Assembly (NCBI GenBank): GCA_036555725.1 | Contig: DATBKU010000039.1 | Span: 742-64,741 of the forward strand | Length of the DNA: 64,000 nt | Direction of reading: 5' to 3' | Origin: Streptosporangiaceae bacterium | GTDB taxonomy: Bacteria; Actinomycetota; Actinomycetes; Streptosporangiales; Streptosporangiaceae | Shown here: positions 1 through 64,000 of the stretch, one piece after another | Layout of the letters: each line of letters begins with the position of its first letter | Position numbering within the stretch: the stretch's first letter is position 1 | Position numbers and translations under genes: made by a program | Notes under the pieces: model-generated | The model's input: the letters and a program-made list of their open reading frames with translations, nothing else | What the model was told of the DNA's origin: nothing | Databases searched by the model: none

Positions 1-879
1 ACGGAGGCAGCGGGCGACCTCCTCGGCCTCGAACGTGAAGCCGTGGCCGTCGAGCTCGAGGCCGAACGTCTCGGGCTCGACCCGGTTGCGGAGCAGGGTC
101 ATCGAGGTGGGCCGGAAGAACAGCGCCGGCACCTCGATCCGGCCCTCGGTGCCGACCACGGTCGCCGCCTGCGGCGACTCGGCCGTCAGCCCGCAGTGCA
201 GCAGGGCGACGGCGCCGGAGTCGTACCCGAGCAGGATGCCGGTGTTGGCGTCCACGCCGGTGGGCGCGAGGGTCGCCGTGGCCTGCACGGTGGCGTGCGG
301 GCCGAGCAGCATCCAGGCGAACGCGAGCGGGTAGACGCCCAGGTCGAGCAGGGCGCCGCCGGCCAGGTCGGGCGACCAGAACCGGCTGTCCGGGTCGTAC
401 GGCGGCGCCCAGCAGAAGTCGGCGTACACCGCGGTCACGTCGCCGATCGCGCCGTCGGCCACCAGCTCGCGCAGCTTGACGATGAGCGGGTTGAACCGCG
501 TCCACATGCCCTCTTGCAGGAAGAGCCCGCGGTCCCTGGCGTACGCGACCAGCTTCTCCGCGTCGGCGGCGGCCGGCGTGAGCGGCTTTTCGACGAGCAC
601 CGCCCGGCCCGCCTCCAGGCAGGCCCGCGCCGCGTCGTAGTGGCCGCTGTGCGGCGTCGCCACGTACACCACGTCGACGCCGTCGTCGGCGGCGAGCTCC
701 GCGTACGTGCCGTACGCCCGCGGCACGCCGAAGTCGGCGGCGAACGCCTCGGCGGTATGCGGGGCGCGCGAGCCGACCGCGGCCACCTCATGGCCGGGCA
801 GCCGCAGCAGGTCGGCGGTGAAGGTCCGCGCGATGCTCCCCGTGCCCAGGATTCCCCACCTGATCGGCCCATTCGTCAT
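1..879 (-). CDS. Gfo/Idh/MocA family NAD(P)-dependent oxidoreductase (3' end runs off the window)
   Basis: Absent from the ORF track because it has no stop in the window. My minus-strand translation from the ATG at 879 reads MTNGPIRWGILGTGSIARTFTADLLRLPGHEVAAVGSR...CLEAGRAVLVEKPL. This is the N-terminal Rossmann GxGxxG and EKP signature of the family. The GC3-rich frame stays open to base 1. Confidence 0.8.
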   Translation of the reverse strand, partial: MTNGPIRWGILGTGSIARTFTADLLRLPGHEVAAVGSRAPHTAEAFAADFGVPRAYGTYAELAADDGVDVVYVATPHSGHYDAARACLEAGRAVLVEKPLTPAAADAEKLVAYARDRGLFLQEGMWTRFNPLIVKLRELVADGAIGDVTAVYADFCWAPPYDPDSRFWSPDLAGGALLDLGVYPLAFAWMLLGPHATVQATATLAPTGVDANTGILLGYDSGAVALLHCGLTAESPQAATVVGTEGRIEVPALFFRPTSMTLLRNRVEPETFGLELDGHGFTFEAEEVARCLR

Positions 880-1170
880 CGCTCCATCATGGACTACCGC
901 AGCAACGGGAACCGGCCCGTGAGCCCATCGACGAGCGGCCGCGGGCCCGCGATGCTGACGGCGTAATACGTGATGTCGCCGTCCTCGGTACGGGCCAGCT
1001 CGGCGAGGTAGTCGTCGTATACGCGGACGCGCTGCGCGATCGCGGCCATGTCGGCGACGAGCAGCAGCGGTCCGAAGTCCTGCCAGGAGAATCCGCAATC
1101 CTTCGTTCTATGCTCAACTCAGTTAGAGAAATTCCGAAGATAGTTCGACAGCAGCGGCGAGGGCGGAACC

Positions 1171-1683
1171 GTGGACGAACTTGATACGGCGATCGTGCAG
1201 GCCCTGCAGGACGACGGGCGGCAGACCAACCGCGACCTCGCCGACCGGCTCGGCATCGCCCAGTCGACCTGTCTAGAACGGGTGCGGGCACTGCGCCGGC
1301 GTGGGGTGATCACGGGCTTCCACGCCGAGGTCGACCTGCCCTCACTGGGCCGCCCCGTGCAGGCCCTCATCAACGTACGGCTGCAACCCAAGATCCGGGA
1401 GGCCGTCGAGGGCTTCCGCGACTATGTGACCGGACTGCCGGAGACGCTCGCCGTCTTCGTCGTGTCCGGGGGCGACGACTTCATCATCCAGGTCGCGGTG
1501 CGCGACACGGGTCAGCTCCGCGACTTCGTCCTCGACCACGTGTCCCGGCACCGCAACATCGCGGACGTACGGACGGCCCTCGTCTACGACCACATCCGCA
1601 AAACCGCCATCGACCCGCTGCCCCCCGAGCCGCCCGGACGCCGACGCGCCGAGCGGCCCGTTGAGTGCCCGTTGAGGGCCTAG
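1171..1683 (+). CDS. Lrp/AsnC family transcriptional regulator
   Basis: GTG start. MDELDTAIVQALQDDGRQTNRDLADRLGIAQSTCLERVRALRRRGVI is a typical Lrp/AsnC HTH, followed by a RAM-like ligand domain. Confidence 0.9.
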   Translation: MDELDTAIVQALQDDGRQTNRDLADRLGIAQSTCLERVRALRRRGVITGFHAEVDLPSLGRPVQALINVRLQPKIREAVEGFRDYVTGLPETLAVFVVSGGDDFIIQVAVRDTGQLRDFVLDHVSRHRNIADVRTALVYDHIRKTAIDPLPPEPPGRRRAERPVECPLRA

Positions 1684-3029
1684 GGGCACGCGGGGAAGAG
1701 GCGGCGGGTGCCGGTGCCGGCCGCGTACGCCGCCTGGTCGCTGAACCGGCAGCCGAAGTCGGCCGCGCTCGGCCTGCTCACGTTGTCGCCCGCGGGCCGC
1801 TTGCCCCGGTGCACCCACGCGACCAGGTCGTCCCAGGCCGTCCCCGCCTCGACATTGGAGAATTCGCAGTGCTGGGCCGTCCGGATGGCACGCTGCACGA
1901 CGAGTCCGGACCGGCCGTGCCGGGCCACGTCGGAGCGATAGACCTGCTCCATCGAGAACGGCACGAACATGTCGCCCAGCCCGTGCAGGGAAAGCACCGG
2001 CGCGGACGGGACGCCGAAGATCTGCGGGCTCTCGATCAACCGTGGCGTGAACCGGTCCCTCGGGTCGGCGATGGGTACCCGCTGCACGGTGCGGTTGACG
2101 TCGACCGGGGAGTTCGGCTCGTACCGCGTGTGGACGTTCGTGGCGATGAGTCCCGGGTTGGTGGCGAGGTCGTCGCCGGTGGCCTGGGCGCCCAGCGAGA
2201 ACAGGAAGTCCTTCCAGATCGGGAACGCCTGGACGGCACCCGGCCGCGGCCCGCCGGACCGGTTGATCACGATCGACCGGAACTGCTCGCCCAGGTCGTT
2301 CGTGGTGTCCGGGCCGCCCGGCTGCAGGGTGTCGATGCCGAGGGCGTGCTCGATCTTCGGCACCGCGTTGGTCAGGTAGTCGGCGGGCGGCGGATAGGCG
2401 CGCACGCCGGCGAGGTCCTGGCCGACCACGTTGTAGTCGAGGAAGAAGTCGAAAAGCGTGTCGTCGCCGAGCACCCCGCACATCGGCATCGCGCCCGCGT
2501 AGAAGCCCCGGTACTGCTCGACCGAGCGGCCGATGACGTGGCCGCCCATCGAGACGCCGGTGATGAGCGTACGGCGCGGCGGGTGCACGGCGCGGCGGAA
2601 CAGCAGCGCGAGGTCGTGGGTGCTGAGCACGCCGGCCCGTACGTCGTAGCCGTTGTCGTAGTACGACGAGGCGGCCCAGGCGTACCCCTCGTCCAGCAGC
2701 TTCTGCCGCAGGCCGAACGCGGGCGGGTCGACGGTCAGCACCGTCCCGTTGCCGCGGTAGCCGTGCGCCCACATGACCAGCTCGCCGTTCCACTTCGGCG
2801 GCACCTCGATGTCGTAGGCGGCGTGCCGGTAGACGCCCTGCAGGACATGGGCGGGCACTCCGTTGACGACGGCGGGGGCGAGGGGCGGGTTGTTGATGGT
2901 GTAGCCGGGCAGCGGCTGGTCGCCCGGCACGTGGTCGGCGGTCGCCGGCGCCACGGCGGAGCCGAGTGCCAGTACGGCTCCGGCGGCGACGGCGGTGATG
3001 GCGGTGAAGCGGCGGAACGATCGGCGCAT
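1680..3029 (-). CDS. secreted alpha/beta-hydrolase fold protein
   Basis: Start moved to the MRRSFRRF ATG at 3029, which has GAGGAGG upstream. Signal-peptide-like N-terminus (AVAAGAVLALGSAVAPATA). GVSMGG nucleophile elbow (GxSxG). Confidence 0.7.
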   Translation of the reverse strand: MRRSFRRFTAITAVAAGAVLALGSAVAPATADHVPGDQPLPGYTINNPPLAPAVVNGVPAHVLQGVYRHAAYDIEVPPKWNGELVMWAHGYRGNGTVLTVDPPAFGLRQKLLDEGYAWAASSYYDNGYDVRAGVLSTHDLALLFRRAVHPPRRTLITGVSMGGHVIGRSVEQYRGFYAGAMPMCGVLGDDTLFDFFLDYNVVGQDLAGVRAYPPPADYLTNAVPKIEHALGIDTLQPGGPDTTNDLGEQFRSIVINRSGGPRPGAVQAFPIWKDFLFSLGAQATGDDLATNPGLIATNVHTRYEPNSPVDVNRTVQRVPIADPRDRFTPRLIESPQIFGVPSAPVLSLHGLGDMFVPFSMEQVYRSDVARHGRSGLVVQRAIRTAQHCEFSNVEAGTAWDDLVAWVHRGKRPAGDNVSRPSAADFGCRFSDQAAYAAGTGTRRLFPACP

Positions 3030-3064
3030 CGACCCCTCCTCGGTAGGGATGGCCGCGGGGCACA

Positions 3065-3109
3065 CCGCCGTGTTCCTACGTCCTCGTGGTGACGGCAGGA
3101 ACACGGCGG
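3065..3109 (-). terminator. 13-bp perfect-stem hairpin downstream of the ABC solute-binding gene
   Basis: CCGCCGTGTTCCT (3065-3077) pairs perfectly with AGGAACACGGCGG (3097-3109), with a 19-nt loop. It lies between the end of the 3205..4530 gene and the start of the hydrolase gene. There is no clean U-tract on the minus strand. Confidence 0.35.
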
Positions 3110-3204
3110 GCGGGGGGTTTTCTTCTGGTTCTGCTAGCGGTGATTCTCCTCGGCTCGATCAGCGGGCGGCCGGCGCGATGTCGCCGGCCGCCAGACGAAA
3201 GGCG

Positions 3205-4530
3205 TCAGCCGGCGGGCGGCGGGATGCCGTTGCCCGGGGCCGCGGGCTGCGGGTTCGTGTACACCTGGATCGCCCCGTCGCCGTCGTCGGTGACCATCGG
3301 CTCACCGTGCACCACGATCGCGTTGCCCTTGATCGTGCCGATCTGGGCGCCGGTGTAGCCCGCGTGGGAGTCCTTGCTGAACGCGAACGGCACCAGTCCG
3401 GGACCGGTGAACTTGGTGGTCTCGACGGCCTGAACGAGGCTCTGGCGCGTCGGGTTCTTCCCGGCCGCCTGCAGGGCCTGCACGAACGTGTACGCGGCGC
3501 CGAACCCGTACGCGACGTTGCCGTCCAGCGGCAGCTTCGGGATGTACTGGTCGTGGATCTTCGTGAACAGCTGCACCCAGCTGTTGGACGTGTCGCCGAT
3601 CGGGGTGCCGTAGGAGTCCGTGACGATGCCCTGGATCAGCGGGTTGCCCTCGACCTTCGCGCCGGCCTGCTTGGCGAAGCTCTCCAGCAGTCCGGTCAGC
3701 GTCGTCGGGTCGGAGCCGACGTTGCTGACCACCAGCTGGGCCTTGGAGTTCAGCTTGAGCTGGGCCAGCCGGAACAGCGCGGTGTAGGCCGGGATCGTGA
3801 ACAGCACGACCACGTCGGCCTTCGACTGGGCGATGGCCTGAGCCTGCGGGCCGATGTCGGTGTTGCCCGGCTGGTACGACTGCCGCTCCACCACCGAGCC
3901 CGCCGGGATCTGCTTGTCGAGGCCCTTGACGCCGTCCTGGCCGAAGTCGTCGTTCTGGTAGAAGTACGCGATCTTCTTGCCCGGCATGGTCTGCCGGATG
4001 TACTGGCCGAGGATCTTGCCCTCACGGATGTAGTCCACCTGCCAGCCGAAGGTGTACGGGTGCTGCTTCGGGTTGTCCCAGCAGCCACAGCCAGACGCGA
4101 CGAACAGGTCGGGCACCCGCTGCGCGTTCAGATAGTCCACCACTTTGGTGTGCGTCGGCGTGCCGAGGCCGTTGAAGATCGCGAAGACCTTGTCCTGGAG
4201 CACCAGCTTGTGCACCACGTCCACGGTGTTGGTGGGGTTGTAGACGTCGTCGACGTACTTGTAGATGATCTTCCGGCCGTTCACCCCGCCGTTGGCGTTG
4301 ACGTAGTCGAAGTACGCCTTCGACGCGGCGGAGATCTCGCTGTAGCCCGGCGCCGCCGGGCCGGTCAGCGGCTGGTGGCTGCCGATCGTCACCGTGGTCG
4401 CCGTGACACCCGGCGCGGACGCCTTGTTGGCGCCCCCGTTCGTGTCACCTCCGCCGCCACCGCAACCGGCCGCGACAAGGGCGACCACCGCGCCGGCGGC
4501 AACGACGCGTAGTGCCCGGGGTCCTTTCAT
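3205..4530 (-). CDS. ABC transporter substrate-binding lipoprotein, branched-chain amino acid (LivJ/K-like) type
   Basis: Lipobox LVAAGC after a signal peptide. GGAGGA RBS. Body typical of periplasmic-binding-protein family 6 (GVNGRKI...YVDD.YNP, FYQNDDFG). Confidence 0.85.
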   Translation of the reverse strand: MKGPRALRVVAAGAVVALVAAGCGGGGGDTNGGANKASAPGVTATTVTIGSHQPLTGPAAPGYSEISAASKAYFDYVNANGGVNGRKIIYKYVDDVYNPTNTVDVVHKLVLQDKVFAIFNGLGTPTHTKVVDYLNAQRVPDLFVASGCGCWDNPKQHPYTFGWQVDYIREGKILGQYIRQTMPGKKIAYFYQNDDFGQDGVKGLDKQIPAGSVVERQSYQPGNTDIGPQAQAIAQSKADVVVLFTIPAYTALFRLAQLKLNSKAQLVVSNVGSDPTTLTGLLESFAKQAGAKVEGNPLIQGIVTDSYGTPIGDTSNSWVQLFTKIHDQYIPKLPLDGNVAYGFGAAYTFVQALQAAGKNPTRQSLVQAVETTKFTGPGLVPFAFSKDSHAGYTGAQIGTIKGNAIVVHGEPMVTDDGDGAIQVYTNPQPAAPGNGIPPPAG

Positions 4531-4567
4531 GATTCCTCCAGTGGGAGTGGGATGGGAGGGTCGGAGA

Positions 4568-5338
4568 TCACGTAGGGTCCGCGACCTCCTCCCCGAGATA
4601 GGCCGCGATCACGGCGGGGTCATCACGGATCTCGGCCGGCGTTCCGCGAGCGATCAGCCGGCCGAAGTCGAGTACGGCGACCTCGTCACAGATGTCCATG
4701 ACGAAGTCCATGTGGTGTTCGACGAGGACGACGGTCATGTGGAGGTCCCGGATCAGCGTCGCGAGAGCGCCGATCTCGTCCGCGGACAGTCCGGCGACCG
4801 GCTCGTCGAGCAGGATCAGCTCGGGGTCGGATACAAGGGCCCGGGCCAGCGCGACCCGCTTCCGCGTGCCGTACGACAGCGCGCCCGGCATCCGGTCGGC
4901 GACATCGGCGACCCCGAGCGCGGTCAGCTGTTCCATGGCCCGGCGGCGCAGCGCCGCCTCGTCGCGGTCGGCGCGCGGCAGGGCCGGCAGCGCGGTCGGG
5001 ACGCCGGTACGGGCGTGCCGGGTGGCGCCCACCATGACGTTCTGCAGCACGGTGAGGCCGGGGAAGAGCCCGAGCCCTTGCAGCGTGCGGGCGACGCCGA
5101 GCCCGGCCAGGTGATGGGGGCGGTGCCCGGTGATGTCGGCGCCCTGCCACCGCACCGAGCCGGCCCCGGGCCGGACGAACCCGCACACCACGTTGAACAG
5201 CGTGGTCTTGCCCGCGCCGTTCGGGCCGATCACGCCGACCACATGACCGCTCGGCACCTGCAGGGACACCTCGTCGAGGGCGACCAGGCCGCCGAAGCGG
5301 ACGGTCACCCCGGACAGTTCCAGCAGGGGATGCGTCAT
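4568..5338 (-). CDS. ABC transporter ATP-binding protein (LivG-like)
   Basis: Start at MTHPLLEL (ATG 5338, GAGGTGAGG RBS). Walker A GPNGAGKTT, signature motif LSYGTRKRV, Walker B LILLDEP. Confidence 0.85.
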   Translation of the reverse strand: MTHPLLELSGVTVRFGGLVALDEVSLQVPSGHVVGVIGPNGAGKTTLFNVVCGFVRPGAGSVRWQGADITGHRPHHLAGLGVARTLQGLGLFPGLTVLQNVMVGATRHARTGVPTALPALPRADRDEAALRRRAMEQLTALGVADVADRMPGALSYGTRKRVALARALVSDPELILLDEPVAGLSADEIGALATLIRDLHMTVVLVEHHMDFVMDICDEVAVLDFGRLIARGTPAEIRDDPAVIAAYLGEEVADPT

Positions 5339-5429
5339 CGACCTCACCTCACGACGTCCCCCGATGTCGGCCAAGCGGATCAGCGCAGCGGCGCCTCCGT
5401 AGGGTGGCCGGTGACGGTTTCGTACGACA

Positions 5430-6413
5430 TCAGCTCACCCTCGAGAAGTAGCGCTTCGGGTTTCCGGTGAGCATCTGGTCGAGCTGCGCGTCGGTCACGC
5501 CCCGGGCGCGCAGCGCGGGCAGCACGTCGTCGCTGATGTGTGTGTAGTGCCAGTTGGGCAGCGCGGCGCGCATCGTCTCCGGGTCGGGCCCGAACCAGTC
5601 GGTGTAGCAGCTGGCGTCGTGGCTGAGCACCATCCGGTCGGCGTAGCCGCGGTCGCACAGCTCGGCGATGGTACGGACCCGGTCGTCGGTCGGGTTGAAG
5701 ACGTCGAGGCCGAAGCGGTCCATGCCGAGGATCGCCCCGGTGTCGGCCAGCTCCGACAGGTAGTCGAGATCGTTGCTGTCGCCCGCGTGGCCGATGACGA
5801 CCTTGGCGAGGTCGACGCCCTCCTTGGCGAACAGATCCACTGCCGGCCGGCCGCTCTGCGCCGGCCCGGAGGTGTGCACGGTGATCGGCGTGCCGGTCTC
5901 GCGGTGCGTGGCGGCGATGGCGCGCAGCACCCGCTCGACGCCGGGAGTGAGACCGGCCGCCTCGACGCAGCATTTCAGCAGCGCCGCCTTCACTCCGGTG
6001 TCGGCGATGCCCTCGACGATGTCCCTGGTGAAGTCGGCGACCATCGGTTCCGGGCCGTCGAGAATGGTGCCAGGACCCCGATACTCCAACTGGAAGGGAA
6101 GCTCGTTGTAGGTGTAGAGACCGGTCGCGACAATGATGTTGAGATCGGGCACCTGTCCGGCGATTCGCTGGATCCGCGGAATGTAGCGGCCGAGGCCCCA
6201 GACCGTCGGGTCGACGATGGTGCCGATGCCTCTCGTCACCAGCTCACCGAGCCGGGCCACCGCGTCCGCGACGCGTTCTTCCTCGTCCCACCAGGCGCCG
6301 GTGCCGTAGTTCTGCAGGTACTCGGTCGAGAAGAAGAACACATGCTCATGCATAAGTGTCGAGCCGAGTTTCCCCACGTCGACGGGGCCGCCTACGGTCT
6401 CAACGGTGGGCAT
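5430..6413 (-). CDS. phosphotriesterase-family (PTE/PHP, lactonase-like) amidohydrolase
   Basis: MHEHV metal-binding His-x-His, LLKCCVE (position of the carboxylated Lys), VHTS, IGHAGD and LSHDAS motifs in the order expected for the binuclear-metal PTE family. Confidence 0.8.
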   Translation of the reverse strand: MPTVETVGGPVDVGKLGSTLMHEHVFFFSTEYLQNYGTGAWWDEEERVADAVARLGELVTRGIGTIVDPTVWGLGRYIPRIQRIAGQVPDLNIIVATGLYTYNELPFQLEYRGPGTILDGPEPMVADFTRDIVEGIADTGVKAALLKCCVEAAGLTPGVERVLRAIAATHRETGTPITVHTSGPAQSGRPAVDLFAKEGVDLAKVVIGHAGDSNDLDYLSELADTGAILGMDRFGLDVFNPTDDRVRTIAELCDRGYADRMVLSHDASCYTDWFGPDPETMRAALPNWHYTHISDDVLPALRARGVTDAQLDQMLTGNPKRYFSRVS

Positions 6414-6457
6414 CCCACTCTCCTCGAAAGCCTCCGGCGAAAGCGTCGGGCAACGTG

Positions 6458-6475
6458 CATACCGACCGGTCGGTA
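6458..6475. promoter_or_regulatory. perfect 18-bp palindrome ATACCGACCGGTCGGTAT, candidate operator
   Basis: Read directly from the sequence. It sits about 45 nt upstream of the phosphotriesterase-family start (6413) and 79 nt downstream of the LacI gene end. Confidence 0.4.
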
Positions 6476-6553
6476 TCAGGCAAAATAAGCTGCGTCGGCT
6501 ACATCGTCAATGGCAGGTCGCCGTAATGGGGCCTGGTAGTCGCAAAGGTGTTA

Positions 6554-7561
6554 TTAACTACGTGGCGGTGCCGTGGAGGCCCGTTCGATCAGCCGGGTGG
6601 GCAGCAGGAGCAGCTTCGCCGGGCCTGGTTCGCCGATGAGATCGAGCAGCAGCCGCGCCGCCTCGACGCCGATCTCGCGCTGCGGAATCCGCACGGTCGT
6701 CAGCGGCGGCGTCATCCGCGACAGCATCGGAATGTCGTTGAAGCCCACAACGGACATGTCGCCGGGGCACTCGAGCCCGGCCTCGTCCAGCGTGTCGAGC
6801 AGGCCGATCGCGAGCAGGTCGTTGCCGGCCACGACGGCCGTCGGCCGGGGCTCGGCGGCGAGCAACTCCCGGGCGGCGGCCTGCCCCGCCGCCTCGGTGA
6901 ACGCCTCGGCGAACGCCACCGGGCCGGGGTCGAGCTCCGACCGGGCCATCGCGTCGAGGAAGGCGCGGTAGCGGCTGTGCCCGGTGGTCAGGCGCTGCGG
7001 CCCGGCCAGGTGGGAGATGTGGCGATGCCCGAGCGCGATGAGATGGGCGACGGACGCGCGGACGCCGTCGGCCTCGTCGGCGACGACGGCCGGGATGCTG
7101 CGGTCGTCGGTGGTCCGGTTCACCAGCACCATGGGCACGTTGGCCTCGACCATGCGTTCGAGCAGCGGATGCGTGCGCTGGGCGGTGGCCACGATGAAGC
7201 CGTCGGCCTGCCGGGCCCGCAACGCCGCGAACAGCCGCTCCTCACGGGCCCCGTCGTTGTCGGTGTTGGTGACGAGCCCGCTGTAGCCGGCCGGGCCCAG
7301 CACCTCGTCGACGCCGCGCACGATCGGCGGGAACAGCGGGTTCGTGAGGTCAGGGATCATGATCCCGATGGTGAACGAGCGGCGCGTGCGCAGCCCGCGG
7401 GCGAGCGAGTTGGGCTGGTAGCCCAGCCGGTCGGCGGCCGCCAGCACCCGCCGCGCGGTCGTCGGCGAGACCCGGCCGCGCGTCGCGGGGTTGAGCGCGC
7501 GCGACGCCGTGCCGGGGTGCACCCCGGCGGCCCGCGCGACATCACTGAGCGTGACAGTCAC
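6554..7561 (-). CDS. LacI family transcriptional regulator
   Basis: GTG start. MTVTLSDVARAAGVHPGTASRALN HTH followed by a periplasmic-binding-fold effector domain. Confidence 0.9.
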   Translation of the reverse strand: MTVTLSDVARAAGVHPGTASRALNPATRGRVSPTTARRVLAAADRLGYQPNSLARGLRTRRSFTIGIMIPDLTNPLFPPIVRGVDEVLGPAGYSGLVTNTDNDGAREERLFAALRARQADGFIVATAQRTHPLLERMVEANVPMVLVNRTTDDRSIPAVVADEADGVRASVAHLIALGHRHISHLAGPQRLTTGHSRYRAFLDAMARSELDPGPVAFAEAFTEAAGQAAARELLAAEPRPTAVVAGNDLLAIGLLDTLDEAGLECPGDMSVVGFNDIPMLSRMTPPLTTVRIPQREIGVEAARLLLDLIGEPGPAKLLLLPTRLIERASTAPPRS

Positions 7562-7593
7562 GTCCCGAGACTAGGCCGTCAGCGGCCCTCGCA

Positions 7594-7607
7594 GCAAGCG
7601 ATTGCAT
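7594..7607. promoter_or_regulatory. LacI-type operator half-palindrome GCAAGCGATTGCAT
   Basis: GCAAnCGnTTGC core, the general LacI/GalR operator shape. It lies 33 nt upstream of the LacI start in the divergent intergenic region. Confidence 0.45.
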
Positions 7608-7627
7608 GCCCTTTGCCTCGGTGTACA

Positions 7628-7656
7628 TTGACATGCTGGTTATTCAGGCATAATGT
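7628..7656 (+). promoter_or_regulatory. sigma-70-like promoter: TTGACA, 17-nt spacer, TAATGT
   Basis: -35 TTGACA at 7628-7633, a 17-nt spacer, and -10 TAATGT at 7651-7656. It reads toward the maleylacetate reductase/dioxygenase pair. The second operator begins 5 nt downstream of the -10. Confidence 0.5.
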
Positions 7657-7660
7657 CATG

Positions 7661-7672
7661 GCAAACGATTGC
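7661..7672. promoter_or_regulatory. LacI-type operator GCAAACGATTGC
   Basis: Same GCAAnCGnTTGC core as 7594-7605. It overlaps the predicted transcription start region. Confidence 0.5.
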
Positions 7673-7851
7673 ATTGGCGACCGCACCCAACTCCCGCGGT
7701 GGCCCCCGGGTCGGAATCCCCCTCCCGATGCGCCCCTCCATTGGCCGACCCGGGGAGCTCCAACGCCGACCAGCGACCACCAGCGCCGGCCCCACTTCCC
7801 GTACACGGGAGAGACGTTGCGCGGCGGCGGCGGCGCGGAGAGCATGGCGCT

Positions 7852-8907
7852 GTGGAGGTTTTCGATCACGAGCCGGGCCCGCGCGTCGTCTTCGGCGCCG
7901 GGGCGCTCGCCCAGGTGCCCGCCGAGGTCCGGCGGCTCGGCCCGCGGCGCGTGCTGCTGATCGCCGGCCGGCACGAGAAGCCGTACGCCGACACGCTCGC
8001 CGCCGGCCTGTCCCCGGCCGGTCGGATCGAAGAGGTGGCCGTCCATGTACCGGCGGAGACCGCCGCGGCGGGGATCGAGGTGGCCCGGGAGATCGAGGCC
8101 GACCTGCTCGTCTGTGTCGGAGGCGGCTCGGCGACCGGGCTGGCCAAGGCGATCGCCCGGCAGACCGGCGTGGCCATCCTCGCCGTACCCACCACGTACG
8201 CGGGCAGCGAGCTGACGCCGGTGTGGGGACTGACCGAGGGCGGCCGCAAGACGACGGGCGGCGACCCCCGCGTGCGGCCGCGCGTGGTGGTGTACGACCC
8301 GGAGCTGACGCTGTCGCTGCCGGTCGAGGTGTCGGCCGCGTCGGGGCTGAACGCCGTGGCGCACGCCGTCGAGGCGCTGTACGCCCCGGACGCCGCGCCG
8401 CAGACCAAGGACGCGGGGGAGGAGGGCATCCGGATCCTCGCCGCCGCCCTGCCCAAGGTGGTGGCGCGGCCCGGCGACCTTGCGGCCCGTACCGACGCCC
8501 TGCGCGGAGCCTGGCGCTGCGGCGCGGCGCTGGCCGGCGCCACCATGGGCGTGCACCACACGATCTGCCATGTGCTCGGCGGCGCGTACGACATGCCGCA
8601 CGCGGAGACGCACGCCGTCGTGCTGCCGCACGCCGTGGCCTGCAACGAGGCCTTCGTCCCCGCGGCGATGGCGCGGCTGGGCGGCGCGCTCGGCTCGAAC
8701 GACCCCGCAAAGGCGCTGTGGGACCTGGCCGCCCGCATCGACGCCCCCACCTCACTGGCCCAGCTGGGCTTCCGGCACGAGAACGTGGACGCGGCCGCCG
8801 AGCTGGTCGTGGCGGCCGGGAAGGCCAACCCGCGTCCTGTCGAGCGCGACTGGGTGGCCGAGCTGCTGCTGGAGGCCTGGGACGGCGCCCGGCCCGACGA
8901 CTCGTGA
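7852..8907 (+). CDS. maleylacetate reductase (iron-containing alcohol dehydrogenase family)
   Basis: Start set at GTG 7852 (MEVFDHEPGPRVVFGAGAL). The 61 upstream ORF-track codons have poor GC3. GGGSATGLAKA and HAVEALYA...HHTICHVLGG metal/NAD motifs. Adjacent to an intradiol dioxygenase. Confidence 0.8.
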   Translation: MEVFDHEPGPRVVFGAGALAQVPAEVRRLGPRRVLLIAGRHEKPYADTLAAGLSPAGRIEEVAVHVPAETAAAGIEVAREIEADLLVCVGGGSATGLAKAIARQTGVAILAVPTTYAGSELTPVWGLTEGGRKTTGGDPRVRPRVVVYDPELTLSLPVEVSAASGLNAVAHAVEALYAPDAAPQTKDAGEEGIRILAAALPKVVARPGDLAARTDALRGAWRCGAALAGATMGVHHTICHVLGGAYDMPHAETHAVVLPHAVACNEAFVPAAMARLGGALGSNDPAKALWDLAARIDAPTSLAQLGFRHENVDAAAELVVAAGKANPRPVERDWVAELLLEAWDGARPDDS

Positions 8908-8931
8908 TCTCGTGAACTCGTGAACTCGTGA
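8900..8931 (+). repeat. 4 x 8-bp tandem repeat (A/T)CTCGTGA
   Basis: ACTCGTGA TCTCGTGA ACTCGTGA ACTCGTGA read directly. The first TGA (8905-8907) is the reductase stop. The four TGAs together cover all three frames. Confidence 0.9.
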
Positions 8932-8945
8932 AGGAGAGTGACACC

Positions 8946-9791
8946 GTGGAAGATCTGACGGCGGAGGTCGTCCGCAGGCTCGACACCACCCCCGATCCGC
9001 GGTTTCGCGAGGTGATCCAGGCGCTCGTACGGCACCTGCACGCGTTCACCCGGGAGGTCTCGCTCACCGAGGAGGAGTGGATCGCCGGGATCCGGTTCCT
9101 CACCGAGACCGGGCAGAACTGCGACGACAAGCGGCAGGAGTTCATCCTGCTGTCCGACACGCTGGGCCTGTCCATGCTGGTCGACGAGGTCAACCACGAG
9201 GCCGGCGGCGCCATGACCGAGTCGACGGTGCTCGGCCCGTTCTACGTGGCCGGCGCGCCGCTCAAGGAGTACGGCGAATCGATCGTGCTCCAGGACGACG
9301 CGGAACGGGCCGTGATCTCCGGCGTGGTCCGCGGGACCGACGGCAAGCCCATCCCAGGCGCGCTGCTCGACGTCTGGCAGACCTCCTCCAACGGGCTGTA
9401 CGACGTGCAGGACCCGGGGCAGCCGCCGTACAACCTGCGCGGCCGGTTCCACGCCCGCGACGACGGCTCCTACCGGTTCGTCACCGTACGGCCCGCGCCC
9501 TACACCATCCCCGACGACGGCCCGGTCGGGCAGCTGCTGCGCGCCACTGATCGGCACCCGTGGCGGGCCGCGCACATCCACGTCATCGTCTCGGCCGACG
9601 GCCACCAGCCCGTGACCACGCACATCTTCGACGCCGAGAGCGACTACCTCGACTCCGACGCGGTGTTCGGGGTCAAGGACAGCCTCATCCGCCCCTTCGT
9701 ACGGCACGACGACGTGGAGGAGGCCGCGCGCCTAGGCGTACCGACGCCGTACCTCACCGTCGAGCAGGATTTCGTCCTCGCCCGCTCTTGA
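8946..9791 (+). CDS. intradiol ring-cleavage dioxygenase (hydroxyquinol/catechol 1,2-dioxygenase type)
   Basis: Start preferred at GTG 8946, 8 nt after AAGGAGA; the ORF track starts at 8928. Has LGPFY, RGRF..DDGSYRF.T..P..Y.IP and HPWRAAHIHV motifs. The pairing with maleylacetate reductase suggests a hydroxyquinol branch. Confidence 0.85.
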   Translation: MEDLTAEVVRRLDTTPDPRFREVIQALVRHLHAFTREVSLTEEEWIAGIRFLTETGQNCDDKRQEFILLSDTLGLSMLVDEVNHEAGGAMTESTVLGPFYVAGAPLKEYGESIVLQDDAERAVISGVVRGTDGKPIPGALLDVWQTSSNGLYDVQDPGQPPYNLRGRFHARDDGSYRFVTVRPAPYTIPDDGPVGQLLRATDRHPWRAAHIHVIVSADGHQPVTTHIFDAESDYLDSDAVFGVKDSLIRPFVRHDDVEEAARLGVPTPYLTVEQDFVLARS

Positions 9792-9920
9792 GAGCGGGAG
9801 AACTGCGTCCGGGTTCTTGCTGTCGCGGACCCCGATGCCACCCGCAAGCCGCGCGACCTCCACGCAGTCGCCCCCTTGGGTGTTGCTGTGGCTGCTCTTG
9901 CGCCACACCGGGCTGTTCAT
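9732..9920 (-). CDS. DUF397 domain protein (C-terminus atypical)
   Basis: MNSPVWRKSSHSNTQGGDCVEVARLAGGIGVRDSKNP is the canonical DUF397 core. The last ~20 codons overlap the convergent dioxygenase gene and do not look like the usual DUF397 tail. Confidence 0.55.
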   Translation of the reverse strand: MNSPVWRKSSHSNTQGGDCVEVARLAGGIGVRDSKNPDAVLPLSRAGEDEILLDGEVRRRYA

Positions 9921-10081
9921 CTCATGCTCTTTATCACCTGTCGGATCAGACTCCGGGAGGCGTCCTCGGGCAAGGCCTTTGCGCCGATCCGGTCGTACCT
10001 TACTCCGAAGGCGCGCACCTCCGTATGGCTCAGGATCAGCCGTCCGCCGCCGTGGGCCTCGGTGTAGGCCGGCGTCCACAT
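9917..10081 (-). pseudogene. C-terminal remnant of an XRE-family (DUF5753-type) regulator
   Basis: My translation is MWTPAYTEAHGGGRLILSHTEVRAFGVRYDRIGAKALPEDASRSLIRQVIKSMR*. It ends in an ATGA overlap with the DUF397 start, the usual XRE-DUF397 arrangement. TAA TGA stops lie immediately upstream, so only ~54 codons survive. Confidence 0.45.
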
Positions 10082-10151
10082 TGCAGGCCGAAGACCGACA
10101 GGTCATTACAGCGGCCGAATCAGCCGCTGTGGCTCCTACTGAGCCGATGAT

Positions 10152-11177
10152 CTAGTGGGCGCTGGAGGCGGCCCAGATGTTGATGCCGGCGTCGACGGCG
10201 TCCTTGTCGATGGCAGCGAGCTCGTCGGCGGTGAAGCCGAGCCGGTTGACGGCGTCCAGGCTGTCGTCGAGCTGCCCGACGCTGCTCGCCCCGATCAGCA
10301 CCGAAGTGACGCGGGCGTCCCGCAGCGCCCAGGCGAGCGCCATCTGGGCGAGCGACTGGCCGCGGGCGGCGGCGAGCTCGTTGAGCGTACGGATGTGCGC
10401 CAGCGCCTCGTCGGTGAGCAGGTCCGGCGACAGCGACGTGTCCCGGCTGGCCCGCGAGCCCGCCGGGATGCCGTTCAGGTACTTGTCGGTGAGCATGCCC
10501 TGCGCCAGCGGCGAGAACGCGATACAGCCGATGCCCTCCGCCTCGAGGGTTTCGAGCAGGCCGCCCTCGATCCAGCGGTTCAGCATCGAGTACGACGGTT
10601 GATGGATGAGCGGCGGGGTGCCCATCTCGCGCAGGATCGCGGCGGCCTCGGCGGTGCGCTCCGGCGAGTACGACGAGATGCCCGCGTACAGCGCCTTGCC
10701 GGACCGTACGGCCTGGTCGAGTGCGCCCATCGTCTCCTCGAGCGGGGTCTCCGGGTCGAAGCGGTGGCTGTAGAAGATGTCGACGTAGTCGAGGCCCATG
10801 CGCGCGAGCGACTGGTCGAGGCTGGCGAGGAGGTACTTGCGCGAGCCCCATTCGCCGTACGGGCCGGGCCACATGTCGTACCCGGCCTTGGTGGAGATGA
10901 CGAGCTCGTCGCGGTACGGCCGGAAGTCCTGGGCGAAGAGCGTGCCGAAGTTGGCCTCGGCCGAGCCGTACGGCGGGCCGTAGTTGTTGGCCAGGTCGAA
11001 GTGGGTCACGCCGCGGTCGAACGCCCGGCGCAGGATCGCCCGCTGGGTCTCGAGCGGCCGGTCGTCGCCGAAGTTGTGCCACAGCCCGAGCGATATGGCG
11101 GGCAGTTTGAGCCCGCTCCGCCCGCAGCGCCGGTAGGGAAAGCTGTCGTAACGATCGTCAGCGGCGAGATAGGTCAT
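10152..11177 (-). CDS. aldo/keto reductase (YghZ/Gpr-like, L-glyceraldehyde-3-phosphate reductase type)
   Basis: Start at MTYLAADDRYDSFPYRRCGRSGLKLPAISLGLWHNFG. Has DLANNYG and other AKR motifs. The upstream 94 ORF-track codons belong to the overlapping kinase region. Confidence 0.9.
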   Translation of the reverse strand: MTYLAADDRYDSFPYRRCGRSGLKLPAISLGLWHNFGDDRPLETQRAILRRAFDRGVTHFDLANNYGPPYGSAEANFGTLFAQDFRPYRDELVISTKAGYDMWPGPYGEWGSRKYLLASLDQSLARMGLDYVDIFYSHRFDPETPLEETMGALDQAVRSGKALYAGISSYSPERTAEAAAILREMGTPPLIHQPSYSMLNRWIEGGLLETLEAEGIGCIAFSPLAQGMLTDKYLNGIPAGSRASRDTSLSPDLLTDEALAHIRTLNELAAARGQSLAQMALAWALRDARVTSVLIGASSVGQLDDSLDAVNRLGFTADELAAIDKDAVDAGINIWAASSAH

Positions 11178-12216
11178 GGGAGGGAGTCTGCCATCCGGGC
11201 AGCGGGAACCGCGGCGGTGCACCGCCCGGCGCCGACGTGTCGACGTGCGGCCGGGCGCCCACCTGCGAGACGGCGACCGCTCCGGCCCGGCAGCCGGCCA
11301 CGAGGGCGGCGCGCTCGCCGGCCCCGGTGAGGCGGGCGGCGAGGAACCCTCCGGCGAAGGCGTCGCCCGCCCCGGTCGAGTCGATCGGCGCCACCCGGCG
11401 TCCCGGCACGCGTACGACCACCCGGCCTTGGCGCGCGGCCAGTGCGCCCACCCCGCCAAGCTTGACCACGGCCAGGCTGTACGTCCGGCTGAGCGCGGCG
11501 GCGGCGGTCTCGATGTCGGCCTCGCCGGTCAGCAGTACGGCCTCGTCGCGGTTGGGCAGGATGACGCAGCCGGCGGTGGCCTCGACGAACTGCTCGACGC
11601 CGAAGTCGGACAGGAACCCGGTCGACGCCGGGTCGACGCTGATCGGCACGCCGCGCCGCCGGGCCTGGTTCATCGCCAGCCGGACGAGGTCCCGTCCGCC
11701 CGGGCTGAACAGCGCGTAGCCCGACACGTGCAGGTGGGCGCTGCCGTCGAGGAGGTCGTCGCGCCAGTCGGCCGGGGACAGGTGGCCGCCCGCGCCGCGA
11801 TGGGTGAGCATGGTCCGCTCCCCGGCCGCGTCGACCATGACGACGATGACGGCCGTGGGCCGGTTCGGATCGACCTGGAGATGCGGCCGTACGCCCGCGG
11901 CCACGAGCTGCCGGCGGTGCCACTCGCCCGTGTCCGACCCGACCCGCGCCAGCAGCCGTACGTCCGCACCGAGCGAGGCGGCCCACGCGGCGGTGTTCGC
12001 GGCCGACCCACCGGGCCGTACGACGATGTCGGCGGCGGTGTCGGTGCCGGTGGCGATCGGCCGCTGGTGCAGGGCCAGCACGTCGGTGACCACGTCGCCG
12101 ATCACCAGCAGGCCGGGCCGGCGGCGCGGACGTTCCGCATGCGTCCCCTGCTGGTACCCGGCCCAGGCCGCGGCGCGCGTCTGCGGCGCGCGCGACTGCC
12201 GTCCGTTCGGGGTCAT
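11158..12216 (-). CDS. psuK: PfkB-family carbohydrate kinase, probable pseudouridine kinase
   Basis: Start at MTPNGRQ (ATG 12216, ATGA overlap with the psuG stop). GGSAANTA and DSTGAGDAFAGGF PfkB signatures. Operon partner of the pseudouridine-5'-phosphate glycosidase. Confidence 0.75.
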   Translation of the reverse strand: MTPNGRQSRAPQTRAAAWAGYQQGTHAERPRRRPGLLVIGDVVTDVLALHQRPIATGTDTAADIVVRPGGSAANTAAWAASLGADVRLLARVGSDTGEWHRRQLVAAGVRPHLQVDPNRPTAVIVVMVDAAGERTMLTHRGAGGHLSPADWRDDLLDGSAHLHVSGYALFSPGGRDLVRLAMNQARRRGVPISVDPASTGFLSDFGVEQFVEATAGCVILPNRDEAVLLTGEADIETAAAALSRTYSLAVVKLGGVGALAARQGRVVVRVPGRRVAPIDSTGAGDAFAGGFLAARLTGAGERAALVAGCRAGAVAVSQVGARPHVDTSAPGGAPPRFPLPGWQTPSHDLSRR

Positions 12217-13163
12217 GAGGCGCTGTTTCCCGAGTCGGCCGCCCAGCAGGCCGCGATCTGGGCGGCGAGCCGTACGTTGCCGCGGACGGCGGCGAGGTTG
12301 GCCTCCAGCGACGCGCCGCCGGTGTGCCGGACGAGATAGTCGAGCAGGAACGGCGTGCTGGCCTGTCCGGAGACCCGCTCGCGGTCGGCGGCGGCGAGGG
12401 CGTCGGCCAGGACGCGGTCGTGCAGGGCCGGGTCGAGCTGTTCGCTCTCCGGCACCGGGTTGGCGACGACGAGCGCGCTCGCCGGGCCGCCCAGCACGTC
12501 CTGGCCGCGCATGATCGCCGCGACCTCCTGCGGCGAGTCGACCGCCCAGTCGACGGGTTCGCCGGAGCTGTGCAGGTAGAAGCCGGGGAAGGTGGCGGTA
12601 CGGTACCCGGCCACGGTCACGTTCAGCGTCTCCAGGCGCTGCAGGGTCGCCGGCACGTCGAGGATCGACTTGACCCCGGAGCACACCACGGTGATCCGCG
12701 TACGGCTCAGCAGGTCGAGGTCGGCGGACTCGTCCCAGCTGCTCGTCCAGTCGCGGTGCACCCCGCCGAGGCCGCCGGTGGCGAAGACCCGGATGCCCGC
12801 CCGCGCCGCGAGGAAGGCCGTGGCCGACACCGTCGTTCCGCCGCTCGCCCCGGTGCCGAGTGCGGCCGGGAGGTCGCGGTAGCCGAGCTTGCGCATGCCG
12901 GGCTCGCCCGCGATCCGCTCCAGCCCGGCCGGGTCGAGCCCGATGTGGGCGACGCCGTCGAGGACCGCGATGGTCGCGGGCACGGCGCCGTCGGCCCGGA
13001 CGAGCCGCTCCAGCTCCCGGGCCACGGCCAGGTTGCGCGGCCGGGGCAGCCCGTGGGAGATGATCGTCGATTCGAGCGCGACTATAGGCGCGCCACGGGC
13101 CACCGCCTCGTCCACCTCGCGGGACAGGCGCAGCTCCGACGTGTAATCGGCGGATGCGGTCAT
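12213..13163 (-). CDS. psuG: pseudouridine-5'-phosphate glycosidase
   Basis: Start at MTASADY. VALESTIISHGLPRPRN and TGGLGGVHR motifs are characteristic of PsuG/IndA. Confidence 0.9.
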   Translation of the reverse strand: MTASADYTSELRLSREVDEAVARGAPIVALESTIISHGLPRPRNLAVARELERLVRADGAVPATIAVLDGVAHIGLDPAGLERIAGEPGMRKLGYRDLPAALGTGASGGTTVSATAFLAARAGIRVFATGGLGGVHRDWTSSWDESADLDLLSRTRITVVCSGVKSILDVPATLQRLETLNVTVAGYRTATFPGFYLHSSGEPVDWAVDSPQEVAAIMRGQDVLGGPASALVVANPVPESEQLDPALHDRVLADALAAADRERVSGQASTPFLLDYLVRHTGGASLEANLAAVRGNVRLAAQIAACWAADSGNSAS

Positions 13164-13312
13164 GGGCGGCCGGCACCTCAGAAAAGTTTCGGGCTGTACG
13201 TAGTTCGAACCGTACGTGGCAGCGCGCGGCTTCGTCCAAGCCGGGATCGGCCATGGCCAGCGCCGGTCGCCGGGGACACGACGTGCCTGCTCACGACGTG
13301 AAATGGGGTCGA

Positions 13313-14011
13313 TCACGCGTGGAGCACGACGGCGATCTCGGCGCCGCGCGGCGTCATCGAGCCGGGCACCGGGGTCTGCGTGCGCACCGAGCCGTTGCCG
13401 TTCGTCACGACCACGCGCAGCCCGTACTTGGCCGCCGCCGCCCGGGCCTGGGCCAGGCTGAGCCCGCGCAGGTACGGCACCGTCACCTGATCCGCGGCCG
13501 GAACGCCGTTGGAAACGTACAGGGTGACCCGCCCGCCGATCGGCAGGCCGGTTCCGGCCGCGGGGAAGCTTCGGACGACCTGTCCGGCGGGCAGCGCGGA
13601 CGGGACGCGCAGGATGTTGGCGACGATCAGCCGGGTGGCCCGCAGCCGTACGCGGGCGGTCTGCTGGTCGAGTCCCTCGGTCGGGGGCACGGCGACGTGG
13701 GGGGTGATCGCGACGCGCCGGACCGGCGCCTTCCCGGCCGGGGCCGCGGGCGCCACCGTCTCGACGGGCGCGCCGTCCTGCTGGGTGGCCGCCGCGGGCC
13801 GGGCCGGTGTCTCCGGGCCGGAGTCGCCGCTCAGGTGGCCCATCAGGGTCACCATTGCGAGCACCGCGGCGACGCCGGCGGTCATGATGCCGCCCAAAGT
13901 CAGCATCGTGCGGGTCGACATGTCCTGGTCAGGCCGCCGCTCCTCGGGATCGGCCGCCCAGGTCCTGGTCTGTTCGCGGGTGGTCTCGGGCATCGTCGCT
14001 GTCTCTTCCAC
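13313..14011 (-). CDS. membrane-anchored PASTA-domain protein
   Basis: One TM helix (MLTLGGIMTAGVAAVLAMVTLM), an Ala/Pro linker, then two PASTA-like repeats (VPYLRGLSLAQARAAAAKYGLRVVV...). The start could instead be ATG 13993. Confidence 0.65.
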   Translation of the reverse strand: MEETATMPETTREQTRTWAADPEERRPDQDMSTRTMLTLGGIMTAGVAAVLAMVTLMGHLSGDSGPETPARPAAATQQDGAPVETVAPAAPAGKAPVRRVAITPHVAVPPTEGLDQQTARVRLRATRLIVANILRVPSALPAGQVVRSFPAAGTGLPIGGRVTLYVSNGVPAADQVTVPYLRGLSLAQARAAAAKYGLRVVVTNGNGSVRTQTPVPGSMTPRGAEIAVVLHA

Positions 14012-14174
14012 CGAGGGCTCGCCGCACGCTCGCCGCTAATGGTTGGGATGCACCGGCCCCACGCCAAGTTCGCGACACGCCGCGGACTCGGTGGCCGCGG
14101 CTCTGCGGCATAGGGCACACGGGGCGGCGGGTGGGGTGCCTATCGTCGGGGGAGACGATCGGGAGGTGGGTTGG

Positions 14175-14426
14175 ATGTCGGAGGCGGGCAGCCTGTCGGC
14201 GGCGGAGTTCGGGACGGCGTTCAAGGGGTTCCTGGAGCAGGCGGCGCAGGGGGTCGAGGCGCCCGAGCCGGTCTTCGCGCAGCTGATCCGGGGGCTCTTC
14301 GACGCGGAGCCGGCGCAGCTGCCGATCCTGTCGCAGCAGTTCGAGGTGTCCGACCACCCCAACGTGCAGATCGCGATGGGCGCCGTCATCGGGGCGTCCC
14401 GCGCGGAGCGCCCTGCTAGGGGATGA
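14175..14426 (+). CDS. 83-aa hypothetical protein; possibly the truncated N-terminus of an AAA+ ATPase
   Basis: ATG 14175 follows GGGAGG. High GC3. MSEAGSLSAAEFGTAFKGFLEQAA...LPILSQQFEVSDHPNVQIAMGAV. The stop overlaps the 3' end of the convergent GTPase gene by 11 nt. Confidence 0.4.
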   Translation: MSEAGSLSAAEFGTAFKGFLEQAAQGVEAPEPVFAQLIRGLFDAEPAQLPILSQQFEVSDHPNVQIAMGAVIGASRAERPARG

Positions 14427-16170
14427 GGCGGAGGATCCACCAGACGGTGAGGGCGAGGGCGGCGGCGTTGAGGAGCGACAGGCCGATGAGGATCGCCCAG
14501 CGGCCGGCCTGATAGCTCGCCGGGACCAGCTCGGCCGGGCGACCGCGGGCCGTCCAGGGGTCGCGCAGGGCGGCCGCGGGGACCTCGGGCTCGGTGGCGT
14601 GGCGGGGCGTGTGGCCGTTGAGCGAGAGCCCGCTCACCCAGCCGAGGAGTTCGGCCACGGCGGACGGGTCGGTGTCGAGGCCGGAGGCGAAGTAGCGGAC
14701 CTGCGCGGCGACTTGGTCGAGCGTACGGACCGTATTGCCCATGCCGAGGCCGGCCAGCCAGGAGCGGACGTCGGGGCCGGCGCCGTTGGCCGGGCAGAGG
14801 GAGCCGCCGATCACGGTCTGCCCGAGCAGGTCGGCCTTGGTGAGCACCACGGCAATCCGCTTCTGCCGGCCCCGATCGGGGCGGGACCGTACCTCGTTGA
14901 GGACGCGCTGCAGAGTGTCGGCCGGGTCCTCGTCGGACGTGGCGGCCGCCTTGGCGACCCGCTCGCGCTCCTCGTCGGTCAGCGCCCGCCGCACCTCCGG
15001 CAGCGCGAACGGGTCGACCACGAACAGCAGCGCCTCGCCGTGTTCGAGGTAGCGCAGCGACTCCACCTGGGTCGCCCCGGTGAAGTGCTCGCCGGCCGGG
15101 TCGTACAGGTAGAGGATCCGGCGGGCGGCGCCGGGCAGGTCGACGTCGACCATGGTGGCGAGCGGCAGCTCGGGTCCGGTCTTGGCCAGCTGCCCGCCCC
15201 GTTGGAACTCCGCGAGCGCCCCCGCGTACGCCTGCGCGTGCCGGGCCTCGACGAACGCCACCCGTCCGGTCATCGCCTGGGTGCGGCGGCTCAGCGCCCG
15301 GATGGCGAGGAACATGAACGTCGTCTTGCCCGCCGCCGGGCCGCCGACGAACGGCAGTGGCTCCACGCGGACCCGCCCGATCCGCTCCGGCAGCCGTCCC
15401 GCGCAGTGCGGGCAGTACGGGGTCAGCCGGAACCGGCCGAGTGGGATCGTCGTCGGGAGCCGGGCGCCGCACCGGCACACGTGCCGGGACGCGCCCCAGC
15501 CGTTCGGGGCGAGCCGCCGGTGCCGCGCGCCACAGGAGGGGCACTCGTAGACCGGCAGCGCGATCTTCTCGTAGCAGAACGGGTGCGGGCAGGTCTGCAG
15601 GATCCGGCCGTAGGCCATGAAGCCGCGCTCGACGGCGGCCAGCAGCAGCACACAGCCCAGCCAGGCGGCCAGGCCGGTCACGGCGACGATCCCGTACAAC
15701 ACCCCGAGTGCGACGCCGAGGACGCCGACCGGCACCGCGGCGAGCACGATCCCGCCGCAGATCGCCAGCCACAGCGGGAAGGTGAAGAAGCCGCGCGGCC
15801 CGTCGAGCAGCGACTTCGTCGTGGCGGCCAGCGCCCGCATCGCGACGGTGCGCACCCGCGGCAGGACCGTACGGACGATCATCCACCAGTCGAACCAGAC
15901 CTGGGACAGCAGGTAGTGGCGGTAGGCCGGCTCGGCACCTTCAGCCAGGGATCCGATCGGCGGGCTCATCGGCGGCGTATCGACCGGTGCGGGCCCGTCC
16001 GCCCGGGCGGTGACCAGCGCCCGCCAGGCGTGCCGGTAGTAGTACCCGACGACCGCGACGGTGGTCGCGACCAGCACGGCCGAGAAGACGACCGGGAAGA
16101 CGAAGACGAACCCAACGCCCATGACGGCCAGCCAGACCACCACGAGCAGCACCGCGACGAAGAAGGGCAT
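14416..16170 (-). CDS. polytopic membrane protein with double zinc ribbon and P-loop GTPase domain
   Basis: About 4-5 N-terminal TM helices and one C-terminal TM helix (WAILIGLSLLNAAALALTVWWIL). Cys pairs CPHPFC..CPSC and CRC..CPHC. G1 GGPAAGKTT, G3 YDPAGE, G4-like TKAD. The ATG lies 3 nt after the upstream stop. Confidence 0.8.
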   Translation of the reverse strand: MPFFVAVLLVVVWLAVMGVGFVFVFPVVFSAVLVATTVAVVGYYYRHAWRALVTARADGPAPVDTPPMSPPIGSLAEGAEPAYRHYLLSQVWFDWWMIVRTVLPRVRTVAMRALAATTKSLLDGPRGFFTFPLWLAICGGIVLAAVPVGVLGVALGVLYGIVAVTGLAAWLGCVLLLAAVERGFMAYGRILQTCPHPFCYEKIALPVYECPSCGARHRRLAPNGWGASRHVCRCGARLPTTIPLGRFRLTPYCPHCAGRLPERIGRVRVEPLPFVGGPAAGKTTFMFLAIRALSRRTQAMTGRVAFVEARHAQAYAGALAEFQRGGQLAKTGPELPLATMVDVDLPGAARRILYLYDPAGEHFTGATQVESLRYLEHGEALLFVVDPFALPEVRRALTDEERERVAKAAATSDEDPADTLQRVLNEVRSRPDRGRQKRIAVVLTKADLLGQTVIGGSLCPANGAGPDVRSWLAGLGMGNTVRTLDQVAAQVRYFASGLDTDPSAVAELLGWVSGLSLNGHTPRHATEPEVPAAALRDPWTARGRPAELVPASYQAGRWAILIGLSLLNAAALALTVWWILRLIP

Positions 16171-16173
16171 GGC

Positions 16174-18378
16174 TCACCCGCCACGCCTGCGGAACAGCTT
16201 GCGATGGTCGAGGCCGCGCCGCTCCGGCTTGGCCGCCAGGCGGTCGGTCAGCCGCGCCTTGGCCGGTTCGGCGAGCGCGGCCAGCAGTGCCGCCCGGAAC
16301 TCGGGGGTACGGGCGGCGAGCCGTTCGGCGGCCTTGGCGAAGGCGGCGTCGATCAGTGCGGGGGAGGCCGGCGCGGCGGCGACCTTGTCCAGCGACCGGG
16401 CCACGGCGGGTACCCCGGCGGCCCGGGCGAGCGCGCCGTAGCCGATGACGATGGTGGCGTCCGCGCGCGTCGTAGCCCCGCTCCCGTCCTGCCACCGGAC
16501 GGCGTCGAGCCGCTTGGCCAGCCGTACCACCTCCGGCGCCTCCAGTTCGTCGCGTACGGCGGCGAACGCGCGCGAGGGCAGCGCGGCCAGCGCCGGGTAG
16601 CGGGCGAGCGCCCCGCCCACCGAGTCGGCGCCCCACGAGTCGAGCAGCGCGTCGCACTCGGCGACCGTCGGCGCCGCGCCCGACCAGAGCGCGCGCAGGG
16701 CGGCGTCGACCTCCTCGGGGAGCGGCCCGGACCGGTCGAGCGCGATCGCGTCGCGCGTCAGCTCGACCCGCCTGGCCCGGTTGCGGCTGCCCACGGAGCT
16801 CAGCACCCGCAGCGCGACCCGCGGCGTCCCGGTGAGGTCGCGGCCGAGGGCGAGGTCGCACACCTGGTCGGTGAGCATGGTGGCCCGATTGCTCGCGGTC
16901 GCGGTCTCCAGCCCGGTCAGCGCGCCCGCGATGAGACTGTCGCGCAACCCCGGCGGTGCGGCGTGGATCGCGGCGAACAGGTCGCCGGCGGCCCGCCCGG
17001 CGCATCCGGCCGCGGCGGCGGTCACCTCGGAGCCCGGAAGCGGTACGTGACAGCGTTCGGCGAGGGCGGCGATCGCCGCGATCTCGATCAGGGTGAGTGC
17101 GGCCGCGACGGCGTCGGCGAACGCGGGCGCCAGCCCGGCTCGTGACGCGGATCCCCGCGCCGGGGCGAAGGCCGGGTCCGGGAGCCGGGGGCGCAGCTCC
17201 GGGTCGGCGAGCGCCAGCAGCACGCACCGCGTCGCGTAGCCCTCGGCGAGCTCGTCGTCGCCCGCGCCGTAGGTCAGGTCGCACAGCGCCGCCGCCAGCT
17301 CGAAGCCGAGGCGGGGGAGCGCGGGGGCCAGCTCGCGCCACACCCACGCCGGGACGTCCGCACCGTGCCGCCGCAGGAACTCGGCCGCCGCCGACTCCTC
17401 TACCGGTGTCACGCTCGGATCCCCCTGGCACAGCGCGAGCAGCGCAGCCGCCGTGTCGAACCCGGAGCCGAGCCCGGCCAGCTCGCTGAGCGCGTCGAGC
17501 CCCGCCAGGTCGTGCGCCTGCCACCGCAACGCTGCCGTACGGGCGTACCGCCCGCACCCCGGCGCGAACTCCCCGCTCCCGGGCGGCACCGGCGGGGCAT
17601 CCACGTGGGGTACCCGGTCAGGATCACGCGTGAAGAGCGGTGGGTCGATGAAGAGTGCGGGGGCGGTGTGGCCGGCAGAGGTGCCCGCGTCCCAGACGTC
17701 CGGGGTGGTGCCGACGAGGCGGTACGGCGCGTTGCCAGGGTCGTCGGTGTAGGTGATGAACGACAGCGCGGCGGCGGCCGCGGCGGGCAGCGAGTAGCAC
17801 ACCGCGGCGATCCAGCGGGCGATCACGTCGATGTCGTCGGCGGCGACGGTCACCCGGCCGTGGCCTTGCTCGATGGTCGTGACGACCGCGTCGAGCAGAT
17901 GAGCGAGCGTGCCGTACCCCGCGTCGGCGGCCAGCCAGCGCCCCAGCGTCTCCGGGTCGAACGCGTCGCCCGGGGCCAGGTCGTCGAGCGCCGGCAGGTC
18001 GCCCCGCGCGGGCACGTCGCTCCAGAAGTCGGCCCGCCACAGCTCGATCGGGCGTACGCCTTCGAGCTCGCCCGGCTCGGCCACGACCGCGTGCGCGAGG
18101 AAGTTGCCGTACCGCCCCGAGTAGTCGCGTCCCAGGTAGCGGCAGCGGACCAGCACCGCGCGCCCATCGGCCACGTCGTACGACAGCGCGACCGGGAAGC
18201 GCGCGAGCTCATCCCGGCCGGGGGCGGGCGGGGCGCCGGGCGGCGGCCGGTAGGTGAGGTACGGCGCCACGGACGCCTCGGCCCCGGGCGGCAGACCCGG
18301 CGTCGCCGCCACGAACTGGAAGCCCGCCCGGCCGGTCGGCCCGGACCGGGCGGAGGTGTACTGCAGCTGCCAGGCCAC
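16174..18378 (-). CDS. 734-aa GTPase-associated (GAP1-like) protein, N-terminal alpha/beta module plus Ala-rich helical body
   Basis: GTG start at 18378, 2 nt after the upstream TAA, with GGGAGA RBS. N-terminus VAWQLQYTSARSGPTGRAGFQFVAATPGL. The rest is predicted helical. No TM helix and no NTPase motifs. Confidence 0.65.
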   Translation of the reverse strand: MAWQLQYTSARSGPTGRAGFQFVAATPGLPPGAEASVAPYLTYRPPPGAPPAPGRDELARFPVALSYDVADGRAVLVRCRYLGRDYSGRYGNFLAHAVVAEPGELEGVRPIELWRADFWSDVPARGDLPALDDLAPGDAFDPETLGRWLAADAGYGTLAHLLDAVVTTIEQGHGRVTVAADDIDVIARWIAAVCYSLPAAAAAALSFITYTDDPGNAPYRLVGTTPDVWDAGTSAGHTAPALFIDPPLFTRDPDRVPHVDAPPVPPGSGEFAPGCGRYARTAALRWQAHDLAGLDALSELAGLGSGFDTAAALLALCQGDPSVTPVEESAAAEFLRRHGADVPAWVWRELAPALPRLGFELAAALCDLTYGAGDDELAEGYATRCVLLALADPELRPRLPDPAFAPARGSASRAGLAPAFADAVAAALTLIEIAAIAALAERCHVPLPGSEVTAAAAGCAGRAAGDLFAAIHAAPPGLRDSLIAGALTGLETATASNRATMLTDQVCDLALGRDLTGTPRVALRVLSSVGSRNRARRVELTRDAIALDRSGPLPEEVDAALRALWSGAAPTVAECDALLDSWGADSVGGALARYPALAALPSRAFAAVRDELEAPEVVRLAKRLDAVRWQDGSGATTRADATIVIGYGALARAAGVPAVARSLDKVAAAPASPALIDAAFAKAAERLAARTPEFRAALLAALAEPAKARLTDRLAAKPERRGLDHRKLFRRRGG

Positions 18379-18380
18379 CC

Positions 18381-19583
18381 TTATCTCCCGTCGAGCATGC
18401 CGAACCGGTACAGCAGCCACAGCAGCGGATCCTCGACCCGGTACGGCCGGACCCCGCCGGTACCGACCCGTCCGTCGCTGGGCACGCCGCCCAGCGCCGA
18501 GAGCCCGAAGAGCGCGTACTGGGCGTAGCGCTGGCCGAGGTACACATCGAGCTGCCCGGCCTGCCGCTCGTGCAGCAGGGCCCGTACCTGCTCGTGGACG
18601 GCCTCCCGGTCGTCGAGGTCGAGTGTGCCGGGGTTGCCGCGGGCGCGGTGCAGGGCCGACTGCCGCTCCGTCGCCGGGAGCATCGCGTCGATCTTGGTGA
18701 GCGCCACGGCCGCCGGGATGTCCAGGCGGCCCTTGTTCGGTCCGCGGCGCTGGGTGCCGCGCCGCCCGCTGACGATCTCGGTGACGCGTGCGATGACGTC
18801 GATCGGGTCGCTGTCGGGGCTGCCGCCGCCGGGCAGCTCGTGCGGGTCGACGAGGAAGATGATCGCGTCGGCCGCCTCCAGATAGCGCAGGTGCAGGTCG
18901 GCGACGTCCCGGCTGCGCAGGTCCTCGCCGGCGGTATCGAACAGCACGAGCGCGAGTGCGGCCTGCCGGGCCCGCCCGGTCCGGCCGGTGTTCGTCCGCG
19001 TCAGCAGGTAGACCAGCGGCTCGCGCGGCGCGGTCGCGGCGCTGGTGGTCGTCGGCAGCAGCCGCCGCTCGTCGTACAGCGGGCGGGCGAAGTCGCGCTT
19101 GTAGCGGTCGATGGTGCGGTCGTCGCAGGCGACCAGCGACGCGTCGAGCTCGGTGCCCACCCGGTTCATCAACTCGTGCAGCAGGACCGCGATGTACGTG
19201 CTCTTGCCCGCGTTCTTGGCGCCGACGAGGGCGACGATGCGGCCCGCGGTGTCGCAGTACGCGGCCGGCAGCGGGTTGTGGCACTCGGGACAGACCCGGC
19301 GCCCGGTCGGCCGGCCGCACTCGGGGCACTCGGCACGGGGGCGCGGCGCTCCGGACGGCGACCCGGCGCGCAGGGCCCGTGCCATGGCGTTCTTCCCGGG
19401 CCTGACCGGCGGCGGGAACACCGGTGGCAGCGAGGCGGCCGCGGTCGACCCGGTGTACCGGGCGAGCGCCTCGTCCAGCACCGGCCCGCACCCGGCGCCG
19501 CGTCCGGACCGGCCCACGCACCGGAACGCGATCCGGTCGCGCGGAACGGTCGCGAAGCAGTACGGGCAGGTCACCGTGCTCAT
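18381..19583 (-). CDS. soluble double-zinc-ribbon P-loop GTPase
   Basis: CPYC..C..C and CPEC-x10-CPEC ribbons. G1 GAKNAGKST, G3 FDTAGE, G4-like TKID. Paralogue of the GTPase domain in 14416..16170. Confidence 0.8.
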   Translation of the reverse strand: MSTVTCPYCFATVPRDRIAFRCVGRSGRGAGCGPVLDEALARYTGSTAAASLPPVFPPPVRPGKNAMARALRAGSPSGAPRPRAECPECGRPTGRRVCPECHNPLPAAYCDTAGRIVALVGAKNAGKSTYIAVLLHELMNRVGTELDASLVACDDRTIDRYKRDFARPLYDERRLLPTTTSAATAPREPLVYLLTRTNTGRTGRARQAALALVLFDTAGEDLRSRDVADLHLRYLEAADAIIFLVDPHELPGGGSPDSDPIDVIARVTEIVSGRRGTQRRGPNKGRLDIPAAVALTKIDAMLPATERQSALHRARGNPGTLDLDDREAVHEQVRALLHERQAGQLDVYLGQRYAQYALFGLSALGGVPSDGRVGTGGVRPYRVEDPLLWLLYRFGMLDGR

Positions 19584-19690
19584 GGCTCGCTCGTCCTTCT
19601 CGCTCGCGGGGCGGCCGGCCTCGTTCCTCGGCCGACCACTGCGCTTGCTCGGCGGATTCGCTCGCGGCTCATGGGGGTCTCATCGGGAAG

Positions 19691-22369
19691 TTATTGGAAC
19701 CGCAGGCGGCGGACCGGTGGGTCGGCCAGCTCCGCCTCGGCGCCGCTATCGAGGAAGCAGCGCAACCAGTATGGCCCGGTCTGTCCGGACCGGGGCTTCG
19801 GGATGGAAACCTCCAGGTCGGTGGGGCCGGTCAGGTCGAGGTCGTCCCAGGCGGCGACCGGCTCGCCGTCGCCCGGCCGCTGCGGGATGACCTTGCCGGC
19901 GCTGCGCACCAGCGTGAGCCGCCGCAGCCGGACGGACTGGTCGGGGGACAACGACAGGACGAGCCCGCGCCGCCACGGAGGCCCGGTCCGGTACAGGTCG
20001 TAGCGCACCAGGCACCGTCCCGGCACGGTCGTCGTCACCGGCGCCCCGCTCAGCCGGCTGCCGCCGGTCAGCCCGATCGAGCACACGGCGACCTCGACGG
20101 CGGCGCTCTCCGGTACGCCCAGCCGCAGGCCACCCTGCGCGTCGTACGCGGCCCGGGTCACCGTCAGCCGCCGCGGCCCGTCGCCGTTGACCTGGTAGGC
20201 CGCCTCGACCTCGGCCACCCCGGGCGGCCAGTCGAAGCCGACCATGATCACCTCGCCGCGGCGCTCGGCGACCAGGCCGGTCGGCGGCGGCAGGTTCACG
20301 TGCCGCCGGTGCGCCCCGATCGCGGCGGTGTCCCCGGCGATGGTGACGGCGAGCAGCACCCCGGTCGGGGCCTGGAACCGCAGGCCCTCGCGCGGCGGGG
20401 TGGCCGTGATCGGTACGGCGGCGAGCCGGCGCCCGGTCCGCAGCACCTCGGCCATCGGCACGATCGAGCCGTACGGCCACGGGGGCGCGGCGCCCAGCAC
20501 GACGACCTCGGCGGTGCCGCTCGACGGCGCGGCGAACGTGGCCACCACCCGGCCGGGATCGCCGGGGTCGGGCTCCACGGTGAGATCGGGGATGGGGGAG
20601 GGCGGCGCGGCGGGCGTGGCGGACCGCCATACGCCGGGCGTCGTCACCTCCGCCCCGTCGCGGTCCAGATAGACGGCGGTCAGCCGGTAGTGATACGTGC
20701 CCCCGTTCCGTACGGCGTGGTCGCGGAAGCTCTCCCGGTCGGCGGGCACCGGTACGTCGCCGCGAGTCACCAGCGTGCGGGCGGCCTCGGGCGGGCAGCG
20801 CCATCGGCCCGTCACCACGCCGTCGCCGGCGAACAGCTCGACGTCAGACGGCTCCGGCCGGACCAGCACCGGACCGGCGATCACGGGCGGGGCGGCAGCG
20901 TCGCCGCGCTGCGCCACCACGGCGTACGTGAGTGGCACGTTGACCGGCGGCCGCTCGTCGCGCACCGCGAGGTCGGCGGTGACCGCGATCTCCGTGCCGC
21001 TCCCGCCCGGCCCGGCCCGGACGACCTGGTAGTCGATATCGCCGGCCGTCGACGGCGAGGCCGGCCAGGTCAGCTGAACGGCCGTCCCGTCGACCGTGGC
21101 CTGCGCGGCGGGCACCGGACGGGGCGGCAGCCGGCGCCGGTGCTCCTCGGCGCCCGGCAGGTCGGGGACGAGCTGCAGTGCCTCGGCGAGCAGGTCCCAC
21201 GCCCGGTCGGGGTCCGGCGTGGCGGCCGCCGCGGACCGCAGCCGTACTCCCTCGGCCACCCGCTGCCGCGCCTCGGCGCCGAGGATGGTGGCGTCGCGGT
21301 CGAGGTTGCCGGGGGCGGTCTCGGCCAGCAACGCCTCGGCGACCAGCGCGGCGGCGTGCACCTCGCCGGCGTCGATCAGCTCCCGCAGCCGCCCGGCCGG
21401 GCCGCCCGCGCGCCCGCCCTCCTCCCGCTCGATGGCGAAGACGAGGCGCTGGGCGTCGTTTTCGTCGAGGCCCAGGTCGGCGGTCGCGTACCGCAGCAGG
21501 GCCCGTTCCGAGGCGCGCATGCGCTGCCGCTCCCGCAGCCGGTCCGCGATGTCGTACAGCACCAGCTCGTCGAGCTTCTCCTGCTTGACGGCGACCTTGA
21601 GCGCGACGAGCACCGTGTCGGCGTTGGTGGCGCTGCTGTCACGGGCGTGCCGCGCCCAGCGCTGCGCGACGGCCTCGACCTCGTCGCGGTCCAGCCGTAC
21701 GCCCGGGGCCTGGAAGCCGCCGAGCACCCGCATCGACCCGGTCAGCCGGGCGCCGAGCACGAAGTCGGGCACGTGCCGGTTGCCCAGAACATGCAGCGCC
21801 TCCCGTACGCGCTGAAAGGCCTGGTACGGCGGGACCGTGGGCAGCGGGTCGGGGTCGCGGATCTCGACACCGGAGGCGGCGGCCAGCTCGGCCAGCTCCG
21901 TCACGGCCAGTCCGCCCGCCCGGGCCAGGCTGTCGATATCGGCCGGGGCGAGCAGGCCCAGCGCGCCGGCCGCGTCGAGCAGCCGGGCCTTGGCCTCGAC
22001 CCGGCGCCGGGTCGTGTTCGCCTGCGCCGCGCGCAGCCTGGCCTGCAACGGCCCGAGGTCGCCGCCGGCCGCAGCGTCGAACACCGGCACGAGGGCGCGA
22101 TGCTCGGCCTCCAGCCGGTCGATCAGCTTGCGGTACTTCAGCTGGCCGCGCGCCCGCCGCCAGACCTGCCGCACCTCCTTGACCGAGCCGGCCACCTCGG
22201 CGGGCCGGAGCGGCTCGCGGAGCCGGTAGCGTACCCGCAGGTCCTCGGGCGGCTGGTCGCCCGCCGCCCGCGCGGGCTCCAGCACCTCCTGCTTGTACGC
22301 CTCGTCAACGTTCATGGGCTTGCTTCGCTTCGCCGGCTCGCGCGCGTTCGCCCGCGTGCTCGCGTGCAA
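19691..22369 (-). CDS. 892-aa protein: N-terminal helical region plus C-terminal FN3/Ig-like beta-sandwich array
   Basis: TTG start at 22369, 7 nt after AAGGTGAG and 3 nt after the Hsp70-like stop; alternative ATG at 22315. FN3-like segments (TAVQLTWPASP...YQVVRA, GGTYHYRLTAVY). No signal peptide, TM helix or HPD motif. Confidence 0.65.
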   Translation of the reverse strand: MHASTRANAREPAKRSKPMNVDEAYKQEVLEPARAAGDQPPEDLRVRYRLREPLRPAEVAGSVKEVRQVWRRARGQLKYRKLIDRLEAEHRALVPVFDAAAGGDLGPLQARLRAAQANTTRRRVEAKARLLDAAGALGLLAPADIDSLARAGGLAVTELAELAAASGVEIRDPDPLPTVPPYQAFQRVREALHVLGNRHVPDFVLGARLTGSMRVLGGFQAPGVRLDRDEVEAVAQRWARHARDSSATNADTVLVALKVAVKQEKLDELVLYDIADRLRERQRMRASERALLRYATADLGLDENDAQRLVFAIEREEGGRAGGPAGRLRELIDAGEVHAAALVAEALLAETAPGNLDRDATILGAEARQRVAEGVRLRSAAAATPDPDRAWDLLAEALQLVPDLPGAEEHRRRLPPRPVPAAQATVDGTAVQLTWPASPSTAGDIDYQVVRAGPGGSGTEIAVTADLAVRDERPPVNVPLTYAVVAQRGDAAAPPVIAGPVLVRPEPSDVELFAGDGVVTGRWRCPPEAARTLVTRGDVPVPADRESFRDHAVRNGGTYHYRLTAVYLDRDGAEVTTPGVWRSATPAAPPSPIPDLTVEPDPGDPGRVVATFAAPSSGTAEVVVLGAAPPWPYGSIVPMAEVLRTGRRLAAVPITATPPREGLRFQAPTGVLLAVTIAGDTAAIGAHRRHVNLPPPTGLVAERRGEVIMVGFDWPPGVAEVEAAYQVNGDGPRRLTVTRAAYDAQGGLRLGVPESAAVEVAVCSIGLTGGSRLSGAPVTTTVPGRCLVRYDLYRTGPPWRRGLVLSLSPDQSVRLRRLTLVRSAGKVIPQRPGDGEPVAAWDDLDLTGPTDLEVSIPKPRSGQTGPYWLRCFLDSGAEAELADPPVRRLRFQ

Positions 22370-22372
22370 CTA

Positions 22373-23959
22373 TCAGCTCACCTTGATCTTGGAGAGGGCG
22401 GCGCGGGACTTCTCGACCTCGGCCTCGGACATGCCGCCCACGTCGACCTGCAGCTCGAGGCGGTCACCGCTCTCCTTCTCGACCGCGGTGACGTGCAGCA
22501 GACCGGACGGGTCGAGCGCGAACGTGACTTCGATCGGCCAGCCGGCCTTCTTGCCCGGTGGGACCTTGACCGAGCCGGTGGCGATCTCGGTGTTGTCGGC
22601 CGGGTCGGCTGACTCGACGCTGCCGGCCTGCTCCATGACCTTGATGTCGGCGGCGTCCTGGTTGTCGTGGACCGTGTAGTAGTCCTCGGTCTTGGCCGCC
22701 GGCAGCTCGTCGTTCGCGTGGACCAGGTGACTCACCCGGTCGATGCCGCCGGCCTGCTGGTCGAGCACGATGATGCCGAACGCGCGCGACGCGACCGTCT
22801 TGATCTGGCGGCCCGCGATGTGGCGTCGCTGCTCCTCCGACAGCCCGGCCTTGCTGGCCATCTCCTCGGCCTTCTCCTCGGCGCCCTGCCGCAGCAGCCG
22901 CCGGTACGTCTCCTCGAAGGCGTACAGCGCCGCGCCCTTGGCGACCGCGAGGTCGGGGTCCTGCAGCCGCGGCGGCAGCCCGATCTCGTTCTCCAGCCGG
23001 GCCGCCACGCTCGGCATCTTCGTGGAGCCGCCGACGAGCACCAGCTCGTCATAGTCGTTGACGCCCTTGTCGGCGGCCGTCGCCAGCGTGCGGCCGGTGA
23101 GCTCGATCGTGCGGTCGAGCAGGTCCTTGGTGAGCTCCTCGAAGCGCTCCCGGGTGACCTCGATCGCGGCCACCCGTCCGTCGTGCATGACCCGTACGGT
23201 CTGCGCGGTGCGCGTGGTCAGCGCCTTCTTGGCCTCCTCGGCGTCGCGGCGGAGCTGCTGTTCGGTCTGCTTGTCGTCGAGCGGGTCGCCCGCGTCCGGG
23301 TGCTCCTTGCGGAACTGCTCGGCGAGGTACTCCACCAGCCGGGCGTCCCAGTCGGCGCCGCCCAGCTCATGGTCGCCGTCGGTGCAGATGACCTCGATGT
23401 GCCCGCCGCGCAGGGTGATGACCGTCGTGTCGAACGTGCCGCCGCCCAGGTCGTACACGAGGAGCGTGCGGTCCTGGTCTGGGTTGAGCACGCCGTACGT
23501 GATCGCCGCCGCGATCGGCTCGGAGATGATGTCGATGACGTTGAGCCCGGCGATCTGGCCCGCCTTGCGGGTGGCGTCGCGCTCGGCCGCGCCGAAGTAG
23601 GCCGGCACGGTGACGACGACGTCGCGGGCGTACTGCCCGGTCGTGGTGTGCGCGTCGGTCGCTAGCTTGAGCAGGATGAACGCGGACAGCTCCTCGGGCG
23701 TGTAGTCGAACCCGTGGATGTGCCGGGTGACGTCACGGCCCATGTCGCGCTTGATCAGGCTGACCACGTTGTCGGGCTCGAGCACGGCGGTGTCCTTCGC
23801 CGTCGCGCCCACGATGACGTTCTCCGCGGTCTCGAAGAAGACAACGGACGGCGTGGTATCGGTGCCCTCCATATTGCGCAGCACCGTCGGGCGGCCGACC
23901 TCGTCGATCGAGGCGATACACGAATACGTGGTTCCCAGGTCAATGCCGTAGACAGCCAT
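22373..23959 (-). CDS. Hsp70 family protein (DnaK-like, lid-less)
   Basis: MAVYGIDLGTTYS, DLGGGTFD and LVGGSTKMP actin-fold ATPase motifs. The SBD-beta is recognisable (WPIEVTFALDPSGLLHVTAVEKESG). The protein ends ~25 aa later, without the helical lid or EEVD tail. Confidence 0.9.
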   Translation of the reverse strand: MAVYGIDLGTTYSCIASIDEVGRPTVLRNMEGTDTTPSVVFFETAENVIVGATAKDTAVLEPDNVVSLIKRDMGRDVTRHIHGFDYTPEELSAFILLKLATDAHTTTGQYARDVVVTVPAYFGAAERDATRKAGQIAGLNVIDIISEPIAAAITYGVLNPDQDRTLLVYDLGGGTFDTTVITLRGGHIEVICTDGDHELGGADWDARLVEYLAEQFRKEHPDAGDPLDDKQTEQQLRRDAEEAKKALTTRTAQTVRVMHDGRVAAIEVTRERFEELTKDLLDRTIELTGRTLATAADKGVNDYDELVLVGGSTKMPSVAARLENEIGLPPRLQDPDLAVAKGAALYAFEETYRRLLRQGAEEKAEEMASKAGLSEEQRRHIAGRQIKTVASRAFGIIVLDQQAGGIDRVSHLVHANDELPAAKTEDYYTVHDNQDAADIKVMEQAGSVESADPADNTEIATGSVKVPPGKKAGWPIEVTFALDPSGLLHVTAVEKESGDRLELQVDVGGMSEAEVEKSRAALSKIKVS

Positions 23960-23971
23960 GGCCTCTACCAC

Positions 23972-24595
23972 CTAAATGGACTCTGCGGATGCGTTTAGGC
24001 GCGGGGGTGCGGGTGCCGCGTCGGCGATCTGGCCGATCACGACCTCGGCGCGGCGGAGTATCTGTTCCCCCTGGCCGAACCCGTCGGCCCGCACCGCTAC
24101 GACGGCGCCGTCGAGCACCAGGTCCGTGACCGGCGCGGTGTCGACCGGCCGGTGCCGTACCGGGTCGAAGCGCTCGCCGGGCTCGACCGCCAGGCGCTCG
24201 GCGCCGGTACGGGCCAGCGCGTCGGCGATCTCGTCGGCGATGGCCGCCAGCAACGGCGCGGCGTGCACCGCGTCTGGCCGATCCGGCGCGGCCCACCGCC
24301 CCGACTCACGGCGCACCATGTCGTGCAGCCGGTACAGCGCGGTGCGTACCGGATCGAGCATGGCCTGCAGCTCACCGCGGCGCAGCATCTGGTTGTCGTC
24401 GTGCAGCCGATCGATGACCGCCTCGCGGTGCGCGGCGCGTTCGTGTTCACGCTCCGTAAGCGCGCTCAGGCGTTCCAAAGTGGCCTGAACCGCGGCCAGC
24501 CCATCACTCAGGGCGATTTCGGCATCGGAGGTGGGCCGGGTGAACGCAGCGGGAACGGCGCCGTTGTCGCTGGGGGAAGTATGTGCACTCGACAC
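23972..24595 (-). CDS. GrpE-like nucleotide exchange factor
   Basis: GTG start. Long coiled-coil-like N-terminal half, then GERFDPVRHRPVDTAP...VVAVRADGFGQGEQILRRAEVVIG, which matches the GrpE C-terminal FDPxxH ... R.A.V.V pattern. The stop lies 12 nt before the Hsp70-like ATG. Confidence 0.7.
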   Translation of the reverse strand: MSSAHTSPSDNGAVPAAFTRPTSDAEIALSDGLAAVQATLERLSALTEREHERAAHREAVIDRLHDDNQMLRRGELQAMLDPVRTALYRLHDMVRRESGRWAAPDRPDAVHAAPLLAAIADEIADALARTGAERLAVEPGERFDPVRHRPVDTAPVTDLVLDGAVVAVRADGFGQGEQILRRAEVVIGQIADAAPAPPRLNASAESI

Positions 24596-24675
24596 GTGGA
24601 CAAACCCTAACGGTCGGTAACCCTTAACGATAGCCCAGCATGCCGAAACAGCTGAGCATTCTCTGTGTCGATACT

Positions 24676-24718
24676 GCCGTGAATCACGCCGGAAACGTAG
24701 GCCCTGCAGCCGTGAATC
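24676..24718. promoter_or_regulatory. direct repeat GCCGTGAATC x2 (33-bp spacing) upstream of the GrpE-like operon
   Basis: Copies at 24676-24685 and 24709-24718, 80-125 nt upstream of the GTG at 24595. The function is inferred only from position. Confidence 0.25.
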
Positions 24719-25021
24719 CCGCGATCAGGAGTAGATTATCCGAGGTCAGCGGCGGTCACACTGTTTGCCGCGTATCCGGGTCTGTTGCCCTTCGGGAAGC
24801 CCGGTTCGTGCCCACCGGCCCCGGCGTGTTCGGCGGCATCGACACGCCCGGCGTCCGGCCGGTGCCGCCGCGGCGCCGACGGCACGCCCTACGGCTTGGC
24901 CCGTCAGCGGGCCCGAGGTAGTGGTGCGCGTCGCCCGCCGATCGCGACGACCCAACCCCTTCACATCGCCATCCGGATCCCCTCGTTAGGCGTGATGACT
25001 CGGCTATTTTCCGACGACAAA

Positions 25022-25050
25022 GGCCTGACAAACGATTGCATTGTCAGGCC
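25022..25050. promoter_or_regulatory. 29-bp palindrome/hairpin GGCCTGACAA-ACGATTGCA-TTGTCAGGCC containing a LacI-type operator core
   Basis: Perfect 10-bp arms. The loop and inner arms contain CAAACGATTGCATTG, identical to 7662-7676. Confidence 0.4.
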
Positions 25051-25107
25051 GCCGAAATGCCGTCAGGTGACATGTCATGGAACCATCGTCGATGCGGATG
25101 CCGATTG

Positions 25108-25132
25108 TGGACACATTGGCCGATTGTGTCCA
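25108..25132. promoter_or_regulatory. inverted repeat TGGACACA-N9-TGTGTCCA
   Basis: Perfect 8-bp arms about 190 nt upstream of the first kinase ATG. A GCCGATTGTG direct repeat overlaps both arms. Confidence 0.25.
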
Positions 25133-25323
25133 AATAATGGGGATGCCGGGATACGCACCGGTAGGTATGAGTTGGTCAAAAGACTCAGTCTGCCCGATTT
25201 ACATGCGCTAGCTTCGGCGTAGTCCCCACGACGACGCACGAGAGTGCGAGGGGGGTGTCGTGCCAAAGAGGGCCTCGACACTGCGTAGAGAGGTGTTGTC
25301 CTGGCTTTAGGAAGTTGATCAAG

Positions 25324-26565
25324 ATGGGTTCGAAGCCGATCGGCCCGTACGAGGCGCTGCGCAAACTGGGCTCGGGGGGAATGGGGACCGTCTATCTCGC
25401 CCTGGACGCAGAAGGTCATACGGTGGCGGTCAAGGTGATCCACCCGCACGTGGCCGAAGACATGAACGGCCTGAAGCGGCTGGCCAGAGAAGTCGAGACC
25501 ATGAAACGGGTGGCGAGTCCGTATGTGGCCGAGTTGCTCGACGCCGATTTGACCGGCAGCCATCCCTACATCGTCACCCGTTATGTGCAGGGCCGGTCAT
25601 TGCAAGACGTGGTCACGCGGCGCGGCACGCTGACCGGTGACCAGCTATGGACACTGGGTAAGGGACTCGCCGCCGCGTTGGACGCGATCCACGGAGCCGA
25701 CGTTATCCACCGGGACCTCACGCCCGGCAATGTCATGCTCTCCGATGGCGTTCCCATCGTCATTGATTTCGGCATCGCCCGGGCATTTGACGCGACGCGT
25801 ATCACCCAGACCATGATTGGCACCCCCGGCTATGTCGCCCCCGAAGTGATTCGGGGGGAACGCGCGGGGCCGCCGGCCGACGTCTTTTCTTGGGCGGCCA
25901 CGATGATCTACGCCGCCACCGGCAAAAGGTGCTTCGACGGCAAAAATCTCATGGAGGTTTTTCAACGCACGCTCGAAGCGGAGCCGGATCTCACCGGCGT
26001 CCCGCGTGATCTGCTGCCGGTGCTGTGGAAATCCTTGCGCAAGGATCCATCCGAGCGGCCGTCGCTGGCCGGGGTGATCGGCACCGTCTCCACTCTCGCA
26101 CCCGACACGACGTGGCCGGCCGTGCCGTCGCGGCGCACGTCGGCGAGCCGGCTCCCAGGGCTGTGGGCGGCCGCCGGGGAGGCGCGCGAACGGGGCGACA
26201 TCAATCGTGCGGCCGAGCTCTACGCCGAGGTTTGGAAGGTCGCCATCAGCAACGAAGATCCTGGCAGCGAGATGTTCGCGCTCTACCAGCTCGGGTGGGC
26301 GGCGGAGTCCCGCCTCGACTATGGCGCGGCCCACGGCTTCTACGAGCAAGCGCTGCAGGCCGCGAAATCCGTGGACGCCGCGTCCATCCAGGCGCTGGCG
26401 CTGCGTGAGCTGGAGCAGCTCTCCCGCATGAGGGGCGATACGGACGCCGCGCGCGCCTACGCGGAGGAAGCGCGCCACGTGCTGGACAAGAGGTACAAGG
26501 CCGGTTATCCCCGGCTCCCGGACGGGGACAGCGAGCCCTTCGTGCGGCCGTGGGTGCGCGGGTAG
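25324..26565 (+). CDS. Hanks-type Ser/Thr protein kinase with C-terminal TPR-like module (soluble)
   Basis: GSGGMGTVY G-loop, VAVKV, HRDLTPGN catalytic loop, DFG and APE. The C-terminal ~120 aa contain TPR-like helices. No TM segment. Confidence 0.9.
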   Translation: MGSKPIGPYEALRKLGSGGMGTVYLALDAEGHTVAVKVIHPHVAEDMNGLKRLAREVETMKRVASPYVAELLDADLTGSHPYIVTRYVQGRSLQDVVTRRGTLTGDQLWTLGKGLAAALDAIHGADVIHRDLTPGNVMLSDGVPIVIDFGIARAFDATRITQTMIGTPGYVAPEVIRGERAGPPADVFSWAATMIYAATGKRCFDGKNLMEVFQRTLEAEPDLTGVPRDLLPVLWKSLRKDPSERPSLAGVIGTVSTLAPDTTWPAVPSRRTSASRLPGLWAAAGEARERGDINRAAELYAEVWKVAISNEDPGSEMFALYQLGWAAESRLDYGAAHGFYEQALQAAKSVDAASIQALALRELEQLSRMRGDTDAARAYAEEARHVLDKRYKAGYPRLPDGDSEPFVRPWVRG

Positions 26566-26580
26566 CGATAGGTGGCTATA

Positions 26581-26607
26581 TTTGTGATGCACACTTTGTG
26601 ATGCACA
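26581..26607. repeat. tandem direct repeat TTTGTGATGCACA x2 (14-bp period) in the inter-kinase spacer
   Basis: Copies at 26581-26593 and 26595-26607, read directly. AT-rich and 70-95 nt upstream of the second kinase ATG. Each copy has a TGTG..CACA symmetric core. Confidence 0.6.
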
Positions 26608-26676
26608 TAAACTAGGCGTTACTTGATCGGTGCTGTCGGAATGGGGCGTCCCCCGCGGCCCTGGGAGTGGATCACG

Positions 26677-27918
26677 ATGCATCCGGATCGGGTCGGCCCG
26701 TACGAGGTGCTGCGCAGACTGGGCAGCGGCGGAATGGGTTCGGTCTACCTGGCTCTGGACGAAGACGGCCACACCGTCGCGGTCAAGGTGATCCATCCGC
26801 ATGTCGCCGAGGACGTGAACGGCCTGCGCCGGCTGGCCCGCGAGGTGGCGGCCATGAAGCGGGTGGCGAGCCCGTTCGTCGCCGAGCTGCTGGACGCCGA
26901 CCTCGACGCCGACCCCGCTTACCTCGTCACCCGCTACGTGCAGGGCCTGTCGCTGCAGGAGCTCGTCGAGCGGCGCGGCCCGCTGACCGGTGAGGCGCTG
27001 TCGAGCCTGGGCCAGGGCCTGGTGACGGCGCTGGACGCCGTCCACGGCGTCGACGTCGTGCATCGGGACCTCACCCCGCGCAACGTCATGATGGCCGACG
27101 GCGTCCCGACGGTGATCGACTTCGGCATCGCGCAGGCCTTCGACGCGACCCGCATCACCCAGACCCTGATCGGCACGCCCGGGTTCGTGGCGCCGGAGGT
27201 GATCCAGGGCGAGCGGGCCGGCCCGGAGGCGGACATCTTCTCCTGGGCGGCCACGATGGTCTTCGCCGCGACCGGCCACAAGTGCTTCGGCGGCCGGAAC
27301 TTCCTGGAGACCCTGCACCGGACGCTGGCCAAGGACCCCGACCTGTCCGGCGTGCCGCACGAGCTGACCACCATCCTCGCCCGCTCGCTGCGCAAGGACC
27401 CCGCCCGGCGTCCGCCGATCAACGCGCTGATCGCGGGCATCTTCATCAAGTCCCCGGGCGAGGCGCCGCCGGTTCCGTCGCAGCGGCAGAGCCCCGCGAG
27501 CCGGGTCGCCGCCCTGTGGTCCGCGGCGGGGCAGGCTCGGGAGAAGGGCGAGCACGGCCGGGCCGAGGCGCTGTACGGCGAGGTACGGCAGCTCGCGGTC
27601 AAGTCAAAAGACCTGGCCGGCGAGATGTTCGCCACCTACCAGCTGGCGTCCGCCGCCGAGCACCGCCGAGACTACGGCGCCGCACAGGACTTCTACGGCC
27701 GGGTACAGGACATCGCCAGGAGACTGCGCTCGCCGACCATCGAGGCGCAGGCGCTCCAGGGCCTCGAACGCCTGGCCCGCATGACCGACAACACGAACCT
27801 GGCCTGGGCCTACGCCGAGCAGGCCCGGCGGGTGGTGGCCGACAAACACACCCAGGGTTATCCGAAGCAATTCGAAGAGCCCGACGGCGAGCCCCTGTTG
27901 CGGCCCTGGACGCCCTGA
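26677..27918 (+). CDS. Hanks-type Ser/Thr protein kinase with C-terminal TPR-like module (paralogue of 25324..26565)
   Basis: Same architecture as the first kinase and collinear with it over the full length. HRDLTPRN catalytic loop. Confidence 0.9.
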   Translation: MHPDRVGPYEVLRRLGSGGMGSVYLALDEDGHTVAVKVIHPHVAEDVNGLRRLAREVAAMKRVASPFVAELLDADLDADPAYLVTRYVQGLSLQELVERRGPLTGEALSSLGQGLVTALDAVHGVDVVHRDLTPRNVMMADGVPTVIDFGIAQAFDATRITQTLIGTPGFVAPEVIQGERAGPEADIFSWAATMVFAATGHKCFGGRNFLETLHRTLAKDPDLSGVPHELTTILARSLRKDPARRPPINALIAGIFIKSPGEAPPVPSQRQSPASRVAALWSAAGQAREKGEHGRAEALYGEVRQLAVKSKDLAGEMFATYQLASAAEHRRDYGAAQDFYGRVQDIARRLRSPTIEAQALQGLERLARMTDNTNLAWAYAEQARRVVADKHTQGYPKQFEEPDGEPLLRPWTP

Positions 27919-27926
27919 GGCCCTGC

Positions 27927-29348
27927 TCAACGCGGGTGGGGCAGGGCGCACGCGACCGCGGCGGCCGCCAGCGCGAGCGCGGCCTGGGCGACCTCCACCG
28001 TCACCGTCGCCGCGCCGTACCCGTGGTCGGCCGCGAGCGTGAAGAACAGCGTGCCGATCCCGGCCACGCCGAGCGACAGCGCGATCTGCTGCGTGGTCAC
28101 CAGCACTCCACTCGCCAGCCCGGCCTGCTCGGCGGGGACCTCTGACAGCACCACCCCGAACAGCGGCACCGCCACAAGTGACTGGGCGACGCCGACGACC
28201 ATCAGCGCCGGGGCGAGCGTGAGCGGCGTCAGGCCCGAGTAGCCGGCGGCGGCCTGGACGGCGAGGACGCCATTGGCCAGCGCGAGCACGAGCGCCCCCG
28301 CCACCATCACGGACCGGTCGTAGCGCGCGAACAGCCGCCGGGTCAGCAGCGAGCCGATGAGGAACGCCACGGCGTACGGCACGAGGGTGAGGCTCGACGT
28401 CAGCGCGCTCGCGCCCAGCCCGGCCTGCAGCGTCACGGGTGTGGCGAACAGCAGCCCCGCGTAACCGGGGAAGAGCGCCAGCGCGAGCAGCAGGCCGCGG
28501 CGCATGCCGGTGGCGCGCAGCAGGGCCGGCGGCAGCAGCGGCGTCCCGCCACCGCGGGCCGAGCGCCGCTGCGCCGCGGCGAACGCGACGCCGGCGACGG
28601 GCGCGCCGGCGAGGACGGCCCAGCACCACCACGGCCAGCCCTCGTCCCGGCCGAGGGACAGCGGCACCAGCAGCGCCACGATGGTCAGGCCCAGCAGGGC
28701 GGCGCCTCTCGCGTCGATCGGGGCCGGACGATCGGCGCGGCTGTCCGGCACCACCCGCCGCGCGACGATCACCCCGGCAATGCCGATCGGCACGTTGATG
28801 AGGAACGCCGGGCGCCAGCTCAGCCCGGCGATGTCGGCGGAGACGATGACGCCGCCGAGGATCAGCCCCACAGCGGCCGCGATCGCCAGCCCGGCCCCGA
28901 AGATGCCGAGCGCCCGCTGCCGCGCCCGCCCCGTGTACGCGATCTGGATCGTGGCCAGCACCTGCGGCACCATCAGCGCCGCCGTCGCGCCCTGGGCGAT
29001 CCGGGCGGCGATCAGCACCCCGGCCGTCGGCGCCAGCCCGCAGGCGGCCGACATCAGGGTGAAGCCGGCCATCCCGGTGACGAACAGCCGTCGCCGTCCG
29101 TACATGTCGCCCAGTCGCCCGCCGACGACGAGCAGGCACGCGTAGGCGACCAGATACCCGGCCACGACCAGCTCGAGCGCCGCCGGCCCGGCGTGCAGGG
29201 CCCGGCTCACCGTCGGCAGCGCACCGTTGACGATCATCACGTCGGCGGTGTTGAGCATGTTGCCGAGCAGAACGACGGGCAACAGCCACCGGCTGGCCGG
29301 CCGCGCGGCCGGGATGGACGTGGTCGGCCCGGCGGTTGTCATGGTCAT
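27927..29348 (-). CDS. MFS transporter, DHA2/EmrB-like (14-TM drug:H+ antiporter type)
   Basis: GRLGDMYGRRRLF motif A and about 14 hydrophobic segments. Confidence 0.85.
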   Translation of the reverse strand: MTMTTAGPTTSIPAARPASRWLLPVVLLGNMLNTADVMIVNGALPTVSRALHAGPAALELVVAGYLVAYACLLVVGGRLGDMYGRRRLFVTGMAGFTLMSAACGLAPTAGVLIAARIAQGATAALMVPQVLATIQIAYTGRARQRALGIFGAGLAIAAAVGLILGGVIVSADIAGLSWRPAFLINVPIGIAGVIVARRVVPDSRADRPAPIDARGAALLGLTIVALLVPLSLGRDEGWPWWCWAVLAGAPVAGVAFAAAQRRSARGGGTPLLPPALLRATGMRRGLLLALALFPGYAGLLFATPVTLQAGLGASALTSSLTLVPYAVAFLIGSLLTRRLFARYDRSVMVAGALVLALANGVLAVQAAAGYSGLTPLTLAPALMVVGVAQSLVAVPLFGVVLSEVPAEQAGLASGVLVTTQQIALSLGVAGIGTLFFTLAADHGYGAATVTVEVAQAALALAAAAVACALPHPR

Positions 29349-29432
29349 GGCAACCAGCCTGCCGCCGGACTTAACCTGTTACCAGAAGCCTGCTTATCCT
29401 GGTACTAGGAACAACCGGCAAGAGGTGATCCG

Positions 29433-30320
29433 ATGACGGCGACCACGGCCACGGCCGTCGACCACGGCCGGGCCAGGCGCGACGAGCTCGCCGCCTTCCT
29501 CCGCTCTCGCCGCGACCGGCTCGCGCCGGAGGCCGTGGGGCTGCCGCGCGGCCGGCGCCGACGGGCCCCCGGGCTGCGCCGCGAAGAGGTCGCGCAGCTG
29601 GCCGGGGTCGGGGTGACCTGGTACACCTGGCTGGAACAGGGCCGGTCGATCAACGTCTCGGCCCAGGTGCTCTCGGCCGTCGCCCGGGCGCTGCGGCTCT
29701 CGGACGACGAGCGCGATCACCTGTTCACGCTGGCCGGCCTGCCGCGTCCGGGCACCGAGCGCGCCGACGACATCGTGACCAGCGCCGTGTACGCGATCCT
29801 CGACAGCCTGGAGCCGCTGCCCGCCCACGTCGTCACCGCGCGGTACGACGTGGTCGCCTGGAACCCGGCCGACGGCAGGCTGCTCGGCGACTTCGCCCCG
29901 CTGCCCCCGCACCGGCGCAACCTGCTATGGCTGATGTTCACCGAGCCGGTGTACCGCGACATGTTCGGCGGCTGGGACAGCGAGATGTACCGGCAGCTCG
30001 TGGGCCGGTTCCGCCGCACGTTCGCCGCCCACGTCGACGAACCGGCGTGGCAGGCCCTGGTGACCGAGCTGTCGGCGCGCTCACCGGCCTTCCGCAAGCA
30101 CTGGGAACGGCACGAGGTCACCTCGTACGCGCCGAGCGCGAAGACCCTGGTCCACCCCTTGATCGGGCCGATCCGGCTCGCGGTGACCAGCCTGTGGATC
30201 GCCGACCAGCCGGGCGCCCGCATCGTCGTCTACGCGCCGCTCGACCATGAGGGGCGCGACGGGCTGGAGCGGCTCAACCAGCAGGCCCCGTGGGTGCCGT
30301 GGACACAACAGGATCCCTGA
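29433..30320 (+). CDS. MmyB-like XRE-family transcriptional regulator
   Basis: LRREEVAQLAGVGVTWYTWLEQGR HTH and an MmyB-type C-terminal ligand domain. Divergent from the MFS gene. Confidence 0.85.
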   Translation: MTATTATAVDHGRARRDELAAFLRSRRDRLAPEAVGLPRGRRRRAPGLRREEVAQLAGVGVTWYTWLEQGRSINVSAQVLSAVARALRLSDDERDHLFTLAGLPRPGTERADDIVTSAVYAILDSLEPLPAHVVTARYDVVAWNPADGRLLGDFAPLPPHRRNLLWLMFTEPVYRDMFGGWDSEMYRQLVGRFRRTFAAHVDEPAWQALVTELSARSPAFRKHWERHEVTSYAPSAKTLVHPLIGPIRLAVTSLWIADQPGARIVVYAPLDHEGRDGLERLNQQAPWVPWTQQDP

Positions 30321-30399
30321 ACCGCGAACCTGTCGGGAGTAATCAGCGTCATCGTTTGCGTTGTTTCTAAAGACCGCACAAGGCGCGATCGCATAGCCT

Positions 30400-30510
30400 G
30401 TGCGGCGAGGGGAGTACTTCTCAAGCGCCGTCCCGGTCAGTACGGGCTTCCATCGCGGAGTCCCCGGGCGGCCGCCCGCAGCCGTGGGTGAAGGAGACCT
30501 CGGGATCGTG
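30400..30510 (+). promoter_or_regulatory. yybP-ykoY-like (Mn2+) riboswitch in the TerC leader
   Basis: 5' CGAGGGGAGUA and 3' GGAGACCUCG can form a P1-like closing helix (CGAGG/CCUCG). They carry the conserved GGGGAGUA and GAGACC blocks as I recall the family consensus. The downstream gene is TerC, a classic yybP-ykoY target. Confidence 0.6.
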
Positions 30511-30514
30511 ACGT

Positions 30515-31573
30515 ATGCCCGAGGAGGTCTCCGTGCCCGCTATCGCCACCACACCCGCCGGTTCGATCGAGTCGGTCGGCTCGCCGTCGCTGTGGGCGCT
30601 GACGATCGGCGTCGTCGCCGCGCTGATCGCCCTCGACTTCGTCATCACCAGGCGCCCGCACGAGGTGTCGATGCGCGAGGCGATCGCCTGGTCCGCCTTC
30701 TACATCGCGCTGCCGCTGGCTTTCGGCGGCTTCCTGTGGGCGAGGTTCGGCGCACGGCCGGCCACGGAGTTCATCACCGGCTATGTGGTCGAAAAATCGC
30801 TGTCGGTGGACAACCTCTTCGTGTTCATGCTGCTGCTGGCGGCCTTCGCGGTGCCCGCGATCCTGGCGCAGCGCGTGCTGCTGTACGGCATCGTCGGCGC
30901 CCTCGCGCTGCGCGGCGTCTTCATCGCGCTCGGCGCGGCGGCGCTGAACACGCTCGACTGGGCGTTCCTGCTGTTCGGCGCCATCCTGCTGATCACCGCC
31001 GTCAAGATCATGCGGGACACCGTCACCGGCCACAACCAGGAGGTCGACGTCTCGGCGATGCGCTCCGTACGGCTGTTGCGGCGGCTGCTGCCGGTCACCG
31101 ACGGGTACCGCGGCCCGCGACTGCTGGTCCGTGACGGCGCCCGCCGGGCATTGACCCCGTTCGCACTGGTCGTGGTCGCGGTGCTGGCCACCGACGTGGT
31201 GTTCGCCGTCGACTCGGTCCCGGCCGTGTACGGGGTGACCGGCGACCCGTTCCTGGTGTTCGCCACCAACGCCTTCGCGCTGCTCGGCCTGCGCGCGCTC
31301 TACTTCGTGCTGCAGGGCGCGCTGGCCCGGCTCGTCCACCTCGGCTACGGCCTGGCCGCCATCCTGGCCTTCATCGGCATCAAGCTGGTGCTGCACTGGG
31401 CGCACATGAGCTGGCACAGCGTCCCGGAGGTCCCGACCGCGGTCTCGCTCGGCGTCATCGCGGCGATCCTCGCCACGGTCACCGTGACCAGCCTGCGCGC
31501 CACCCGCACCACGCAACACCGCGCCGCCCACCCGGACGACAAGGACCCCGAGCTGGCGGCGGCGGACTCCTAG
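30515..31573 (+). CDS. TerC family integral membrane protein
   Basis: GYVVEKSLSVDNLFVF and AVDSVPAVYGVT TerC motifs. The start may be GTG 30533, 5 nt after GAGGAGG. Confidence 0.9.
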   Translation: MPEEVSVPAIATTPAGSIESVGSPSLWALTIGVVAALIALDFVITRRPHEVSMREAIAWSAFYIALPLAFGGFLWARFGARPATEFITGYVVEKSLSVDNLFVFMLLLAAFAVPAILAQRVLLYGIVGALALRGVFIALGAAALNTLDWAFLLFGAILLITAVKIMRDTVTGHNQEVDVSAMRSVRLLRRLLPVTDGYRGPRLLVRDGARRALTPFALVVVAVLATDVVFAVDSVPAVYGVTGDPFLVFATNAFALLGLRALYFVLQGALARLVHLGYGLAAILAFIGIKLVLHWAHMSWHSVPEVPTAVSLGVIAAILATVTVTSLRATRTTQHRAAHPDDKDPELAAADS

Positions 31574-33073
31574 TCACACGGGGCGGGGCCGTACGTCGGT
31601 GCCGCCGCAGCCGATCTCGCTGGCGATGGCGGGGCCGCCGCCGACGGCCGCCAGCGCCTCCAGCCGTACGTACCGGGCGGTCGCGGGGCGGAACCTGACC
31701 CGTTTGAGCGCGTGGTCGCCGGCCCAGGAACCGTGGGCCACCTCCTTGAAGGTCGTGCCGTTGACGCTCACCGAGACGCGGTACGCGGTGATGTTGCCCT
31801 CGGTGATGAACGTGTCGAACGAGAAGTCGGTTGCCGTGTTCTGTCGTGGCAGGCAGGTAAGCGTGTCGAGGCGGGAGAAGACGCGGCCGAGGTCGAGGGT
31901 GACCGACTGGGGGAGCGGCGCATCGGACGTCCACAGCGTCTGGTCGGCCTGGCCGTTCCAGCCGAAGTCGCTGTGCCCGTCCGCGGCGGACGTGGCGGTG
32001 CCGCTGGTCGCGGTGGCCGTGACCGGCGTGACCGGGTGTTTCAGCACGTCCGGCTGCGCGGGCAGCGGTGGCCGGGACCGGTCGGGCCGCCACCGCGCGC
32101 CGACCTCGTGCAGCGTGTCGACGACGCTCTGGTCGAGCAGGCCCTGCGGGTTCGGCGGGCAGTTGAGAATGAACGTGCAGTAGCGCGGCTCCAGCACCTT
32201 CAGGTGGCCGTCCACGATCTGCTCGGCGGTGAGCACGTTGGTCGGTGTCGAGGGATGCCAGAACCAGCCGGACGGCGAGATGGTCTGGCCCTGCGAGGCG
32301 GCGTAGGTGTTGCCCGGCGGGCAGAACACCCCGCCCTTGGGCTCCTCGACGAACAGCAGGTCGGCGTCCCACGGCACGGTCAGCCCGTTCAGGTCGAAGA
32401 CCAGGCAGTCGGGTTGCAGCGACTGCACGTGCGCCCGGATCTCGCCCCACGGGATCGTCTGGTGGCCGAACGACCAGTGCCAGGCCCACCCGTCGAAGAT
32501 CAGCATGGGGATGGGCCCGTACCGCGTGAGCAGCTCGGTGAGCTGGTTCTTGGCGAAGTCGATCATCTCGCGCGTGATCGGCACCGTGCCGAAGTCCGGC
32601 GGCCCCACGCCGTTCGTCCGGTCCCACATGGAGAAGTACAGGCACGGCGTGACGCCCCGGGATCGGAAGGCGTCCATGTACTCGCGCACGACGTCCCGTC
32701 TAACCGAGCTGCTCATCACGTCGTACGTCGTGTACTTCGACGGCCATAGGCAGAAGCCGTCATGGTGCTTCGCGGTGAGCACGGCGAACTTCATGCCGGC
32801 GGCCTTGGCGGCGTCGGCCCACTGCTCGCAGTCGAGCTCACTCGGATTGAACGTCAGCGGGTCCTGGAACGGGTCGACCCACTCCACGTCGTGGAAGGTG
32901 CCCATGTTGAAGTGGATGAACATGCCGAAGCGCCAGTCCACGAAGCGTTTCTGCAGGGCATACCGGTTGCCCCTAGAACCGTGCTTGTCGCCGGCCCACG
33001 CGGCGGGCGCGGGCAGGGCTGCCGCCGCGCCGGCGGCAGCGGCAGTCGTGGTGAGGAAGGTCCGTCTACGCAT
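31574..33073 (-). CDS. secreted alpha-L-fucosidase (GH29) with C-terminal F5/8-type-C (CBM32-like) domain
   Basis: Twin-arginine leader MRRRTFLTTTAAAAGAAA. GH29 core (FGMFIHFNMGTF, AKHHDGFCLWPS). Discoidin-like tail (YRVSVSVNGTTF...RYVRLEA). Confidence 0.8.
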   Translation of the reverse strand: MRRRTFLTTTAAAAGAAAALPAPAAWAGDKHGSRGNRYALQKRFVDWRFGMFIHFNMGTFHDVEWVDPFQDPLTFNPSELDCEQWADAAKAAGMKFAVLTAKHHDGFCLWPSKYTTYDVMSSSVRRDVVREYMDAFRSRGVTPCLYFSMWDRTNGVGPPDFGTVPITREMIDFAKNQLTELLTRYGPIPMLIFDGWAWHWSFGHQTIPWGEIRAHVQSLQPDCLVFDLNGLTVPWDADLLFVEEPKGGVFCPPGNTYAASQGQTISPSGWFWHPSTPTNVLTAEQIVDGHLKVLEPRYCTFILNCPPNPQGLLDQSVVDTLHEVGARWRPDRSRPPLPAQPDVLKHPVTPVTATATSGTATSAADGHSDFGWNGQADQTLWTSDAPLPQSVTLDLGRVFSRLDTLTCLPRQNTATDFSFDTFITEGNITAYRVSVSVNGTTFKEVAHGSWAGDHALKRVRFRPATARYVRLEALAAVGGGPAIASEIGCGGTDVRPRPV

Positions 33074-33077
33074 AACT

Positions 33078-35984
33078 TCACCTCTGGTAGCCGGGTGAGG
33101 GGACGTCGGACACGGGCACGCCGCCGCGTTGCGTGCCCACGGTGACCAGGCTCAGCGGGCCGATCGACGCGTTCTGCTCGGCGATCACCGCGAGCGCGAG
33201 GGTGTTCCGGCCGTCCTGCCGCAGCAGGCCCGCCGGCAGGGTGAACTCGGTCTGCGGCCCGATGTCCGCGCCGTACAGGCCGAGGTTCCAGCCGTTGAGG
33301 AAGAAGTTCACCCGGGCGCCCTGCGGAATGGCTCCGCCGAACCGCAGCGCCACGGCGGTGTCCTGGCTCTTCGGCAGGTCCAGCCGGAAGCTCGTCCGGT
33401 ACCACGTGACGCCCGGCGTGACCGCGCCAGGCGCGCCCGCGGCCCACGACCGATCGGGGTAGCCGGGCAGGTGCCAGCCGGTGCGCTCGCCGTACAGGCC
33501 GCCGTTGTTGAGCGGGCCGCGCACCTTGTCGACGAGGTTCTCGCCGCCGGCGGCACCCTGGATCTTCCACGAGATCGGCGTGCTGGATCCGGTCCCTGCG
33601 CCGGTCACCGAGGCGCCGACCAGACCGCGTGGCTGGCGGTGCCGGCTCTCCTCGGCCGTCCAGTCGTCGTTGTGGCCCATGTTCTCGACCAGCACCGACA
33701 ACGTCGCCGGCGCGCCCTGCTCGAGCAGGCCCGCCGGGATCGGGAAGTCACCCGGCCCAGGGTTCGGGTTCACCGGGGCATCGGAGTCGGCCTGCACCCC
33801 GCCCGCGGCCGCGCCCAGGTAGTGACCGTTGAGCCAGACCAGGTAGCGGCCGCGCTTGCCGGTGATCGCGTTCAGCGAGACCGCGGTCTCCGCACCCGAG
33901 GCCGTGAAGTGCCCTCGATACCACACGGACCCGTAGTGGTAGCCGTACTCGTCCGCGTACAGCACCGGCAGCGTCTTCGGCGGGAACGGGCTCAGGCTGG
34001 TGGTCTTGTCGGCCACCGTCCACCGCGAGTCCTCGAACCCGGGCGCCGCCTCGGGCGCCTCGGCCCGCGTCCGCCAGCCGGTCAAGGCGGGCAGCCGGAC
34101 GGCCTTAGGCCCGGGCAGCCAGCCCTGCAGCGAGCCACTGGCGGTCGTCCGCACCGAGACGTGCGCGCCGTTCACGGTGAGCCGCGACGCGGGCGCGAAC
34201 ACCTCGACGTCTCCGGCGTGCGCCGTGTCGGCCCGCAGCGCGACGGTGCCGCCTCGGACGGCCGCGGAGCGGACGAGCGAGGTGCCGCGCACCAGCACCC
34301 CGGAGCTGGGCTGCCAGAAGGCCGCGGCCGTCTCGTCGGTGCCCAGCAGGAGCAGCAGCGGCCGCCGCCCGCCGCCGGTGATCAGCACCCGGGCCAGCCC
34401 GGAGTGCGTGTAGTCGAGCTTGAGATCGCCCGAGTCGTACGACGAGGTGACGGAGCCCGCGAGCACCTTCACCGCCGGCCGCGACGCGTAGCGCAGCACC
34501 GTCGTGCCGGCCTCGCCGTCCCGACCGTACAGCAGCGCCACGTCCCGGCCGCCGCCATAGACGTGCGTCATGATCTCCGAGCTGGACACCACGAGCCGCT
34601 GGCCACCCATGTCGTACCCGGCGACCAGCACCTTGGCGTCGCGGCCGTTCAGCCGTACCGGTACCGCGTAGTGGCCGTCCGGGGCCGCCCAGTCGAGGGC
34701 GGCCGTGTCGTCGGTCGTCGCGGCCCGGTCCGTGTGCCGTACCAGCACGAACTGCGTGCCGGTGTCGGGGTTGGCGCGGGCCTCGGTGGTGAGCGCCGCG
34801 TTGCTGGACGCAGGCCCCGAGGCCGGGTCGGTCTTGGTGAGCACCGGCGCCGCCGCCCGCAGGAAGTAGCTCTGCCGCTTGAACTCGTCGTACTTCGCGG
34901 TCAGCTGCCGGTTCTCGGTGATCTGCGACCCGTAGTCGTAGGAGGTGTAGACGTCATTGGGCTGCGACAGCCAGCCCCAGTTCGTGCCGCCGAAGCCCAT
35001 GTAGTAACTGAACGCGGTGGCGCCGCCGGCGATGAGGTTCTTCTTCTGGAAGTACTTCATGTAGCGGACGCCGGTCAGCTGGCGGCACTTGTCGTACCCG
35101 GCGTTGAACGAGTCGATGGACCCGGCCTGGTACTCGGCGGCGAACACCGGGGTATCGGCGCGCGCCCGTTCGGTGACGCCCTCGCCCCACGGCCCCCACG
35201 TCGTGTCGGGGTTCGGGCAGTCGAAGGACTGCGGGTAGTCGTCGACGCCGAGGATCTGCACGGCGCCCAGACCGTTGGCCCAGTCCGTGGTCCAGGAGGC
35301 GTTGTCGCAGCACTGGTTGTGCGTGATCGGCACGTCGATGCCGTCGGCGCGGGCCTTGGCCTGGATGTCGGCCATGTACTGCCGGTCGGTGTTCGCGGCG
35401 TACTCGTTCTCGGCGTTGTACAGCACGACCGAGCCGCCGCGCGTGATCTGGTGCCGGGCGAGGATCTTGTCGATGTGGCCGAGCCAGTCGTGGTATGCCT
35501 CGGAATACCCGGGCGCGCTGGTCCGGGCCCGGCCGGGCACGGTCTTCAGCCAGGCCGGGAAGCCGCCGCCCGTCGTCTCGGCGTTGATGTACGGACCGGG
35601 GCGGGCGATGACGTACAGGCCGGCATCCTCGGCGGTGCGCAACAGCCGGTCGACGTCGCGGACGCCGGTGAAGTCGTAGACCCCGGCCTTCGGGGAGTGG
35701 TACGCCCAGTCGAAGTAGATCGACACCGCGTTGAAGCCCTCGGCCTTGAACTTCTCCATGATGTCGCGCCACAGGTCCGGGCCGGGCAGCCGGAAGTAGT
35801 GGAACTCGCCCGCCTGCAGCAGCACCCGCTGCCCGTCGATCTTGAGCGAGTAGTGATCGTACGTCACCTCGTGCTTGACCGTGCTCGCCGGCGCGGCCGT
35901 GGACGGTCCGCCCGCGGACACCACCGCGGTGGCCGCGAGCGCGAGGGCGGCCAGGACGGCAAGGGCTCTGAATCTCGGTCTCAT
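33078..35984 (-). CDS. secreted beta-galactosidase (GH35)
   Basis: Signal peptide. GEFHYFRLP, FNAVSIYFDWAYH, ARPGPYINAETTGGGFPAWL and YNAENEY are GH35 hallmarks. Multiple beta-sandwich domains follow. Confidence 0.9.
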   Translation of the reverse strand: MRPRFRALAVLAALALAATAVVSAGGPSTAAPASTVKHEVTYDHYSLKIDGQRVLLQAGEFHYFRLPGPDLWRDIMEKFKAEGFNAVSIYFDWAYHSPKAGVYDFTGVRDVDRLLRTAEDAGLYVIARPGPYINAETTGGGFPAWLKTVPGRARTSAPGYSEAYHDWLGHIDKILARHQITRGGSVVLYNAENEYAANTDRQYMADIQAKARADGIDVPITHNQCCDNASWTTDWANGLGAVQILGVDDYPQSFDCPNPDTTWGPWGEGVTERARADTPVFAAEYQAGSIDSFNAGYDKCRQLTGVRYMKYFQKKNLIAGGATAFSYYMGFGGTNWGWLSQPNDVYTSYDYGSQITENRQLTAKYDEFKRQSYFLRAAAPVLTKTDPASGPASSNAALTTEARANPDTGTQFVLVRHTDRAATTDDTAALDWAAPDGHYAVPVRLNGRDAKVLVAGYDMGGQRLVVSSSEIMTHVYGGGRDVALLYGRDGEAGTTVLRYASRPAVKVLAGSVTSSYDSGDLKLDYTHSGLARVLITGGGRRPLLLLLGTDETAAAFWQPSSGVLVRGTSLVRSAAVRGGTVALRADTAHAGDVEVFAPASRLTVNGAHVSVRTTASGSLQGWLPGPKAVRLPALTGWRTRAEAPEAAPGFEDSRWTVADKTTSLSPFPPKTLPVLYADEYGYHYGSVWYRGHFTASGAETAVSLNAITGKRGRYLVWLNGHYLGAAAGGVQADSDAPVNPNPGPGDFPIPAGLLEQGAPATLSVLVENMGHNDDWTAEESRHRQPRGLVGASVTGAGTGSSTPISWKIQGAAGGENLVDKVRGPLNNGGLYGERTGWHLPGYPDRSWAAGAPGAVTPGVTWYRTSFRLDLPKSQDTAVALRFGGAIPQGARVNFFLNGWNLGLYGADIGPQTEFTLPAGLLRQDGRNTLALAVIAEQNASIGPLSLVTVGTQRGGVPVSDVPSPGYQR

Positions 35985-36029
35985 GGGCGCGGGCCTCCCG
36001 CGTGAGGGGTGGGTTGGCGGTCGCGAGGC

Positions 36030-36065
36030 GTCCCGCCCCCGGAGGAGTCGAGGTGGGGGCGGGAC
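36030..36065 (-). terminator. 11-bp perfect-stem hairpin between the GH3 and GH35 genes
   Basis: GTCCCGCCCCC (36030-36040) pairs with GGGGGCGGGAC (36055-36065), with a 14-nt loop. There is no U-tract. Confidence 0.4.
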
Positions 36066-36081
36066 ACCGGTCCGCGGTTGG

Positions 36082-39000
36082 TTACTTGAGTGAGAAGGTG
36101 CTGACCCGGACGTCGCCGGAGACCACCAGGTACACGTCGTGGCGGCCGGTCGCGCCGCTCAGCGCGGCGGTCGTGGTCGCGTACGTGTACTTGTCGCCGG
36201 TGGCGGCCACCGTCGCGGTGCCCACGAGGCGCCCGGTCGGGGAGTCGAGCCGGATCTGGATGGACCCGTCTCCGGTGCTCGCCTTCGCCGTCTGGGCGGT
36301 GAAGGTCTTGGCGTGCAACGCGGCGTCGGCGAACTTGACCCACCCGGCCCCGCTCACCGCGGTGCCGCCGGCCTTGCTCTCATCGACCAGCCGGACGCCG
36401 GAGTAGTCGTCGAAGGCGACCGCGCGGGTGGCCTTGGCGAGGTCACGCGCCGGGATCGTCTCGCCGTGCACGCCGAGCGCCGCCCGCTGCCGGATGTCCG
36501 CCGACGAGGCGCCGACCATCAGGTCGTAGTCGCCGGACTCCACGACCCACTTGTTCCTGGTGACGTCCCAGTGCGCCAGATCGGCGGCGCGCAGGGTGAG
36601 CCGTACGGTCTTGGTCTGGCCCGGCCGCAGGCTTACCCGCTGGAAGGCGCGCAGCTGCCTGAGCGGCTGCTTGTCGCGCGACGCCCGCTGGTGCGTGTAG
36701 AGCTGGACGACCTCGTCGCCGGCCACCTTGCCGGCATTGGTCACGTCCACGCTGACCGTCACGTTGCCGTTGCCCTTGTCGCTGGCATTGACCGAGCGCG
36801 CGCTCGGCCGCAGCCGGCTGTATTTGAACGCGGTGTACGACAGCCCGTACCCGAACGGGTAGAGCGGCGTGCCCTTGTAATAGAGGTACGTCCGGTCGGA
36901 CTTGATGATGTCGTAGTCGAGGATGCTCGGCAGGTCGCCGTCGGACCGATACCAGGTCTGGGTCAGCCGGCCCGCCGGGTTGACGTCGCCGAACAGCACG
37001 TCGGCGATGGCGTGCCCGGTCTCGGCGCCCGCGTGGGTGGTCCACAGGATCGCCGGGACGTTCTGCTGCTCCCAGTTGATCGTCGTCGGGTAGCTGTTCT
37101 CGAGCACGACGACCGTGTTCGGGTTGGCCGCGCGGACGGCTTTGACGAGGTTCTCCTGCCCCTCGGCCAGCGCCATCGTGGTGCGGTCGTGGGCCTCGCG
37201 GCCGTTGATGAACGGCATGGACCCGACCACGACGACCGCCGCGTCGGCGCCCTTGGCCGCCGCGACCGCGTTGTCGACGCCGCTGCTGATGGTCTCCTTG
37301 GAGAACTCGGTCGCGGCGTCCGGCGTGCTGGCGCCCAGGTTCAGCGTGCCGTCGGGCTGCAGGGTGAGGTAGTGGTTCTGGGTGAACCAGGTCTCCTGGG
37401 TCTCGTAGCCGGCGTACCTGATCACGTAGTTGCCGTCGGGCCGCTGTTCCAGCTTGAACTGCTGCTGGACGAACCACCCGCTGGGCTGGACCTGGTCGTT
37501 GACGAAGTTCGCGAAGTTGTACCCGACGTATTTGCCGTTGGCCGCGCTGCGCAGCGCCAGCACGCCCTGGCCCCAGTCGAAGGCGTCGAACTGGGCCGTG
37601 GTGTCGGCGGTCGTCGCGCTCTCGCCGATGACCGCGCCGCTCGCCCCGCTGCCCGCGGTGACGTACTTGCCGGTCTTGACGTCCTTGAGCGCGATCCGGT
37701 CCACGCCCTCGCTGGCGTTGACGGTGGCGCCGCCGCCGAGCCGCTCCTTGATCCCGTCGAGCGGGGTCACCTGGTACGGCAGGTTGGCGGAGTACCAGTC
37801 GGTGTAGAGGGTGTTCTCCAGCGGGCCGACGACCGCGATCTTCTTGGTGGCCTTGGCGTCCAGCGGGAGGGTCGCAGTGCCGTTCTTCTTTGGGTCGTTC
37901 TTCAGCAGCACCTGGGACGCGCCGGCGACCTTGCGGTTGAGCCGCTGGCCGGCGGCGCTGTTGATGACCGAGGCGTCGATCTTGCCGTACGGGCCGCCGT
38001 CCGGGTCGAACTCTCCCAGCCGGGTGCGGATCGACAGGATGTGCCGGACCGCGTTGTCGATGTCGGCCTCCGTGATCAGCCCCTGGTCGAGGGCCGACTT
38101 GATCGCGTTGACCGTGTTGGTGTTGTTGCCGTTGTCGATCGTGTAGCTGTCGGTACCGGCCTTGAGGATCGCGGCGTCGCCTTCGGCGAAGTTCGGGTAG
38201 TAATGCGTGTTCCAGTTCGGGTCGGTGCCCGAGCCGGCCAGGCTGTCGGGCAGCCCGGCGTCGGTGACGTTGAACAGGTCTTTCTTGCTCCAGGACCGCT
38301 CCAGCGTGCCGAGGTCCGGGTTCACCGCGTTGGGCCGCCCGTTGACCAGGTTGTACGACGACATCACGCCGGTGGCCGCGTCGGCCGAGATGGTGGGCTG
38401 GAAGGCCTGCCGGTCGTACTCGTTGAGCACCCGCTCGCGCAGCTGGACGTCCGAGGTGGCCCGGGCGACCTCGTTGTTGTTGCCGAGGTAGTGCTTCAAC
38501 GTCGGGGCCGTCAGCAGGTACTTGGCGTTGCCGCCCTCCAGGCCGCTGCCGTACGCGGTGGCCATGGTGCTGGTGAGCGTGGTGTCCTCGGAGTAGCCCT
38601 CCTCGTTGCGGCCCCAGCGCGGGTCGCGCAGCAGGTTGACCACGGGCGCCCACAGGTTCAGCCCCCACAGCTGCCGGTCGTCGTTGGTCGAGTGGTAGCC
38701 ACGGGCCTCAGTGCCGACGGTCGTGCCGACCTGCCGGATCAGCGCCGGGTCCCACGTGCTCGCCAGCCCGATGGCCTGCGGGAACACCGTGCCCTTGGCG
38801 TAGATCTGGACGCCGTTCGCGTCGCTGGTCCAGGCGTACCCGTGCAAGGCCTCGGTGCCGGTCTTGAACGCCTTGATGCCGAGACGCGGAATGGCCGGCT
38901 CGTACTGGTGCAGCAGCGAGATCTTCTCGTCCAGCGTCAGCCGGCCCAGCAGGTCGTTCACCCGCGTGGCGAGCGGCAGTTTCGGGTTCTGGAACGGGAG

Positions 39001-39126
39001 GGTGGCGCGCGCGGAGGCGGCGGGGGACAGCAAAGTGAGCACCAGCAGCAGTACGGCCGCCAGCGCGATCGGCGTCCGGCGATGGGATATGAGGCTACGA
39101 AGTGTTAGGGGTGGGTCGAGGGCCAT
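36082..39126 (-). CDS. secreted GH3 beta-glucosidase/exo-glycosidase with internal beta-trefoil-like insertion and C-terminal CBM6-like domain
   Basis: Start at MALDPPLT (ATG 39126, GGGAGGA RBS). Signal peptide. GH3 N- and C-terminal domains (NLLRDPRWGRNEEGYSED, GSMPFINGREAHDR). Tail AFDDYSGVRLVDES...IQIRLDSP is CBM6-like. Confidence 0.85.
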   Translation of the reverse strand: MALDPPLTLRSLISHRRTPIALAAVLLLVLTLLSPAASARATLPFQNPKLPLATRVNDLLGRLTLDEKISLLHQYEPAIPRLGIKAFKTGTEALHGYAWTSDANGVQIYAKGTVFPQAIGLASTWDPALIRQVGTTVGTEARGYHSTNDDRQLWGLNLWAPVVNLLRDPRWGRNEEGYSEDTTLTSTMATAYGSGLEGGNAKYLLTAPTLKHYLGNNNEVARATSDVQLRERVLNEYDRQAFQPTISADAATGVMSSYNLVNGRPNAVNPDLGTLERSWSKKDLFNVTDAGLPDSLAGSGTDPNWNTHYYPNFAEGDAAILKAGTDSYTIDNGNNTNTVNAIKSALDQGLITEADIDNAVRHILSIRTRLGEFDPDGGPYGKIDASVINSAAGQRLNRKVAGASQVLLKNDPKKNGTATLPLDAKATKKIAVVGPLENTLYTDWYSANLPYQVTPLDGIKERLGGGATVNASEGVDRIALKDVKTGKYVTAGSGASGAVIGESATTADTTAQFDAFDWGQGVLALRSAANGKYVGYNFANFVNDQVQPSGWFVQQQFKLEQRPDGNYVIRYAGYETQETWFTQNHYLTLQPDGTLNLGASTPDAATEFSKETISSGVDNAVAAAKGADAAVVVVGSMPFINGREAHDRTTMALAEGQENLVKAVRAANPNTVVVLENSYPTTINWEQQNVPAILWTTHAGAETGHAIADVLFGDVNPAGRLTQTWYRSDGDLPSILDYDIIKSDRTYLYYKGTPLYPFGYGLSYTAFKYSRLRPSARSVNASDKGNGNVTVSVDVTNAGKVAGDEVVQLYTHQRASRDKQPLRQLRAFQRVSLRPGQTKTVRLTLRAADLAHWDVTRNKWVVESGDYDLMVGASSADIRQRAALGVHGETIPARDLAKATRAVAFDDYSGVRLVDESKAGGTAVSGAGWVKFADAALHAKTFTAQTAKASTGDGSIQIRLDSPTGRLVGTATVAATGDKYTYATTTAALSGATGRHDVYLVVSGDVRVSTFSLK

Positions 39127-39159
39127 GAAGGTCCTCCCTGATGCGTAGCGGACAGGGAA

Positions 39160-39175
39160 GTCGAAGCGCTTCGAC
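39160..39175. promoter_or_regulatory. perfect 16-bp palindrome GTCGAAGCGCTTCGAC (LacI-family operator), copy 1
   Basis: Lies 34-49 nt upstream of the GH3 ATG. Confidence 0.6.
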
Positions 39176-39288
39176 AACCTGGCCGCGAAAATGAACTTCA
39201 CATACCCCGGGGAAGGTCGTCAAGGCCCAATTACGTGGGCGCTTAGAAGACTTGTGCTTTAGTGAGGCAAGGTCTAGATTCACGCCCA

Positions 39289-39302
39289 TCGAAGCGCTTC
39301 GA
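39289..39302. promoter_or_regulatory. operator copy 2, TCGAAGCGCTTCGA
   Basis: Lies 28-41 nt upstream of the LacI ATG at 39330, a position consistent with autoregulation. Confidence 0.6.
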
Positions 39303-39329
39303 CATCCGCCTCAGCGCGGACGGGGGCCC

Positions 39330-40340
39330 ATGGTCACGATTGCGGACGTTGCCCGGCATGCCGGGGTGTCACCCAGCACGGTGTCGTACGTGCTCAGCGG
39401 GAAGCGATCGATCTCCGAACAGACCCGAGTACGGGTCGAGGAGAGCATCAAGGTCCTCGGGTACCACCCGCATGCCGGTGCCCGGTCGCTGGCCAGCAGT
39501 CGCGCCAACGTGATCGCCCTGGTCGTGCCGCTCCGCACCGACATGCACGTGCCCATCCTCATGCAGTTCGCCACGTCGATCGTGACCGGCGCCCGCGAAC
39601 ACGACCACGACGTACTGCTGCTGACCGCCGACGAGGGCCCGGACGGCCTGCGCCGGGTCACCAGGTCCGCCCTGGTCGACGCGGTCATCGTGATGGACAT
39701 CGAGCTCAACGACAGCCGCGTCCCGTTCCTCCGCGAGGTCGGGTTGCCCGCCGTGCTGATCGGCTTCCCCGCCGACCCGTCCGGGCTCACCTGCGTCGAC
39801 TGGGACTTCACCGCGGCCGCGGCGATGTGCGTCGACCACCTGGCCGATCTCGGTCATCGTGAAATCGCCTTTCTCGGCTCGCCGGCCGGGGTTTTCGAAA
39901 GAGGCACCGGTTTCGCGCAGCGGACCACGTCCGGGTTCGAGTCGGCGGTGGCCCGCCGTGGCCTGCACGCGGTGGTACGGCCCTGCGAGCCGTCGCACAG
40001 CGCGGTCCGCGACACCGTCAAGCGGTTGTTCGACGACCACCCCGGGCTGACCGGGCTGGTGGTGCACAACGAGGGGGCCGTGGCGCCGCTGCTGGAGACG
40101 CTGCGCGGCCTCGGCCGCCATGTCCCGGAAAACGTCTCCGTGATCGCGATGTGCCCGGAAGACCTCGCCGAACACGTGTCCCCGCGGCTGACCGCGGTGC
40201 CCATTCCGGCGGAAGAAATCGGGCGCCGGGCCGTGGAGCTCGTCATGAGCAAGCTCGACGGTGCCGCCGACGTACCCGCCGCCACCCTGGTCGCCCCCCA
40301 CCTCCTCGCGGGCGAAAGCACCGCCACCCGGCACGCCTGA
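39330..40340 (+). CDS. LacI family transcriptional regulator
   Basis: MVTIADVARHAGVSPSTVSYVLSG HTH plus a sugar-binding fold. Confidence 0.9.
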   Translation: MVTIADVARHAGVSPSTVSYVLSGKRSISEQTRVRVEESIKVLGYHPHAGARSLASSRANVIALVVPLRTDMHVPILMQFATSIVTGAREHDHDVLLLTADEGPDGLRRVTRSALVDAVIVMDIELNDSRVPFLREVGLPAVLIGFPADPSGLTCVDWDFTAAAAMCVDHLADLGHREIAFLGSPAGVFERGTGFAQRTTSGFESAVARRGLHAVVRPCEPSHSAVRDTVKRLFDDHPGLTGLVVHNEGAVAPLLETLRGLGRHVPENVSVIAMCPEDLAEHVSPRLTAVPIPAEEIGRRAVELVMSKLDGAADVPAATLVAPHLLAGESTATRHA

Positions 40341-40450
40341 CCCGCCGAGGCCGGCTGGCGAAACAGAGCGTTACGAAGATCTCACGGCGACCCGTCGGAC
40401 CTATTGACAGGGTGCAGCCGACCTCTTAGCGTCCCCTCTCGAAGGACCTT

Positions 40451-40466
40451 GTCGAAGCGCTTCGAC
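40451..40466. promoter_or_regulatory. operator copy 3, GTCGAAGCGCTTCGAC
   Basis: Lies ~115 nt upstream of the ABC solute-binding gene. Confidence 0.6.
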
Positions 40467-40581
40467 AGTTGCCCTCAACGGCGCGTTGGCGGGGACCTCC
40501 GCTGACTCACCGCGGGCGAATGCCCTCGCACCTGGTAGACCGCCCCATGCTTGACCTTCACCCCACGCTGGAGGAACCCCG

Positions 40582-41886
40582 ATGTTCAAGGCACGGAAAG
40601 GCGCGGCACTGCTGGCGACCCTCGCCGCGGTCACCCTGACGGCCGCGGCCTGCGGCGGCAGCGACAGCGACAAACCCGCCGGCGGCGGTACGCAGGCCAA
40701 GGAGCTGAAGCTCTGGCACTACGAAGGGCCCGACAGCGCCATGGGCGTGGCGTGGAACCAGGCCATCAAGGAGTTCGAGGCCGCGCACCCCGGCGTGAAG
40801 GTGAAGTTCGAGGAGAAGGGCTTCGAGCAGATCCAGAAGACCGCGCCGATGGTCCTCAACTCCAAGGACGCGCCGGACATCATGGAGTACAACAAGGGCA
40901 ACGCCACCGCCGGGCTGCTGTCCAAGCAGGGGCTGCTCACCGACCTGACGCCGCAGGTCACCAAGCGCGGCTGGGACAAGCTGGTCCCCGCGAACGTGCA
41001 GACCATCGCCAAGTACGACTCGCGCGGCGTCATGGGCGGCGACAAGTGGTACGGCGTCCCCAACTACGCCGAATACCTCCAGGTCTTCTACAACAAGGAC
41101 ACCTTCGACAAGTACAAGGTGAAGGTGCCGGCGACCTTCGATGAGTTCACCACCGCGATGGACACCTTCGCCAAGAAGGGCGTCACGCCGCTGGCCAACG
41201 CCGGCGCCGAGTACATGGCCCAGCAGTACCTCTACCAACTCGCCCTGAGCAAGGCCGACCCGACGTGGGTCAGCAACTACGAGCGCTACACCGGCAAGGT
41301 CAACTTCCACGACCCGGCCTGGACGTACGCCGCCACCACCCTCTCCGACTGGGTGAAGAAGGGTTACATCGCGAAGAACTCGGTGAGCATCAAGGCCGAG
41401 GACGCGGGCACCCAGTTCATCGCCGGCAAGTTCCCGATGCTGTTCTCCGGCAGCTGGTGGTTCGGCCGGTTCCAGAAGGAAATCAAGTTCGACTGGGGCA
41501 CCTTCGCCTGGCCCGGCAGCAACATGACGCTCGGCTCCGGCGGCAACATCTGGGTCGTCCCGCAGGGCTCGAAGAACAAGGACCTGGCGTACGACTTCAT
41601 CGACATCACGATGAAGAAGAACATCCAGAACGCGCTGGCCGCCAATGGCGGCGTCCCGGTGGCGGCCGACGCCTCCGCGATCAGCGACGCGAAGACCAAG
41701 GAACTGGTGCAGAACTACAACACGCTCGCGCAGCGAAACGGCCTGGCCTACTACCCTGACTGGCCGGTGCCGGGTTTCTACGACACCCTCGTGTCGCAGA
41801 CGCAGAAGCTCATCAACGGCAGCGCCAGCCCGGACAAGGTGCTCGGCGACCTGCAGAAGGCCTACGACGGCGGCGTGCCCAAGTGA
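40582..41886 (+). CDS. ABC sugar transporter substrate-binding lipoprotein
   Basis: GGAGGAA RBS, LTAAAC lipobox, family-1 extracellular solute-binding body. Confidence 0.9.
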   Translation: MFKARKGAALLATLAAVTLTAAACGGSDSDKPAGGGTQAKELKLWHYEGPDSAMGVAWNQAIKEFEAAHPGVKVKFEEKGFEQIQKTAPMVLNSKDAPDIMEYNKGNATAGLLSKQGLLTDLTPQVTKRGWDKLVPANVQTIAKYDSRGVMGGDKWYGVPNYAEYLQVFYNKDTFDKYKVKVPATFDEFTTAMDTFAKKGVTPLANAGAEYMAQQYLYQLALSKADPTWVSNYERYTGKVNFHDPAWTYAATTLSDWVKKGYIAKNSVSIKAEDAGTQFIAGKFPMLFSGSWWFGRFQKEIKFDWGTFAWPGSNMTLGSGGNIWVVPQGSKNKDLAYDFIDITMKKNIQNALAANGGVPVAADASAISDAKTKELVQNYNTLAQRNGLAYYPDWPVPGFYDTLVSQTQKLINGSASPDKVLGDLQKAYDGGVPK

Positions 41887-42806
41887 TGACGGACAGGGCA
41901 GCCCGGGGCAGGAGATCACATGGCCGGATGGCGTACCTGCCGTACCTGATCCCCGGGCTGCTGCTGTTCATCGGCGTCATCGCGGTGCCGTTCGCGATGA
42001 ACATCGGGATCAGCTTCACAAGGTGGGCGGGCGTCGGCACCCCGGAGTGGGTCGGCCTGCACAACTACCGCGAGCTCGTCAAGGACAGTGAGTTCTGGGC
42101 GTCGTTCCGGCACCAGATCGCACTGGTCTTCGGGATGTCGCTGATCCCGGCGCTCATCGGCCTGGTGCTGGCGGCGATGCTGACCGACGTCATCGGCAAG
42201 CGGTTCGGCGCCCGCACCGCCACCGTGCTGCGCGCCTGCATCTACGTGCCGCAGCTGCTGCCCATCGTGGTCGCCGGCATCGTATGGAGCTGGATCCTGG
42301 CCCCGGATACCGGTGCCGCCAACAAGTTGCTCCAGGCCGTGGGCCTGGGCTCGCTGGCGCACGACTGGCTCGGCGATCCGAAGACCGCCATGTGGAGCGT
42401 GATGGTGGTCATGGTCTGGTTCCAGATCGGATTCCCGCTGGTCATCTTCATGTCGGGGATGCAACGGGTCGATCCGGCGCTCTACGAGGCGGCCGAGCTC
42501 GACGGCGCCTCGTGGTGGCGGCGGTTCTGGCACATCACGGTGACCCAGATCCGGCCGGAGATCTTCGTGGTGCTGCTGATCACCACGATCTACTCGCTCA
42601 AGTCCTTTCCGCAGATCTACGTGCTCACCAAGGGCGGGCCCGGCGGGGCGACCAACGTGCCGTCGTACTATTCGTTCCAGAACTTCTTCGACAAGACCCA
42701 GGTCGGGTATGGCGCGTCGGTCGCCACCGTGCTCACCGCGATCACGATTGTGCTGGCCGTCGCGTTCATCCGCGTACAGCAGCGCACCGAAGTGGAGGGC
42801 CAATGA
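41883..42806 (+). CDS. ABC sugar transporter permease (MalF/UgpA-like)
   Basis: Six hydrophobic segments and an EAA-type loop (YEAAELDGASWWRRFWHITV). Confidence 0.9.
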   Translation: MMTDRAARGRRSHGRMAYLPYLIPGLLLFIGVIAVPFAMNIGISFTRWAGVGTPEWVGLHNYRELVKDSEFWASFRHQIALVFGMSLIPALIGLVLAAMLTDVIGKRFGARTATVLRACIYVPQLLPIVVAGIVWSWILAPDTGAANKLLQAVGLGSLAHDWLGDPKTAMWSVMVVMVWFQIGFPLVIFMSGMQRVDPALYEAAELDGASWWRRFWHITVTQIRPEIFVVLLITTIYSLKSFPQIYVLTKGGPGGATNVPSYYSFQNFFDKTQVGYGASVATVLTAITIVLAVAFIRVQQRTEVEGQ

Positions 42807-43693
42807 CCCTCCTCGAGGCGGAGCGGCGCCCTGCCGTACGGCCACCGGCCAAGCCCGTGCCGGGGCGCCGGCGACGGAATCCGTCGAACTACGTCGTGCT
42901 GGCCGCGCTGATCGTGCTCGCGCTGGTGATGCTGATCCCGATCGTGATCGTGGCGTTCAACGCGCTGAAGACCCCGCAGGAGTACTCCAACAACGGGCCG
43001 CTCGCGGTGCCGCACGGGCTGAACCTGGACGGCGTCAAGGCCTTCTGGACCCGGGTGGACTACGGCGAGAAGCTGCTCAACAGTGTGATCATCAGCGGGA
43101 CGGTGGCGGTCCTCGGCGTGATCTTGTCGATCCTGAACGCGTACGCGCTGGGCATCGGCCGTGTCGCGGGCCGCTCGTGGCTGCTGGTGTTGCTCCTGAT
43201 GGCCAACCTCATGCCGCAGGAGGCGCTGGTCTACCCGCTGTACTACCTGTCCAAGCAGCTCGGCCTGTACGACACCCGGTACAGCGTGATCATCGTGTTC
43301 ACCGTCATCCAGAGCGCCTTCGGCACGTACCTGCTGTCCTCGGTGCTGGTCGCGTTCCCCCGGCCGCTGCTCGAGGCGGCGCGCATCGACGGCGCGAACC
43401 GGTGGCAGGTGCTGTGGCGGATCGTCGTGCCGATCAGCCGGCCGACCATCGTCGTCCTGCTGGTGTTCTTCTTCATATGGACCTGGAACGAGTTTCTGAT
43501 CCCGCTGGTGATGCTGATCTCCAACGAGAACCAGACGGTTTCGGTCGCGCTCGGCGTCCTGCAGGGGCAGCGCCTGATGGACGCCACGATGTCGAGCGCG
43601 TCCGCACTGCTCGGCATCATCCCCACCCTTGTCTTCTTCCTGATCTTCCAACGGACCCTGTCACGCGGCATCACCGTAGGGGCGATTAAATGA
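42803..43693 (+). CDS. ABC sugar transporter permease (MalG/UgpE-like)
   Basis: Start at MTLLEAE (ATGA overlap with the upstream stop). EAARIDGANRWQVLWRIVVPI EAA loop. Confidence 0.9.
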   Translation: MTLLEAERRPAVRPPAKPVPGRRRRNPSNYVVLAALIVLALVMLIPIVIVAFNALKTPQEYSNNGPLAVPHGLNLDGVKAFWTRVDYGEKLLNSVIISGTVAVLGVILSILNAYALGIGRVAGRSWLLVLLLMANLMPQEALVYPLYYLSKQLGLYDTRYSVIIVFTVIQSAFGTYLLSSVLVAFPRPLLEAARIDGANRWQVLWRIVVPISRPTIVVLLVFFFIWTWNEFLIPLVMLISNENQTVSVALGVLQGQRLMDATMSSASALLGIIPTLVFFLIFQRTLSRGITVGAIK

Positions 43694-46077
43694 AGTTCAC
43701 CGATGGCTACTGGAGTATGCGCGCAGGCGTGCACGCCGTTCATCCCGTCGAGGTTCGCGACGTCGTCGAGGATCCCGGGAAGCTCACGGTCTACGCGCCG
43801 ACGCGGCGGATTCAGCACCGGACCGACACGCTCCTGGGCCCCGTCGTCACACTCACGTACTTCTCCCCGCTGCCCGACGTCATCGGCGTCAAGATCACGC
43901 ACTTCTCCGGGGAGGTGCCGCCCAGGCCGCGGTTCGAACTGCAGGACGGCTCCACTGACGTGGGCGTGGTTGTCGACGAGACGGCCGCCCGCCTGACGTC
44001 GGGTGAACTGTCCGTACGGGTGAGCCGGGGGCCGGACTGGCGCGTCGACTTCCTGGCCGGCGGCAGGGTGCTGACGGCGAACCTGCCCACGGCGACCGCG
44101 CTGATCGACACGGCGCCCATGGGAGCTGAACTCGCCGGCGTGGCAACTGGGCCGATCGCCGGTGACAAGAACGCCGCCGACGGCGGGCATTACGTACGGG
44201 AGCAGCTGGAGCTCGGCGTGGACGACTTCGTCTACGGGCTCGGCGAGCGGTTCGGCCCGCTGGTCAAGAACGGCCAGACCGTGGACATCTGGAACTCCGA
44301 CGGCGGTACGGCCAGTGAGCAGGCGTACAAGAACATCCCGTTCTTCCTGACCAACGCGGGCTACGGCGTCTTCGTCAACCACCCGGGGCACGTGTCGTTC
44401 GAGGTGGCCTCCGAGGCGGTGTCCCGCGTGCAGTTCAGCGTGGGGGGCCAGTCGCTGGAGTACTTCCTGATCTACGGGCCCACGCCGAAGGAGATCCTGC
44501 GGAAGTACACCGCGCTGACCGGACGGCCCGCACGGGTGCCGGCCTGGTCGTACGGGCTGTGGCTGTCCACCTCGTTCACCACCTCGTACGACGAGGCCAC
44601 GGTGAGCAGCTTCATCGACGGGATGGCCGAACGCGACCTGCCGCTGTCGGTCTTCCACTTCGACTGCTTCTGGATGCGCGAGTACAACTGGTGCGACTTC
44701 GAGTGGGATCCACGCACCTTCCCCGACCCGCGGGCGATGATCGCCCGGCTCAAGGCCAGGGGCCTCAAGATCTGCCTGTGGATCAACCCGTACATCGGCC
44801 AGCGCTCCCCGCTGTTCGCCGAGGGACAGGCGCGCGGTTACCTGCTGAAACGGCCGAACGGCGACGTGTGGCAGTGGGACCTGTGGCAGCCCGGGCTGGC
44901 GGTCGTCGACTTCACCAACCCCGAAGCGCGCGAGTGGTGGGCCTCGAAGCTCGATGCGTTGCTGGACATGGGGGTCGACTGCTTCAAAACGGACTTCGGC
45001 GAGCGAATTCCGACTGACGTCGCGTATTTCGACGGCTCCGACCCCGAGCGGATGCACAACTACTACACCCATCTCTATAACGAGACGGTGTTCGAGCTGC
45101 TGCGCAAGCGGCGCGGCGAGGGCGAGGCGGTCCTCTTCGCCCGGTCTGCCACCAGCGGCACGCAGCGGTTCCCGGTGAACTGGGGCGGGGACGCGGAGTC
45201 GACGTTCGCGGGGATGCACGAGAGCCTGTGTGGCGGGCTGTCCCTCGGCATGTCCGGGTTCGGGTACTGGAGCCACGACATCGGCGGCTTCGAGGGCACC
45301 CCGAACGCCGCGCTGTTCAAGCGGTGGATCGCGTTCGGGCTGCTGTCGTCGCACAGCCGGCTGCACGGCAACGAGTCGTACCGGGTGCCGTGGCTGTTCG
45401 ACGAGGAGTCGGTGGACGTGCTGCGGACGTTCACCCAGCTGAAGATGCGGCTCATGCCGTACATCGCCGGCGCCGCCCAGCAGGCCCACACCGAGGGCGT
45501 CCCGGTGATGCGCGCGATGGTCGTCGAGTTCCCCGACGACCCGGCCTGCACCCACCTCGAGCGGCAGTACATGTTCGGCGACGACCTGCTGGTGGCGCCG
45601 GTGTTCTCGGCCGACGGGGACGTCTCGTATTACGTCCCCGAGGGCACGTGGACGCACTACCTCACCGGGCGCCGGGTCACCGGACCGCGCTGGGTGCGCG
45701 AACGCCATGACGTGATGAGCGTGCCGTTGCTGGTCCGGCCCGGCTCAGTGGTCCCGGTCGGCGCAGTGGATGATCGACCCGACTACGACTACGCCGACGG
45801 GGTGACGCTGCGGGCGTACGAGATCGCCGACGGCGCCCGCGTCACCACGGTCATTCCGGGGGTCACGGGAGACACCGCGGCCACCTTCGTGACGTCCCGT
45901 GAAAACAGCGTGGTACGGGTGGAGGCCGCGGGCACCCCGCCGACCTGGAGCTTCATGCTTGTGGGAATTCCATCGATCTCCTCAATTGAGGGCGGAACGG
46001 CCACCCGGTGCGAACATGGGGCGATCGTCCAGGCCAGCGCCGACACGCTGATCATCACGCTCGAGGAGACGCAGTAA
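43690..46077 (+). CDS. GH31 alpha-xylosidase/alpha-glucosidase (YicI-like), cytoplasmic
   Basis: ATGA overlap with the permease stop. MKFTDGYW N-terminus. WNSDGG, KTDFGE, WGGD and [10 protein letters not shown]31 catalytic-region motifs. Confidence 0.85.
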
Positions 46078-46138
46078 TGCACACTACACGCTGCCACCTA
46101 CCCACTCTCGCGAGCCGTCGCCGGCAAAGGAGGGTGGC

Positions 46139-47512
46139 ATGACCGCCTTTCCTGCCGGTTTTCTGTGGGGTTCGGCCACCGCGGCGTACCAGATCGAGGG
46201 GGCGGCCGACGAGGATGGCCGGGAGCCGTCGATCTGGGACACCTTCAGCCACACCCCCGGCAAGGTGCTGGCGGGCGACACCGGTGACGTGGCCGATGAT
46301 CACTATCACCGCTGGCAGTCGGACGTCGACGCGATGGCCCGGCTGGGCCTGAATGCCTACCGGTTCTCCATCTCCTGGCCACGGGTGCTGCCCGGCGGGC
46401 GACTCAACCCCAAGGGCACGGACTTCTACTCCCGGCTCGTGGACGCGCTGTTGGAACGTGACATCGCGCCCGTCGCCACTCTCTACCACTGGGATCTGCC
46501 GCAGCGTCTCGAGGTCGCCGGCGGCTGGCCGGTCCGGGACACGGCGCTGCGCTTCGCCGAGTACGCCGAGCAGATCGGCCGCGTGCTCGGCGACCGCGTA
46601 CACATGTGGACCACGCTCAACGAGCCGTGGTGCTCGGCGTTCCTCGGCTACGCCGCGGGCGTGCACGCCCCCGGCCGTACCGAGCCGGCCGCCGCGCTCG
46701 CCGCCGCGCACCACCTCAACCTGGGGCACGGCCTGGCCGTCCAGGCGCTGCGCGGCGTGGTCGCCCCCTCGGCCCTGCACTCGGTCACGCTCAACCTGCA
46801 CCATGCGCGCGGGGACGCCGAGGCGGTACGGAAGGTCGACGGCGTGGCCAACCGGGTCTTCCTCGGCCCGATGCTGTCCGGGGCCTATCCGGAGGACCTG
46901 CTGGCCGACACGGCCGCGGTCACCGACTGGTCCTTCGTGCACGACGGCGACGAGGCCGCGAGCGCCGCCCCGCTCGACGTGCTCGGCATCAACTACTACG
47001 CCCCGATGCAGGTACGGCTGTGGGACGGCGAAGGCGAGCGGGCCACCGCGGACGGGCACGGCGGCGGCACCGGCTCTCCCTGGCCGGGCTGCGATGACGT
47101 CGAGTTCCTCGCACTGCCCGGCCCGTACACCGAGATGGGCTGGCCCATCGACGCGTCCGGGCTGACCGAGCTGGTCCAGCGGGTGCACCGCGACCACCCG
47201 GCCCTGCCGGTGGCGATCACCGAGAACGGCGCCGCCTTCGACGACAAGGTCGACGCCGACGGGCGCGTCCACGACGACGCACGCATCTCCTACCTGCACG
47301 ACCACCTCGCCGCGGTCGGCGACGCCATCGCGTCCGGGGTGGATGTGCGCGGCTACTTCGCCTGGTCGCTGCTGGATAACTTCGAATGGTCGTACGGCTA
47401 CTCCAAGCGCTTCGGCCTGATCCACGTTGACTACGAGTCGCAGGACCGCATTTGGAAGGACAGCGCGTACTGGTACAAGGACGTGATCGCCGCCAACGCT
47501 CTGGATCGCTAA
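46139..47512 (+). CDS. GH1 beta-glucosidase
   Basis: [21 protein letters not shown] (acid/base) and ITENGAA (nucleophile). AAAGGAGGG RBS. Confidence 0.95.
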
Positions 47513-48663
47513 CCGCGGTCGGCGCCGCCGCCTCGCTCGCGGTCGCGGCCTTCTGCTACGGCACGACCGAGAACCTGCCGGTCGGACTGCTGCGGCTGAT
47601 GGCGGCCGACCTGGGGACGTCGCTGTCGGCCGTCGGCCTGCTGGTCACCGGCTACGGGCTTACCGTGGCCGTGGTCTCCGTGCCGCTGACCCGGCTGACC
47701 GCCCGGATGCCGCGCCGGCTGCTGCTGTCGGGGCTGCTGTCCGTCTTCGTGGTGACGACCTTGCTCTCGATTGTCGTCTCGAACTACTGGGTGCTGCTGG
47801 CGGCCCGGCTGGCGACCGCTCTGTCGCAGGCGATCTTCTGGCCGGTGGCCGCGGTGGCCGCGGCCGGCCTGTTCTCCCCCGAGGTCCGCGGGCGGGCGTC
47901 CACCGTGGTGTTCGCCGGCGGCTCGCTCGCCATCGTGCTCGGCGTGCCGGCCGGCACCTGGCTGGGTCAGCAGGCGGGCTGGCGCTGGGCCTTCCTGGCG
48001 CTGAGCGGGCTCGGGCTGGTCGCGCTGGTCGCGGCCGCCGTCCTGTTGCCGTCGGGCGCGCCCGGCGCGGGCCACACGGCCGTCGCCGACACCCCCGACG
48101 CCCGCCGCTACTGGCTGCTCGTGGTGACGACGGCCCTGGCGGTCACCGGCTACTTCACGGTGTACACCTACATCACCGCCTTCCTGACCGACGTGAGCGG
48201 GTTCTCCGACCGGGCGATCAGCCCTCTGCTGCTGCTCTACGGAGCGATGGACTTCATCGGCCTGATGTGCGCCGGCGCCGTCGTCGACCGCGGCCCGCGC
48301 ACCCTGATGATCGTCGCGATCGCGCTGCTCACGACCGCCCTGCTCGGCCTGTACGTGTTCGGCGCGGGCCGGGCCGCGGCGGTGGGGTGGTCTGCCGTGT
48401 TGGGCCTCGGCCTGCCCTTCATGGTGCCGGGTCTGCAACTACGGGTTCTGCAGGTCGCGCCCGGCAACACCGACATCGCCTCGGCGGGCACCTCGGCCGC
48501 CTTCAACGTGGGCATCGGCTGCGGCGCCCTCGTCGGCGGCCTGCTACTCCCCGCGTTCGGCGTCCGCGCCACTGCCCTCGCCGGCGCCCTTCTCACGGCC
48601 GCCGCGCTCTCCGTCCTCCTCAGCGAGCGCCTCCTCAGCGAACGTCTCCTCTCACCCCGCTGA
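47452..48663 (+). CDS. MFS transporter (12-TM)
   Basis: Hydrophobic profile and the [14 protein letters not shown] loop motif. The only in-frame start that keeps TM1 is ATG 47452, which overlaps the GH1 3' end by 61 nt. Confidence 0.75.
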
Positions 48664-48742
48664 TCCCTAGCCGCCCACTCTGACGGGCCGGCATTGATCA
48701 GGCCGGGAGGCCGGCCAAATCGCCCATGGCAAAATCAGCCAG

Positions 48743-51700
48743 GTGCAGATCGGGATCCTGGGACCATTCGAGGTTCGTACGGGCGACGGCGTCTTCGCCG
48801 ACGTGCCGGGCGCCCGGCTGCGCGGGCTGTTGATCGCCCTCGCGCTCGAACCAGGTCGCGCAGTCCCGAAGGCGACGCTCGTTGACTGGATTTGGGGTGA
48901 GCACCCGCCCTCCGACGCTGCGAATGCCTTGCAACGCTTGGTTTCCCGGCTGCGCAAGGTGCTGCCGGATGGATTGGTCGAGGGGCAGCCGGACGGCTAC
49001 CGGTTGAAGGTGGAACCTGACGCTGTCGACGCCGTGCGGTTCGAGCGCCTCGTGGGCCAGGCCCGCGACGACGAGGATCCACTGCGGGTGCGGCGGCTGC
49101 GCGAGGCCCTCGCATTGTGGCGCGGCGCGGCCATGCAGGACGTCGGCCTGCAGGAGAGTGCCGCGTTTGACGCGGCCGTCACCCGGCTCGAGAGGCTACG
49201 CCTGACTGCCATGGAGGATCGGTTCGATGCGGAGATCAGCCTCGGCAACGGCGGCGAGCTGGTCACGGAACTGACCGACGTGGTGGCCGCGCATCCGCTG
49301 CGAGAACGGCTTGTCGCCGCGTTGATGCGTGCCCTCGTCGCGTCCGGCCGCGGCGCCGAGGCGCTGCTCGTGTACGAGCGCACACGAGAGGCCCTGGCCG
49401 ACGCGCTAGGCGTCGACCCTGCACCCGAGCTGTCCGCACTGCACGTCGCGCTGCTGCGCGGTGAGTTGGGACGGCAGGAGGAAAGCCGGAAGACCAACCT
49501 GCGTGCCGAACTGACCAGCTTCGTCGGCAGGGACGCTGATGTCGCCGCGGTCCGCGAACTCATCGCCGACCATCGGCTCACCACCCTGATCGGGCCGGGG
49601 GGCTCGGGGAAGACAAGGCTGGCCACGGAAACCGTGCGCACGCTGCTCGGCGACCTGCCGGACGGGGCCTGGCTGGTCGAACTCGCGGCCATCGGCGCCG
49701 ACGGTGACGTGGCGCGAGCGACACTCGCCGCGCTCGGCCTGCGGGATGCGCTGCTCGGCGAGGCACCGGACGCGCCGCCGGCAGATCGGGTCATTGCCGC
49801 GGTCCGCGAGCGGGCGATGTTGCTGATTCTGGACAACTGCGAGCACGTGATCGACTCCGCCGCGACATTCGCCTATCAGGTGCTCGGAGAGTGCCGGCGG
49901 CTGCAGATCCTCGCGACGAGCCGGGAACCTCTCGGCATCACCGGTGAGGCACTATGGCGGGTCGCGCCGTTGGTCCTGCCCGCGGAGGATGCCGGCCCGA
50001 ACGAGATCGAGTCCGCGCCGGCCGTCCGGCTGTTGCGGGACCGAGCCGGCGAGGTGCGCAAGGACCTCGCGACCAACGCCCACACGTTGTCGACCATGGC
50101 GCGCGTCTGCCGGGCGCTGGACGGGATGCCCCTGGCGATCGAACTCGCCGCGGCTAGGTTGCGCACCATGTCCCTCGATCAGCTCGCCAACCGGCTCGAC
50201 TACCGGTTCCGCCTGCTGACCGGCGGCAGCCGTACCGCGCTGCCGCGGCACCGAACGCTGCGGGCGGTAATCGACTGGAGCTGGGAGCTGCTCACCGAAG
50301 CCGAACGGACGGTCCTGCGCAGGCTCTCGGCGTTCTCAGGTGGTGCGAGCCTGGAAGCAGCCGAGCGGGTTTGCGTGGGTGCCGGGGGCGAGCAGGAGCA
50401 GGTGTTCGACTCGCTGACCGCGCTGGCCGAGAAATCGCTGGTGCTCGTCGAGGGCGACCGGGCGCCGCGCTACCGGATGCTCGGTACGATCAAGGAGTAC
50501 GCCGAGCAGCGTCTCGCGGAGGCGGGGGAGTCGGAACTGGCGCGCCGTGCGCATCTCGCCTATTTCACCGAGTTCGCCGCGACCGCGGAGCCGCATCTTC
50601 GCCGCGCCGAGCAATTGACGTGGCTTGCCATGCTCGAGGTCGAGCACGACAACATCGGTGCCGCGATGCGCGGTGCGCTCGCGGCCGGCGATGCGGACGG
50701 GGCGATGCGGCTCGCCGCTGCCGCCAGCTGGTACTGGTGGCTCGGCGGGCACAAGGCTGAGGGCAACGAGCTGATTGTGGCGGCCGCTGACCTGCCCGGC
50801 GACGTGGCCGACGAGATCCGGGCCACGGTGTACGCGTTCGTCGTCACGTTCCTGGTCTCCGGGCGTGGTGATCATTATCACGCGGCGGAGTGGATCCACA
50901 AGGTGTACGAGATCAGTCGGCGGGTCCCGAGCAGTCACCCGGCAATCAGGCTTGTCGCCCAACTGGACGGCCTGTTGCAAGCGCCGGCCCCGGACGCGTT
51001 GCTGCCCTTGTTCGAACCGCTGCTCACCGACGAGGACGGCTGGGTACGGGCGGTTGCCCGGCTGCGCCTCGGCAGGATGCGGATCATGCTTGGCGACGAC
51101 AGCCGGGATGCGGACGAGCACCTCGAGACGGCGGTCACCGAGCTTCGCGCGCTCGGCGAACGGTGGTGGCTTTCGTTCGCCCTGACCGATCTGGCGAATC
51201 GAATCGCCATGCGCGGCGAGTTTGCCGGTGCGTGCGAACACTATGAAGAGGCGATCGCGGTCGTCACCGAGGTCGGGGCCATCGAGGACGTTGTGCCGAT
51301 GCGGTCGCGGCAGGCCCAGTTGTACTGGCTGCTGGGCGACGCGGAGTCGAGCGCGGCCGCCCTGGCGGAGGCGCAGCGCTACGCGGAACGTGTCGCCTGG
51401 CCGAATGCGCTGGCCGAGCTGGCCCTGGCGAAGGCGGAGCTGGCGCGCTGGAGGGGCGACGTCGAGCAGGCACACCGGCAACTCGGCGTCGCGACGGCGA
51501 TGCTGGGCAATGACGCCGAGCGGGTATACATCCGCGCGGCAACCCAAGACCTGCTCGGCTACCTCACCGGGGATCTCGATGCGGCCCGCGAACACCGCAA
51601 TGCGGCCTTCCAGGCGGCGTCCGAAACGGGGCACGCTCCGCTGATCGCTCAGGTGCTCGTTGGGATCGCGGATCTGGCGCTGCGTAACGAACAGTACGAG

Positions 51701-51886
51701 CAGGCCGCGCGGCTGCTCGCGGCGAGCGCCGACGTGCGCGGCCTGCCGGATCGTTCCCAACCGGATGTGGCCCGGATCGAGCAGACCGCGCGGCGTCGCC
51801 TCGGCGAAGCGGGATTCGCCGAGGCGACGCGGGAGGGTGCGCAGGCAAACTGGCGCGAGTTGGCCGCGGTCACGCTCGCTTGTTGA
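48743..51886 (+). CDS. AfsR/SARP-family regulator (OmpR-type wHTH + BTAD + NB-ARC ATPase + TPR)
   Basis: GTG start. MQIGILGPFEV...GYRL wHTH, then a BTAD (ALALWRG..., LLVYERTREALADALGVDP). Walker A GPGGSGKTRLA. Long helical-repeat tail. Confidence 0.9.
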   Translation: MQIGILGPFEVRTGDGVFADVPGARLRGLLIALALEPGRAVPKATLVDWIWGEHPPSDAANALQRLVSRLRKVLPDGLVEGQPDGYRLKVEPDAVDAVRFERLVGQARDDEDPLRVRRLREALALWRGAAMQDVGLQESAAFDAAVTRLERLRLTAMEDRFDAEISLGNGGELVTELTDVVAAHPLRERLVAALMRALVASGRGAEALLVYERTREALADALGVDPAPELSALHVALLRGELGRQEESRKTNLRAELTSFVGRDADVAAVRELIADHRLTTLIGPGGSGKTRLATETVRTLLGDLPDGAWLVELAAIGADGDVARATLAALGLRDALLGEAPDAPPADRVIAAVRERAMLLILDNCEHVIDSAATFAYQVLGECRRLQILATSREPLGITGEALWRVAPLVLPAEDAGPNEIESAPAVRLLRDRAGEVRKDLATNAHTLSTMARVCRALDGMPLAIELAAARLRTMSLDQLANRLDYRFRLLTGGSRTALPRHRTLRAVIDWSWELLTEAERTVLRRLSAFSGGASLEAAERVCVGAGGEQEQVFDSLTALAEKSLVLVEGDRAPRYRMLGTIKEYAEQRLAEAGESELARRAHLAYFTEFAATAEPHLRRAEQLTWLAMLEVEHDNIGAAMRGALAAGDADGAMRLAAAASWYWWLGGHKAEGNELIVAAADLPGDVADEIRATVYAFVVTFLVSGRGDHYHAAEWIHKVYEISRRVPSSHPAIRLVAQLDGLLQAPAPDALLPLFEPLLTDEDGWVRAVARLRLGRMRIMLGDDSRDADEHLETAVTELRALGERWWLSFALTDLANRIAMRGEFAGACEHYEEAIAVVTEVGAIEDVVPMRSRQAQLYWLLGDAESSAAALAEAQRYAERVAWPNALAELALAKAELARWRGDVEQAHRQLGVATAMLGNDAERVYIRAATQDLLGYLTGDLDAAREHRNAAFQAASETGHAPLIAQVLVGIADLALRNEQYEQAARLLAASADVRGLPDRSQPDVARIEQTARRRLGEAGFAEATREGAQANWRELAAVTLAC

Positions 51887-52613
51887 ACGTGGAACGCGCC
51901 CACAGGTACCCGACGAGAGCGATGCCGACGCACCAGGCGATGGCGGCGATCGCATCGCCGGAGGACGGTGCGCCGTTGAGCAACCCGCGCAGGGTTTCGA
52001 TGATCGGCGTGAAGGGCTGGTACTCGGCGAACTGCCGGACGCCCTGCCCCATCTTCTCCGCCGGTACGATCGCGCTGCTGAAGAACGGCAGCAAGACCAG
52101 CGGCACGGCGGCCAAACCCGCCGTTTCCGGAGACTTCGCCGCCAATCCCAAGGCGACTGTGAGCCAGCCGGTCGCGGCAGCGAGCAGCACGACCATGCCG
52201 AACACGCCGAGCCAATCGAGGAGACTCGCCGACGGGCTGAAGCCCAGCAGGAAGGCCACCCCGATGAGGGCCGCAATGGCGACCAGGTTGGTCAGCACGC
52301 CGGCGACGACGTGGCCGGTCAACACCGCGCCACGGGAGACGTCCATGACCTTGAACCGGTTGATGATGCCCTTCGTCATGTCGGAGTTCACCGACGTCGC
52401 GGTGGCCCCCAGCCCGTAGCAGACGGCCAACAGCATCAGTCCCGGCGTCGCGTAGTCGATGTAGTCGACACCGACGCTGAAAGCGTCACCGAGCATATAG
52501 ACGAACATCCACATGATCACGATCGGCATCAGGACCGCGTTGAACACCGAGGTCGGATTCCGGGTGATGTGTTTGAAGTTGCGACGCAACATCACCATCG
52601 AATTGGACTTCAT
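51870..52613 (-). CDS. ABC-2 type exporter permease (DrrB-like)
   Basis: Six TM segments. ATGA overlap with the upstream ATPase gene. Confidence 0.85.
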   Translation of the reverse strand: MKSNSMVMLRRNFKHITRNPTSVFNAVLMPIVIMWMFVYMLGDAFSVGVDYIDYATPGLMLLAVCYGLGATATSVNSDMTKGIINRFKVMDVSRGAVLTGHVVAGVLTNLVAIAALIGVAFLLGFSPSASLLDWLGVFGMVVLLAAATGWLTVALGLAAKSPETAGLAAVPLVLLPFFSSAIVPAEKMGQGVRQFAEYQPFTPIIETLRGLLNGAPSSGDAIAAIAWCVGIALVGYLWARSTFNKRA

Positions 52614-53551
52614 TTCGCGACTACCTCCGTGGTGTGGCCCGTCAGGGCGAGGAAAACGTCATCGAGGGCCGGTGTGTGGACGGAGAACTCTTCGGCACTG
52701 ATCGAGTACTCATCCAGCCTGTCCAGCAGTGCCCGCAGCGATTTCGTGCCGCCATCGCTGGGAACCCGCAGGGTCAGTGCCTCGTCCTCCCGCGTGGAGT
52801 CGGCGATGATCCGCGCGGCCGCGTCGAGTTCTGCGGCGGTGGTGAACCGGAGCCGGACGTGGGTCCCGGGGATCCGGCGCTTGAGCTCGTCGGGTGTGCC
52901 CTGCGCGACCAGGCGGCCCTGGTCGAGCACCGCGATCCGGTCGGAGAGCTGGTCGGCTTCATCGAGGTACTGAGTGGTGAGGAAGACGGTCACGCCATCG
53001 GCCACAAGCTCGCGGATGATCGAGTGCATCGTGCGACGGCTGCGCGGGTCCAGACCCGTCGTCGGCTCGTCCAGGAAGATGATCTGCGGATTGCCGACGA
53101 GCGTCATCGCCAGGTCGAGCTTCCGGCGCATACCTCCGGAGTAGGTCGACACGGGCTTGTGCGCCGACTCCACCAGATCGAAGCGCTCCAGCAGTTGGGT
53201 GACGATCCGCTTGCCGTCCTTGGCGCGCACCGGGCTCAGATCCACCATCAGCTGGAGGTTCTCCTGCCCCGTCAGCAGCTCGTCCACCGCCGCGAACTGA
53301 CCGGTGACCCCGATCGCCGCGCGCACCGCCTTGGCCTCGGTCGCGACGTCGTGTCCGGCAACGCGGACCGTCCCGCCGTCGGCCTTGATCAACGTGGTCA
53401 GCACGTTGACCGTTGTGGTCTTGCCGGCCCCATTCGGTCCGAGCAGGGAGAAGACCGTACCCGCACGGACATTCAGGTCGATGCCCTCAAGCACGACTTT
53501 GTCTTGGTAGGCCTTCCGTAGCCCGGAGGCCTCTATCGCTGAACTTGTCAT
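52610..53551 (-). CDS. ABC exporter ATP-binding protein (DrrA-like)
   Basis: Start at MTSSAIEASGLRKAY. Walker A GPNGAGKTT, signature YSGGMRRKL, Walker B IIFLDEPTTGLD. Confidence 0.9.
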   Translation of the reverse strand: MTSSAIEASGLRKAYQDKVVLEGIDLNVRAGTVFSLLGPNGAGKTTTVNVLTTLIKADGGTVRVAGHDVATEAKAVRAAIGVTGQFAAVDELLTGQENLQLMVDLSPVRAKDGKRIVTQLLERFDLVESAHKPVSTYSGGMRRKLDLAMTLVGNPQIIFLDEPTTGLDPRSRRTMHSIIRELVADGVTVFLTTQYLDEADQLSDRIAVLDQGRLVAQGTPDELKRRIPGTHVRLRFTTAAELDAAARIIADSTREDEALTLRVPSDGGTKSLRALLDRLDEYSISAEEFSVHTPALDDVFLALTGHTTEVVAK

Positions 53552-53858
53552 GCGACCACTGTCATCGGCCGGTCTGTCACCCGCCTGTCGCGCCCCTGAC
53601 GCGACCACTGACACGGGTGTTCTCCCTCGTCGCGCCAGGCCAGGGACGCCCGCGCGGCCTGTCCACCACGTCATTTGCCGGGACCCTCGCACAAATACAA
53701 TATTGGGCCGGCCGCAATATCCAAGATTTTTATCACGAGCGTTACGGTTGGTGCTCATGGCGGTCAGATGTGTTTTCGGGCCACCGAGTTTCCAGCGCAT
53801 CGCATTATTTGACTCTTATCATCCTGCTCACAGGAATACCTGTTATATCGAACCGTTT

Positions 53859-55130
53859 TTAGGAAAAGGTCTCGGAGCTGTTGTTCGGAATGGTCGCGGC
53901 GGTCTCGACGGCATTCCTCGGGGCGGGCCGCAGCAGCGGGCGGCCGAGCAGGATAATGCCAAGGGCGGCGACGCCACCGGCGCCCGCGCAGGCGAACGCG
54001 CCGCTCGCGCCGGCCAGGTCGCCCATGACCCCGGCGATCGCCGAGCCCAGCGCCGCGCCGGTCGCCATCGCCGTGACCACCCACGCGAACGCCTCTGTCA
54101 CCGTGCCCCGGGGCGCGAGCGAGTCGACGAGCGTGAAGCTGGTCGCGAGCGTCGGCGCCAGGAAGACACCGGACAGGAAGGCCAGCACGATCATGAACGG
54201 GAACGCGGGCGTCAGGACGAGCGGGAGGTAGCCCGCGGCCAGCCCGGTGAAGAGCAGGGCCGGCGCCGGTCGTGCGCTTTGCTCATTACGCACCCCGAAC
54301 CAACCTCCCCCGTGCACCAGCCCGCCGCACAGCGCGCCGCCCGCGTTGGCGGCGAGCAGGACTCCTGCGGCGTTGGCGAGGTGGCGGGCGTCAGCGTACG
54401 TCACGACCGCGACGCTGATCACGCCCAGCGCGACACCGACGCAGGCGAGCGCGGCCATGAGCATCCGGAGGCCGGGGGAGCGCAGCGGCCCGGCCCAGTC
54501 GGTCGCCCGGGGCGCCCCCCGCCAGCGCCGGGACGGCCGCGACGAGGCGACCACCAGTGTGCCCGCCACCCCCAGCAGGCCGGTGACGATCAGTGCCAGC
54601 TCGGTGGAAACCGCCGCCGCGGCGACCACGAGCAGCGGCCCGAACGTGAAGATCATCTCTTGGGTGGCCGCGTCGAGGGCATACGCCGTCCGTACTTCTG
54701 CCGGACCGGCCAGCACGTCCGGCCACAGCGCGCGCAGCCCGGCCTCCAGCGGGGGAGTGGCGAAGCCGGCCAGGGCGACGCCGCCGACCGCCACCGCCGG
54801 CGGATGCAGCCCGCCGAACGCGAGGACGCCGAAGCCGGCCGCCGCCGCGACCGCGCTGGCGAGCAGGATCCCCGGCTGACCGAGACGGTCCATCGCGCGG
54901 CCGAGCACCGGCTGGCCCACGGCCATCGCGATGACGTACACCGCCGAGAGCGCCCCGGCGAGGGTGTAGTCACCGCCGTGCGCCCGCACGAAGAGCACGA
55001 TCGCCAGGGCGCCCATGCCGTTGGGCAACCGGCCGAGCAGGGTCCCCCCGAGCAGGCGCGAGGCGTACGGCGTGCGCAGGAACTCCCGATAGACGCGCAT
55101 AACGCTGGCCTTCTCCAGATCACTTGCCAT
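53859..55130 (-). CDS. MFS transporter
   Basis: Twelve hydrophobic segments. Alternative start at ATG 55100. Confidence 0.8.
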   Translation of the reverse strand: MASDLEKASVMRVYREFLRTPYASRLLGGTLLGRLPNGMGALAIVLFVRAHGGDYTLAGALSAVYVIAMAVGQPVLGRAMDRLGQPGILLASAVAAAAGFGVLAFGGLHPPAVAVGGVALAGFATPPLEAGLRALWPDVLAGPAEVRTAYALDAATQEMIFTFGPLLVVAAAAVSTELALIVTGLLGVAGTLVVASSRPSRRWRGAPRATDWAGPLRSPGLRMLMAALACVGVALGVISVAVVTYADARHLANAAGVLLAANAGGALCGGLVHGGGWFGVRNEQSARPAPALLFTGLAAGYLPLVLTPAFPFMIVLAFLSGVFLAPTLATSFTLVDSLAPRGTVTEAFAWVVTAMATGAALGSAIAGVMGDLAGASGAFACAGAGGVAALGIILLGRPLLRPAPRNAVETAATIPNNSSETFS

Positions 55131-55133
55131 CTA

Positions 55134-55163
55134 AAGTCATACGTATTACCAAGTCATACGTAT
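55134..55163. promoter_or_regulatory. direct repeat AAGTCATACGTAT x2 (17-bp period), each with palindromic ATACGTAT core
   Basis: Copies at 55134-55146 and 55151-55163, in the 94-bp divergent region between the MFS and LacI genes. Confidence 0.45.
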
Positions 55164-55224
55164 CACTTAGTTGCCTCGCGTTCTAGTGTTTTTGGTGGCC
55201 GCCCAGGTGGAGAGGGTGACGGAG

Positions 55225-56292
55225 ATGACCCGCAGACCGACCAGCCGCGACGTCGCGGTGGCAGCCGGCGTGTCCCAGTCCACCGTCTCGATCGTGCTGG
55301 CCGGCAAGTGGGCCGGTCGCGTCTCGGCACCCACCGCGCAGGCCGTGCACGAGGCCGCCGAGCGGCTCGGCTACCGGCCCAACCTGGCGGCGCGCAACCT
55401 GCGGCTCGGCCAGACCCGCACGGTGCTGTTCGTCGTACCCACGCTGACCAGCCCATTCTTCGGTGCCGTCTACACGGGCGCCGCGCGGGTGGCCGCCGCG
55501 CACGGCTTCGGGGTCGTGGTATACCCCTGGCCCGCCGGCACCGCCCGGGAGCGCAGCCCGTTCGCGGCGCCGCGTGGAGCCGTGCCCGCCCCGTCCCATC
55601 CGGCGGGAGCCGTGGAGGGGCCGTCATGGGTCGCGAGCTGGAAAGAGATCGACGGCGTGCTCGCCTCCTCCATGGCCGCCGACGCGCTCGCCGAGCTGCT
55701 GGCCCGCGACGACGGTTCGCCGGCGCTCGTGATGCTCGACAGCGATCCCGCCGATCCGGTCCCGACCGTCAACGTCGACGTGGCCGAGAGCATGCGGACG
55801 CTCGTGGCCCATCTCGCCGGTCTCGGGCACCGCCGCTTCGGGCACCTGGCCGCCGACATCGACGTCTGGACGTTCCGTACACGGGGCGAGGCGCTGGCCG
55901 CCGCCGTGGCCGAGCTGCCCGGCGCCACGCTGGTACGACAGGCCGCGCCGATCGCCGTCGACGGAGCCCGGACGGCCGCGCACGTGCTCCTCCGCGACGC
56001 GCCGACGGCGCTGTTGTGCGATGCCGACGTGCTGGCGGCCGGGGCGTACAAGGCGGCCCGCGACGCCGGGCTCGACGTCCCCGGCGACCTATCGATCGGC
56101 GGCATCGACGACATCCTGCTCGCCGAAGCCCTGGAGCCGGAGCTGACCACCGTACGGCTGCCCGCCGAGGCCCTCGGCGAGCGCGCCATGGCGGCCCTGC
56201 TGGAGCTCCTCGACGGCGGCCGCCCGCAGACCGTCTCGCTGCCGGGCGACCTGGTCGTCCGGGCCTCCACGGCGCCCCCGCCGGACCGTTGA
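55225..56292 (+). CDS. LacI family transcriptional regulator
   Basis: MTRRPTSRDVAVAAGVSQSTVSIVLAG HTH plus an effector domain. Confidence 0.9.
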   Translation: MTRRPTSRDVAVAAGVSQSTVSIVLAGKWAGRVSAPTAQAVHEAAERLGYRPNLAARNLRLGQTRTVLFVVPTLTSPFFGAVYTGAARVAAAHGFGVVVYPWPAGTARERSPFAAPRGAVPAPSHPAGAVEGPSWVASWKEIDGVLASSMAADALAELLARDDGSPALVMLDSDPADPVPTVNVDVAESMRTLVAHLAGLGHRRFGHLAADIDVWTFRTRGEALAAAVAELPGATLVRQAAPIAVDGARTAAHVLLRDAPTALLCDADVLAAGAYKAARDAGLDVPGDLSIGGIDDILLAEALEPELTTVRLPAEALGERAMAALLELLDGGRPQTVSLPGDLVVRASTAPPPDR

Positions 56293-56381
56293 CCGTCACA
56301 TGACGGATGTCACTACCGGCCGCGCACCCCCCGATCACACAGTTGCCCCTACGGGTAGAACCGTAAGAAGGGAGAGGGGCC

Positions 56382-57989
56382 ATGAACGGGGGACCGATCT
56401 GGCGGAGCGAGTACCCAGAGGTGCCGCTGCGGCCGGAGTTCGTCGACGAGGAGATCCTGGCGGCGCTCGATGCGCGACCTGGGGCGGTGGCGCTGGTCGA
56501 CGCGGCGACCGGGAATTCGCTGACCTGTGGCCAGGTCGCCGACGGAATCCGCCGCACGGCGGCCGGACTGCGGGCGCGGGGCGCCCAGCGCGGTGACGTG
56601 CTGGCCATCGTGGCGGGCAACGGCGTGGACGCGGTGGTAACGATGTACGGCGGTCTCGCCGCCGGGATGGCGCTCACCCAGGCCCATCCGCTGCTCACCC
56701 CGGGCGAGCTGGTACGGCAGTTCGGGCGGACGCGGCCGAGGTTCGTCGTGGCCGATGCAATGGCGATACCCGCCGTGTCGGCGGCGCTCGCAGAGCACAT
56801 GCCCGCGGCCGAGGCGCTGTTCGAGACGGGCGACGTGCCCTCGGCCGACCCGGCCATGGCGCCGTCCTCGGCCGGCCGAAGCCCCGGCGATGTGGCGTTC
56901 CTGTTCAACTCGGGCGGGACCAGTGGACTGCCGAAGACCGTGGTGCACACGCACGCCTCCACCACCGCGTTCCTGCGGCTGTTCGCCACGGTCCCGACGG
57001 TACGGTTCGGCCCGGCCGACACCATGGGGTTGGTCCTGCCGATCTCGCACCTGTTCGGCACGGCCATGCTGAGCCACTCGCTGCGGTCCGGCGCCAGGGT
57101 GGCCATCGCCACGCCGGCGCCCGGCGACATCGAGAGGTTCTTCCGGCTGCTGGCCGACCACGGAGCCACGGTCACCGCCGTGGCGCCGCCCGCGCTGATC
57201 GCCCTCGCCCGGCATCCCGTCGTCGATCGGTACGACCTCGCACCGCTGCGGCTGGCGATCAGCGGGGGCGCGCCGCTGCCTGGTGACGTCGGCCCGGCGG
57301 TCGAGGACCGCGTGGGCTGCGTCGTCGCCGACTGCTTCGGCGCCTCCGAGTGCTGGTGTCCCGCACCCGCCGCCGACCCGCCGGTGCACGGTTCGGCCGG
57401 GCGCCTGCTGCCGAACCACGAGGCGGTGATCGTCGACCTCGACACCGGCCTGCGGGTCGGCGCGGGCGACGTGGGCGAATTGTGGGTACGCGGGCCGCAG
57501 GTCATGCGCGGGTACCTCGGGGAGGCGGCGGTGACGGCGGAGACGGTCGACGCCGACGGCTGGCTGCACAGCGGTGACCTGTGCCGCTTCGACGCCGCCG
57601 GCAACCTCTATGTCGTCGACCGGCTCAAAGAAATGATCAAGGTGGGGGGAGCCACGGTCGCGCCCGCCGAGGTGGAGGCCGAGCTGCTGACCCATCCCGC
57701 CGTTGCGGACGCCGCGGTGGTGGGGCGGCCCGATGCCGAGCTCGGCGAAGTGCCGGTGGCCTACGTCGTCCCGGCGGGTGAGGGTGCGGCGCTATCGGGC
57801 GGGGCGAAGTTCGACCCGAACGAGCTGCTCGACTGGCTGGCCCCCCGCGTCGCCCCCTGGAAACGGGTCCACGACGTCGTCATGGTGGATCGGATTCCGC
57901 GCAGCCCGGTCGGCAAGATCCTGCGGCGGCTGCTGCGCGACGGTGAACGCAACGCCGTCGCTCAACCTCTCGATTCGCTGCCGAGCTGA
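56382..57989 (+). CDS. AMP-dependent synthetase/ligase (acyl- or aryl-CoA ligase)
   Basis: AGAAGGGAGAGGGG RBS. FNSGGTSGLPKTV AMP-binding motif, GELWVRGPQVMRGY, GWLHSGD, and the terminal PRSPVGKILRR Lys motif. Confidence 0.9.
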   Translation: MNGGPIWRSEYPEVPLRPEFVDEEILAALDARPGAVALVDAATGNSLTCGQVADGIRRTAAGLRARGAQRGDVLAIVAGNGVDAVVTMYGGLAAGMALTQAHPLLTPGELVRQFGRTRPRFVVADAMAIPAVSAALAEHMPAAEALFETGDVPSADPAMAPSSAGRSPGDVAFLFNSGGTSGLPKTVVHTHASTTAFLRLFATVPTVRFGPADTMGLVLPISHLFGTAMLSHSLRSGARVAIATPAPGDIERFFRLLADHGATVTAVAPPALIALARHPVVDRYDLAPLRLAISGGAPLPGDVGPAVEDRVGCVVADCFGASECWCPAPAADPPVHGSAGRLLPNHEAVIVDLDTGLRVGAGDVGELWVRGPQVMRGYLGEAAVTAETVDADGWLHSGDLCRFDAAGNLYVVDRLKEMIKVGGATVAPAEVEAELLTHPAVADAAVVGRPDAELGEVPVAYVVPAGEGAALSGGAKFDPNELLDWLAPRVAPWKRVHDVVMVDRIPRSPVGKILRRLLRDGERNAVAQPLDSLPS

Positions 57990-60526
57990 CCGGCCAGTTG
58001 CGCGCGCCGCGACACGCCGAGCTTGGCGAAGGCGGTCGACAGGTAGTTGCGCACGGTGCCCTCGGATAGATAGAGCCGCGCGCCGATCTCCTTGTTGGTC
58101 AGTCCCTCCGCGGCGAGGAGGGTCACCTCGCGCTCGCGGGTCGTCAGCTCCGCGAGCGCGGTGGCCGTCCCGGGGCCGGCCGCCGCACGCTCGCTCTCGA
58201 TAGCGGCCACGCGCTGGGCGACCCGGGTGAGCCGATGTCGTTCGCACAGCTCTCCGGCACGTCGCAACGCTGCGGTCCCGGCCTGCCGTGACTCGGAGGC
58301 GACAGCCGCGTCGCACCAGGACTCGGCGGCCAGCACCGCCCGGGGGGCCCGCTCGAACAGCGCGGCGGCGGTCTCGAACCGGCGCGCCACCTGGCCCTCA
58401 TCTCCGGCCAGCCGGGCGGCGAACCCCGCCACCGCCTCTGCCGCGCCGCCTATCCCCGGGCCTGTGGCGACCTGGGCGAGGTCGCCCACCCGGCGCCGCG
58501 CCTCGGCCATCAGGGCGTTGTCGCCGAGCTCCGCCGCCGCCTTCGCCAGCGCGTAGGCGTGGTCCGCGGCAAGGTCATCGAAGGGCTCGGGGCAGTAGTC
58601 GTCGATGCGCCGGATCAGGCGCAGCGCGTCGACCACATGCCCGCTGAGAATCTCGGGCAGCACCCGTTTGCCGAGCGACTTGGAGGCGATGACCGCGAGG
58701 GCGAGCGGATCCACGTCCATCTCGGACAGCAGCCGCTCGGTCCCCTGCGCCATGCTCGCCAGACCCGCCTCGACCTCGCCGCGTTCGAAGCGGCGATACC
58801 CCTCGGCGGTCATCTCGATCGGCTTCCCGTGCGGCAGGGCGGCGCCCGCCGCGGCCAGCGCGTCCGCGCCGCCGTCGACGTCTCCGGTGCGAGCCAGTAT
58901 TTCCCCGAGCGTCAGCTGCCCGCGCCAGGTGGCGCCCTCCGGGTCGCCCCGGGCCACCGTCGCGGCGTGCCGCATCAGCTCGACGGCCTCGGCCACATAG
59001 CCCTGCGCCAGCCGGCTCCGGCTGCGGATGGTCAGCACCCGGGCCTGCCGGAGCGGGTAGGCCGCCACGTCCGGCCGGCCTTTGGCCTCCGCCAGCAGTC
59101 GCTCGCCCCGGTCGAACTCGCCGAACGCGAAGAGCACCTGCGCCGCGGTCCTGGCGAGCGCCATCCCGTCCCCGCGCTCTCTGGCGATCAACTCCGCCCG
59201 CTGGACGAGTTCCCGCGCGTGGTCGACGTCGCCCCGGCGCATGGCCGACTGCGCGTCGACCAGGAGCCGTTCGACCGGCGCGTCGCCCAGCCCGTCCGCC
59301 GACCACAACCCCGGGAGATAGGCGAACGCCGGGTCGAGCAGCATCCGGACCGCCCGTTCGGGCTCGCCGCCGTCGCGGTACCCCTGTTCGGCGGCCGCGA
59401 CCCAGGTCCGGGCCCGATCGAACTCGCCGACCGAGGCCGCCGTGAGGGCGGCCGTTTCGTACAGCGGCGCCGCCTCCGCGTAGTCCGGCGGCGGCTCGGC
59501 GAGCGTCAGCGTGAAGTACTCGAGGGAGCGGCGCACGGCGCCCTGCCCGCGCAACCGGGCCGCCGCGACCCGTGCCGGACCGGCGGCCCGCTTCGGCTCA
59601 CCCGCCGTCGCCCAGAGGCGGGCGATCCGGGCCGGGTCGGCGGCCTCCGCCTCGAGGACCGCCGCGAGCTCGCGGGCCAGCCGGGCCTTCTCGGCCGGCC
59701 CCAACGCCCCGGCGATGGCGTCCGCGACCAGGGTGTGCCGGATGCCGAGGCTCCCGTCGCTGTCCACGGCCAGGCGGGCCGCGACCAGCGCGCCGAAGGC
59801 GGCATCGACGTCTTCTACCAGGCGATGGACGGCACCTGCGGGCAGCGGTTCGTCGGCGACCGCGAGAAGGCAGGCGAGCCTCCGGGCAGGTCCGGGCAGT
59901 GCGGCGAGCTGTCCCGTGACCGCCTCCACCACGGTCCAGGGCAGGCGGTCGTCGCTGCGCAGCAGCTCCTCCGCCCACAGCGGGTTGCCTCCGGTACGGG
60001 CGTAGAGGTCGGCCGGCGGATACCGGCTCATCGCCGCGGCCATCCGCGCCAGCCCGGCCGGGGAGAGCGGGCCGACGCGTACCTCGTAGCAGCGCGGCGC
60101 GCGCACCAGGTGGGCCAGCGCGCGCAGCCCGGCGCCGCCGTCGTTCGCCGCCGCCCCCAGCCGATAGGTGAGCACCAGCAGCACGGCCTCGGTGTCGAGT
60201 TGCTCGAGGAGATCGGCCGTACGGTCGAGCTGGCCGGCGTCGAGGAAGTGCGCGTCATCGAGCACCATCGCCAGCGGCCGCCCCGTAGGCAGCTCCGGAA
60301 GCAGTACGCGTGAGGAGGACAGCCGTACGGTGACCGTGGTCCAGCCGTCGGGAAGGGAGGACAGGAACTCGGCGGCGAGCCGGGTCTTCCCCGCGCCCGC
60401 CTCGCCCGTGACCGCGACAGCACCCGACCGGCCGCCGGCGACCTGAGCGGCCACGGCCGACAGGCCCTGCAGCTCTTCGTCGCGGTCCACCAGCACCGGG
60501 CACCGGCCGGGCAGCGCCTTGGCCAT
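57962..60526 (-). CDS. LAL-type (large ATP-binding LuxR family) transcriptional regulator
   Basis: Start at MAKALPGR. Walker A GEAGAGKTRL, a long helical-repeat middle region, and a C-terminal LuxR HTH (LTTREREVTLLAAEGLTNKEIGARLYLSEGTVRNYL). Confidence 0.9.
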   Translation of the reverse strand: MAKALPGRCPVLVDRDEELQGLSAVAAQVAGGRSGAVAVTGEAGAGKTRLAAEFLSSLPDGWTTVTVRLSSSRVLLPELPTGRPLAMVLDDAHFLDAGQLDRTADLLEQLDTEAVLLVLTYRLGAAANDGGAGLRALAHLVRAPRCYEVRVGPLSPAGLARMAAAMSRYPPADLYARTGGNPLWAEELLRSDDRLPWTVVEAVTGQLAALPGPARRLACLLAVADEPLPAGAVHRLVEDVDAAFGALVAARLAVDSDGSLGIRHTLVADAIAGALGPAEKARLARELAAVLEAEAADPARIARLWATAGEPKRAAGPARVAAARLRGQGAVRRSLEYFTLTLAEPPPDYAEAAPLYETAALTAASVGEFDRARTWVAAAEQGYRDGGEPERAVRMLLDPAFAYLPGLWSADGLGDAPVERLLVDAQSAMRRGDVDHARELVQRAELIARERGDGMALARTAAQVLFAFGEFDRGERLLAEAKGRPDVAAYPLRQARVLTIRSRSRLAQGYVAEAVELMRHAATVARGDPEGATWRGQLTLGEILARTGDVDGGADALAAAGAALPHGKPIEMTAEGYRRFERGEVEAGLASMAQGTERLLSEMDVDPLALAVIASKSLGKRVLPEILSGHVVDALRLIRRIDDYCPEPFDDLAADHAYALAKAAAELGDNALMAEARRRVGDLAQVATGPGIGGAAEAVAGFAARLAGDEGQVARRFETAAALFERAPRAVLAAESWCDAAVASESRQAGTAALRRAGELCERHRLTRVAQRVAAIESERAAAGPGTATALAELTTREREVTLLAAEGLTNKEIGARLYLSEGTVRNYLSTAFAKLGVSRRAQLAGQLGSESRG

Positions 60527-60556
60527 GGTCAATCGTAGATAGCCGGGCCCGCCGCC

Positions 60557-60664
60557 GACCAGCCGAACGCGGCCGACCAGCCGAACGCGGCCGACCGGCC
60601 GAACGCGGCCGACCGGCCGAACGCGGCCGACCAGCCGAACGCGGCCGACCGGCCGAACGCGGCC
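60557..60664. repeat. 6 x 18-bp perfect-phase tandem repeat GACC(A/G)GCCGAACGCGGCC, plus a partial 7th unit
   Basis: Read directly. The A/G variant at unit position 5 follows the order A,A,G,G,A,G. It lies 31-138 nt upstream of the LAL start and 23 nt downstream of the SMP-30 stop. Confidence 0.95.
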
Positions 60665-60686
60665 GACCAGCGGGCGGTCTCGAGGG

Positions 60687-61538
60687 TCAGCCGGCGAAGT
60701 CGGGGGTGATGAGACCCTGGCCGACGTCGGGCACCACGAACAGGGTGCCGGCCAAGGGGTCGTCGACGGGGGCGCCGGGGTCGTCGGACTTGGCGGTGGT
60801 GATGTACAGGTCGCGCAGCTCAAGGCCCCCGAAGCAGCACGAGGTGGTGTTGGGGGTCGGCACCTCGATGGTCCGGTCGAGCCGCCCGTCGGGCGTGTAG
60901 CGGCGCACGCAGCCGCCGCCGTACAGGGCCACCCAGACGCAGCCGTCGGCGTCCACCGTCAGGCCGTCGGGGTCGCCGGCGATCTCGACGAAGACGCGCC
61001 GGTTGCGGATGCCCGGGCCGTCGGCGTCGAACAGGTCGATCCGGTGGGTCGGGGTGTCGACGTAGTACACCAGGCGGTCGTCGGGGCTCCATCCGGTGCC
61101 GTTGCTGATCGTCACGTTCTCGATCAGCGTCGTCACGGACCCGTGCGGGTCGATCCGGTAGAGCTTGCCGCCCCCGGTCGCCTTGTCGTACCGCATGGTG
61201 CCCGCCCAGAGCGACCCGTCCGGCGCGACCATCGCCTCGTTGCCCCGGACGCCCTCCTCGGCCAGGTCGGCCAGCATCCGGAAGGGCTCGCCTGGGCCGT
61301 ACAGCCCGATGCCGTCGCGCAGGTTCACCACCAGGCCGCCGCCGGCTCGCCGCTTGACCGCGCCGACATGCGAATCGGTGGAGAACATCACCCTGTCGGT
61401 GTTCTTCTCCGGCTCGTACACGTGCACCGCCGACCCCAGGATGTCCACCCACAGCAGCCACCCGGACTCGTTGTCCCAGGTCGGCCCCTCGCCGAGCTGC
61501 GCGCCCGCCCGCGCCGCCACCTCGATCGTGGAACTCAA
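60687..61538 (-). CDS. SMP-30/gluconolactonase/LRE family protein
   Basis: TTG start in a TTGA overlap with the IclR stop. LGEGPTWD, ISNGTGWSPD, DGLTVDADGCVWVA beta-propeller lactonase motifs. Confidence 0.85.
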   Translation of the reverse strand: MSSTIEVAARAGAQLGEGPTWDNESGWLLWVDILGSAVHVYEPEKNTDRVMFSTDSHVGAVKRRAGGGLVVNLRDGIGLYGPGEPFRMLADLAEEGVRGNEAMVAPDGSLWAGTMRYDKATGGGKLYRIDPHGSVTTLIENVTISNGTGWSPDDRLVYYVDTPTHRIDLFDADGPGIRNRRVFVEIAGDPDGLTVDADGCVWVALYGGGCVRRYTPDGRLDRTIEVPTPNTTSCCFGGLELRDLYITTAKSDDPGAPVDDPLAGTLFVVPDVGQGLITPDFAG

Positions 61539-62347
61539 GGGGTCTCCTCCCCGGGCGTCTCGGCCGCCTGCGGAGCCTCAGGCCGGGGCCGGTGACCGAG
61601 CCGTTGCGACAGGTCGGCGGCGCCGTCGCGGACGAGCTGGCTCCACTCCCGGTACCGGTCGTCGTTCCACCGCATCAACGGCACTGAGATGCTCATGGCC
61701 GCGATCATGTCACCGCCGTGGTCGTAGACGGGCGCCGCCACGCAGTGCACGGAATCGTTTGACTCGCAGTGGTCGTAGGCGAGACCTCCGTGCCGTACCT
61801 CGGCCAGATGCGCCCGCAGCCGCGACGGCGAGGTGATGCTCTGCGGCGTCATGCCGGGCAGCTCGCGGTCGCGCGGGTAGAGCGCGTCGAGCGCCTCGGC
61901 GGGCAGCCCGGACAGCAGCATCTTCCCGACCGCGGTGCAGTGCGCGGGCAGCCGCCGGCCGACCGCTGAGACCATCCGCACCGGGTGGGTGCTGTCGGCC
62001 TTCGCGATATAGACCACGTAGGTGCCGTCGAGCACCGCGACATGAACCGTCTCGTCGCAGTCCGCGGCGACCCGCTGCGCGACCACGCGCGACTCCTGGG
62101 CCAGGTCGAGCCGCTCGGCGAACGCGCTGCCCAGCTGGAACGTCCGCATGCCCAGGCTGTAGAGCGTGGGCTGACCGCCGACCGGAACGAGGTACGACCG
62201 GTCGACCAGAGTGGTCACCAGTTCGTGCACGGTGGTGCGGGGGAGTCCGAGCCGCTGGGTGATGTCGGGCGCGGACAGGCTCGGCCGGTCGAGGAACAGC
62301 TCCAAGATGTCCAAAGCCCGGCTGACCGCGGGGACCGCGCGAGCCAT
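61535..62347 (-). CDS. IclR family transcriptional regulator
   Basis: RALDILELF...LSAPDITQRLGLPRTTVHELV wHTH plus an IclR effector domain (HCTAVGKMLL). Confidence 0.9.
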   Translation of the reverse strand: MARAVPAVSRALDILELFLDRPSLSAPDITQRLGLPRTTVHELVTTLVDRSYLVPVGGQPTLYSLGMRTFQLGSAFAERLDLAQESRVVAQRVAADCDETVHVAVLDGTYVVYIAKADSTHPVRMVSAVGRRLPAHCTAVGKMLLSGLPAEALDALYPRDRELPGMTPQSITSPSRLRAHLAEVRHGGLAYDHCESNDSVHCVAAPVYDHGGDMIAAMSISVPLMRWNDDRYREWSQLVRDGAADLSQRLGHRPRPEAPQAAETPGEETP

Positions 62348-62496
62348 CGATCTATCACTTCCAAGTCAGATCTTGTACGAAATCTCGAACGCAGCGTAAC
62401 AAGCATGGCCCGTTGACTGGCGATCGTCACGGGGCTAGCGTCCACAATCACGAGGAGACTTCGGATTTAGTTCGAAATTACGGACGTGGGGCGTGG

Positions 62497-63408
62497 ATGG
62501 CTAGTCCCGGGATGGCAAATACGCGGAGGTTCCTGTCGTCGCTCGGATTGCCCGAGCGAGACCTCGGTGACCTGCCCTCGTCGGCCAAGCGGTTCGCCGA
62601 CGGGGCCCAGTACCGCGTGGAGATCCCATCCGTCGAGGGACCCGAGGCGTTTCACGCGGTCCTGGAGGCCGCCAAGGAGCACGAGATCCGGATCCACCGG
62701 ATCAGCCAGGGCAGCGGCATCATGCTCCTCACCGACACCGAGATCGAGGACATGGTGACCCTCGGCCGCGAGCACGACATCGAGGTGTGCCTGTTCGTCG
62801 GGCCCCGCGCGGCGTGGGACGTCGGCATCCAGGTCACGGCGGTGTCGGGCAAGGTCGCCTCGGGCGTGCTGCGCGGCGCGGACCAGCTGGTGTACGGCAT
62901 CGAGGACGTAGTGCGCGGCTGCGAGCTCGGCCTGCGCAGCGTGCTGGTGTCCGACATCGGCCAGCTCTGGGTGCTGGGCCGCATGCGCGCCGCCGGAGAG
63001 CTGCCGGCCGATCTGGAGTTCAAGGCGTCGGTGTCGTTCCCGACGGCCAACCCCGCGACCGCCCGGCTGCTCGAAGACCTCGGCGTCACCACGATCAACA
63101 CGCCCATCGACCTGACGCTGGCGCAGATGGCGGCGATCAGGCAGGCGGTCGACGTCCCGCTGGACGTCTATGTCGAGGGAGCGGACGACTTCGGGGGTGC
63201 CGTTCGCTACTACGAGATTCCGGAGCTTGTCCGAGTGGCCGCACCGGTGCACTTGAAGTTCACGATGCGTAACGCGCCCGGCATCTATCCGTCCGGCCGG
63301 CACCTTACCGACGTCGCCGTCACCACCGCGCGCGAGCGCGTACGGCGGGCGGCGATCGGCCTGGCGATGCTCCACCGCTACTACAAGGACGCCACGGCGA
63401 GTCCCTAG
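62497..63408 (+). CDS. conserved hypothetical protein (function unknown; possibly TIM-barrel-like)
   Basis: High GC3 and no shadow-frame features. Divergent from the IclR gene. I cannot place it in a family with confidence. Confidence 0.5.
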   Translation: MASPGMANTRRFLSSLGLPERDLGDLPSSAKRFADGAQYRVEIPSVEGPEAFHAVLEAAKEHEIRIHRISQGSGIMLLTDTEIEDMVTLGREHDIEVCLFVGPRAAWDVGIQVTAVSGKVASGVLRGADQLVYGIEDVVRGCELGLRSVLVSDIGQLWVLGRMRAAGELPADLEFKASVSFPTANPATARLLEDLGVTTINTPIDLTLAQMAAIRQAVDVPLDVYVEGADDFGGAVRYYEIPELVRVAAPVHLKFTMRNAPGIYPSGRHLTDVAVTTARERVRRAAIGLAMLHRYYKDATASP

Positions 63409-63468
63409 ATCGCCGGCTTCCGGGGCGTCACGGGGCACGTCCGGCAACCCACCCAGAAGGGAGTGCCC

Positions 63469-64000
63469 ATGCTCAGCAGCTCAGGTAGATCCCGTGTCAC
63501 AGGTTTGGCCGGGAAAGTGTGCGCGGCCGTCGCGCTGGCGGCCTCGACGGTCGTGCTCGGCACGGCGGCGTCCGCGTCCCCCGCGCGTACGATGCCTGCC
63601 ACCATGAAGCCCGACATCAAGAGAGACCTATTCGGCACCCTGGCCGATGGCACCAAGGTCTGGCGCTACACGTTGACTAACAGCAACATCCGCGTACGGA
63701 TCATTACGTACGGGGGGATCGTGCAGACGATCGAGGTGCCGGACAGGCACGGCCATGTGACCAACGTGGCCCTCGGTTTCGCCACCCTCGACGACTACGT
63801 CGCGAAGAACAACCCGGGCCCGTACTTCGGCGCGCTGATCGGCAGGTACGCGAACCGTATCGCCGACGGCCGGTTCACCCTCGACGGCACGACCTACCAA
63901 CTCGACGTGAACAACAACGGGAACACCCTGCACGGCGGCACGAAGGGCTTCGACACGAAGGTCTGGACCCCGACTCCGGGTTCGAACGGCGGTAATCCCT
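63469..64000 (+). CDS. aldose 1-epimerase (galactose mutarotase) family, secreted form; 3' end off the window
   Basis: Absent from the ORF track because it has no stop. ATG 63469 follows GAAGGGAG. Signal peptide, then GGIVQTIEVPDRHG...LGFATLDDY...YFGALIGRYANRIADGRFTLDG..Y.L..NNNGNTLHGG, which is typical of mutarotases. Confidence 0.8.
   Translation, partial: MLSSSGRSRVTGLAGKVCAAVALAASTVVLGTAASASPARTMPATMKPDIKRDLFGTLADGTKVWRYTLTNSNIRVRIITYGGIVQTIEVPDRHGHVTNVALGFATLDDYVAKNNPGPYFGALIGRYANRIADGRFTLDGTTYQLDVNNNGNTLHGGTKGFDTKVWTPTPGSNGGNP

Follow-up and report, generated by a model that had tools for sequence, protein, structure and literature searches.

The six genes described here lie on the minus strand of a 64,000-nucleotide stretch (the window; GCA_036555725.1, DATBKU010000039.1:742-64741) of a Streptosporangiaceae metagenome-assembled genome (MAG). 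They encode a GrpE-like exchange factor, an Hsp70, a helical protein with FN3-like domains, a soluble GTPase, a GAP1 protein and a membrane GTPase. All six open reading frames (ORFs) of the original prediction were found in the order it gave, and its coordinates hold for every gene except the third, which had been drawn as an 892-aa ORF opening with TTG. An identical deposited protein (P0001, 874 aa) begins at Met19 of that ORF, as do all homologues, so we moved the start to this position (Table 1). Successive genes are then separated by 12, 57, 107, 2 and 3 nt, all as predicted apart from the second spacer, which had been put at 3 nt. The 57- and 107-nt gaps are wide enough to hold internal promoters, and GGAGG precedes the ATG of the Hsp70 gene. 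No J-domain, nuclease or protease was detected in any of the six proteins, in agreement with the prediction, and the sole HPD tripeptide is part of the Hsp70. We recognised no toxic effector in the operon.

Table 1. Genes and conserved non-coding DNA of the operon, in window coordinates
Feature	Position	Strand	Remarks
GrpE-like nucleotide exchange factor, 207 aa	23972..24595	-	Operon gene 1, GTG start; Pfam GrpE 34.4 bits
Lidless Hsp70, 528 aa: NBD, helical insert, beta SBD	22373..23959	-	Pfam HSP70 (PF00012) 360 bits
Cytoplasmic helical (aa 1-395) + five FN3-like beta-sandwich domains, 874 aa	19691..22315	-	AlphaFold2, Foldseek, PF25835
Soluble DO-GTPase2, two N-terminal zinc ribbons, 400 aa	18381..19583	-	Pfam DO-GTPase2 39.5 bits
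GAP1, N2 type, 734 aa: GAP1-N2, GAP1-M, long Ala-rich helical C-terminal region	16174..18378	-	Pfam
Membrane DO-GTPase2, 584 aa: four predicted N-terminal TM helices, two zinc ribbons, GTPase, predicted C-terminal TM anchor	14416..16170	-	Pfam
Facultative seventh gene, for a single-pass membrane protein of 232 aa (226 aa as annotated) with two PASTA domains outside the cytoplasm	13313..14011	-	Pfam PASTA
Non-coding DNA conserved in blocks ahead of the grpE-like gene; may be a promoter, operator or leader	24593..24697	-	Upstream alignment

Three conserved non-coding blocks emerge when 20 upstream regions, drawn from several genera, are aligned. One of them, CGTTTCC-N3-GTGTTACCC-N5-TGTC, lies at window positions 24667-24697, and the other two, CTATC and CC.TTA.GGT.ACT.CAC, adjoin the GTG start (24593-24636). 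A search of 13-26 kb of the window against Rfam gave no match, and a scan for sigma-70 promoters and terminators gave chance-level matches only. The PASTA gene lies 404 nt downstream of the operon on the same strand, and its product matches Pfam PASTA (66 bits) in two stretches and has a TM segment at 35-61.

Family HMMs scored above threshold for five of the six proteins, and the sixth was recognised as an FN3 array from its AlphaFold2 model and Foldseek matches. Both GTPases match DO-GTPase2 (PF19993), the membrane GTPase with 73.1 bits over aa 271-509, and each has two N-terminal zinc ribbons, a P-loop, a Walker-B glutamate (DxxGE) and a TKxD motif. In the soluble GTPase the cysteine pairs are C6/C9..C22/C32 and C86/C89..C98/C101, and the motifs are GAKNAGKS (P-loop), DTAGE (Walker B) and TKID (G4); the membrane GTPase has GGPAAGKT, DPAGE and TKAD. 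Hydrophobic blocks of the membrane GTPase at 1-45 and 127-185 are read as four TM helices, and that at 558-584 as a C-terminal TM, from hydropathy rather than a dedicated predictor. Its orthologues all end in the TM tail and have no extracellular domain. GAP1 matches PF20013 (GAP1-N2, 142.8 bits) and PF20014 (GAP1-M, 76.1 bits), both with a cut-off of 24, and W3, Q4, L5, Y7, T8 and S9 are invariant among 15 homologues. More distant relatives have precomputed matches to PF20052 (GAP1-C), and the window GAP1 has none at E<=0.01. Close relatives have a homologous C-terminal region, which diverges fast (39-44% identity to the window protein). The HMMs bear out the earlier suggestion that the GTPase pair and the WQLxYTS protein belong to GTPase-associated families, namely DO-GTPase and GAP1.

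We identify the locus, with little room for doubt, as a chromosomal GAP1-N2 double-GTPase (DO-GTPase2) system of the HSP70-GrpE theme. Such systems were defined in silico by Kaur, Burroughs, Iyer and Aravind (eLife 2020, PMC7159879), where HSP70 plus GrpE is the second theme of GAP1-N2 systems (sections 27 and 29). The combination, originally thought to be undescribed, is thus a new example of a predicted system type, since this kind of operon was described by comparative genomics in 2020. The system class itself is not new; what is new here is evidence of vertical inheritance in Thermomonosporaceae, a lidless Hsp70 that lacks R167, and an alternation between Hsp70 and protease. We found no experimental study of any GAP1-N2 DO-GTPase system member in the literature searched.

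The window operon shares with the published theme two paralogous TRAFAC GTPases, each with a Walker-B glutamate and two N-terminal zinc ribbons, 4+1 TM helices on the second GTPase (here from hydropathy), a GAP1 (N2 + M) encoded downstream of a GTPase, an FNIII-repeat protein, HSP70 and GrpE genes, and a filamentous actinobacterial host. It differs in three respects. The FNIII protein, which the paper describes as typically, not obligatorily, fused to DnaJ or TPR, has here no detectable J-domain and no significant TPR match; Pfam GAP1-C is unmatched in the window GAP1; and the neighbourhoods, described there as mobile (PMC7159879), are represented in Thermomonosporaceae by a locus fixed in a conserved core region. 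The GASH-type assignment made earlier is not supported, as the account ties GASH to GAP1-N1 systems and gives GAP1-N2 systems an FNIII protein instead (PMC7159879). Of the HMM matches expected at the outset, those to DO-GTPase2, GAP1-N2/M, HSP70 and GrpE were obtained, with the chaperones far below equivalog level. The MoxR-vWA 'ternary' and GAP1-N1/GASH systems (PMC7159879) follow the same plan, in which an NTPase switch and a third component stay constant and other modules vary, but the NTPase of the former is the AAA+ protein MoxR, the latter have the other GAP1-N type with GASH in place of FNIII, and the effectors of both (calcineurin-like, TIR, PNPase, SLATT) are absent from this locus. 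Two Ser/Thr kinase-TPR genes, considered as members after the third theme of the GAP1-N2 paper, were excluded because they are limited to the window and its closest MAG relatives.

The AlphaFold2 model of the FN3 protein (pLDDT 89.5) has a helical region followed by five beta-sandwich domains, and Foldseek matched it to fibronectin FN3 7-10 (E=3e-13) and to the LepR and gp130 ectodomains, with E between 1e-13 and 1e-10 across these matches. No TM segment or signal peptide was found in the protein. Precomputed domain tables assign PF25835 to the window protein and PF25832 or PF25833 to relatives, all from the Fn3_SaeA series; we found no account in the literature of what 'SaeA' denotes. The repeats of the FN3 protein are not hypervariable (50-64% identity per domain), and its first 120 aa (69%) are, with GAP1-N2 (71%), the most conserved of the non-enzyme modules, a pattern that interaction surfaces would be expected to show. 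Pfam gave no DnaJ or TPR match for the protein even at E<=10, and its comparison by hhalign with a hand-written J-domain profile returned a probability of 0.25%. A dedicated model of the N-terminal helical domain (pLDDT 87) had no significant Foldseek match (best E=1.2), no J-domain among its matches, and only non-significant matches to TPR proteins (E 3-9). As there is no significant structural match, what points to the helical domain as a possible Hsp70 docking site is its conservation and the adjacency of the genes. Sequence searches of solved structures with the FN3 protein, GAP1 and the soluble GTPase gave nothing relevant.

That the chaperone genes might be an ordinary heat-shock dnaK-grpE operon merely adjoining unrelated GTPase genes is suggested by the significant HSP70 and GrpE Pfam matches. 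This reading is already contradicted, and we consider it extremely improbable. The Hsp70 scores 352-355 bits against DnaK equivalogs with cut-offs of 648-822, and the GrpE-like protein 17-23 bits against NCBIfam GrpE equivalogs with cut-offs of 167-266; its match to PF01025 covers model positions 94-164 only, the C-terminal part, and its N-terminus (VSS...) is common to orthologues. The gene order is grpE-hsp70, not dnaK-grpE-dnaJ-hspR, with neither dnaJ nor hspR present, searches for HAIR and CIRCE operators found neither, and the pair is always linked to the other four genes. The alignment of the Hsp70 to M. tuberculosis DnaK extends over the NBD and SBD-beta only, and the protein has no alpha-helical lid. 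The pair is thus private, as the original prediction held, and fails the marks of a housekeeping DnaK/GrpE in equivalog scores, lid, dnaJ/hspR linkage, HAIR/CIRCE operators and docking residues (D/S/I here). A canonical dnaK is expected elsewhere in the MAG, since dnaK occurs in 98.9% of bacterial genomes (PMC11019930). Streptomyces dnaK2 and dnaK3 (PMC13284173), considered as relatives, are monocistronic full-lid paralogues and unrelated.

Like housekeeping DnaK-GrpE-DnaJ, the system pairs a GrpE-type exchange factor with an Hsp70 that has a beta substrate-binding domain and an actin-fold ATPase whose catalytic residues are intact; unlike it, there is no J-protein, and the VLLLD linker is altered. 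D8, K70, E171, D194, T199 and D201 (E. coli numbering) are retained in 65 of 65 Hsp70 orthologues, and among these the DnaJ-docking R167 is replaced by D in all 65, N170 by S, and T173 by I or V. In four distant Hsp70s of the system the R167 position is H, Q, Q and G, so that this canonical J-domain contact is missing from every system Hsp70 examined. The Hsp70 appears to have given up J-proteins. We considered whether the invariant RQxWRRxRGQLKYRKL at the N-terminus of the FN3 protein could belong to a J-like domain whose charge swap pairs with the R167-to-D replacement. The hhalign and Foldseek results above led us to reject this idea, as did the residues H, Q or G, not D, in distant cassettes; the loss of R167 stands without it.

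Every one of the 80 related loci fetched keeps the order GrpE-Hsp70-(helical + five FN3)-GTPase-GAP1-membrane GTPase, as far as its contig extends. All six genes were detected in 72 of the 80, the grpE-like gene lying upstream of the Hsp70 gene by tblastn, and the same order recurs in six far more distant metagenomic loci in which the Hsp70 is only 41-48% identical. The six genes therefore form one unit, as predicted from the window, and the expected co-occurrence with the Hsp70/GrpE pair is conserved. Carriers include Actinomadura, Spirillospora, Thermomonospora, Sphaerisporangium and Streptosporangium, among others, and the genera fetched are filamentous sporoactinomycetes. The proposed translational sub-blocks, GrpE-Hsp70-FN3 and GTPase-GAP1-GTPase, are at odds with the genes present in other loci. 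There FN3-GTPase-GAP1-GTPase makes up the portable core, to which GrpE-Hsp70 is an addition that protease-fused variants lack.

In these variants the FN3 protein carries an N-terminal caspase (Peptidase_C14/CHAT) or trypsin before the helical domain. The cassettes (L084, L086, L090, L091/L092 and L093) have the same four-gene core in the same order (helical + FN3, DO-GTPase2, GAP1-N2/M, membrane DO-GTPase2), with 26-41% identity to the window proteins. The caspase runs straight into the beginning of the helical domain, and its His-Cys dyad is intact. Hsp70 and GrpE are absent from the locus in all five protease-fused cases, and an Hsp70 gene lies immediately upstream in all six plain variants sampled, an alternation seen across 11 sampled contexts, some on short contigs. 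The Pfam domain census comprised two samples, of 8 and 9 proteins, from 142 representatives.

Kaur et al. proposed a role in conflict or immunity and an association with multicellular bacteria in their treatment of these systems (PMC7159879). Applied to this locus, the FN3 array or GAP1-C would sense phage or plasmid, the GTPases would set the threshold, and an Hsp70 and FN3 assembly would block the invader or kill the cell, protecting the mycelium. The neighbourhoods of distant relatives, which are mobile and variable, favour this. Relatives with a caspase or trypsin fusion, plus Trypco1, adjoin phage integrases, IS110, rve and RepSA/FtsK (integrases or transposases border L084, L091 and L093; the contigs of L086, L090 and L092 are too short to tell), and distant Hsp70-type cassettes adjoin GmrSD_C, ISL3 transposases and a PIN/PhdYeFM toxin-antitoxin pair. 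In one distant cassette the Hsp70 gene is interrupted by an IS. GAP1 is the fastest-evolving protein of the set (57% median pairwise identity) and evolves faster than every flanking gene (64-89%). Against this role, the operon has no effector domain, and PADLOC-DB v2 gave no significant match, with marginal ones only to DpdE (0.007), LeoA (0.01) and HEC-01B (7e-4). No defence genes were found in the window, searches gave no evidence of carriage on plasmids or phages (PHROGs matched no phage families apart from that of Hsp70), and the FN3 repeats, as noted above, are not hypervariable. We regard conflict as a possible role, held with some reserve.

The earlier expectation of a patchy, accessory distribution is not what we observed within Thermomonosporaceae, where the flanks are conserved and mobile, variable neighbourhoods were not seen. 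There, in about 50 species, the cassette is found at a single conserved position with metabolic genes around it, as 1:1 orthologues, and Hsp70 and the GTPases evolve at the rates of their neighbours, which argues for vertical inheritance rather than island-like turnover and speaks against a conflict role. It could instead be a domesticated cellular machine, fixed in Streptosporangiales for a housekeeping-like role in the hyphal envelope or development, e.g. building a membrane-associated scaffold as the state of the cell wall requires. Strict gene order in at least seven genera, conservation resembling purifying selection (Hsp70 identity 89%), upstream blocks conserved across genera and the filamentous habit of all carriers fetched are consistent with this. 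So is the gene for a peptidoglycan-binding TM-PASTA protein, which lies directly downstream of the membrane GTPase, on the same strand, in 18 of 80 related genome loci, at mostly 70-560 nt and in one case about 1.6 kb. However, only about one locus in four has this link, long-term vertical retention is compatible with immunity, and an origin in conflict is suggested by the mobile relatives armed with proteases and by the defence-island settings found elsewhere. We put domestication forward only tentatively and with considerable doubt.

Our best reading of the locus is a membrane-anchored GTPase switch in which the chaperone pair takes the place of a protease module, and identity and mechanism together probably make this the best explanation as a whole. 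The conserved catalytic motifs of the ATPase and the GTPases are in keeping with it. The mechanism taken separately is a speculative proposal, which may well need revision; we infer its physical contacts, order of events, trigger and biological role from observed domain identities, motifs, synteny, conservation and the alternation with proteases. The soluble and membrane-anchored zinc-ribbon GTPases would pair up on the cytoplasmic side of the membrane as a heterodimeric GTP switch, on which GAP1 would dock via its conserved N2 and M domains. The switch would control the cytoplasmic helical and FN3 protein, a putative scaffold or sensor. The lidless, J-protein-independent Hsp70, recycled by its own GrpE, may act on the conserved N-terminal helical module and so license, drive or reset a higher-order assembly, filling the slot that a fused caspase or trypsin takes in mobile relatives. 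In the original prediction the chaperone may remodel the scaffold and the membrane GTPase may be the output; in the present scheme the output would be membrane-proximal and, in some lineages, coupled to the PASTA protein. A bolder version, which we think unlikely, has the lidless Hsp70 and GrpE as a J-protein-independent actuator of an immune-like GTPase switch, interchangeable with caspase or trypsin, the device being domesticated in Streptosporangiales, vertically inherited and envelope-linked. If true, the part of executing arm in a bacterial 'apoptosome-like' system would have passed from a protease to a chaperone.

The operon joins two universal machines, the Hsp70 cycle and a GTPase switch, in filamentous carriers, and turns the label "NTP-dependent conflict system" into specific questions: what the Hsp70 targets, and whether the system serves immunity or envelope and developmental control. 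The roughly 80 orthologues form a clean comparative data set, with a chromosomally fixed version in cultivable Thermomonospora and Actinomadura that is suited to genetics, and with natural "swap" variants in which a caspase stands in place of the chaperone pair.

The six-gene observation is confirmed, its interpretation only in part. The ORF listing of the window contains the six minus-strand ORFs of the original prediction, and their third-position GC of 0.95, in a surrounding region of 70-77% GC, identifies them as coding frames. Five of the predicted coordinate sets hold, but the 892-aa ORF had been given a wrong start: it opens with TTG, and Met19 is the start of an identical deposited protein (P0001, 874 aa, tag VH912_06320) and of all homologues, which places the gene for this helical and fibronectin type III (FN3) protein as listed in the table. 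After this correction the spacers are 12, 57, 107, 2 and 3 nt. At the protein level the window is 100% identical to the MAG that encodes P0001 and to three JGI metagenome contigs.

Coordinates of the corrected FN3 gene and of features flanking the operon
Feature	Window coordinates	Strand	Position and occurrence
Helical and FN3 protein gene	19691-22315	minus	
Three conserved non-coding blocks	24593-24697	minus	upstream of the grpE-like gene; kept across genera
TM-PASTA protein (single-pass, two PASTA domains)	13313-14011	minus	404 nt downstream of the membrane GTPase
Pair of tandem Ser/Thr protein kinase paralogues, each TPR-like in its C-terminal region	25255-26565, 26623-27918	+	divergent from the operon

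The cassette is almost certainly a GAP1-N2 type DO-GTPase system of the HSP70-GrpE theme. Kaur, Burroughs, Iyer and Aravind (eLife 2020, PMC7159879) defined "GTPase-centric systems", whose DO-GTPases are often paired, with one or two N-terminal ZnRs and a Walker-B glutamate, and whose GAP1 protein, composed of N, M and C domains, is encoded downstream of a GTPase. The GAP1-N2 type goes with an FNIII-repeat protein, and a second theme, found in ~14% of GAP1-N2 neighbourhoods and mainly in actinobacteria and firmicutes, includes HSP70 and GrpE (PMC7159879). The window cassette agrees with this description point by point. Each GTPase matches the Pfam DO-GTPase2 model (73 and 39.5 bits) and has two N-terminal zinc ribbons, a P-loop, DxxGE and TKxD; the last GTPase also has hydrophobic blocks at residues 1-45 and 127-185, read as four TM helices, and a C-terminal TM anchor. 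Pfam models were likewise matched by the 734-aa protein (GAP1-N2, 143 bits; GAP1-M, 76 bits), the Hsp70-like protein (HSP70, 360 bits) and the GrpE-like protein (GrpE, 34 bits, with only the C-terminal part of the model aligned). The NCBIfam scores of the last two lie far under the housekeeping cut-offs (DnaK, 352-355 vs 648-822 bits; GrpE, <=23 vs 167-266 bits). The resemblance to GAP1 that had been proposed was therefore right. GASH, named along with it, is a feature of GAP1-N1 systems, and the system type put forward as a candidate undescribed one is already in Kaur et al. 2020 (PMC7159879).

The locus adds a member to a computationally defined, already known system type and is not the undescribed system that had been flagged. 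The type is still experimentally unexplored as far as our search shows: no experimental follow-up was found in the literature searched, and PADLOC has no model for it. What the locus contributes is an apparently fixed inheritance, a lidless and putatively J-independent Hsp70, and an alternation of chaperone and protease, each of which opens concrete experiments.

The 874-aa FN3 protein had no match in the local Pfam copy. Its AlphaFold2 model (pLDDT 89.5) is helical over residues 1-395, where the N-terminal module bears a conserved RQxWRRxRGQ patch, and continues with five beta-sandwich domains, for which Foldseek matched fibronectin type III arrays with E down to 3e-13. It has neither a signal peptide nor a TM segment, which makes the FN3 array cytoplasmic. 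Precomputed tables name the FN3 domains of P0001 and its homologues "Fn3_SaeA" (PF25832, PF25833 and PF25835; Fn3_SaeA_2nd, 3rd and 5th). Literature searches traced no source for the Pfam name SaeA, which may come from a characterised homologue and could hide prior work. For the FN3 protein, GAP1 and the soluble GTPase, sequence searches turned up no relative with a solved structure.

The published FNIII protein is "typically fused to DnaJ or TPR" (PMC7159879). In the window operon, however, Pfam matched no DnaJ domain even at E<=10, hhalign against a manually entered J-domain profile gave a probability of 0.25%, and J-domains were absent from the Foldseek matches of a dedicated model of FN3-protein residues 1-400 (best E 1.2). 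The FN3 protein therefore departs from the published type in showing no DnaJ fusion, and a TPR fusion is at most putative; the earlier reading that the operon encodes no DnaJ protein stands. In an alignment to DnaK (E. coli numbering), D8, K70, E171, D194, T199 and D201 are kept in all 65 orthologous Hsp70s, which are presumably active ATPases. They end shortly past the beta substrate-binding domain and thus lack the lid. In E. coli DnaK the J-domain docks on R167, N170 and T173, an assignment based on the genetics of R167H suppressors and on the crystal structure of DnaK with a J-domain. All 65 orthologues have D, S and I or V there, and four far more distant system Hsp70s carry H, Q, Q and G in place of R167; the J-docking site is lost. 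No HAIR or CIRCE element was found in the window. Because dnaK is present in 98.9% of bacterial genomes (PMC11019930), a canonical dnaK is expected elsewhere in the source MAG.

A GAP1-alignment scan of one genome per species yielded 217 relatives, and gene order in the best 80 loci was read by tblastn with the window proteins. All six genes were detected in 72 of these best 80, and order and strand (GrpE-Hsp70-FN3-GTPase-GAP1-GTPase) are the same in every long-enough locus; the predicted association of Hsp70/GrpE with the other four genes is thus conserved. The genera include Actinomadura, Spirillospora, Thermomonospora, Sphaerisporangium, Streptosporangium, Planobispora and Acrocarpospora. 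When flanking ORFs were clustered, ~50 Thermomonosporaceae loci shared the same flanks, with a divergent ACT-domain protein, acyl-CoA synthetase, PfkB kinase and aldolase upstream, and an MFS transporter, nitroreductase, LLM oxidoreductase, TetR regulator, phosphotriesterase, HtrA-like protease and molybdopterin oxidoreductase downstream. Sphaerisporangium has another neighbourhood, itself conserved within the genus. Median pairwise identity across 47 Thermomonosporaceae-type loci is 89% for Hsp70, 79% for the soluble GTPase, 76% for the membrane GTPase, 70% for the FN3 protein, 65% for GrpE and 57% for GAP1, with 64-89% for flanking genes. Within proteins, conservation is highest in GAP1-N2 (71%) and in FN3-protein residues 1-120 (69%) and lowest in GAP1-C (39-44%). 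The Thermomonosporaceae loci thus show the pattern of an operon that is inherited vertically and kept by purifying selection, rather than that of an island with rapid turnover. A plasmid search found no match to the cassette, a phage-family search none except for Hsp70, and the 64-kb window holds no defence or mobile-element genes. Outside the cassette it codes for glycoside hydrolases, sugar-transport proteins and regulators; ordinary chromosomal genes at 30515-48663 and 57962-60823 include TerC, alpha-L-fucosidase, GH35, GH3+CBM6, GH31, GH1, the binding protein of a sugar ABC system and a large regulator of the LuxR family that contains an AAA_16 ATPase domain.

A profile search with the FN3 protein returned 665 cluster representatives at E<=1e-30, most of them collinear and 880-900 aa long. 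Some have an N-terminal caspase (Peptidase_C14/CHAT) with intact His and Cys motifs, fused straight onto the start of the helical domain; other additions are trypsin, a C-terminal DO-GTPase2 and a different N-terminus that bears a double zinc ribbon. The FN3-GTPase-GAP1-GTPase core is present in all five protease-fused variants, whose loci lack Hsp70/GrpE. Each of the six non-protease variants sampled carries a lidless Hsp70 immediately upstream, and in four of them GrpE can be seen as well. Hsp70 and protease alternate across these five and six contexts, and this clean split identifies the last four genes as a portable core and GrpE-Hsp70 as an exchangeable module, in place of the two sub-blocks originally drawn from gene spacing.

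Among distant metagenomic loci, the caspase-like N-terminus occurs in L084, L086, L090 and L091/L092, with HIACHG and LDCC[FY] intact and Hsp70/GrpE absent. Three of the five protease-fused loci (L084, L091 and L093) adjoin phage integrases, rve, IS110 or RepSA/FtsK, the remaining contigs being too short for flanks. L084 lies between two phage-type integrases and L091 beside an rve integrase and FtsK/SpoIIIE. The L093 set (9379-19318) starts with Trypco1 and a 1360-aa trypsin-fused helical and FN3 protein, continues with a GTPase and GAP1-N2, and ends in a 646-aa protein. With a RepSA/integrase module on one side and IS110 transposases on the other, it looks like an integrative element. In L094 (4919-5683) an IS has cut the system Hsp70 to a 254-aa C-terminal fragment, beside transposase genes and a PIN/PhdYeFM toxin-antitoxin pair, and in L096 (148-1191) an intact Hsp70-type cassette adjoins a GmrSD_C (type IV restriction-like) gene and ISL3 transposases. 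From these contexts the family at large bears the hallmarks of conflict systems, though the Thermomonosporaceae copy looks fixed; immunity is a possible but less than probable biological role.

We tentatively sketch a mechanism, which as a whole we regard as rather unlikely to hold. The two GTPases would form a membrane-anchored GTP switch, GAP1 would bind it via its N2/M domains, and the helical and FN3 protein would serve as scaffold or sensor. The private Hsp70/GrpE pair may cycle on the N-terminal helical module of the FN3 protein to license, drive or reset an assembly, and could do the job that proteolysis does in the protease-fused relatives.

As in the window, an orthologue of the TM-PASTA protein occupies the same downstream position in 18 of the 80 related loci, which hints at a peptidoglycan link and agrees with the peptidoglycan-binding domains noted on some of these GTPases (PMC7159879). 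The protein may be a facultative seventh component tying the system to peptidoglycan. A domesticated envelope or developmental function is a somewhat doubtful role for the system, and we cannot choose firmly between it and immunity.

The conserved upstream blocks (CGTTTCC-N3-GTGTTACCC-N5-TGTC; CTATC; and CC.TTA.GGT.ACT.CAC adjoining the GTG start) agree with no sigma-70 consensus, HAIR, CIRCE or Rfam family, and may be a promoter, operator or leader. The tandem kinases are confined to the window and the MAGs most closely related to it; the divergent neighbour in ~50 other loci is a 230-aa ACT-domain protein, missing in the window. The intergenic region between operon and first kinase (24596-25254) is unusually long at ~660 nt (70-190 nt in relatives), with a lower GC of ~65%, and within it, at 24658-24774, tblastn weakly matches the ACT-protein ORF of L004, a related genome locus, in the upstream part of that ORF.

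Follow-up and report, generated by a model that had tools for sequence, protein, structure and literature searches.

The window analysed here, a stretch of 64,000 nucleotides from a Streptosporangiaceae bacterium, carries a tightly packed operon of six genes (Table 1). They encode, in order, a GrpE-like protein, a divergent Hsp70 paralogue, a fibronectin type III (FNIII)-repeat protein, a soluble predicted GTPase with two putative zinc ribbons (GTPase A), GTPase-associated protein 1 (GAP1) and a second predicted GTPase with two such ribbons, anchored in the membrane by a 4+1 arrangement of transmembrane helices (GTPase B). The Hsp70 start abuts the stop of the GrpE-like gene, with 0 nt between them. 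GAP1 begins with a GTG codon 2 nt past the GTPase A stop, preceded by GGGAGATAAGG, and the GTPase B start follows 3 nt past the GAP1 stop. The reading frame of the FNIII protein reaches 22369; an identical database protein, P0121, is 874 residues long.

Table 1. Genes of the operon and predicted features of its two GTPases, in window positions.
Feature	Position (nt)	Strand	Remarks
GrpE-like nucleotide-exchange factor, 207 aa	23972..24595	minus	first operon gene; Pfam GrpE PF01025
Divergent, predicted lid-less Hsp70 paralogue, 532 aa	22373..23971	minus	Pfam HSP70 (PF00012)
FNIII-repeat protein, 874 aa from Met19	19691..22315	minus	Fn3-like families on database homologues
Soluble putative DO-GTPase A, 400 aa	18381..19583	minus	Pfam DO-GTPase2 PF19993
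GTPase A ZnR1	19568..19488	minus	C6, C9, C22, C32
GTPase A ZnR2	19328..19281	minus	C86, C89, C98, C101
GTPase A G1 GAKNAGKS	19223..19200	minus	residue 121
GTPase A G3 DTAGE	18938..18924	minus	residue 216
GTPase A G4 TKID	18698..18687	minus	residue 296
GAP1, 734 aa	16174..18378	minus	Pfam GAP1-N2 PF20013 and GAP1-M PF20014
Membrane-anchored putative DO-GTPase B, 584 aa	14416..16170	minus	Pfam DO-GTPase2
GTPase B four N-terminal transmembrane helices	16164..15628	minus	hydropathy
GTPase B ZnR1	15591..15532	minus	C194, C199, C210, C213
GTPase B ZnR2	15477..15403	minus	C232, C234, C253, C256
GTPase B G1 GGPAAGKT	15345..15322	minus	residue 276
GTPase B G3 DPAGE	15102..15088	minus	residue 357
GTPase B G4 TKAD	14841..14830	minus	residue 444
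GTPase B C-terminal transmembrane helix	14505..14425	minus	about residues 556-582

A first-pass annotation had described A and B as paralogous double-zinc-ribbon GTPases, and both reading frames are present with their ribbons, P-loop, DxxGE and TKxD motifs. Its cysteine pattern also holds, apart from three spacers: ZnR2 of A reads CPEC-x8-CPEC rather than x10, and in B the spacers C199-x10-C210 and C234-x18-C253 had been given as x9 and x22. Pairwise alignment, which it had proposed as a check, bears out the paralogy, with 30% identity over 226 residues (BLASTP, E = 5e-13); the aligned stretch starts at the second zinc ribbon, takes in G1 and G3 and ends at G4. Among 120 orthologues of A, the GKS of the P-loop occurs in all 120, DxxGE in 119, ZnR1 in 114 and ZnR2 in 119, while G4 reads TKxD in 108 and SKxD in 10. 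In 28 orthologues of B, all eight cysteines, G1, DPAGE and TKxD are invariant. Judged by this conservation, the motif pattern of both proteins is far beyond chance. The four-cysteine ribbons are predicted zinc binders and, with G1, G3 and G4 intact, A and B are predicted GTPases.

Both proteins exceed the 27-bit gathering threshold of the DO-GTPase2 family profile (A, PF19993, E 6.7e-10, 39.5 bits; B, E 3.4e-20, 73.1 bits). Along with the profile match, we found the other hallmarks of DO-GTPases, namely the glutamate of DxxGE, two N-terminal four-cysteine ribbons and a paralogous pair in one neighbourhood. The glutamate occurs in 133 of 143 family representatives, and one or two N-terminal zinc ribbons in 60% of the family (Kaur, Burroughs, Iyer, Aravind, eLife 2020). 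The first reading had stressed TKxD in place of NKxD. It is present in both proteins but is not special to them: G4 is S/T/A-KxD across the family, with asparagine in 1 of the 143, so that the absent asparagine is, on these representatives, a DO-GTPase trait and no peculiarity of the pair.

At the position equivalent to Gly12 of Ras, the P-loops differ consistently, with lysine in 120/120 orthologues of A and proline in 119/119 of B, which could mean separate roles. It is conceivable that the two do not pair at all and that each acts as a homodimer or monomer; A might, for example, work in the cytosol alongside GAP1, while B would merely tether another component to the membrane. Such systems can do without a partner paralogue: 62% encode a single GTPase and 38% two paralogous copies (Kaur et al. 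2020). However, A and B co-occur strictly, the A-GAP1-B genes are tightly coupled, and both proteins retain complete G1, G3 and G4 motifs under strong purifying selection; we regard unpaired action as unlikely.

The AlphaFold model of A, a single chain (pLDDT 80, pTM 0.82), has a TRAFAC fold with atlastin, GBP, MglA and Arl as top matches. Its G domain is large, about 285 residues with insertions, and the protein ends with it at residue 400. The best neighbours of this domain are atlastin-3 (E 1e-6), atlastin-1 and GBP1/2, all weak matches with TM-scores of 0.3-0.4 and rmsd 8-12 Å, with further matches to MglA, Arl6 and Ran. By sequence, we found no similarity to any PDB chain past the P-loop. 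Atlastin is anchored by a transmembrane hairpin and acts via GTP-dependent G-domain dimers. Like atlastin and GBP, A combines a large G domain with a G4 that lacks asparagine. Unlike them, it has no helical bundle or stalk, carries a glutamate after DxxG and adds zinc ribbons at its N-terminus. Membership in the dynamin superfamily was considered and rejected: A has no residues left for a stalk or middle domain, there is no Pfam match to Dynamin_N, and the TM-scores stay at 0.3-0.4. The nearest structural neighbours of A, though weakly scored, agree with the dynamin-like analogy drawn at first reading.

The earlier description of A as soluble and of B as embedded in the membrane with a single C-terminal helix holds. 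Of the four to five N-terminal helices then proposed for B, hydropathy supports four, arranged as two tight hairpins at about residues 3-45 and 128-181. This 4+1 arrangement is kept in orthologues, and the helices are visible in the single-chain AlphaFold model (pLDDT 65). The external turns measure 1, 6 and 2 residues. Lysine and arginine are confined to the loop of residues 46-127 and the module of residues 182-555, and the zinc-ribbon-GTPase module is therefore predicted to be cytoplasmic. The top fold matches of the B G domain are Rab28, the G-alpha proteins Gi/Go/Gq, MglA and Rho. While A and B share the TRAFAC core with G-alpha, MglA and Ras-like small GTPases, their domain is much larger, with zinc ribbons and, in B, transmembrane helices added. 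The pair also differs from these proteins in its residue equivalent to Gly12 (Lys in A, Pro in B), in a glutamate equivalent to Gln61 and in the missing G4 asparagine.

In concept, a pair of paralogous GTPases with one member at the membrane, proposed to form a heterodimer, resembles SRP54/FtsY, and the first reading had invoked SRP-type GTPases. This analogy did not survive. Fold searches with both models return TRAFAC GTPases only, with no SRP or FtsY chain in the top 50 matches of either. We likewise rejected the SIMIBI class, to which SRP and FtsY belong, for lack of an SRP54 Pfam match, and the SRP N domain and I-box were undetected in A and B.

The same annotation had cast the pair as soluble sensor and membrane effector. 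This amounts to a self-contained module, either dynamin-like or SRP/FtsY-like, in which the zinc ribbons of A would detect a ligand and B would be the effector. The confirmed paralogy, the membrane-embedded copy and the atlastin and GBP matches of A favour this scheme. A TKxD G4, moreover, occurs in dynamin and SRP-type GTPases. Against it stand the fold comparisons above and the absence from B of any extracytoplasmic or pore-like domain, given its short external turns. Since both paralogues carry the same ribbon pair, the zinc ribbons mark neither copy as the sensor, and no other evidence assigns either role. GAP1 lies between the two genes, the FNIII protein, Hsp70 and GrpE genes lie upstream, the six-gene operon is strictly conserved, and in the loci examined the pair never occurs apart from these four partners. 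We consider such a two-protein module highly improbable.

The partners themselves are recognisable to varying degrees. GAP1 matches GAP1-N2 at residues 1-133 (E 9.6e-42) and GAP1-M at residues 147-237 (E 2.8e-21). We found no Pfam match, to GAP1-C or any other family, in its C-terminal 400-500 residues (about 327-734), a helical region that is the fastest-evolving of the parts compared and the only fast one: across 58 loci, identity is 23-45% in the C-terminal half and 63-79% in N2. In the FNIII protein, a helical N-terminal half is followed by a C-terminal half with several predicted Fn3-like domains. Precomputed Fn3-like families stand on the identical database protein and its relatives; homologues are assigned PF25832, PF25833 and PF25835 ("SaeA ... 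Fn3-like domain") or are named "Fibronectin type-III domain-containing protein". The protein itself had no match in our local Pfam copy, including to DnaJ and TPR, no HPD motif in a sequence scan and no transmembrane helix (maximum hydropathy 1.4); against PDB profiles, it gave a weak match to tissue-factor Fn3 alone (E 0.2).

The Hsp70, at 82% mean identity the best-conserved gene of the operon (58 loci), matches Pfam HSP70 with E 3e-107 and scores 355 bits, where the DnaK equivalog cutoff demands 648. Its alignment to DnaK covers the nucleotide-binding domain (NBD) with residues 7-351 and the β-subdomain of the substrate-binding domain (SBD-beta) with residues 408-521. The protein stops at residue 532 and, by this alignment, is without the helical lid. 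The GrpE-like protein matches PF01025 (E 2.3e-8, 34.4 bits; cutoff 25.8) and falls under every NCBIfam GrpE equivalog cutoff. As in the DnaK-DnaJ-GrpE system, an Hsp70 with NBD and SBD-beta and a GrpE-like partner are encoded adjacently. Unlike in that system, the Hsp70 is far under the DnaK equivalog cutoff, lacks a lid by alignment and shares its operon with two GTPases, GAP1 and an FNIII protein; Pfam searches and an HPD motif scan found no J-domain protein in the operon.

Systems of this composition are already known: the architecture was described computationally in 2020, and Pfam families exist for it. Comparative genomics defined "GTPase-centric" systems of the GAP1-N2 type, among them an Hsp70/GrpE theme (Kaur et al. 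2020). Our locus shares with that theme (PF19993, PF19975, PF20013, PF20014) paralogous TRAFAC GTPases with DxxGE and two N-terminal ribbons each, a GAP1 with N2 and M domains downstream of a GTPase, the FNIII, Hsp70 and GrpE components, and an actinobacterial host. It departs from the theme in that GAP1-C was undetected and in the make-up of the FNIII protein: where such proteins usually carry a fused DnaJ domain or TPR repeats (Kaur et al. 2020), this one lacks an HPD motif and matches neither DnaJ nor TPR in the local Pfam copy. The published model makes the GTPases the switch, GAP1 and FNIII the coordinator and sensor, and Hsp70 the output. Our literature search found no experiment on any member of a DO-GTPase/GAP1 system.

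We therefore read A and B, with good confidence, as two DO-GTPases (TRAFAC, PF19993) of a GAP1-N2-type GTPase-centric system of the Hsp70/GrpE theme. The switch that we propose for them would work as follows. Soluble A would be brought to the membrane on its cytoplasmic side and form a GTP-dependent heterodimer there with the doubly tethered B, in keeping with the suggestion that two paralogous DO-GTPase copies act as dimers (Kaur et al. 2020). GAP1, with its gene translationally coupled between A and B, would use the conserved N2 and M domains to bind this dimer. The binding and hydrolysis of GTP would then serve as the on/off switch, licensing action by the FNIII protein and the Hsp70-GrpE machine on a membrane-proximal target, with the FNIII protein possibly filling the client-selecting place of a J-protein. 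Heterodimerisation, the use of GTP over ATP, zinc binding and the coupling to Hsp70 are steps that we infer. The trigger could be an invading element, as in the conflict-system reading (Kaur et al. 2020), or a signal from the cell's own envelope or hyphae.

The distribution of the operon bears on this last choice. Its gene order and orientation are identical in 66/66 loci from four or more genera (including Actinomadura, Spirillospora, Thermomonospora and Actinocorallia), and all 66 hold both GTPase copies, the Hsp70 and the GrpE-like gene; the count is taken among operon-bearing loci with enough upstream DNA and does not show universality. Flanking genes, including those for an ACT-domain protein, a luciferase-like monooxygenase, a phosphotriesterase, an HtrA-like protease and a molybdopterin oxidoreductase, are kept in 26-54 of 58 full loci. 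Across Thermomonosporaceae and Streptosporangiaceae, the operon is inherited as one block. In median identity to A. madurae, Hsp70 (92%), A (82%) and B (79%) evolve about as slowly as the flanking metabolic genes (72-90%). Unlike the published system, which is variable, the operon of this clade is syntenic, slow-evolving and chromosomally fixed. PADLOC matched no defence model at a meaningful score, and searches for mobile relatives gave no match in phages and two remote plasmid matches only, on Rhodococcus megaplasmids, so that plasmids and phages are essentially free of the family. Because its chromosomal neighbourhood is conserved and its GTPases and Hsp70 evolve as slowly as the metabolic flanks, the operon fits poorly with a typical mobile defence island, though it may still have an immune role.

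These observations favour an alternative in which the operon is a core cellular system of Streptosporangiales, a vertically inherited, membrane-proximal Hsp70 machine gated by the same GTPase switch, with an endogenous trigger and a role in envelope, secretion or hyphal morphogenesis. On the other hand, the fast-evolving C-terminal half of GAP1 is as expected of a surface that recognises targets during an arms race, the swapping of effectors is documented for the GAP1 family at large (Kaur et al. 2020), and chromosomal immune systems of long residence exist. We hold the core-system alternative to be possible if doubtful.

The raw-sequence reading thus recovered a real and unusual architecture that had been catalogued in 2020. 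What we add is that the operon is chromosomally fixed and slow-evolving across a whole actinomycete family, that only the C-terminal half of GAP1 is fast-evolving, and that the P-loops of the paralogues differ systematically. Together, these three features offer points for testing and speak mildly against labelling this theme a "conflict system". The Hsp70 theme in turn raises the question of how a lid-less Hsp70 without a J-protein couples to a membrane GTPase pair. We speculate, while judging it rather unlikely, that the Streptosporangiales operon is a vertically inherited core machine without an immune function and that its membrane-tethered heterodimeric switch, with GAP1, gates a J-protein-independent Hsp70/GrpE machine through the FNIII protein as adaptor, in an envelope or hyphal role. 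If true, this would add a new mode of Hsp70 targeting and extend the bacterial membrane GTPase switches by a new class. That role might be exerted via a membrane-anchored PASTA (peptidoglycan-binding) protein, whose gene lies directly downstream of the operon in this window and in roughly one locus in three, a placement that also favours the core-system alternative.

GTPase A, which is soluble, and GTPase B, which is embedded in the membrane, are paralogues with intact nucleotide motifs. Aligned pairwise, they share 30% identity over 226 residues (E 5e-13), from the second zinc ribbon to the G4 motif, which bears out the paralogy proposed in the first-pass annotation. Pfam assigns DO-GTPase2 (PF19993) to both, with 39.5 bits for A and 73.1 bits for B at a cutoff of 27. 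Both reading frames exist on the minus strand with every motif listed for them earlier; three zinc-ribbon spacer lengths had been misread, the correct values being x8 (not x10), x10 (not x9) and x18 (not x22). The earlier account treated the pair as a stand-alone module of sensor and effector. Neither these labels nor the stand-alone view is supported, and both genes belong to a six-gene operon, an overlooked context that identifies the system. The operon has a defined composition and order, its genes are co-inherited, and junctions of 0 nt (GrpE/Hsp70), 2 nt (A/GAP1) and 3 nt (GAP1/B) point to translational coupling. Around it the G+C content is ~70-77%, and database entries identical to window proteins carry the locus tags VH912_06315 and VH912_06320.

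Coordinates of the operon genes, their motifs and neighbouring features, with mean protein identity to the window as reference across 58 full loci
Feature	Size	Position (nt)	Strand	Mean identity	Remarks
GrpE-like		23972..24595	minus	49%	first gene of co-directional string
Hsp70		22373..23971	minus	82%	second gene
FNIII protein	874-892 aa	19691..22315/22369	minus	54%	third gene
GTPase A	400 aa	18381..19583	minus	71%	fourth gene
A zinc ribbons					C6/C9/C22/C32 and C86/C89/C98/C101
A nucleotide motifs					GAKNAGKS (residue 121), DTAGE (216), TKID (296)
A P-loop		19223..19200			Lys at position 3
GAP1	734 aa	16174..18378	minus	45%	fifth gene, between A and B; GTG start
GAP1 C-terminal half		16174..17300	minus		fastest-evolving stretch of the operon
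GTPase B	584 aa	14416..16170	minus	65%	sixth gene
B zinc ribbons					C194/C199/C210/C213 and C232/C234/C253/C256
B nucleotide motifs					GGPAAGKT (residue 276), DPAGE (357), TKAD (444)
B P-loop		15345..15322			Pro at position 3
First kinase gene		25171..26565	plus
Second kinase gene		26611..27918	plus
Intergenic stretch		24596..25170			between operon and kinases
Convergent ORF	128 codons	14040..14426	plus		overlaps last 11 nt of B
PASTA gene		13313..14011	minus		downstream of B
Metabolism neighbourhood		31574..39219 and 10152..13316	minus
ACT-domain gene		L045:618-1394 (fetched locus)	minus		upstream of GrpE-like

The definition of the DO-GTPases goes back to Kaur, Burroughs, Iyer and Aravind (eLife 2020, PMC7159879), who described a TRAFAC family not recognised before: its Walker B glutamate is conserved, 60% of members have one or two N-terminal zinc ribbons, and the link to GAP1 is invariable. 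About 14% of the neighbourhoods, chiefly in actinobacteria and firmicutes, add Hsp70, GrpE and an FNIII-repeat protein, and every element of the first-pass observation falls within the GAP1-N2/Hsp70-GrpE theme set out in that paper. Assignment to the DO-GTPase/GAP1 system is close to certain. As a computational prediction the architecture is not new; Pfam has curated families for it, and orthologues are labelled 'Double-GTPase 2 domain-containing protein' or 'TRAFAC clade GTPase domain-containing protein' in databases. A literature search under these names found no later publications or experimental studies. What remains of interest includes the observations on G4, the P-loop, distribution and evolution described here.

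The motif TKxD in place of NKxD had been singled out in the pair. It is present in both proteins, and the lack of asparagine is general to the family: in a set of 143 scorable representatives from clustering at 50% identity, G4 opens with Ser in 72, with Thr in 44, with Ala in 13, with Gln in 5 and with Asn in just 1. The lysine and aspartate are kept across these representatives, and DxxGE is found in 133 of the 143. Orthologues of A (n = 120) have TKxD in 108 cases and SKxD in 10, and those of B (n = 28) have T-K-x-D without variation. The G4 aspartate normally reads guanine, and its retention makes GTP specificity of A and B plausible. At P-loop position 3, equivalent to Ras Gly12, lysine is fixed in A (120/120 orthologues) and proline in B (119/119), so that the P-loops of the paralogues are consistently asymmetric, a difference that the first-pass annotation had not remarked on; family-wide, 106 of 144 representatives have Lys or Arg there. 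No mention of this asymmetry was found in the available portion of Kaur et al. (PMC7159879).

GTPase B contains two tight hydrophobic hairpins, at approximately residues 3-45 and 128-181, which form four transmembrane helices, and a further single helix at about 556-582. The topology of four to five helices plus one C-terminal helix proposed earlier thus holds at the C-terminus and narrows to four at the N-terminus. Lysine and arginine occur only within the loop of residues 46-127 and the module of residues 182-555, and the outward-facing turns are merely 1, 6 and 2 residues long. The zinc-ribbon-GTPase module is therefore cytoplasmic, with a membrane tether on either side of it.

In the predicted model of A (mean pLDDT 80, pTM 0.82), the zinc ribbons pack onto a G domain of ~285 residues. 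Its best PDB fold matches are atlastin-3 and atlastin-1 (E 1e-6 to 1e-4), GBP1 and GBP2, followed by MglA, Arl6, Ran, YcjX and EF-1alpha, all with low TM-scores of 0.2-0.5. The model of B is poorer (pLDDT 65), and because its zinc-ribbon region was badly modelled (pLDDT ~30) the comparison was restricted to the G domain, which matches Rab28, G-alpha subunits, MglA and Rho. SRP and FtsY chains are missing from the top-50 fold matches of both models, which speaks against the SRP analogy drawn earlier. Neither protein has a stalk domain. Against PDB sequences, profile searches matched the GTPase at the level of the P-loop alone (ABC transporters) and gave a weak match of the second zinc ribbon to that of Nop10 (E 0.03), and hence no solved relative. 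A and B are thus TRAFAC GTPases of a separate family, and their predicted structures lean weakly towards the large dynamin-superfamily G domains.

The partner proteins have features of their own. The Hsp70 comprises a nucleotide-binding domain (residues 7-351) and a beta substrate-binding domain (408-521) without a helical lid, and scores far under the DnaK equivalog cutoff. GAP1, whose GTG start is preceded by GGGAGATAAGG, matches GAP1-N2 (E 1e-41) and GAP1-M (E 3e-21) in Pfam. The FNIII protein had no match in the Pfam copy searched; its identical database entry and its homologues bear the Fn3-like families PF25832, PF25833 and PF25835, its matches are named 'Fibronectin type-III domain-containing protein', and PDB profiles gave a weak tissue-factor Fn3 match (E 0.2). 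A sequence scan found neither an HPD motif nor a transmembrane helix in it. NCBIfam gave no match for A, B, GAP1 or the FNIII protein. Nine long members of the family (757-1406 aa), examined as possible Rosetta-stone fusions, yielded no partner information, as Pfam recognised in them only the GTPase domain, one DZR and one TSP3 repeat.

Pfam names on the database homologues of the FNIII protein (P0121-P0240) read 'SaeA first/.../fourth Fn3-like domain'. A literature search for the origin of 'SaeA' found nothing relevant, and a paper on the alarmone synthetase 'SaEAS' proved unrelated. The prefix 'sae' reportedly denotes ESX-1-associated genes of M. smegmatis, a usage attributed to Coros et al. 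2008. Queries with MSMEG_0044-0046 gave no matches, and there are no ESX or T7SS genes among the annotated window neighbours. A characterised SaeA, if one exists, may be the sole source of experimental data for the system.

The protein collection contains 605 close relatives of A and 213 of B. Both sets come from Actinomadura, Spirillospora, Thermomonospora, Actinocorallia and Actinoallomurus, and those of A additionally from Planobispora, Sphaerisporangium and Streptosporangium. Our locus survey, restricted to a single genome for each species, turned up 147 loci, and 80 of these were fetched; the six genes stand in identical order and orientation in all 66 with enough upstream DNA. With A. 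madurae as reference, flanking genes recur at similar positions in 26-54 of 58 full loci at a median identity of 72-90%, and include a divergent ACT-domain gene, a luciferase-like monooxygenase, a phosphotriesterase, an HtrA-like protease and a molybdopterin oxidoreductase; on the same reference, identity is 92% for Hsp70, 82% for A and 79% for B. No member of the family occurs in the phage collection, and the only two plasmid matches are remote (26-27% identity) and lie on Rhodococcus megaplasmids. PADLOC gave noise-level matches to DpdE, LeoA and HEC-01B (E 7e-4 to 1e-2), and no defence model fits. Across the operon-bearing loci surveyed in this clade, the behaviour of the operon is that of a chromosomal module which is fixed and inherited vertically, and not that of a mobile defence island. 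In Actinomadura-type loci the ACT-domain gene stands in divergent orientation directly upstream of GrpE-like (equivalents in 54/58) and is about as conserved as the operon (median identity 74%); it was not seen among the annotated window ORFs.

Within GAP1, N2 is 63-79% identical across the 58 loci and the C-terminal half, which has no Pfam match, 23-45%. Its rate of change makes this half the best candidate for a target-recognition, specificity or sensing surface. The heterodimer suggested in the first-pass annotation coincides with what Kaur et al. had themselves inferred. Building on that paper and on the anatomy of the proteins, A and B would form a GTP-dependent heterodimer on the inner membrane face, which GAP1 would bind via N2 and M. 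The nucleotide state would then toggle the activity of the FNIII protein and of Hsp70-GrpE on a target close to the membrane, and the FNIII protein would substitute for the missing J-protein. We hold this switch mechanism tentatively, at slightly under an even chance. Its trigger could be an invading element, for which the balance is about level, or an endogenous envelope or hyphal signal, which we consider distinctly less probable.

Divergent from the operon, across an intergenic stretch where G+C falls to 53-65%, lie two Ser/Thr protein kinase genes in tandem (Pkinase E 9e-46 and 4.5e-43), whose products have TPR-like C-termini; the first gene has a GC3 of just 0.80. Both adjoin the operon in L002 and L003, the two closest MAG loci, and not in Actinomadura loci. 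A separate kinase theme described among GAP1-N2 systems (Kaur et al., PMC7159879) makes a link between these kinases and the operon conceivable.

The ORF convergent with B has a coding-like GC3 of 0.88; with no Pfam match and a counterpart in 0 of 80 related loci, it is probably spurious. A scan for terminators and promoters downstream of B found nothing. On the same strand, ~400 nt beyond B, is a gene for a membrane-anchored protein with two peptidoglycan-binding PASTA domains (E 2.9e-18). A PASTA-like gene directly follows B, on the same strand, in about a third of the fetched loci, and other loci carry a nitroreductase-like or MFS gene there. Some membrane DO-GTPases have peptidoglycan-binding domains fused after the C-terminal helix (PMC7159879). 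No mobile-element or known defence genes occur among the annotated neighbours in the window. The wider surroundings are those of ordinary metabolism, with an alpha-L-fucosidase, a GH35 beta-galactosidase, a GH3 enzyme with CBM6, an indigoidine-synthase-A-like protein (pseudouridine-5'-phosphate glycosidase type), and MFS, TerC and MmyB-like regulator genes.

Follow-up and report, generated by a model that had tools for sequence, protein, structure and literature searches.

A lid-less Hsp70 and a divergent GrpE encoded in an actinobacterial GAP1-N2 DO-GTPase cassette

Which partners and which task belong to an Hsp70 that lacks its helical lid and is encoded beside a GrpE-like factor of its own is the question raised by this locus of a Streptosporangiaceae bacterium. 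The window, as the whole analysed stretch of 64,000 nucleotides is termed here, carries both genes at the head of a six-gene cassette (Table 1). The first-pass annotation of the same DNA had described the Hsp70 as specialised, J-protein-less and outside heat-shock control.

Table 1. Features of the Hsp70 cassette, in order of transcription, with window positions and the basis of each assignment.
Feature	Position	Strand	Basis
Putative promoter block 5' of the GrpE start, CTATCG-N17-TTAGGGT/TTAAGGT-N8-GTG	24596..24650	-	conserved, 68 distinct related loci
GrpE-like nucleotide-exchange factor (predicted), 207 aa, cassette gene 1	23972..24595	-	Pfam GrpE, synteny
Hsp70 without lid or linker, 528 aa	22373..23959	-	Pfam HSP70, PDB alignment, AF2
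Asp143 codon at the DnaK Arg167 position	23531..23533	-	mapping to E. coli and M. tuberculosis DnaK, translation check
Helical segment replacing the DnaK interdomain linker, 41 residues (348-388)	22796..22918	-	translation, AF2
FnIII-repeat ('SaeA-like') protein, 874 aa	19691..22315	-	Pfam Fn3_SaeA_5th (precomputed), AF2
Cryptic HPD-less J-like domain (candidate), FnIII protein residues ~164-275	21491..21826	-	transitive hhalign, AF2
DO-GTPase with N-terminal zinc ribbons, 400 aa	18381..19583	-	Pfam DO-GTPase2 E 6.7e-10
GAP1 (GTPase-associated protein 1), N2 type, 734 aa	16174..18378	-	GAP1-N2 E 3.8e-41, GAP1-M E 2.9e-21
Membrane DO-GTPase, 584 aa	14416..16170	-	Pfam DO-GTPase2 E 3.4e-20

The Hsp70 reading frame extends over 22373-23971 and initiation at the ATG at 23959 yields the 528-residue product, a call that matches identical metagenome contigs. 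The protein is recognised by Pfam HSP70 with an E value of 3.4e-107. The catalytic residues D8, K70, P143, R151, E171, D194, T199 and D201 (DnaK numbering) are invariant in all 44 family members; this numbering was mapped on the E. coli DnaK sequence, with which the M. tuberculosis DnaK sequence agrees. Residues 405-517 align with the SBD-beta of M. tuberculosis DnaK (380-488), and the pocket equivalents of Q433, I438 and F426 are conserved. Thus the residue mapping and the alignment bear out the earlier description of an Hsp70 that retains all ATPase motifs and a recognisable SBD-beta. The AF2 model (pLDDT 89.6, pTM 0.87) superposes best on the domain-docked, ATP-state DnaK, with TM scores of 0.85 for 7kzu and 0.83 for 4b9q, while the score against the ADP-state structure 2kho is 0.59. 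Across the more than 100 family clusters listed, out of at least 8000 Hsp70 homologues scored, a length of ~527 residues is typical. The family is widespread in filamentous actinomycetes.

The departures from DnaK are concentrated at the C-terminus, between the two domains and on the J-contact surface. Past SBD-beta only 24-25 residues remain, forming one helix (512-522), versus 139 residues in DnaK, which agrees with the first-pass reading that the chain stops about 25 residues after SBD-beta and has no helical lid. Where DnaK has ~15 residues, the Hsp70 carries segment 348-388, which reads FEETYRRLL...IAGRQIKT, so that the VLLL of DnaK becomes R-Q-I-K (R-Q-I-K-T at VLLLD) with a helical insert before it. 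AF2 resolves the region into three helices (335-357, 361-370 and 375-383), and the segment is 41-43 residues long in 38 of the 44 family members. The charged helical insert proposed earlier is therefore confirmed as a helical replacement of the linker, but its length of ~45 residues has to be corrected to 41, with a net gain over DnaK of ~26-31. The canonical DnaK thus differs in possessing a lid, a C-terminal tail and the VLLL linker, all of which are missing here. On the surface formed in DnaK by Arg167, Asn170 and Thr173, the corresponding residues are D143, S146 and I149, amounting to R167->D, N170->S and T173->I. The first of these positions is Asp in 44 of 44 family members and His in the Hsp70s of a sister clade. 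DnaK Arg167 is the contact of the J-domain HPD aspartate, reported as D35-R167 in PDB 5NRO, and the DnaK mutation R167H reportedly suppresses DnaJ D35N (Suh et al. 1998).

The gene directly upstream encodes a divergent GrpE, predicted to act as the exchange factor. Pfam GrpE scores 34.4 bits on the 207-residue protein against a cut-off of 25.8 and covers its C-terminal half; weak alignments are found to T. thermophilus GrpE 3a6m (residues 69-189) and to 8gb3. The NCBIfam GrpE equivalogs score 23, far below their cut-offs of 167-266. The gene lies upstream of the Hsp70 gene in 86 of 87 loci, and the proposal that the Hsp70 has a GrpE-like factor of its own holds. The grpE GTG start stands in a context, CACGTGTCGAG, that 68 distinct related loci share, and the conserved, family-specific block 5' of it may represent a promoter. 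Neither CIRCE (up to 5 mismatches) nor HAIR (up to 3 mismatches) elements occur anywhere in the window, and none were found 5' of the cassette at related loci (84 distinct regions, up to 4 and 3 mismatches, respectively), which extends the earlier observation that these heat-shock elements are missing. A leader RNA or riboswitch 5' of grpE was considered and dismissed, RNAalifold giving no consensus fold and Rfam no match in the window. Similarly, the palindrome GGACACA-N9-TGTGTCC (25109-25131) was rejected as a cassette operator, as it is not conserved beyond the same organism and 15 of 100 shuffles produce it by chance.

The genes follow the order GrpE, Hsp70, FnIII-repeat protein, zinc-ribbon DO-GTPase, GAP1 (N2) and membrane DO-GTPase. 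This order is kept in 80 of 80 related GTDB genomes, within the limits of each contig, and recurs in four other actinomycete lineages, represented by Streptomyces, Nocardia, one Micromonosporaceae MAG and one metagenome contig. The Hsp70 and FnIII protein genes lie next to each other throughout. The smaller DO-GTPase displays the motifs CPYC, CPEC and CPEC and the P-loop GAKNAGKS, and the GAP1 gene starts 2 nt past its end. The larger DO-GTPase has N-terminal TM helices, a zinc ribbon, the P-loop GGPAAGKT, a C-terminal TM and CPSC and CPHC motifs, with hydropathy peaks at 7-25, 140-158 and 558-576, the TM count being that of a simple hydropathy scan only. The surrounding genes are ordinary metabolic ones, joined in Thermomonosporaceae by a conserved ACT-domain neighbour, and the setting looks like vertical inheritance and not like a defence island. 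PADLOC models gave no credible match to the cassette proteins (the only ones being marginal, E 7e-4 to 1e-2); the strong PADLOC matches are those of a neighbouring kinase to kinase-containing models. Two Ser/Thr kinases were weighed as part of the system, following the kinase theme of Kaur et al., and set aside, since they are confined to this lineage and the MAGs nearest to it and are missing from the Actinomadura loci. No PP2C or vWA partner is present among the neighbouring genes scanned, and no recognisable enzymatic effector in the window's version of the system.

This cassette is the published GAP1-N2 DO-GTPase system in its HSP70-GrpE theme, an identity that the first-pass annotation overlooked. 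In the main text of Kaur, Burroughs, Iyer and Aravind (eLife 2020, PMC7159879) this 'GTPase-centric' system comprises HSP70, GrpE, an FNIII-repeat protein, two DO-GTPases and GAP1 (N2+M), a gene set shared with the cassette, as are the two zinc ribbons on the first GTPase, the N- and C-terminal TM segments on the second and the predominantly actinobacterial host range. The FNIII protein is described there as fused to 'DnaJ or TPR'. The same main text predicts a regulated apparatus of the biological-conflict or cell-suicide type in multicellular bacteria, treats tubulin and HSP70 as alternative, non-overlapping themes that are both suggested to form multimeric assemblies, and offers all its functional statements as predictions. 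It is silent on the loss of lid and linker, the HPD-less J-like domain and the change at R167 described here, and its supplement text has no DnaJ, GrpE or HSP70 entries. No experimental characterisation of the GAP1-N2 DO-GTPase system was found in the literature, and its role in biological conflict is a published prediction. The locus thus belongs to a known predicted system, with possibly new mechanistic detail.

The FnIII protein is composed of a conserved helical N-terminus, the candidate J-like domain, a helical-repeat region and then Fn3-like repeats, Pfam Fn3_SaeA_5th being a precomputed match on an identical protein. No relevant paper on the origin of the Pfam name 'SaeA' was found in the literature; a 'SaEAS' paper considered as its source is unrelated. 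Residues 1-420 are modelled by AF2 as all-helical (pLDDT 92), with beta strands beginning at 405. Foldseek comparison of this 420-residue model with the PDB returned no match with E <1: those to TPR/HAT proteins are weak and non-significant, and J-domains are absent from the top 50. The protein family comprises 3585 representative clusters, and the caspase or trypsin domains at the N-terminus of relatives are in keeping with classification as a conflict system.

Residues ~164-275 of the FnIII protein are supported only transitively as a degenerate J-like domain, through relatives of ~1020 residues. In hhalign these relatives match J-domains with a probability of 90.3% (E 1.5e-6; reversed and shuffled controls, at most 0.2%) and the FnIII family of the window with 98.4% (E 5.4e-15). 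The Pfam DnaJ model agrees with the J-domain alignment used, and that model is the top match, at sub-threshold level (E 0.0015-0.055), in five of six such relatives. The AF2 helix 210-221, loop 222-228 and helix 229-244 resemble J helices II and III. The HPD equivalent is A221-R222-H223, against a family consensus of A-R-R and R-P-R in the sister clade. Of 256 family members, 195 carry Arg, His or Lys at the position of the HPD aspartate, the window protein having His and not Arg. Residues 20-70 (DLRVRY...RRARGQLKYRKLIDRLEAEH) were rejected as a J-like domain, as they have no hhalign support and the homologous segment maps to 164-275.

Searches at the level of the window protein were negative: Pfam DnaJ and TPR give no match up to E 10, hhalign finds no similarity to J-domains for residues 1-130, 1-420 and 20-100, and residues 160-275 (188 sequences) compared directly reach a non-significant 0.3%. 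A J-domain HMM likewise gave no match among ORFs translated in six frames from the window and from 87 related loci. In the Nocardia locus a weak DnaJ ORF was judged unrelated, since 8 kb separate it from the cassette and a HerA-type cluster of opposite orientation lies between them. The first-pass statement that no ORF of the operon contains HPD stands for any J-domain context, but literally one such tripeptide is present, within the NBD of the Hsp70 itself (KEHPDAG). The further claim that the system is J-protein-less is not supported in view of the transitive match: the conserved neighbour of the Hsp70 gene encodes a candidate DnaJ-like, albeit HPD-less and degenerate, domain, and the Hsp70 is probably not J-protein-less.

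The Hsp70 is a specialised protein distinct from the housekeeping DnaK, as the first-pass annotation had suggested, because its NCBIfam scores are below cut-off, the lid, linker and J-contact arginine are lost, no heat-shock operator is present and it sits in a conserved operon with candidate partners. With the DnaK equivalogs it reaches 355 and 352 bits, where 648 and 822 are required, and with HscA 296 bits, where 708 are, so that every NCBIfam DnaK and HscA cut-off is missed; no HscC model is among the NCBIfam matches and no isc or hscB genes occur in the window. A second general DnaK ('DnaK2'), engaged in bulk proteostasis with the housekeeping DnaJs and placed beside GTPase genes by chance, would account for the public annotation 'molecular chaperone DnaK' and for the nearest characterised relatives by sequence being DnaKs, those of M. 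tuberculosis and Geobacillus (E ~1e-83). The same sub-cut-off scores and losses, including R167D and the heat-shock operator, speak against it, as does the strict co-occurrence with the cassette in all five contexts that were looked up independently, starting from the Hsp70, and we consider it hardly credible.

The explanation that we favour, with some reserve, is that GrpE and Hsp70 together make up the ATP-driven part of a double-GTPase system of the GAP1-N2 class, encoded by six genes and associated with the membrane, in which the Hsp70 is paired with the J-like domain of the FnIII protein. The Hsp70 would work through this degenerate domain with its neighbour and not with the cell's DnaJ. 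The HPD loop would have become Ala-Arg-Arg (Ala-Arg-His in the window), and Asp143 would pair with a basic residue of the loop, replacing the canonical Arg167-Asp35 contact; with the charges exchanged in this way, the pair would be insulated from housekeeping DnaK and DnaJ. The private GrpE would reset the nucleotide state. In DnaK, loss of the lid speeds up both the binding and the release of substrates, and here the missing lid would let clients bind and leave rapidly. In this cycle the Hsp70 would be a nucleotide-gated clamp or remodeller of a complex of FnIII protein, GAP1 and GTPases at the membrane, and not a general folding chaperone.

Two other readings compete with this pairing. The Hsp70 might be independent of J-proteins altogether, the helical region of the FnIII protein being a relic or scaffold, hydrolysis being triggered by the client alone or by the complex of GTPase and GAP1, and R167D ending J input. 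The VLLL linker is needed for J-stimulated hydrolysis in Hsp70s, and its absence here fits such independence, together with the lack of HPD in a J context, of a Pfam-level J-domain in the 87 loci and of significant direct similarity between the window's FnIII family and J-domains. A relic would be expected to decay, however, whereas the J-like region, in which W220, R222 and D226 do not vary, ranks with the better-conserved parts of the FnIII protein and persists across deep clades, and the two genes never separate; J-independence thus seems unlikely. Still less probable is that the Hsp70 is no client chaperone and assembles on itself in a nucleotide-dependent manner, as an effector like the tubulin of other GAP1-N2 systems. 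The idea draws on the alternation of tubulin and HSP70 themes, both suggested to be multimeric, in the main text of Kaur et al. (PMC7159879), on the known oligomerisation of lid-truncated Hsp70s via linker-SBD binding, and on the presence of 7a4u/7a4v ('lid-truncated BiP in an oligomeric state') among the fold matches. In this Hsp70, though, another segment stands in place of the linker through which such oligomers form, the SBD-beta pocket residues are kept, and a private GrpE with a J-like partner makes up the full kit of a client-cycling chaperone.

The favoured pairing can be set beside three known arrangements. Like DnaK-DnaJ-GrpE, the cassette combines an actin-like NBD with its catalytic and relay residues, a beta-sandwich SBD, a GrpE-type factor and a partner bearing a helical hairpin that is probably J-domain-derived; it differs in the 41-residue helical segment at the linker, the J-like domain without HPD, the missing HspR/HrcA operator and the GTPase operon setting. 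The E. coli HscA and HscC are dedicated paralogues of Hsp70 whose lids are shortened and whose private co-chaperones are encoded close by (PMC13580251, citing Kluck et al. 2002). The window Hsp70 shares these traits and differs from both in the private GrpE and the HPD-less J-like domain that go with it. HscA and HscC use HPD-containing J-proteins (HscB and DjlB/DjlC, respectively) and are not known to use GrpE. In eukaryotes, Tim16/Pam16 is an HPD-less, J-like regulator that is not known to stimulate the Hsp70 and works with the true J-protein Pam18. The cassette resembles it in placing a J fold without HPD within a dedicated Hsp70 machine. Unlike the Pam16 machine, the cassette has no gene for a true J-protein, and its Hsp70 is altered at the contact as well (R167D/H), which suggests an interface that is re-wired and not silenced.

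A more specific form of the pairing, which we put forward only tentatively, is an orthogonal, charge-swapped couple in which Asp143 (His in the sister clade) faces the Arg or His of the partner loop. The Hsp70 might then be fired by its own partner only and be blind to DnaJ, forming an insulated circuit within a membrane GTPase machine of the immune or suicide type. The exchange of R167 for Asp or His, coupled with Arg or His at the position of the HPD aspartate, suggests such insulation; as both contact positions are invariant within the actinobacterial clade, the covariation is based on two clades only.

Should the charge swap prove wrong, the placement of the Hsp70 in a system catalogued in 2020 remains correct. 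The family displays an Hsp70 that has lost lid, linker, HPD contact and probably heat-shock control, while the ATPase site, beta-domain, GrpE and J-derived partner stay. If the charge swap is true, the pair would be a directly testable natural case of an Hsp70 and its J partner insulated from the housekeeping system, and would provide an entry point to the first experimental study of GAP1/DO-GTPase systems.

The Hsp70-like and GrpE-like genes belong to a cassette of six genes, four of which follow the Hsp70 gene on the same strand with tight spacing (table). This cassette is a GAP1-N2-type GTPase-centric system, a kind already predicted computationally, as set out by Kaur, Burroughs, Iyer and Aravind (eLife 2020, PMC7159879). 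The first-pass annotation had overlooked the membership of both genes in a catalogued system, and these surroundings change the interpretation of the Hsp70. No later studies of GAP1-N2 GTPase-centric systems were found in the literature searched, and none of the cassette proteins gave a credible match to the PADLOC defence models. Pfam (PF25832-PF25835, 'Fn3_SaeA_2nd' to '5th') and UniProt name the FnIII-protein domains after 'SaeA'; the paper defining SaeA was not traced in the literature searched, and a characterised homologue may exist. The FnIII protein displays 100% identity to a protein from a Streptosporangiaceae MAG, and the Hsp70 gene is also found on JGI metagenome contigs, arranged exactly as in the window.

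Features of the cassette, its surroundings and related loci
Feature	Sequence	Position (strand)	Length	Description
GrpE-like protein	window	23972-24595 (-)	207 aa	Pfam GrpE 34.4 bits, cut-off 25.8
Hsp70-like protein	window	22373-23959 (-)	528 aa	Pfam HSP70 E 3.4e-107
FnIII protein	window	19691-22315 (-)	874 aa	Fn3-like repeats; precomputed Pfam 'Fn3_SaeA_5th'
DO-GTPase	window	(-)	400 aa	N-terminal zinc ribbons
GAP1 protein	window	(-)	734 aa	N2 and M domains
DO-GTPase	window	(-)	584 aa	N-terminal TM helices, zinc ribbon, C-terminal TM helix
Non-coding blocks upstream of GrpE	window	24596-24720 (-)		conserved in 68 related loci
Palindrome	window	25109-25131		GGACACA-N9-TGTGTCC, perfect
Ser/Thr protein kinase	window	25324-26565 (+)	413 aa	
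Ser/Thr protein kinase	window	26677-27918 (+)	413 aa	paralogue of preceding
Direct repeat	window	~26580-26610		GTGCATCACAAA, two copies, kinase spacer
PASTA protein	window	13313-13993 (-)		single TM
SARP/AfsR-type regulator	window	48743-51886 (+)	1047 aa	Trans_reg_C and BTAD
ACT-domain-like protein	L016	6731-7399 (-)	222 aa	upstream of cassette
Hsp70 paralogues	L092	3562-9950 and 16888-18978		sister-clade cassette
DnaJ-like ORF	L089, Nocardia sp.	1208-1897	229 aa	weak Pfam DnaJ match

The NCBIfam equivalog cut-offs for DnaK, HscA and GrpE are all missed by wide margins (DnaK, for example, 355 bits against 648). When aligned with solved DnaK structures, the Hsp70 has its NBD in residues 4-347 and its beta domain in residues 405-517, and the chain stops near the position of residue 499 in the 625-residue M. 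tuberculosis DnaK. Mapping onto E. coli DnaK, consistent with the PDB alignment, finds the catalytic and relay residues D8, K70, P143, R151, E171, D194, T199 and D201 all present, the VLLL linker replaced by R-Q-I-K and the R167/N170/T173 triplet replaced by D/S/I. The catalytic residues, the lost VLLL and the D/S/I triplet are invariant or near-invariant across a family alignment of 44 members with 57-92% identity, in which the segment between the domains (41-43 residues) and the C-terminal stub (24 residues) are retained as well. In the AlphaFold2 model (pLDDT 89.6, pTM 0.87) the inserted segment forms three helices, and a single short helix follows the beta domain. Its best superpositions are with DnaK in the domain-docked ATP state (TM 0.85 for 7kzu, 0.83 for both 4b9q and 5nro), against about 0.6 for undocked ADP-form structures. 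The first-pass claims that all ATPase motifs are kept and that the helical lid is absent are thus borne out by the residue mapping, the family alignment and the model. Similarly, the helical insert proposed in place of the linker is present, but its estimated size of ~45 aa was too large, the net gain being ~26-31 residues.

The Hsp70 had also been described as J-protein-less, with no HPD motif in the operon. Literally, one HPD tripeptide exists, inside the Hsp70 NBD and without J-domain context. Pfam DnaJ does not match the FnIII protein of the window even at E up to 10, and a J-domain HMM finds nothing among six-frame ORFs of 87 loci and the window. Comparison of the FnIII-protein N-terminus with J-domains by hhalign detects no similarity, and a PDB fold search with the all-helical AlphaFold2 model of residues 1-420 (pLDDT 92) returns no significant match. 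The J-protein-less label is nevertheless challenged by relatives of about 1020 aa, which occupy the same cassette order. Searching 1.84 billion representatives with a profile shows the FnIII family to comprise 3585 proteins at E up to 1e-3, architectural variants included. In the ~1020-aa variants, residues ~185-245 hold a segment such as DLYDFLGVPPDAERALLTERYHAVEQEWRPRAADFRKTAANDLLGIIK, which aligns with J helices I to III of a J-domain alignment (hhalign probability 90.3%, E 1.5e-6), against 0.2% or less for one reversed and ten column-shuffled controls. Pfam DnaJ is the top, sub-threshold match for five of six variant fragments (E 0.0015-0.055). In the window family, the same segment aligns to residues 164-275 (probability 98.4%, E 5.4e-15). 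There the model has a short helix at 182-187 and an inserted beta hairpin, followed by a helix (210-221), a loop (222-228) and a further helix (229-244), the last three of which are read as the J-domain helix II-loop-helix III hairpin. In the KYHPD register the ~1020-aa variants carry EWRPR and the window protein RWARH; the family consensus at the HPD register is W-A-R-R, with W220, R222 and D226 invariant. Residues 164-275 of the FnIII protein are therefore probably a J-like domain lacking HPD, a reading kept short of certainty because the window family, when compared directly to J-domains, gives the same register without significant similarity.

Some FnIII relatives (P0256, P0261, P0273, P0341 and P0308) begin with a caspase (Peptidase_C14) or trypsin-like domain at the N-terminus, ahead of the same helical and Fn3 architecture, and P0341 is additionally fused to a DO-GTPase; these protease-type domains fit a 'conflict system' reading. 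The DnaJ-like ORF of L089, 8 kb upstream of the cassette, is probably unrelated, with an oppositely oriented HerA/DUF87 gene cluster in between.

The cassettes encoding the ~1020-aa relatives form a sister clade, whose cassette Hsp70, of 558-559 aa, shares 44-46% identity with that of the window, against 33% for E. coli DnaK. It is lid-less too, and its helical insert is longer still. As many as four Hsp70 paralogues occur in a sister-clade cassette (L092, and likewise L093 and L094): a 558-aa lid-less form, forms of 724 to 834 aa, a 457-aa NBD-only form, and a 690-aa Hsp70-vWA fusion encoded between GAP1 and the second GTPase. L092 has two GrpE genes as well. In the canonical pair, DnaK R167 contacts Asp35 of the DnaJ HPD motif (PDB 5NRO), and R167H is reportedly a suppressor of DnaJ D35N. 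The R167 position is Asp in all actinobacterial Hsp70 members tested and His in the sister-clade cassette Hsp70, and 195 of 256 FnIII-family members have Arg, His or Lys in place of the HPD aspartate. From this combination of residues we infer, on the sequences of two clades, that the contact between Hsp70 and the J-like domain has been re-wired, possibly charge-swapped, which would isolate the pair from housekeeping DnaK/DnaJ.

CIRCE and HAIR elements, not seen in 24596-25323 by the first-pass annotation, are absent from the whole window, and also from the upstream regions of related loci (84 distinct sequences). The block directly upstream of the GrpE GTG start reads CTATCG-N17-TTAAGGT-N8-GTG in the family, with TTAGGGT in the window. 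Its TAAGGT/TAGGGT hexamer matches the actinobacterial -10 pattern TANNNT, which suggests a leaderless or very short-leader transcript from a predicted family-specific promoter with a non-sigma70-like -35 element. A second conserved block, CGTTTCC-N3-4-GTGTTACCC-N5-GTGTCG, lies ~150 nt upstream. No conserved RNA structure or Rfam family was found upstream of GrpE, and no known operator in the conserved blocks. The palindrome overlaps the only sigma70-like promoter match of the 728-bp intergenic region; it is confined to same-organism contigs, and 15 of 100 shuffles produced it by chance.

When one genome per GTDB species was scanned for the FnIII-protein N-terminal profile, 145 loci were confirmed. 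The 80 retrieved, from Actinomadura, Spirillospora, Actinocorallia, Actinoallomurus and Streptosporangiaceae MAGs, all keep the order GrpE, Hsp70, FnIII, GTPase, GAP1, GTPase as far as contigs extend, with identities to the window proteins of 72-93% for Hsp70 and ~38-93%, mostly 43-58%, for GAP1. Reverse look-up from five divergent Hsp70 matches recovered the same cassette in Nocardia, a Micromonosporaceae MAG and an unassigned contig; in Streptomyces mobaraensis it has one GTPase, and a 749-aa protein without Pfam match takes the GAP1 position. Thermomonospora curvata and Actinomadura graeca are, like S. mobaraensis, carriers for which a complete genome is available. Flanking genes differ among lineages. 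An upstream gene labelled ACT-domain-like by eye is conserved beside the cassette in many Thermomonosporaceae, which points to a stable chromosomal location; in L016 this gene, in divergent orientation to the cassette, encodes 222 aa and has counterparts at the same position in many Actinomadura and Actinocorallia loci, and kinase genes replace it in the window lineage. The remaining window genes serve ordinary sugar metabolism, transport and regulation. From the kept order, lineage-specific flanks and ordinary surroundings, the cassette appears to be a chromosomal, largely vertically inherited unit and not part of a mobile defence island.

Both kinases, whose genes are transcribed away from the cassette, have helical or TPR-like C-termini. 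The cassette-proximal one lies within a lower-G+C stretch of the window (~70% G+C overall) and was rejected by the GC3-based gene filter, suggesting lower GC3; a single copy with 66-67% identity is restricted to the closest MAGs (L008-L010). The SARP/AfsR-type regulator was missed by the same filter, and its codon usage may be atypical. The PASTA protein is encoded ~420 bp beyond the last GTPase gene, on its downstream side. By tblastn, 21 of the 87 loci have a PASTA-protein match at a similar position, with 33-64% identity (100% for the three same-organism contigs). It may be an accessory specific to some lineages that connects the system with peptidoglycan, or its presence may be coincidental.

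The anatomy of the cassette proteins and their genomic linkage are directly demonstrated; the role of the whole system, whether in defence, in regulated cell death, in the envelope or in development, is a literature prediction. Most likely, the lid-less Hsp70 would be a dedicated ATP-gated clamp or remodeller of an assembly of FnIII protein, GAP1 and DO-GTPase at the membrane. The J-like domain of the FnIII protein, its own client or scaffold, would trigger it and its own GrpE would reset it, and it would exchange clients fast because the lid is missing. Less likely rivals are a truly J-independent Hsp70, which would agree with the negative direct J-domain searches and sits less easily with the match reached through the ~1020-aa relatives, and a polymerising, tubulin-like role, as hinted at by Kaur et al. 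(PMC7159879). A general second DnaK is an unlikely rival; the cassette linkage, the missed DnaK cut-offs and the lack of a heat-shock operator argue instead for the specialised, non-heat-shock Hsp70 of the first-pass annotation, which was broadly right here but probably mistaken in denying a J-type partner.

Three features appear to be undescribed in the accessible text of Kaur et al.: the loss of lid and linker throughout the cassette Hsp70 clade, the HPD-less J-like domain of the FnIII protein, and the R167 replacement matched to it. Together they constitute a concrete, testable hypothesis.
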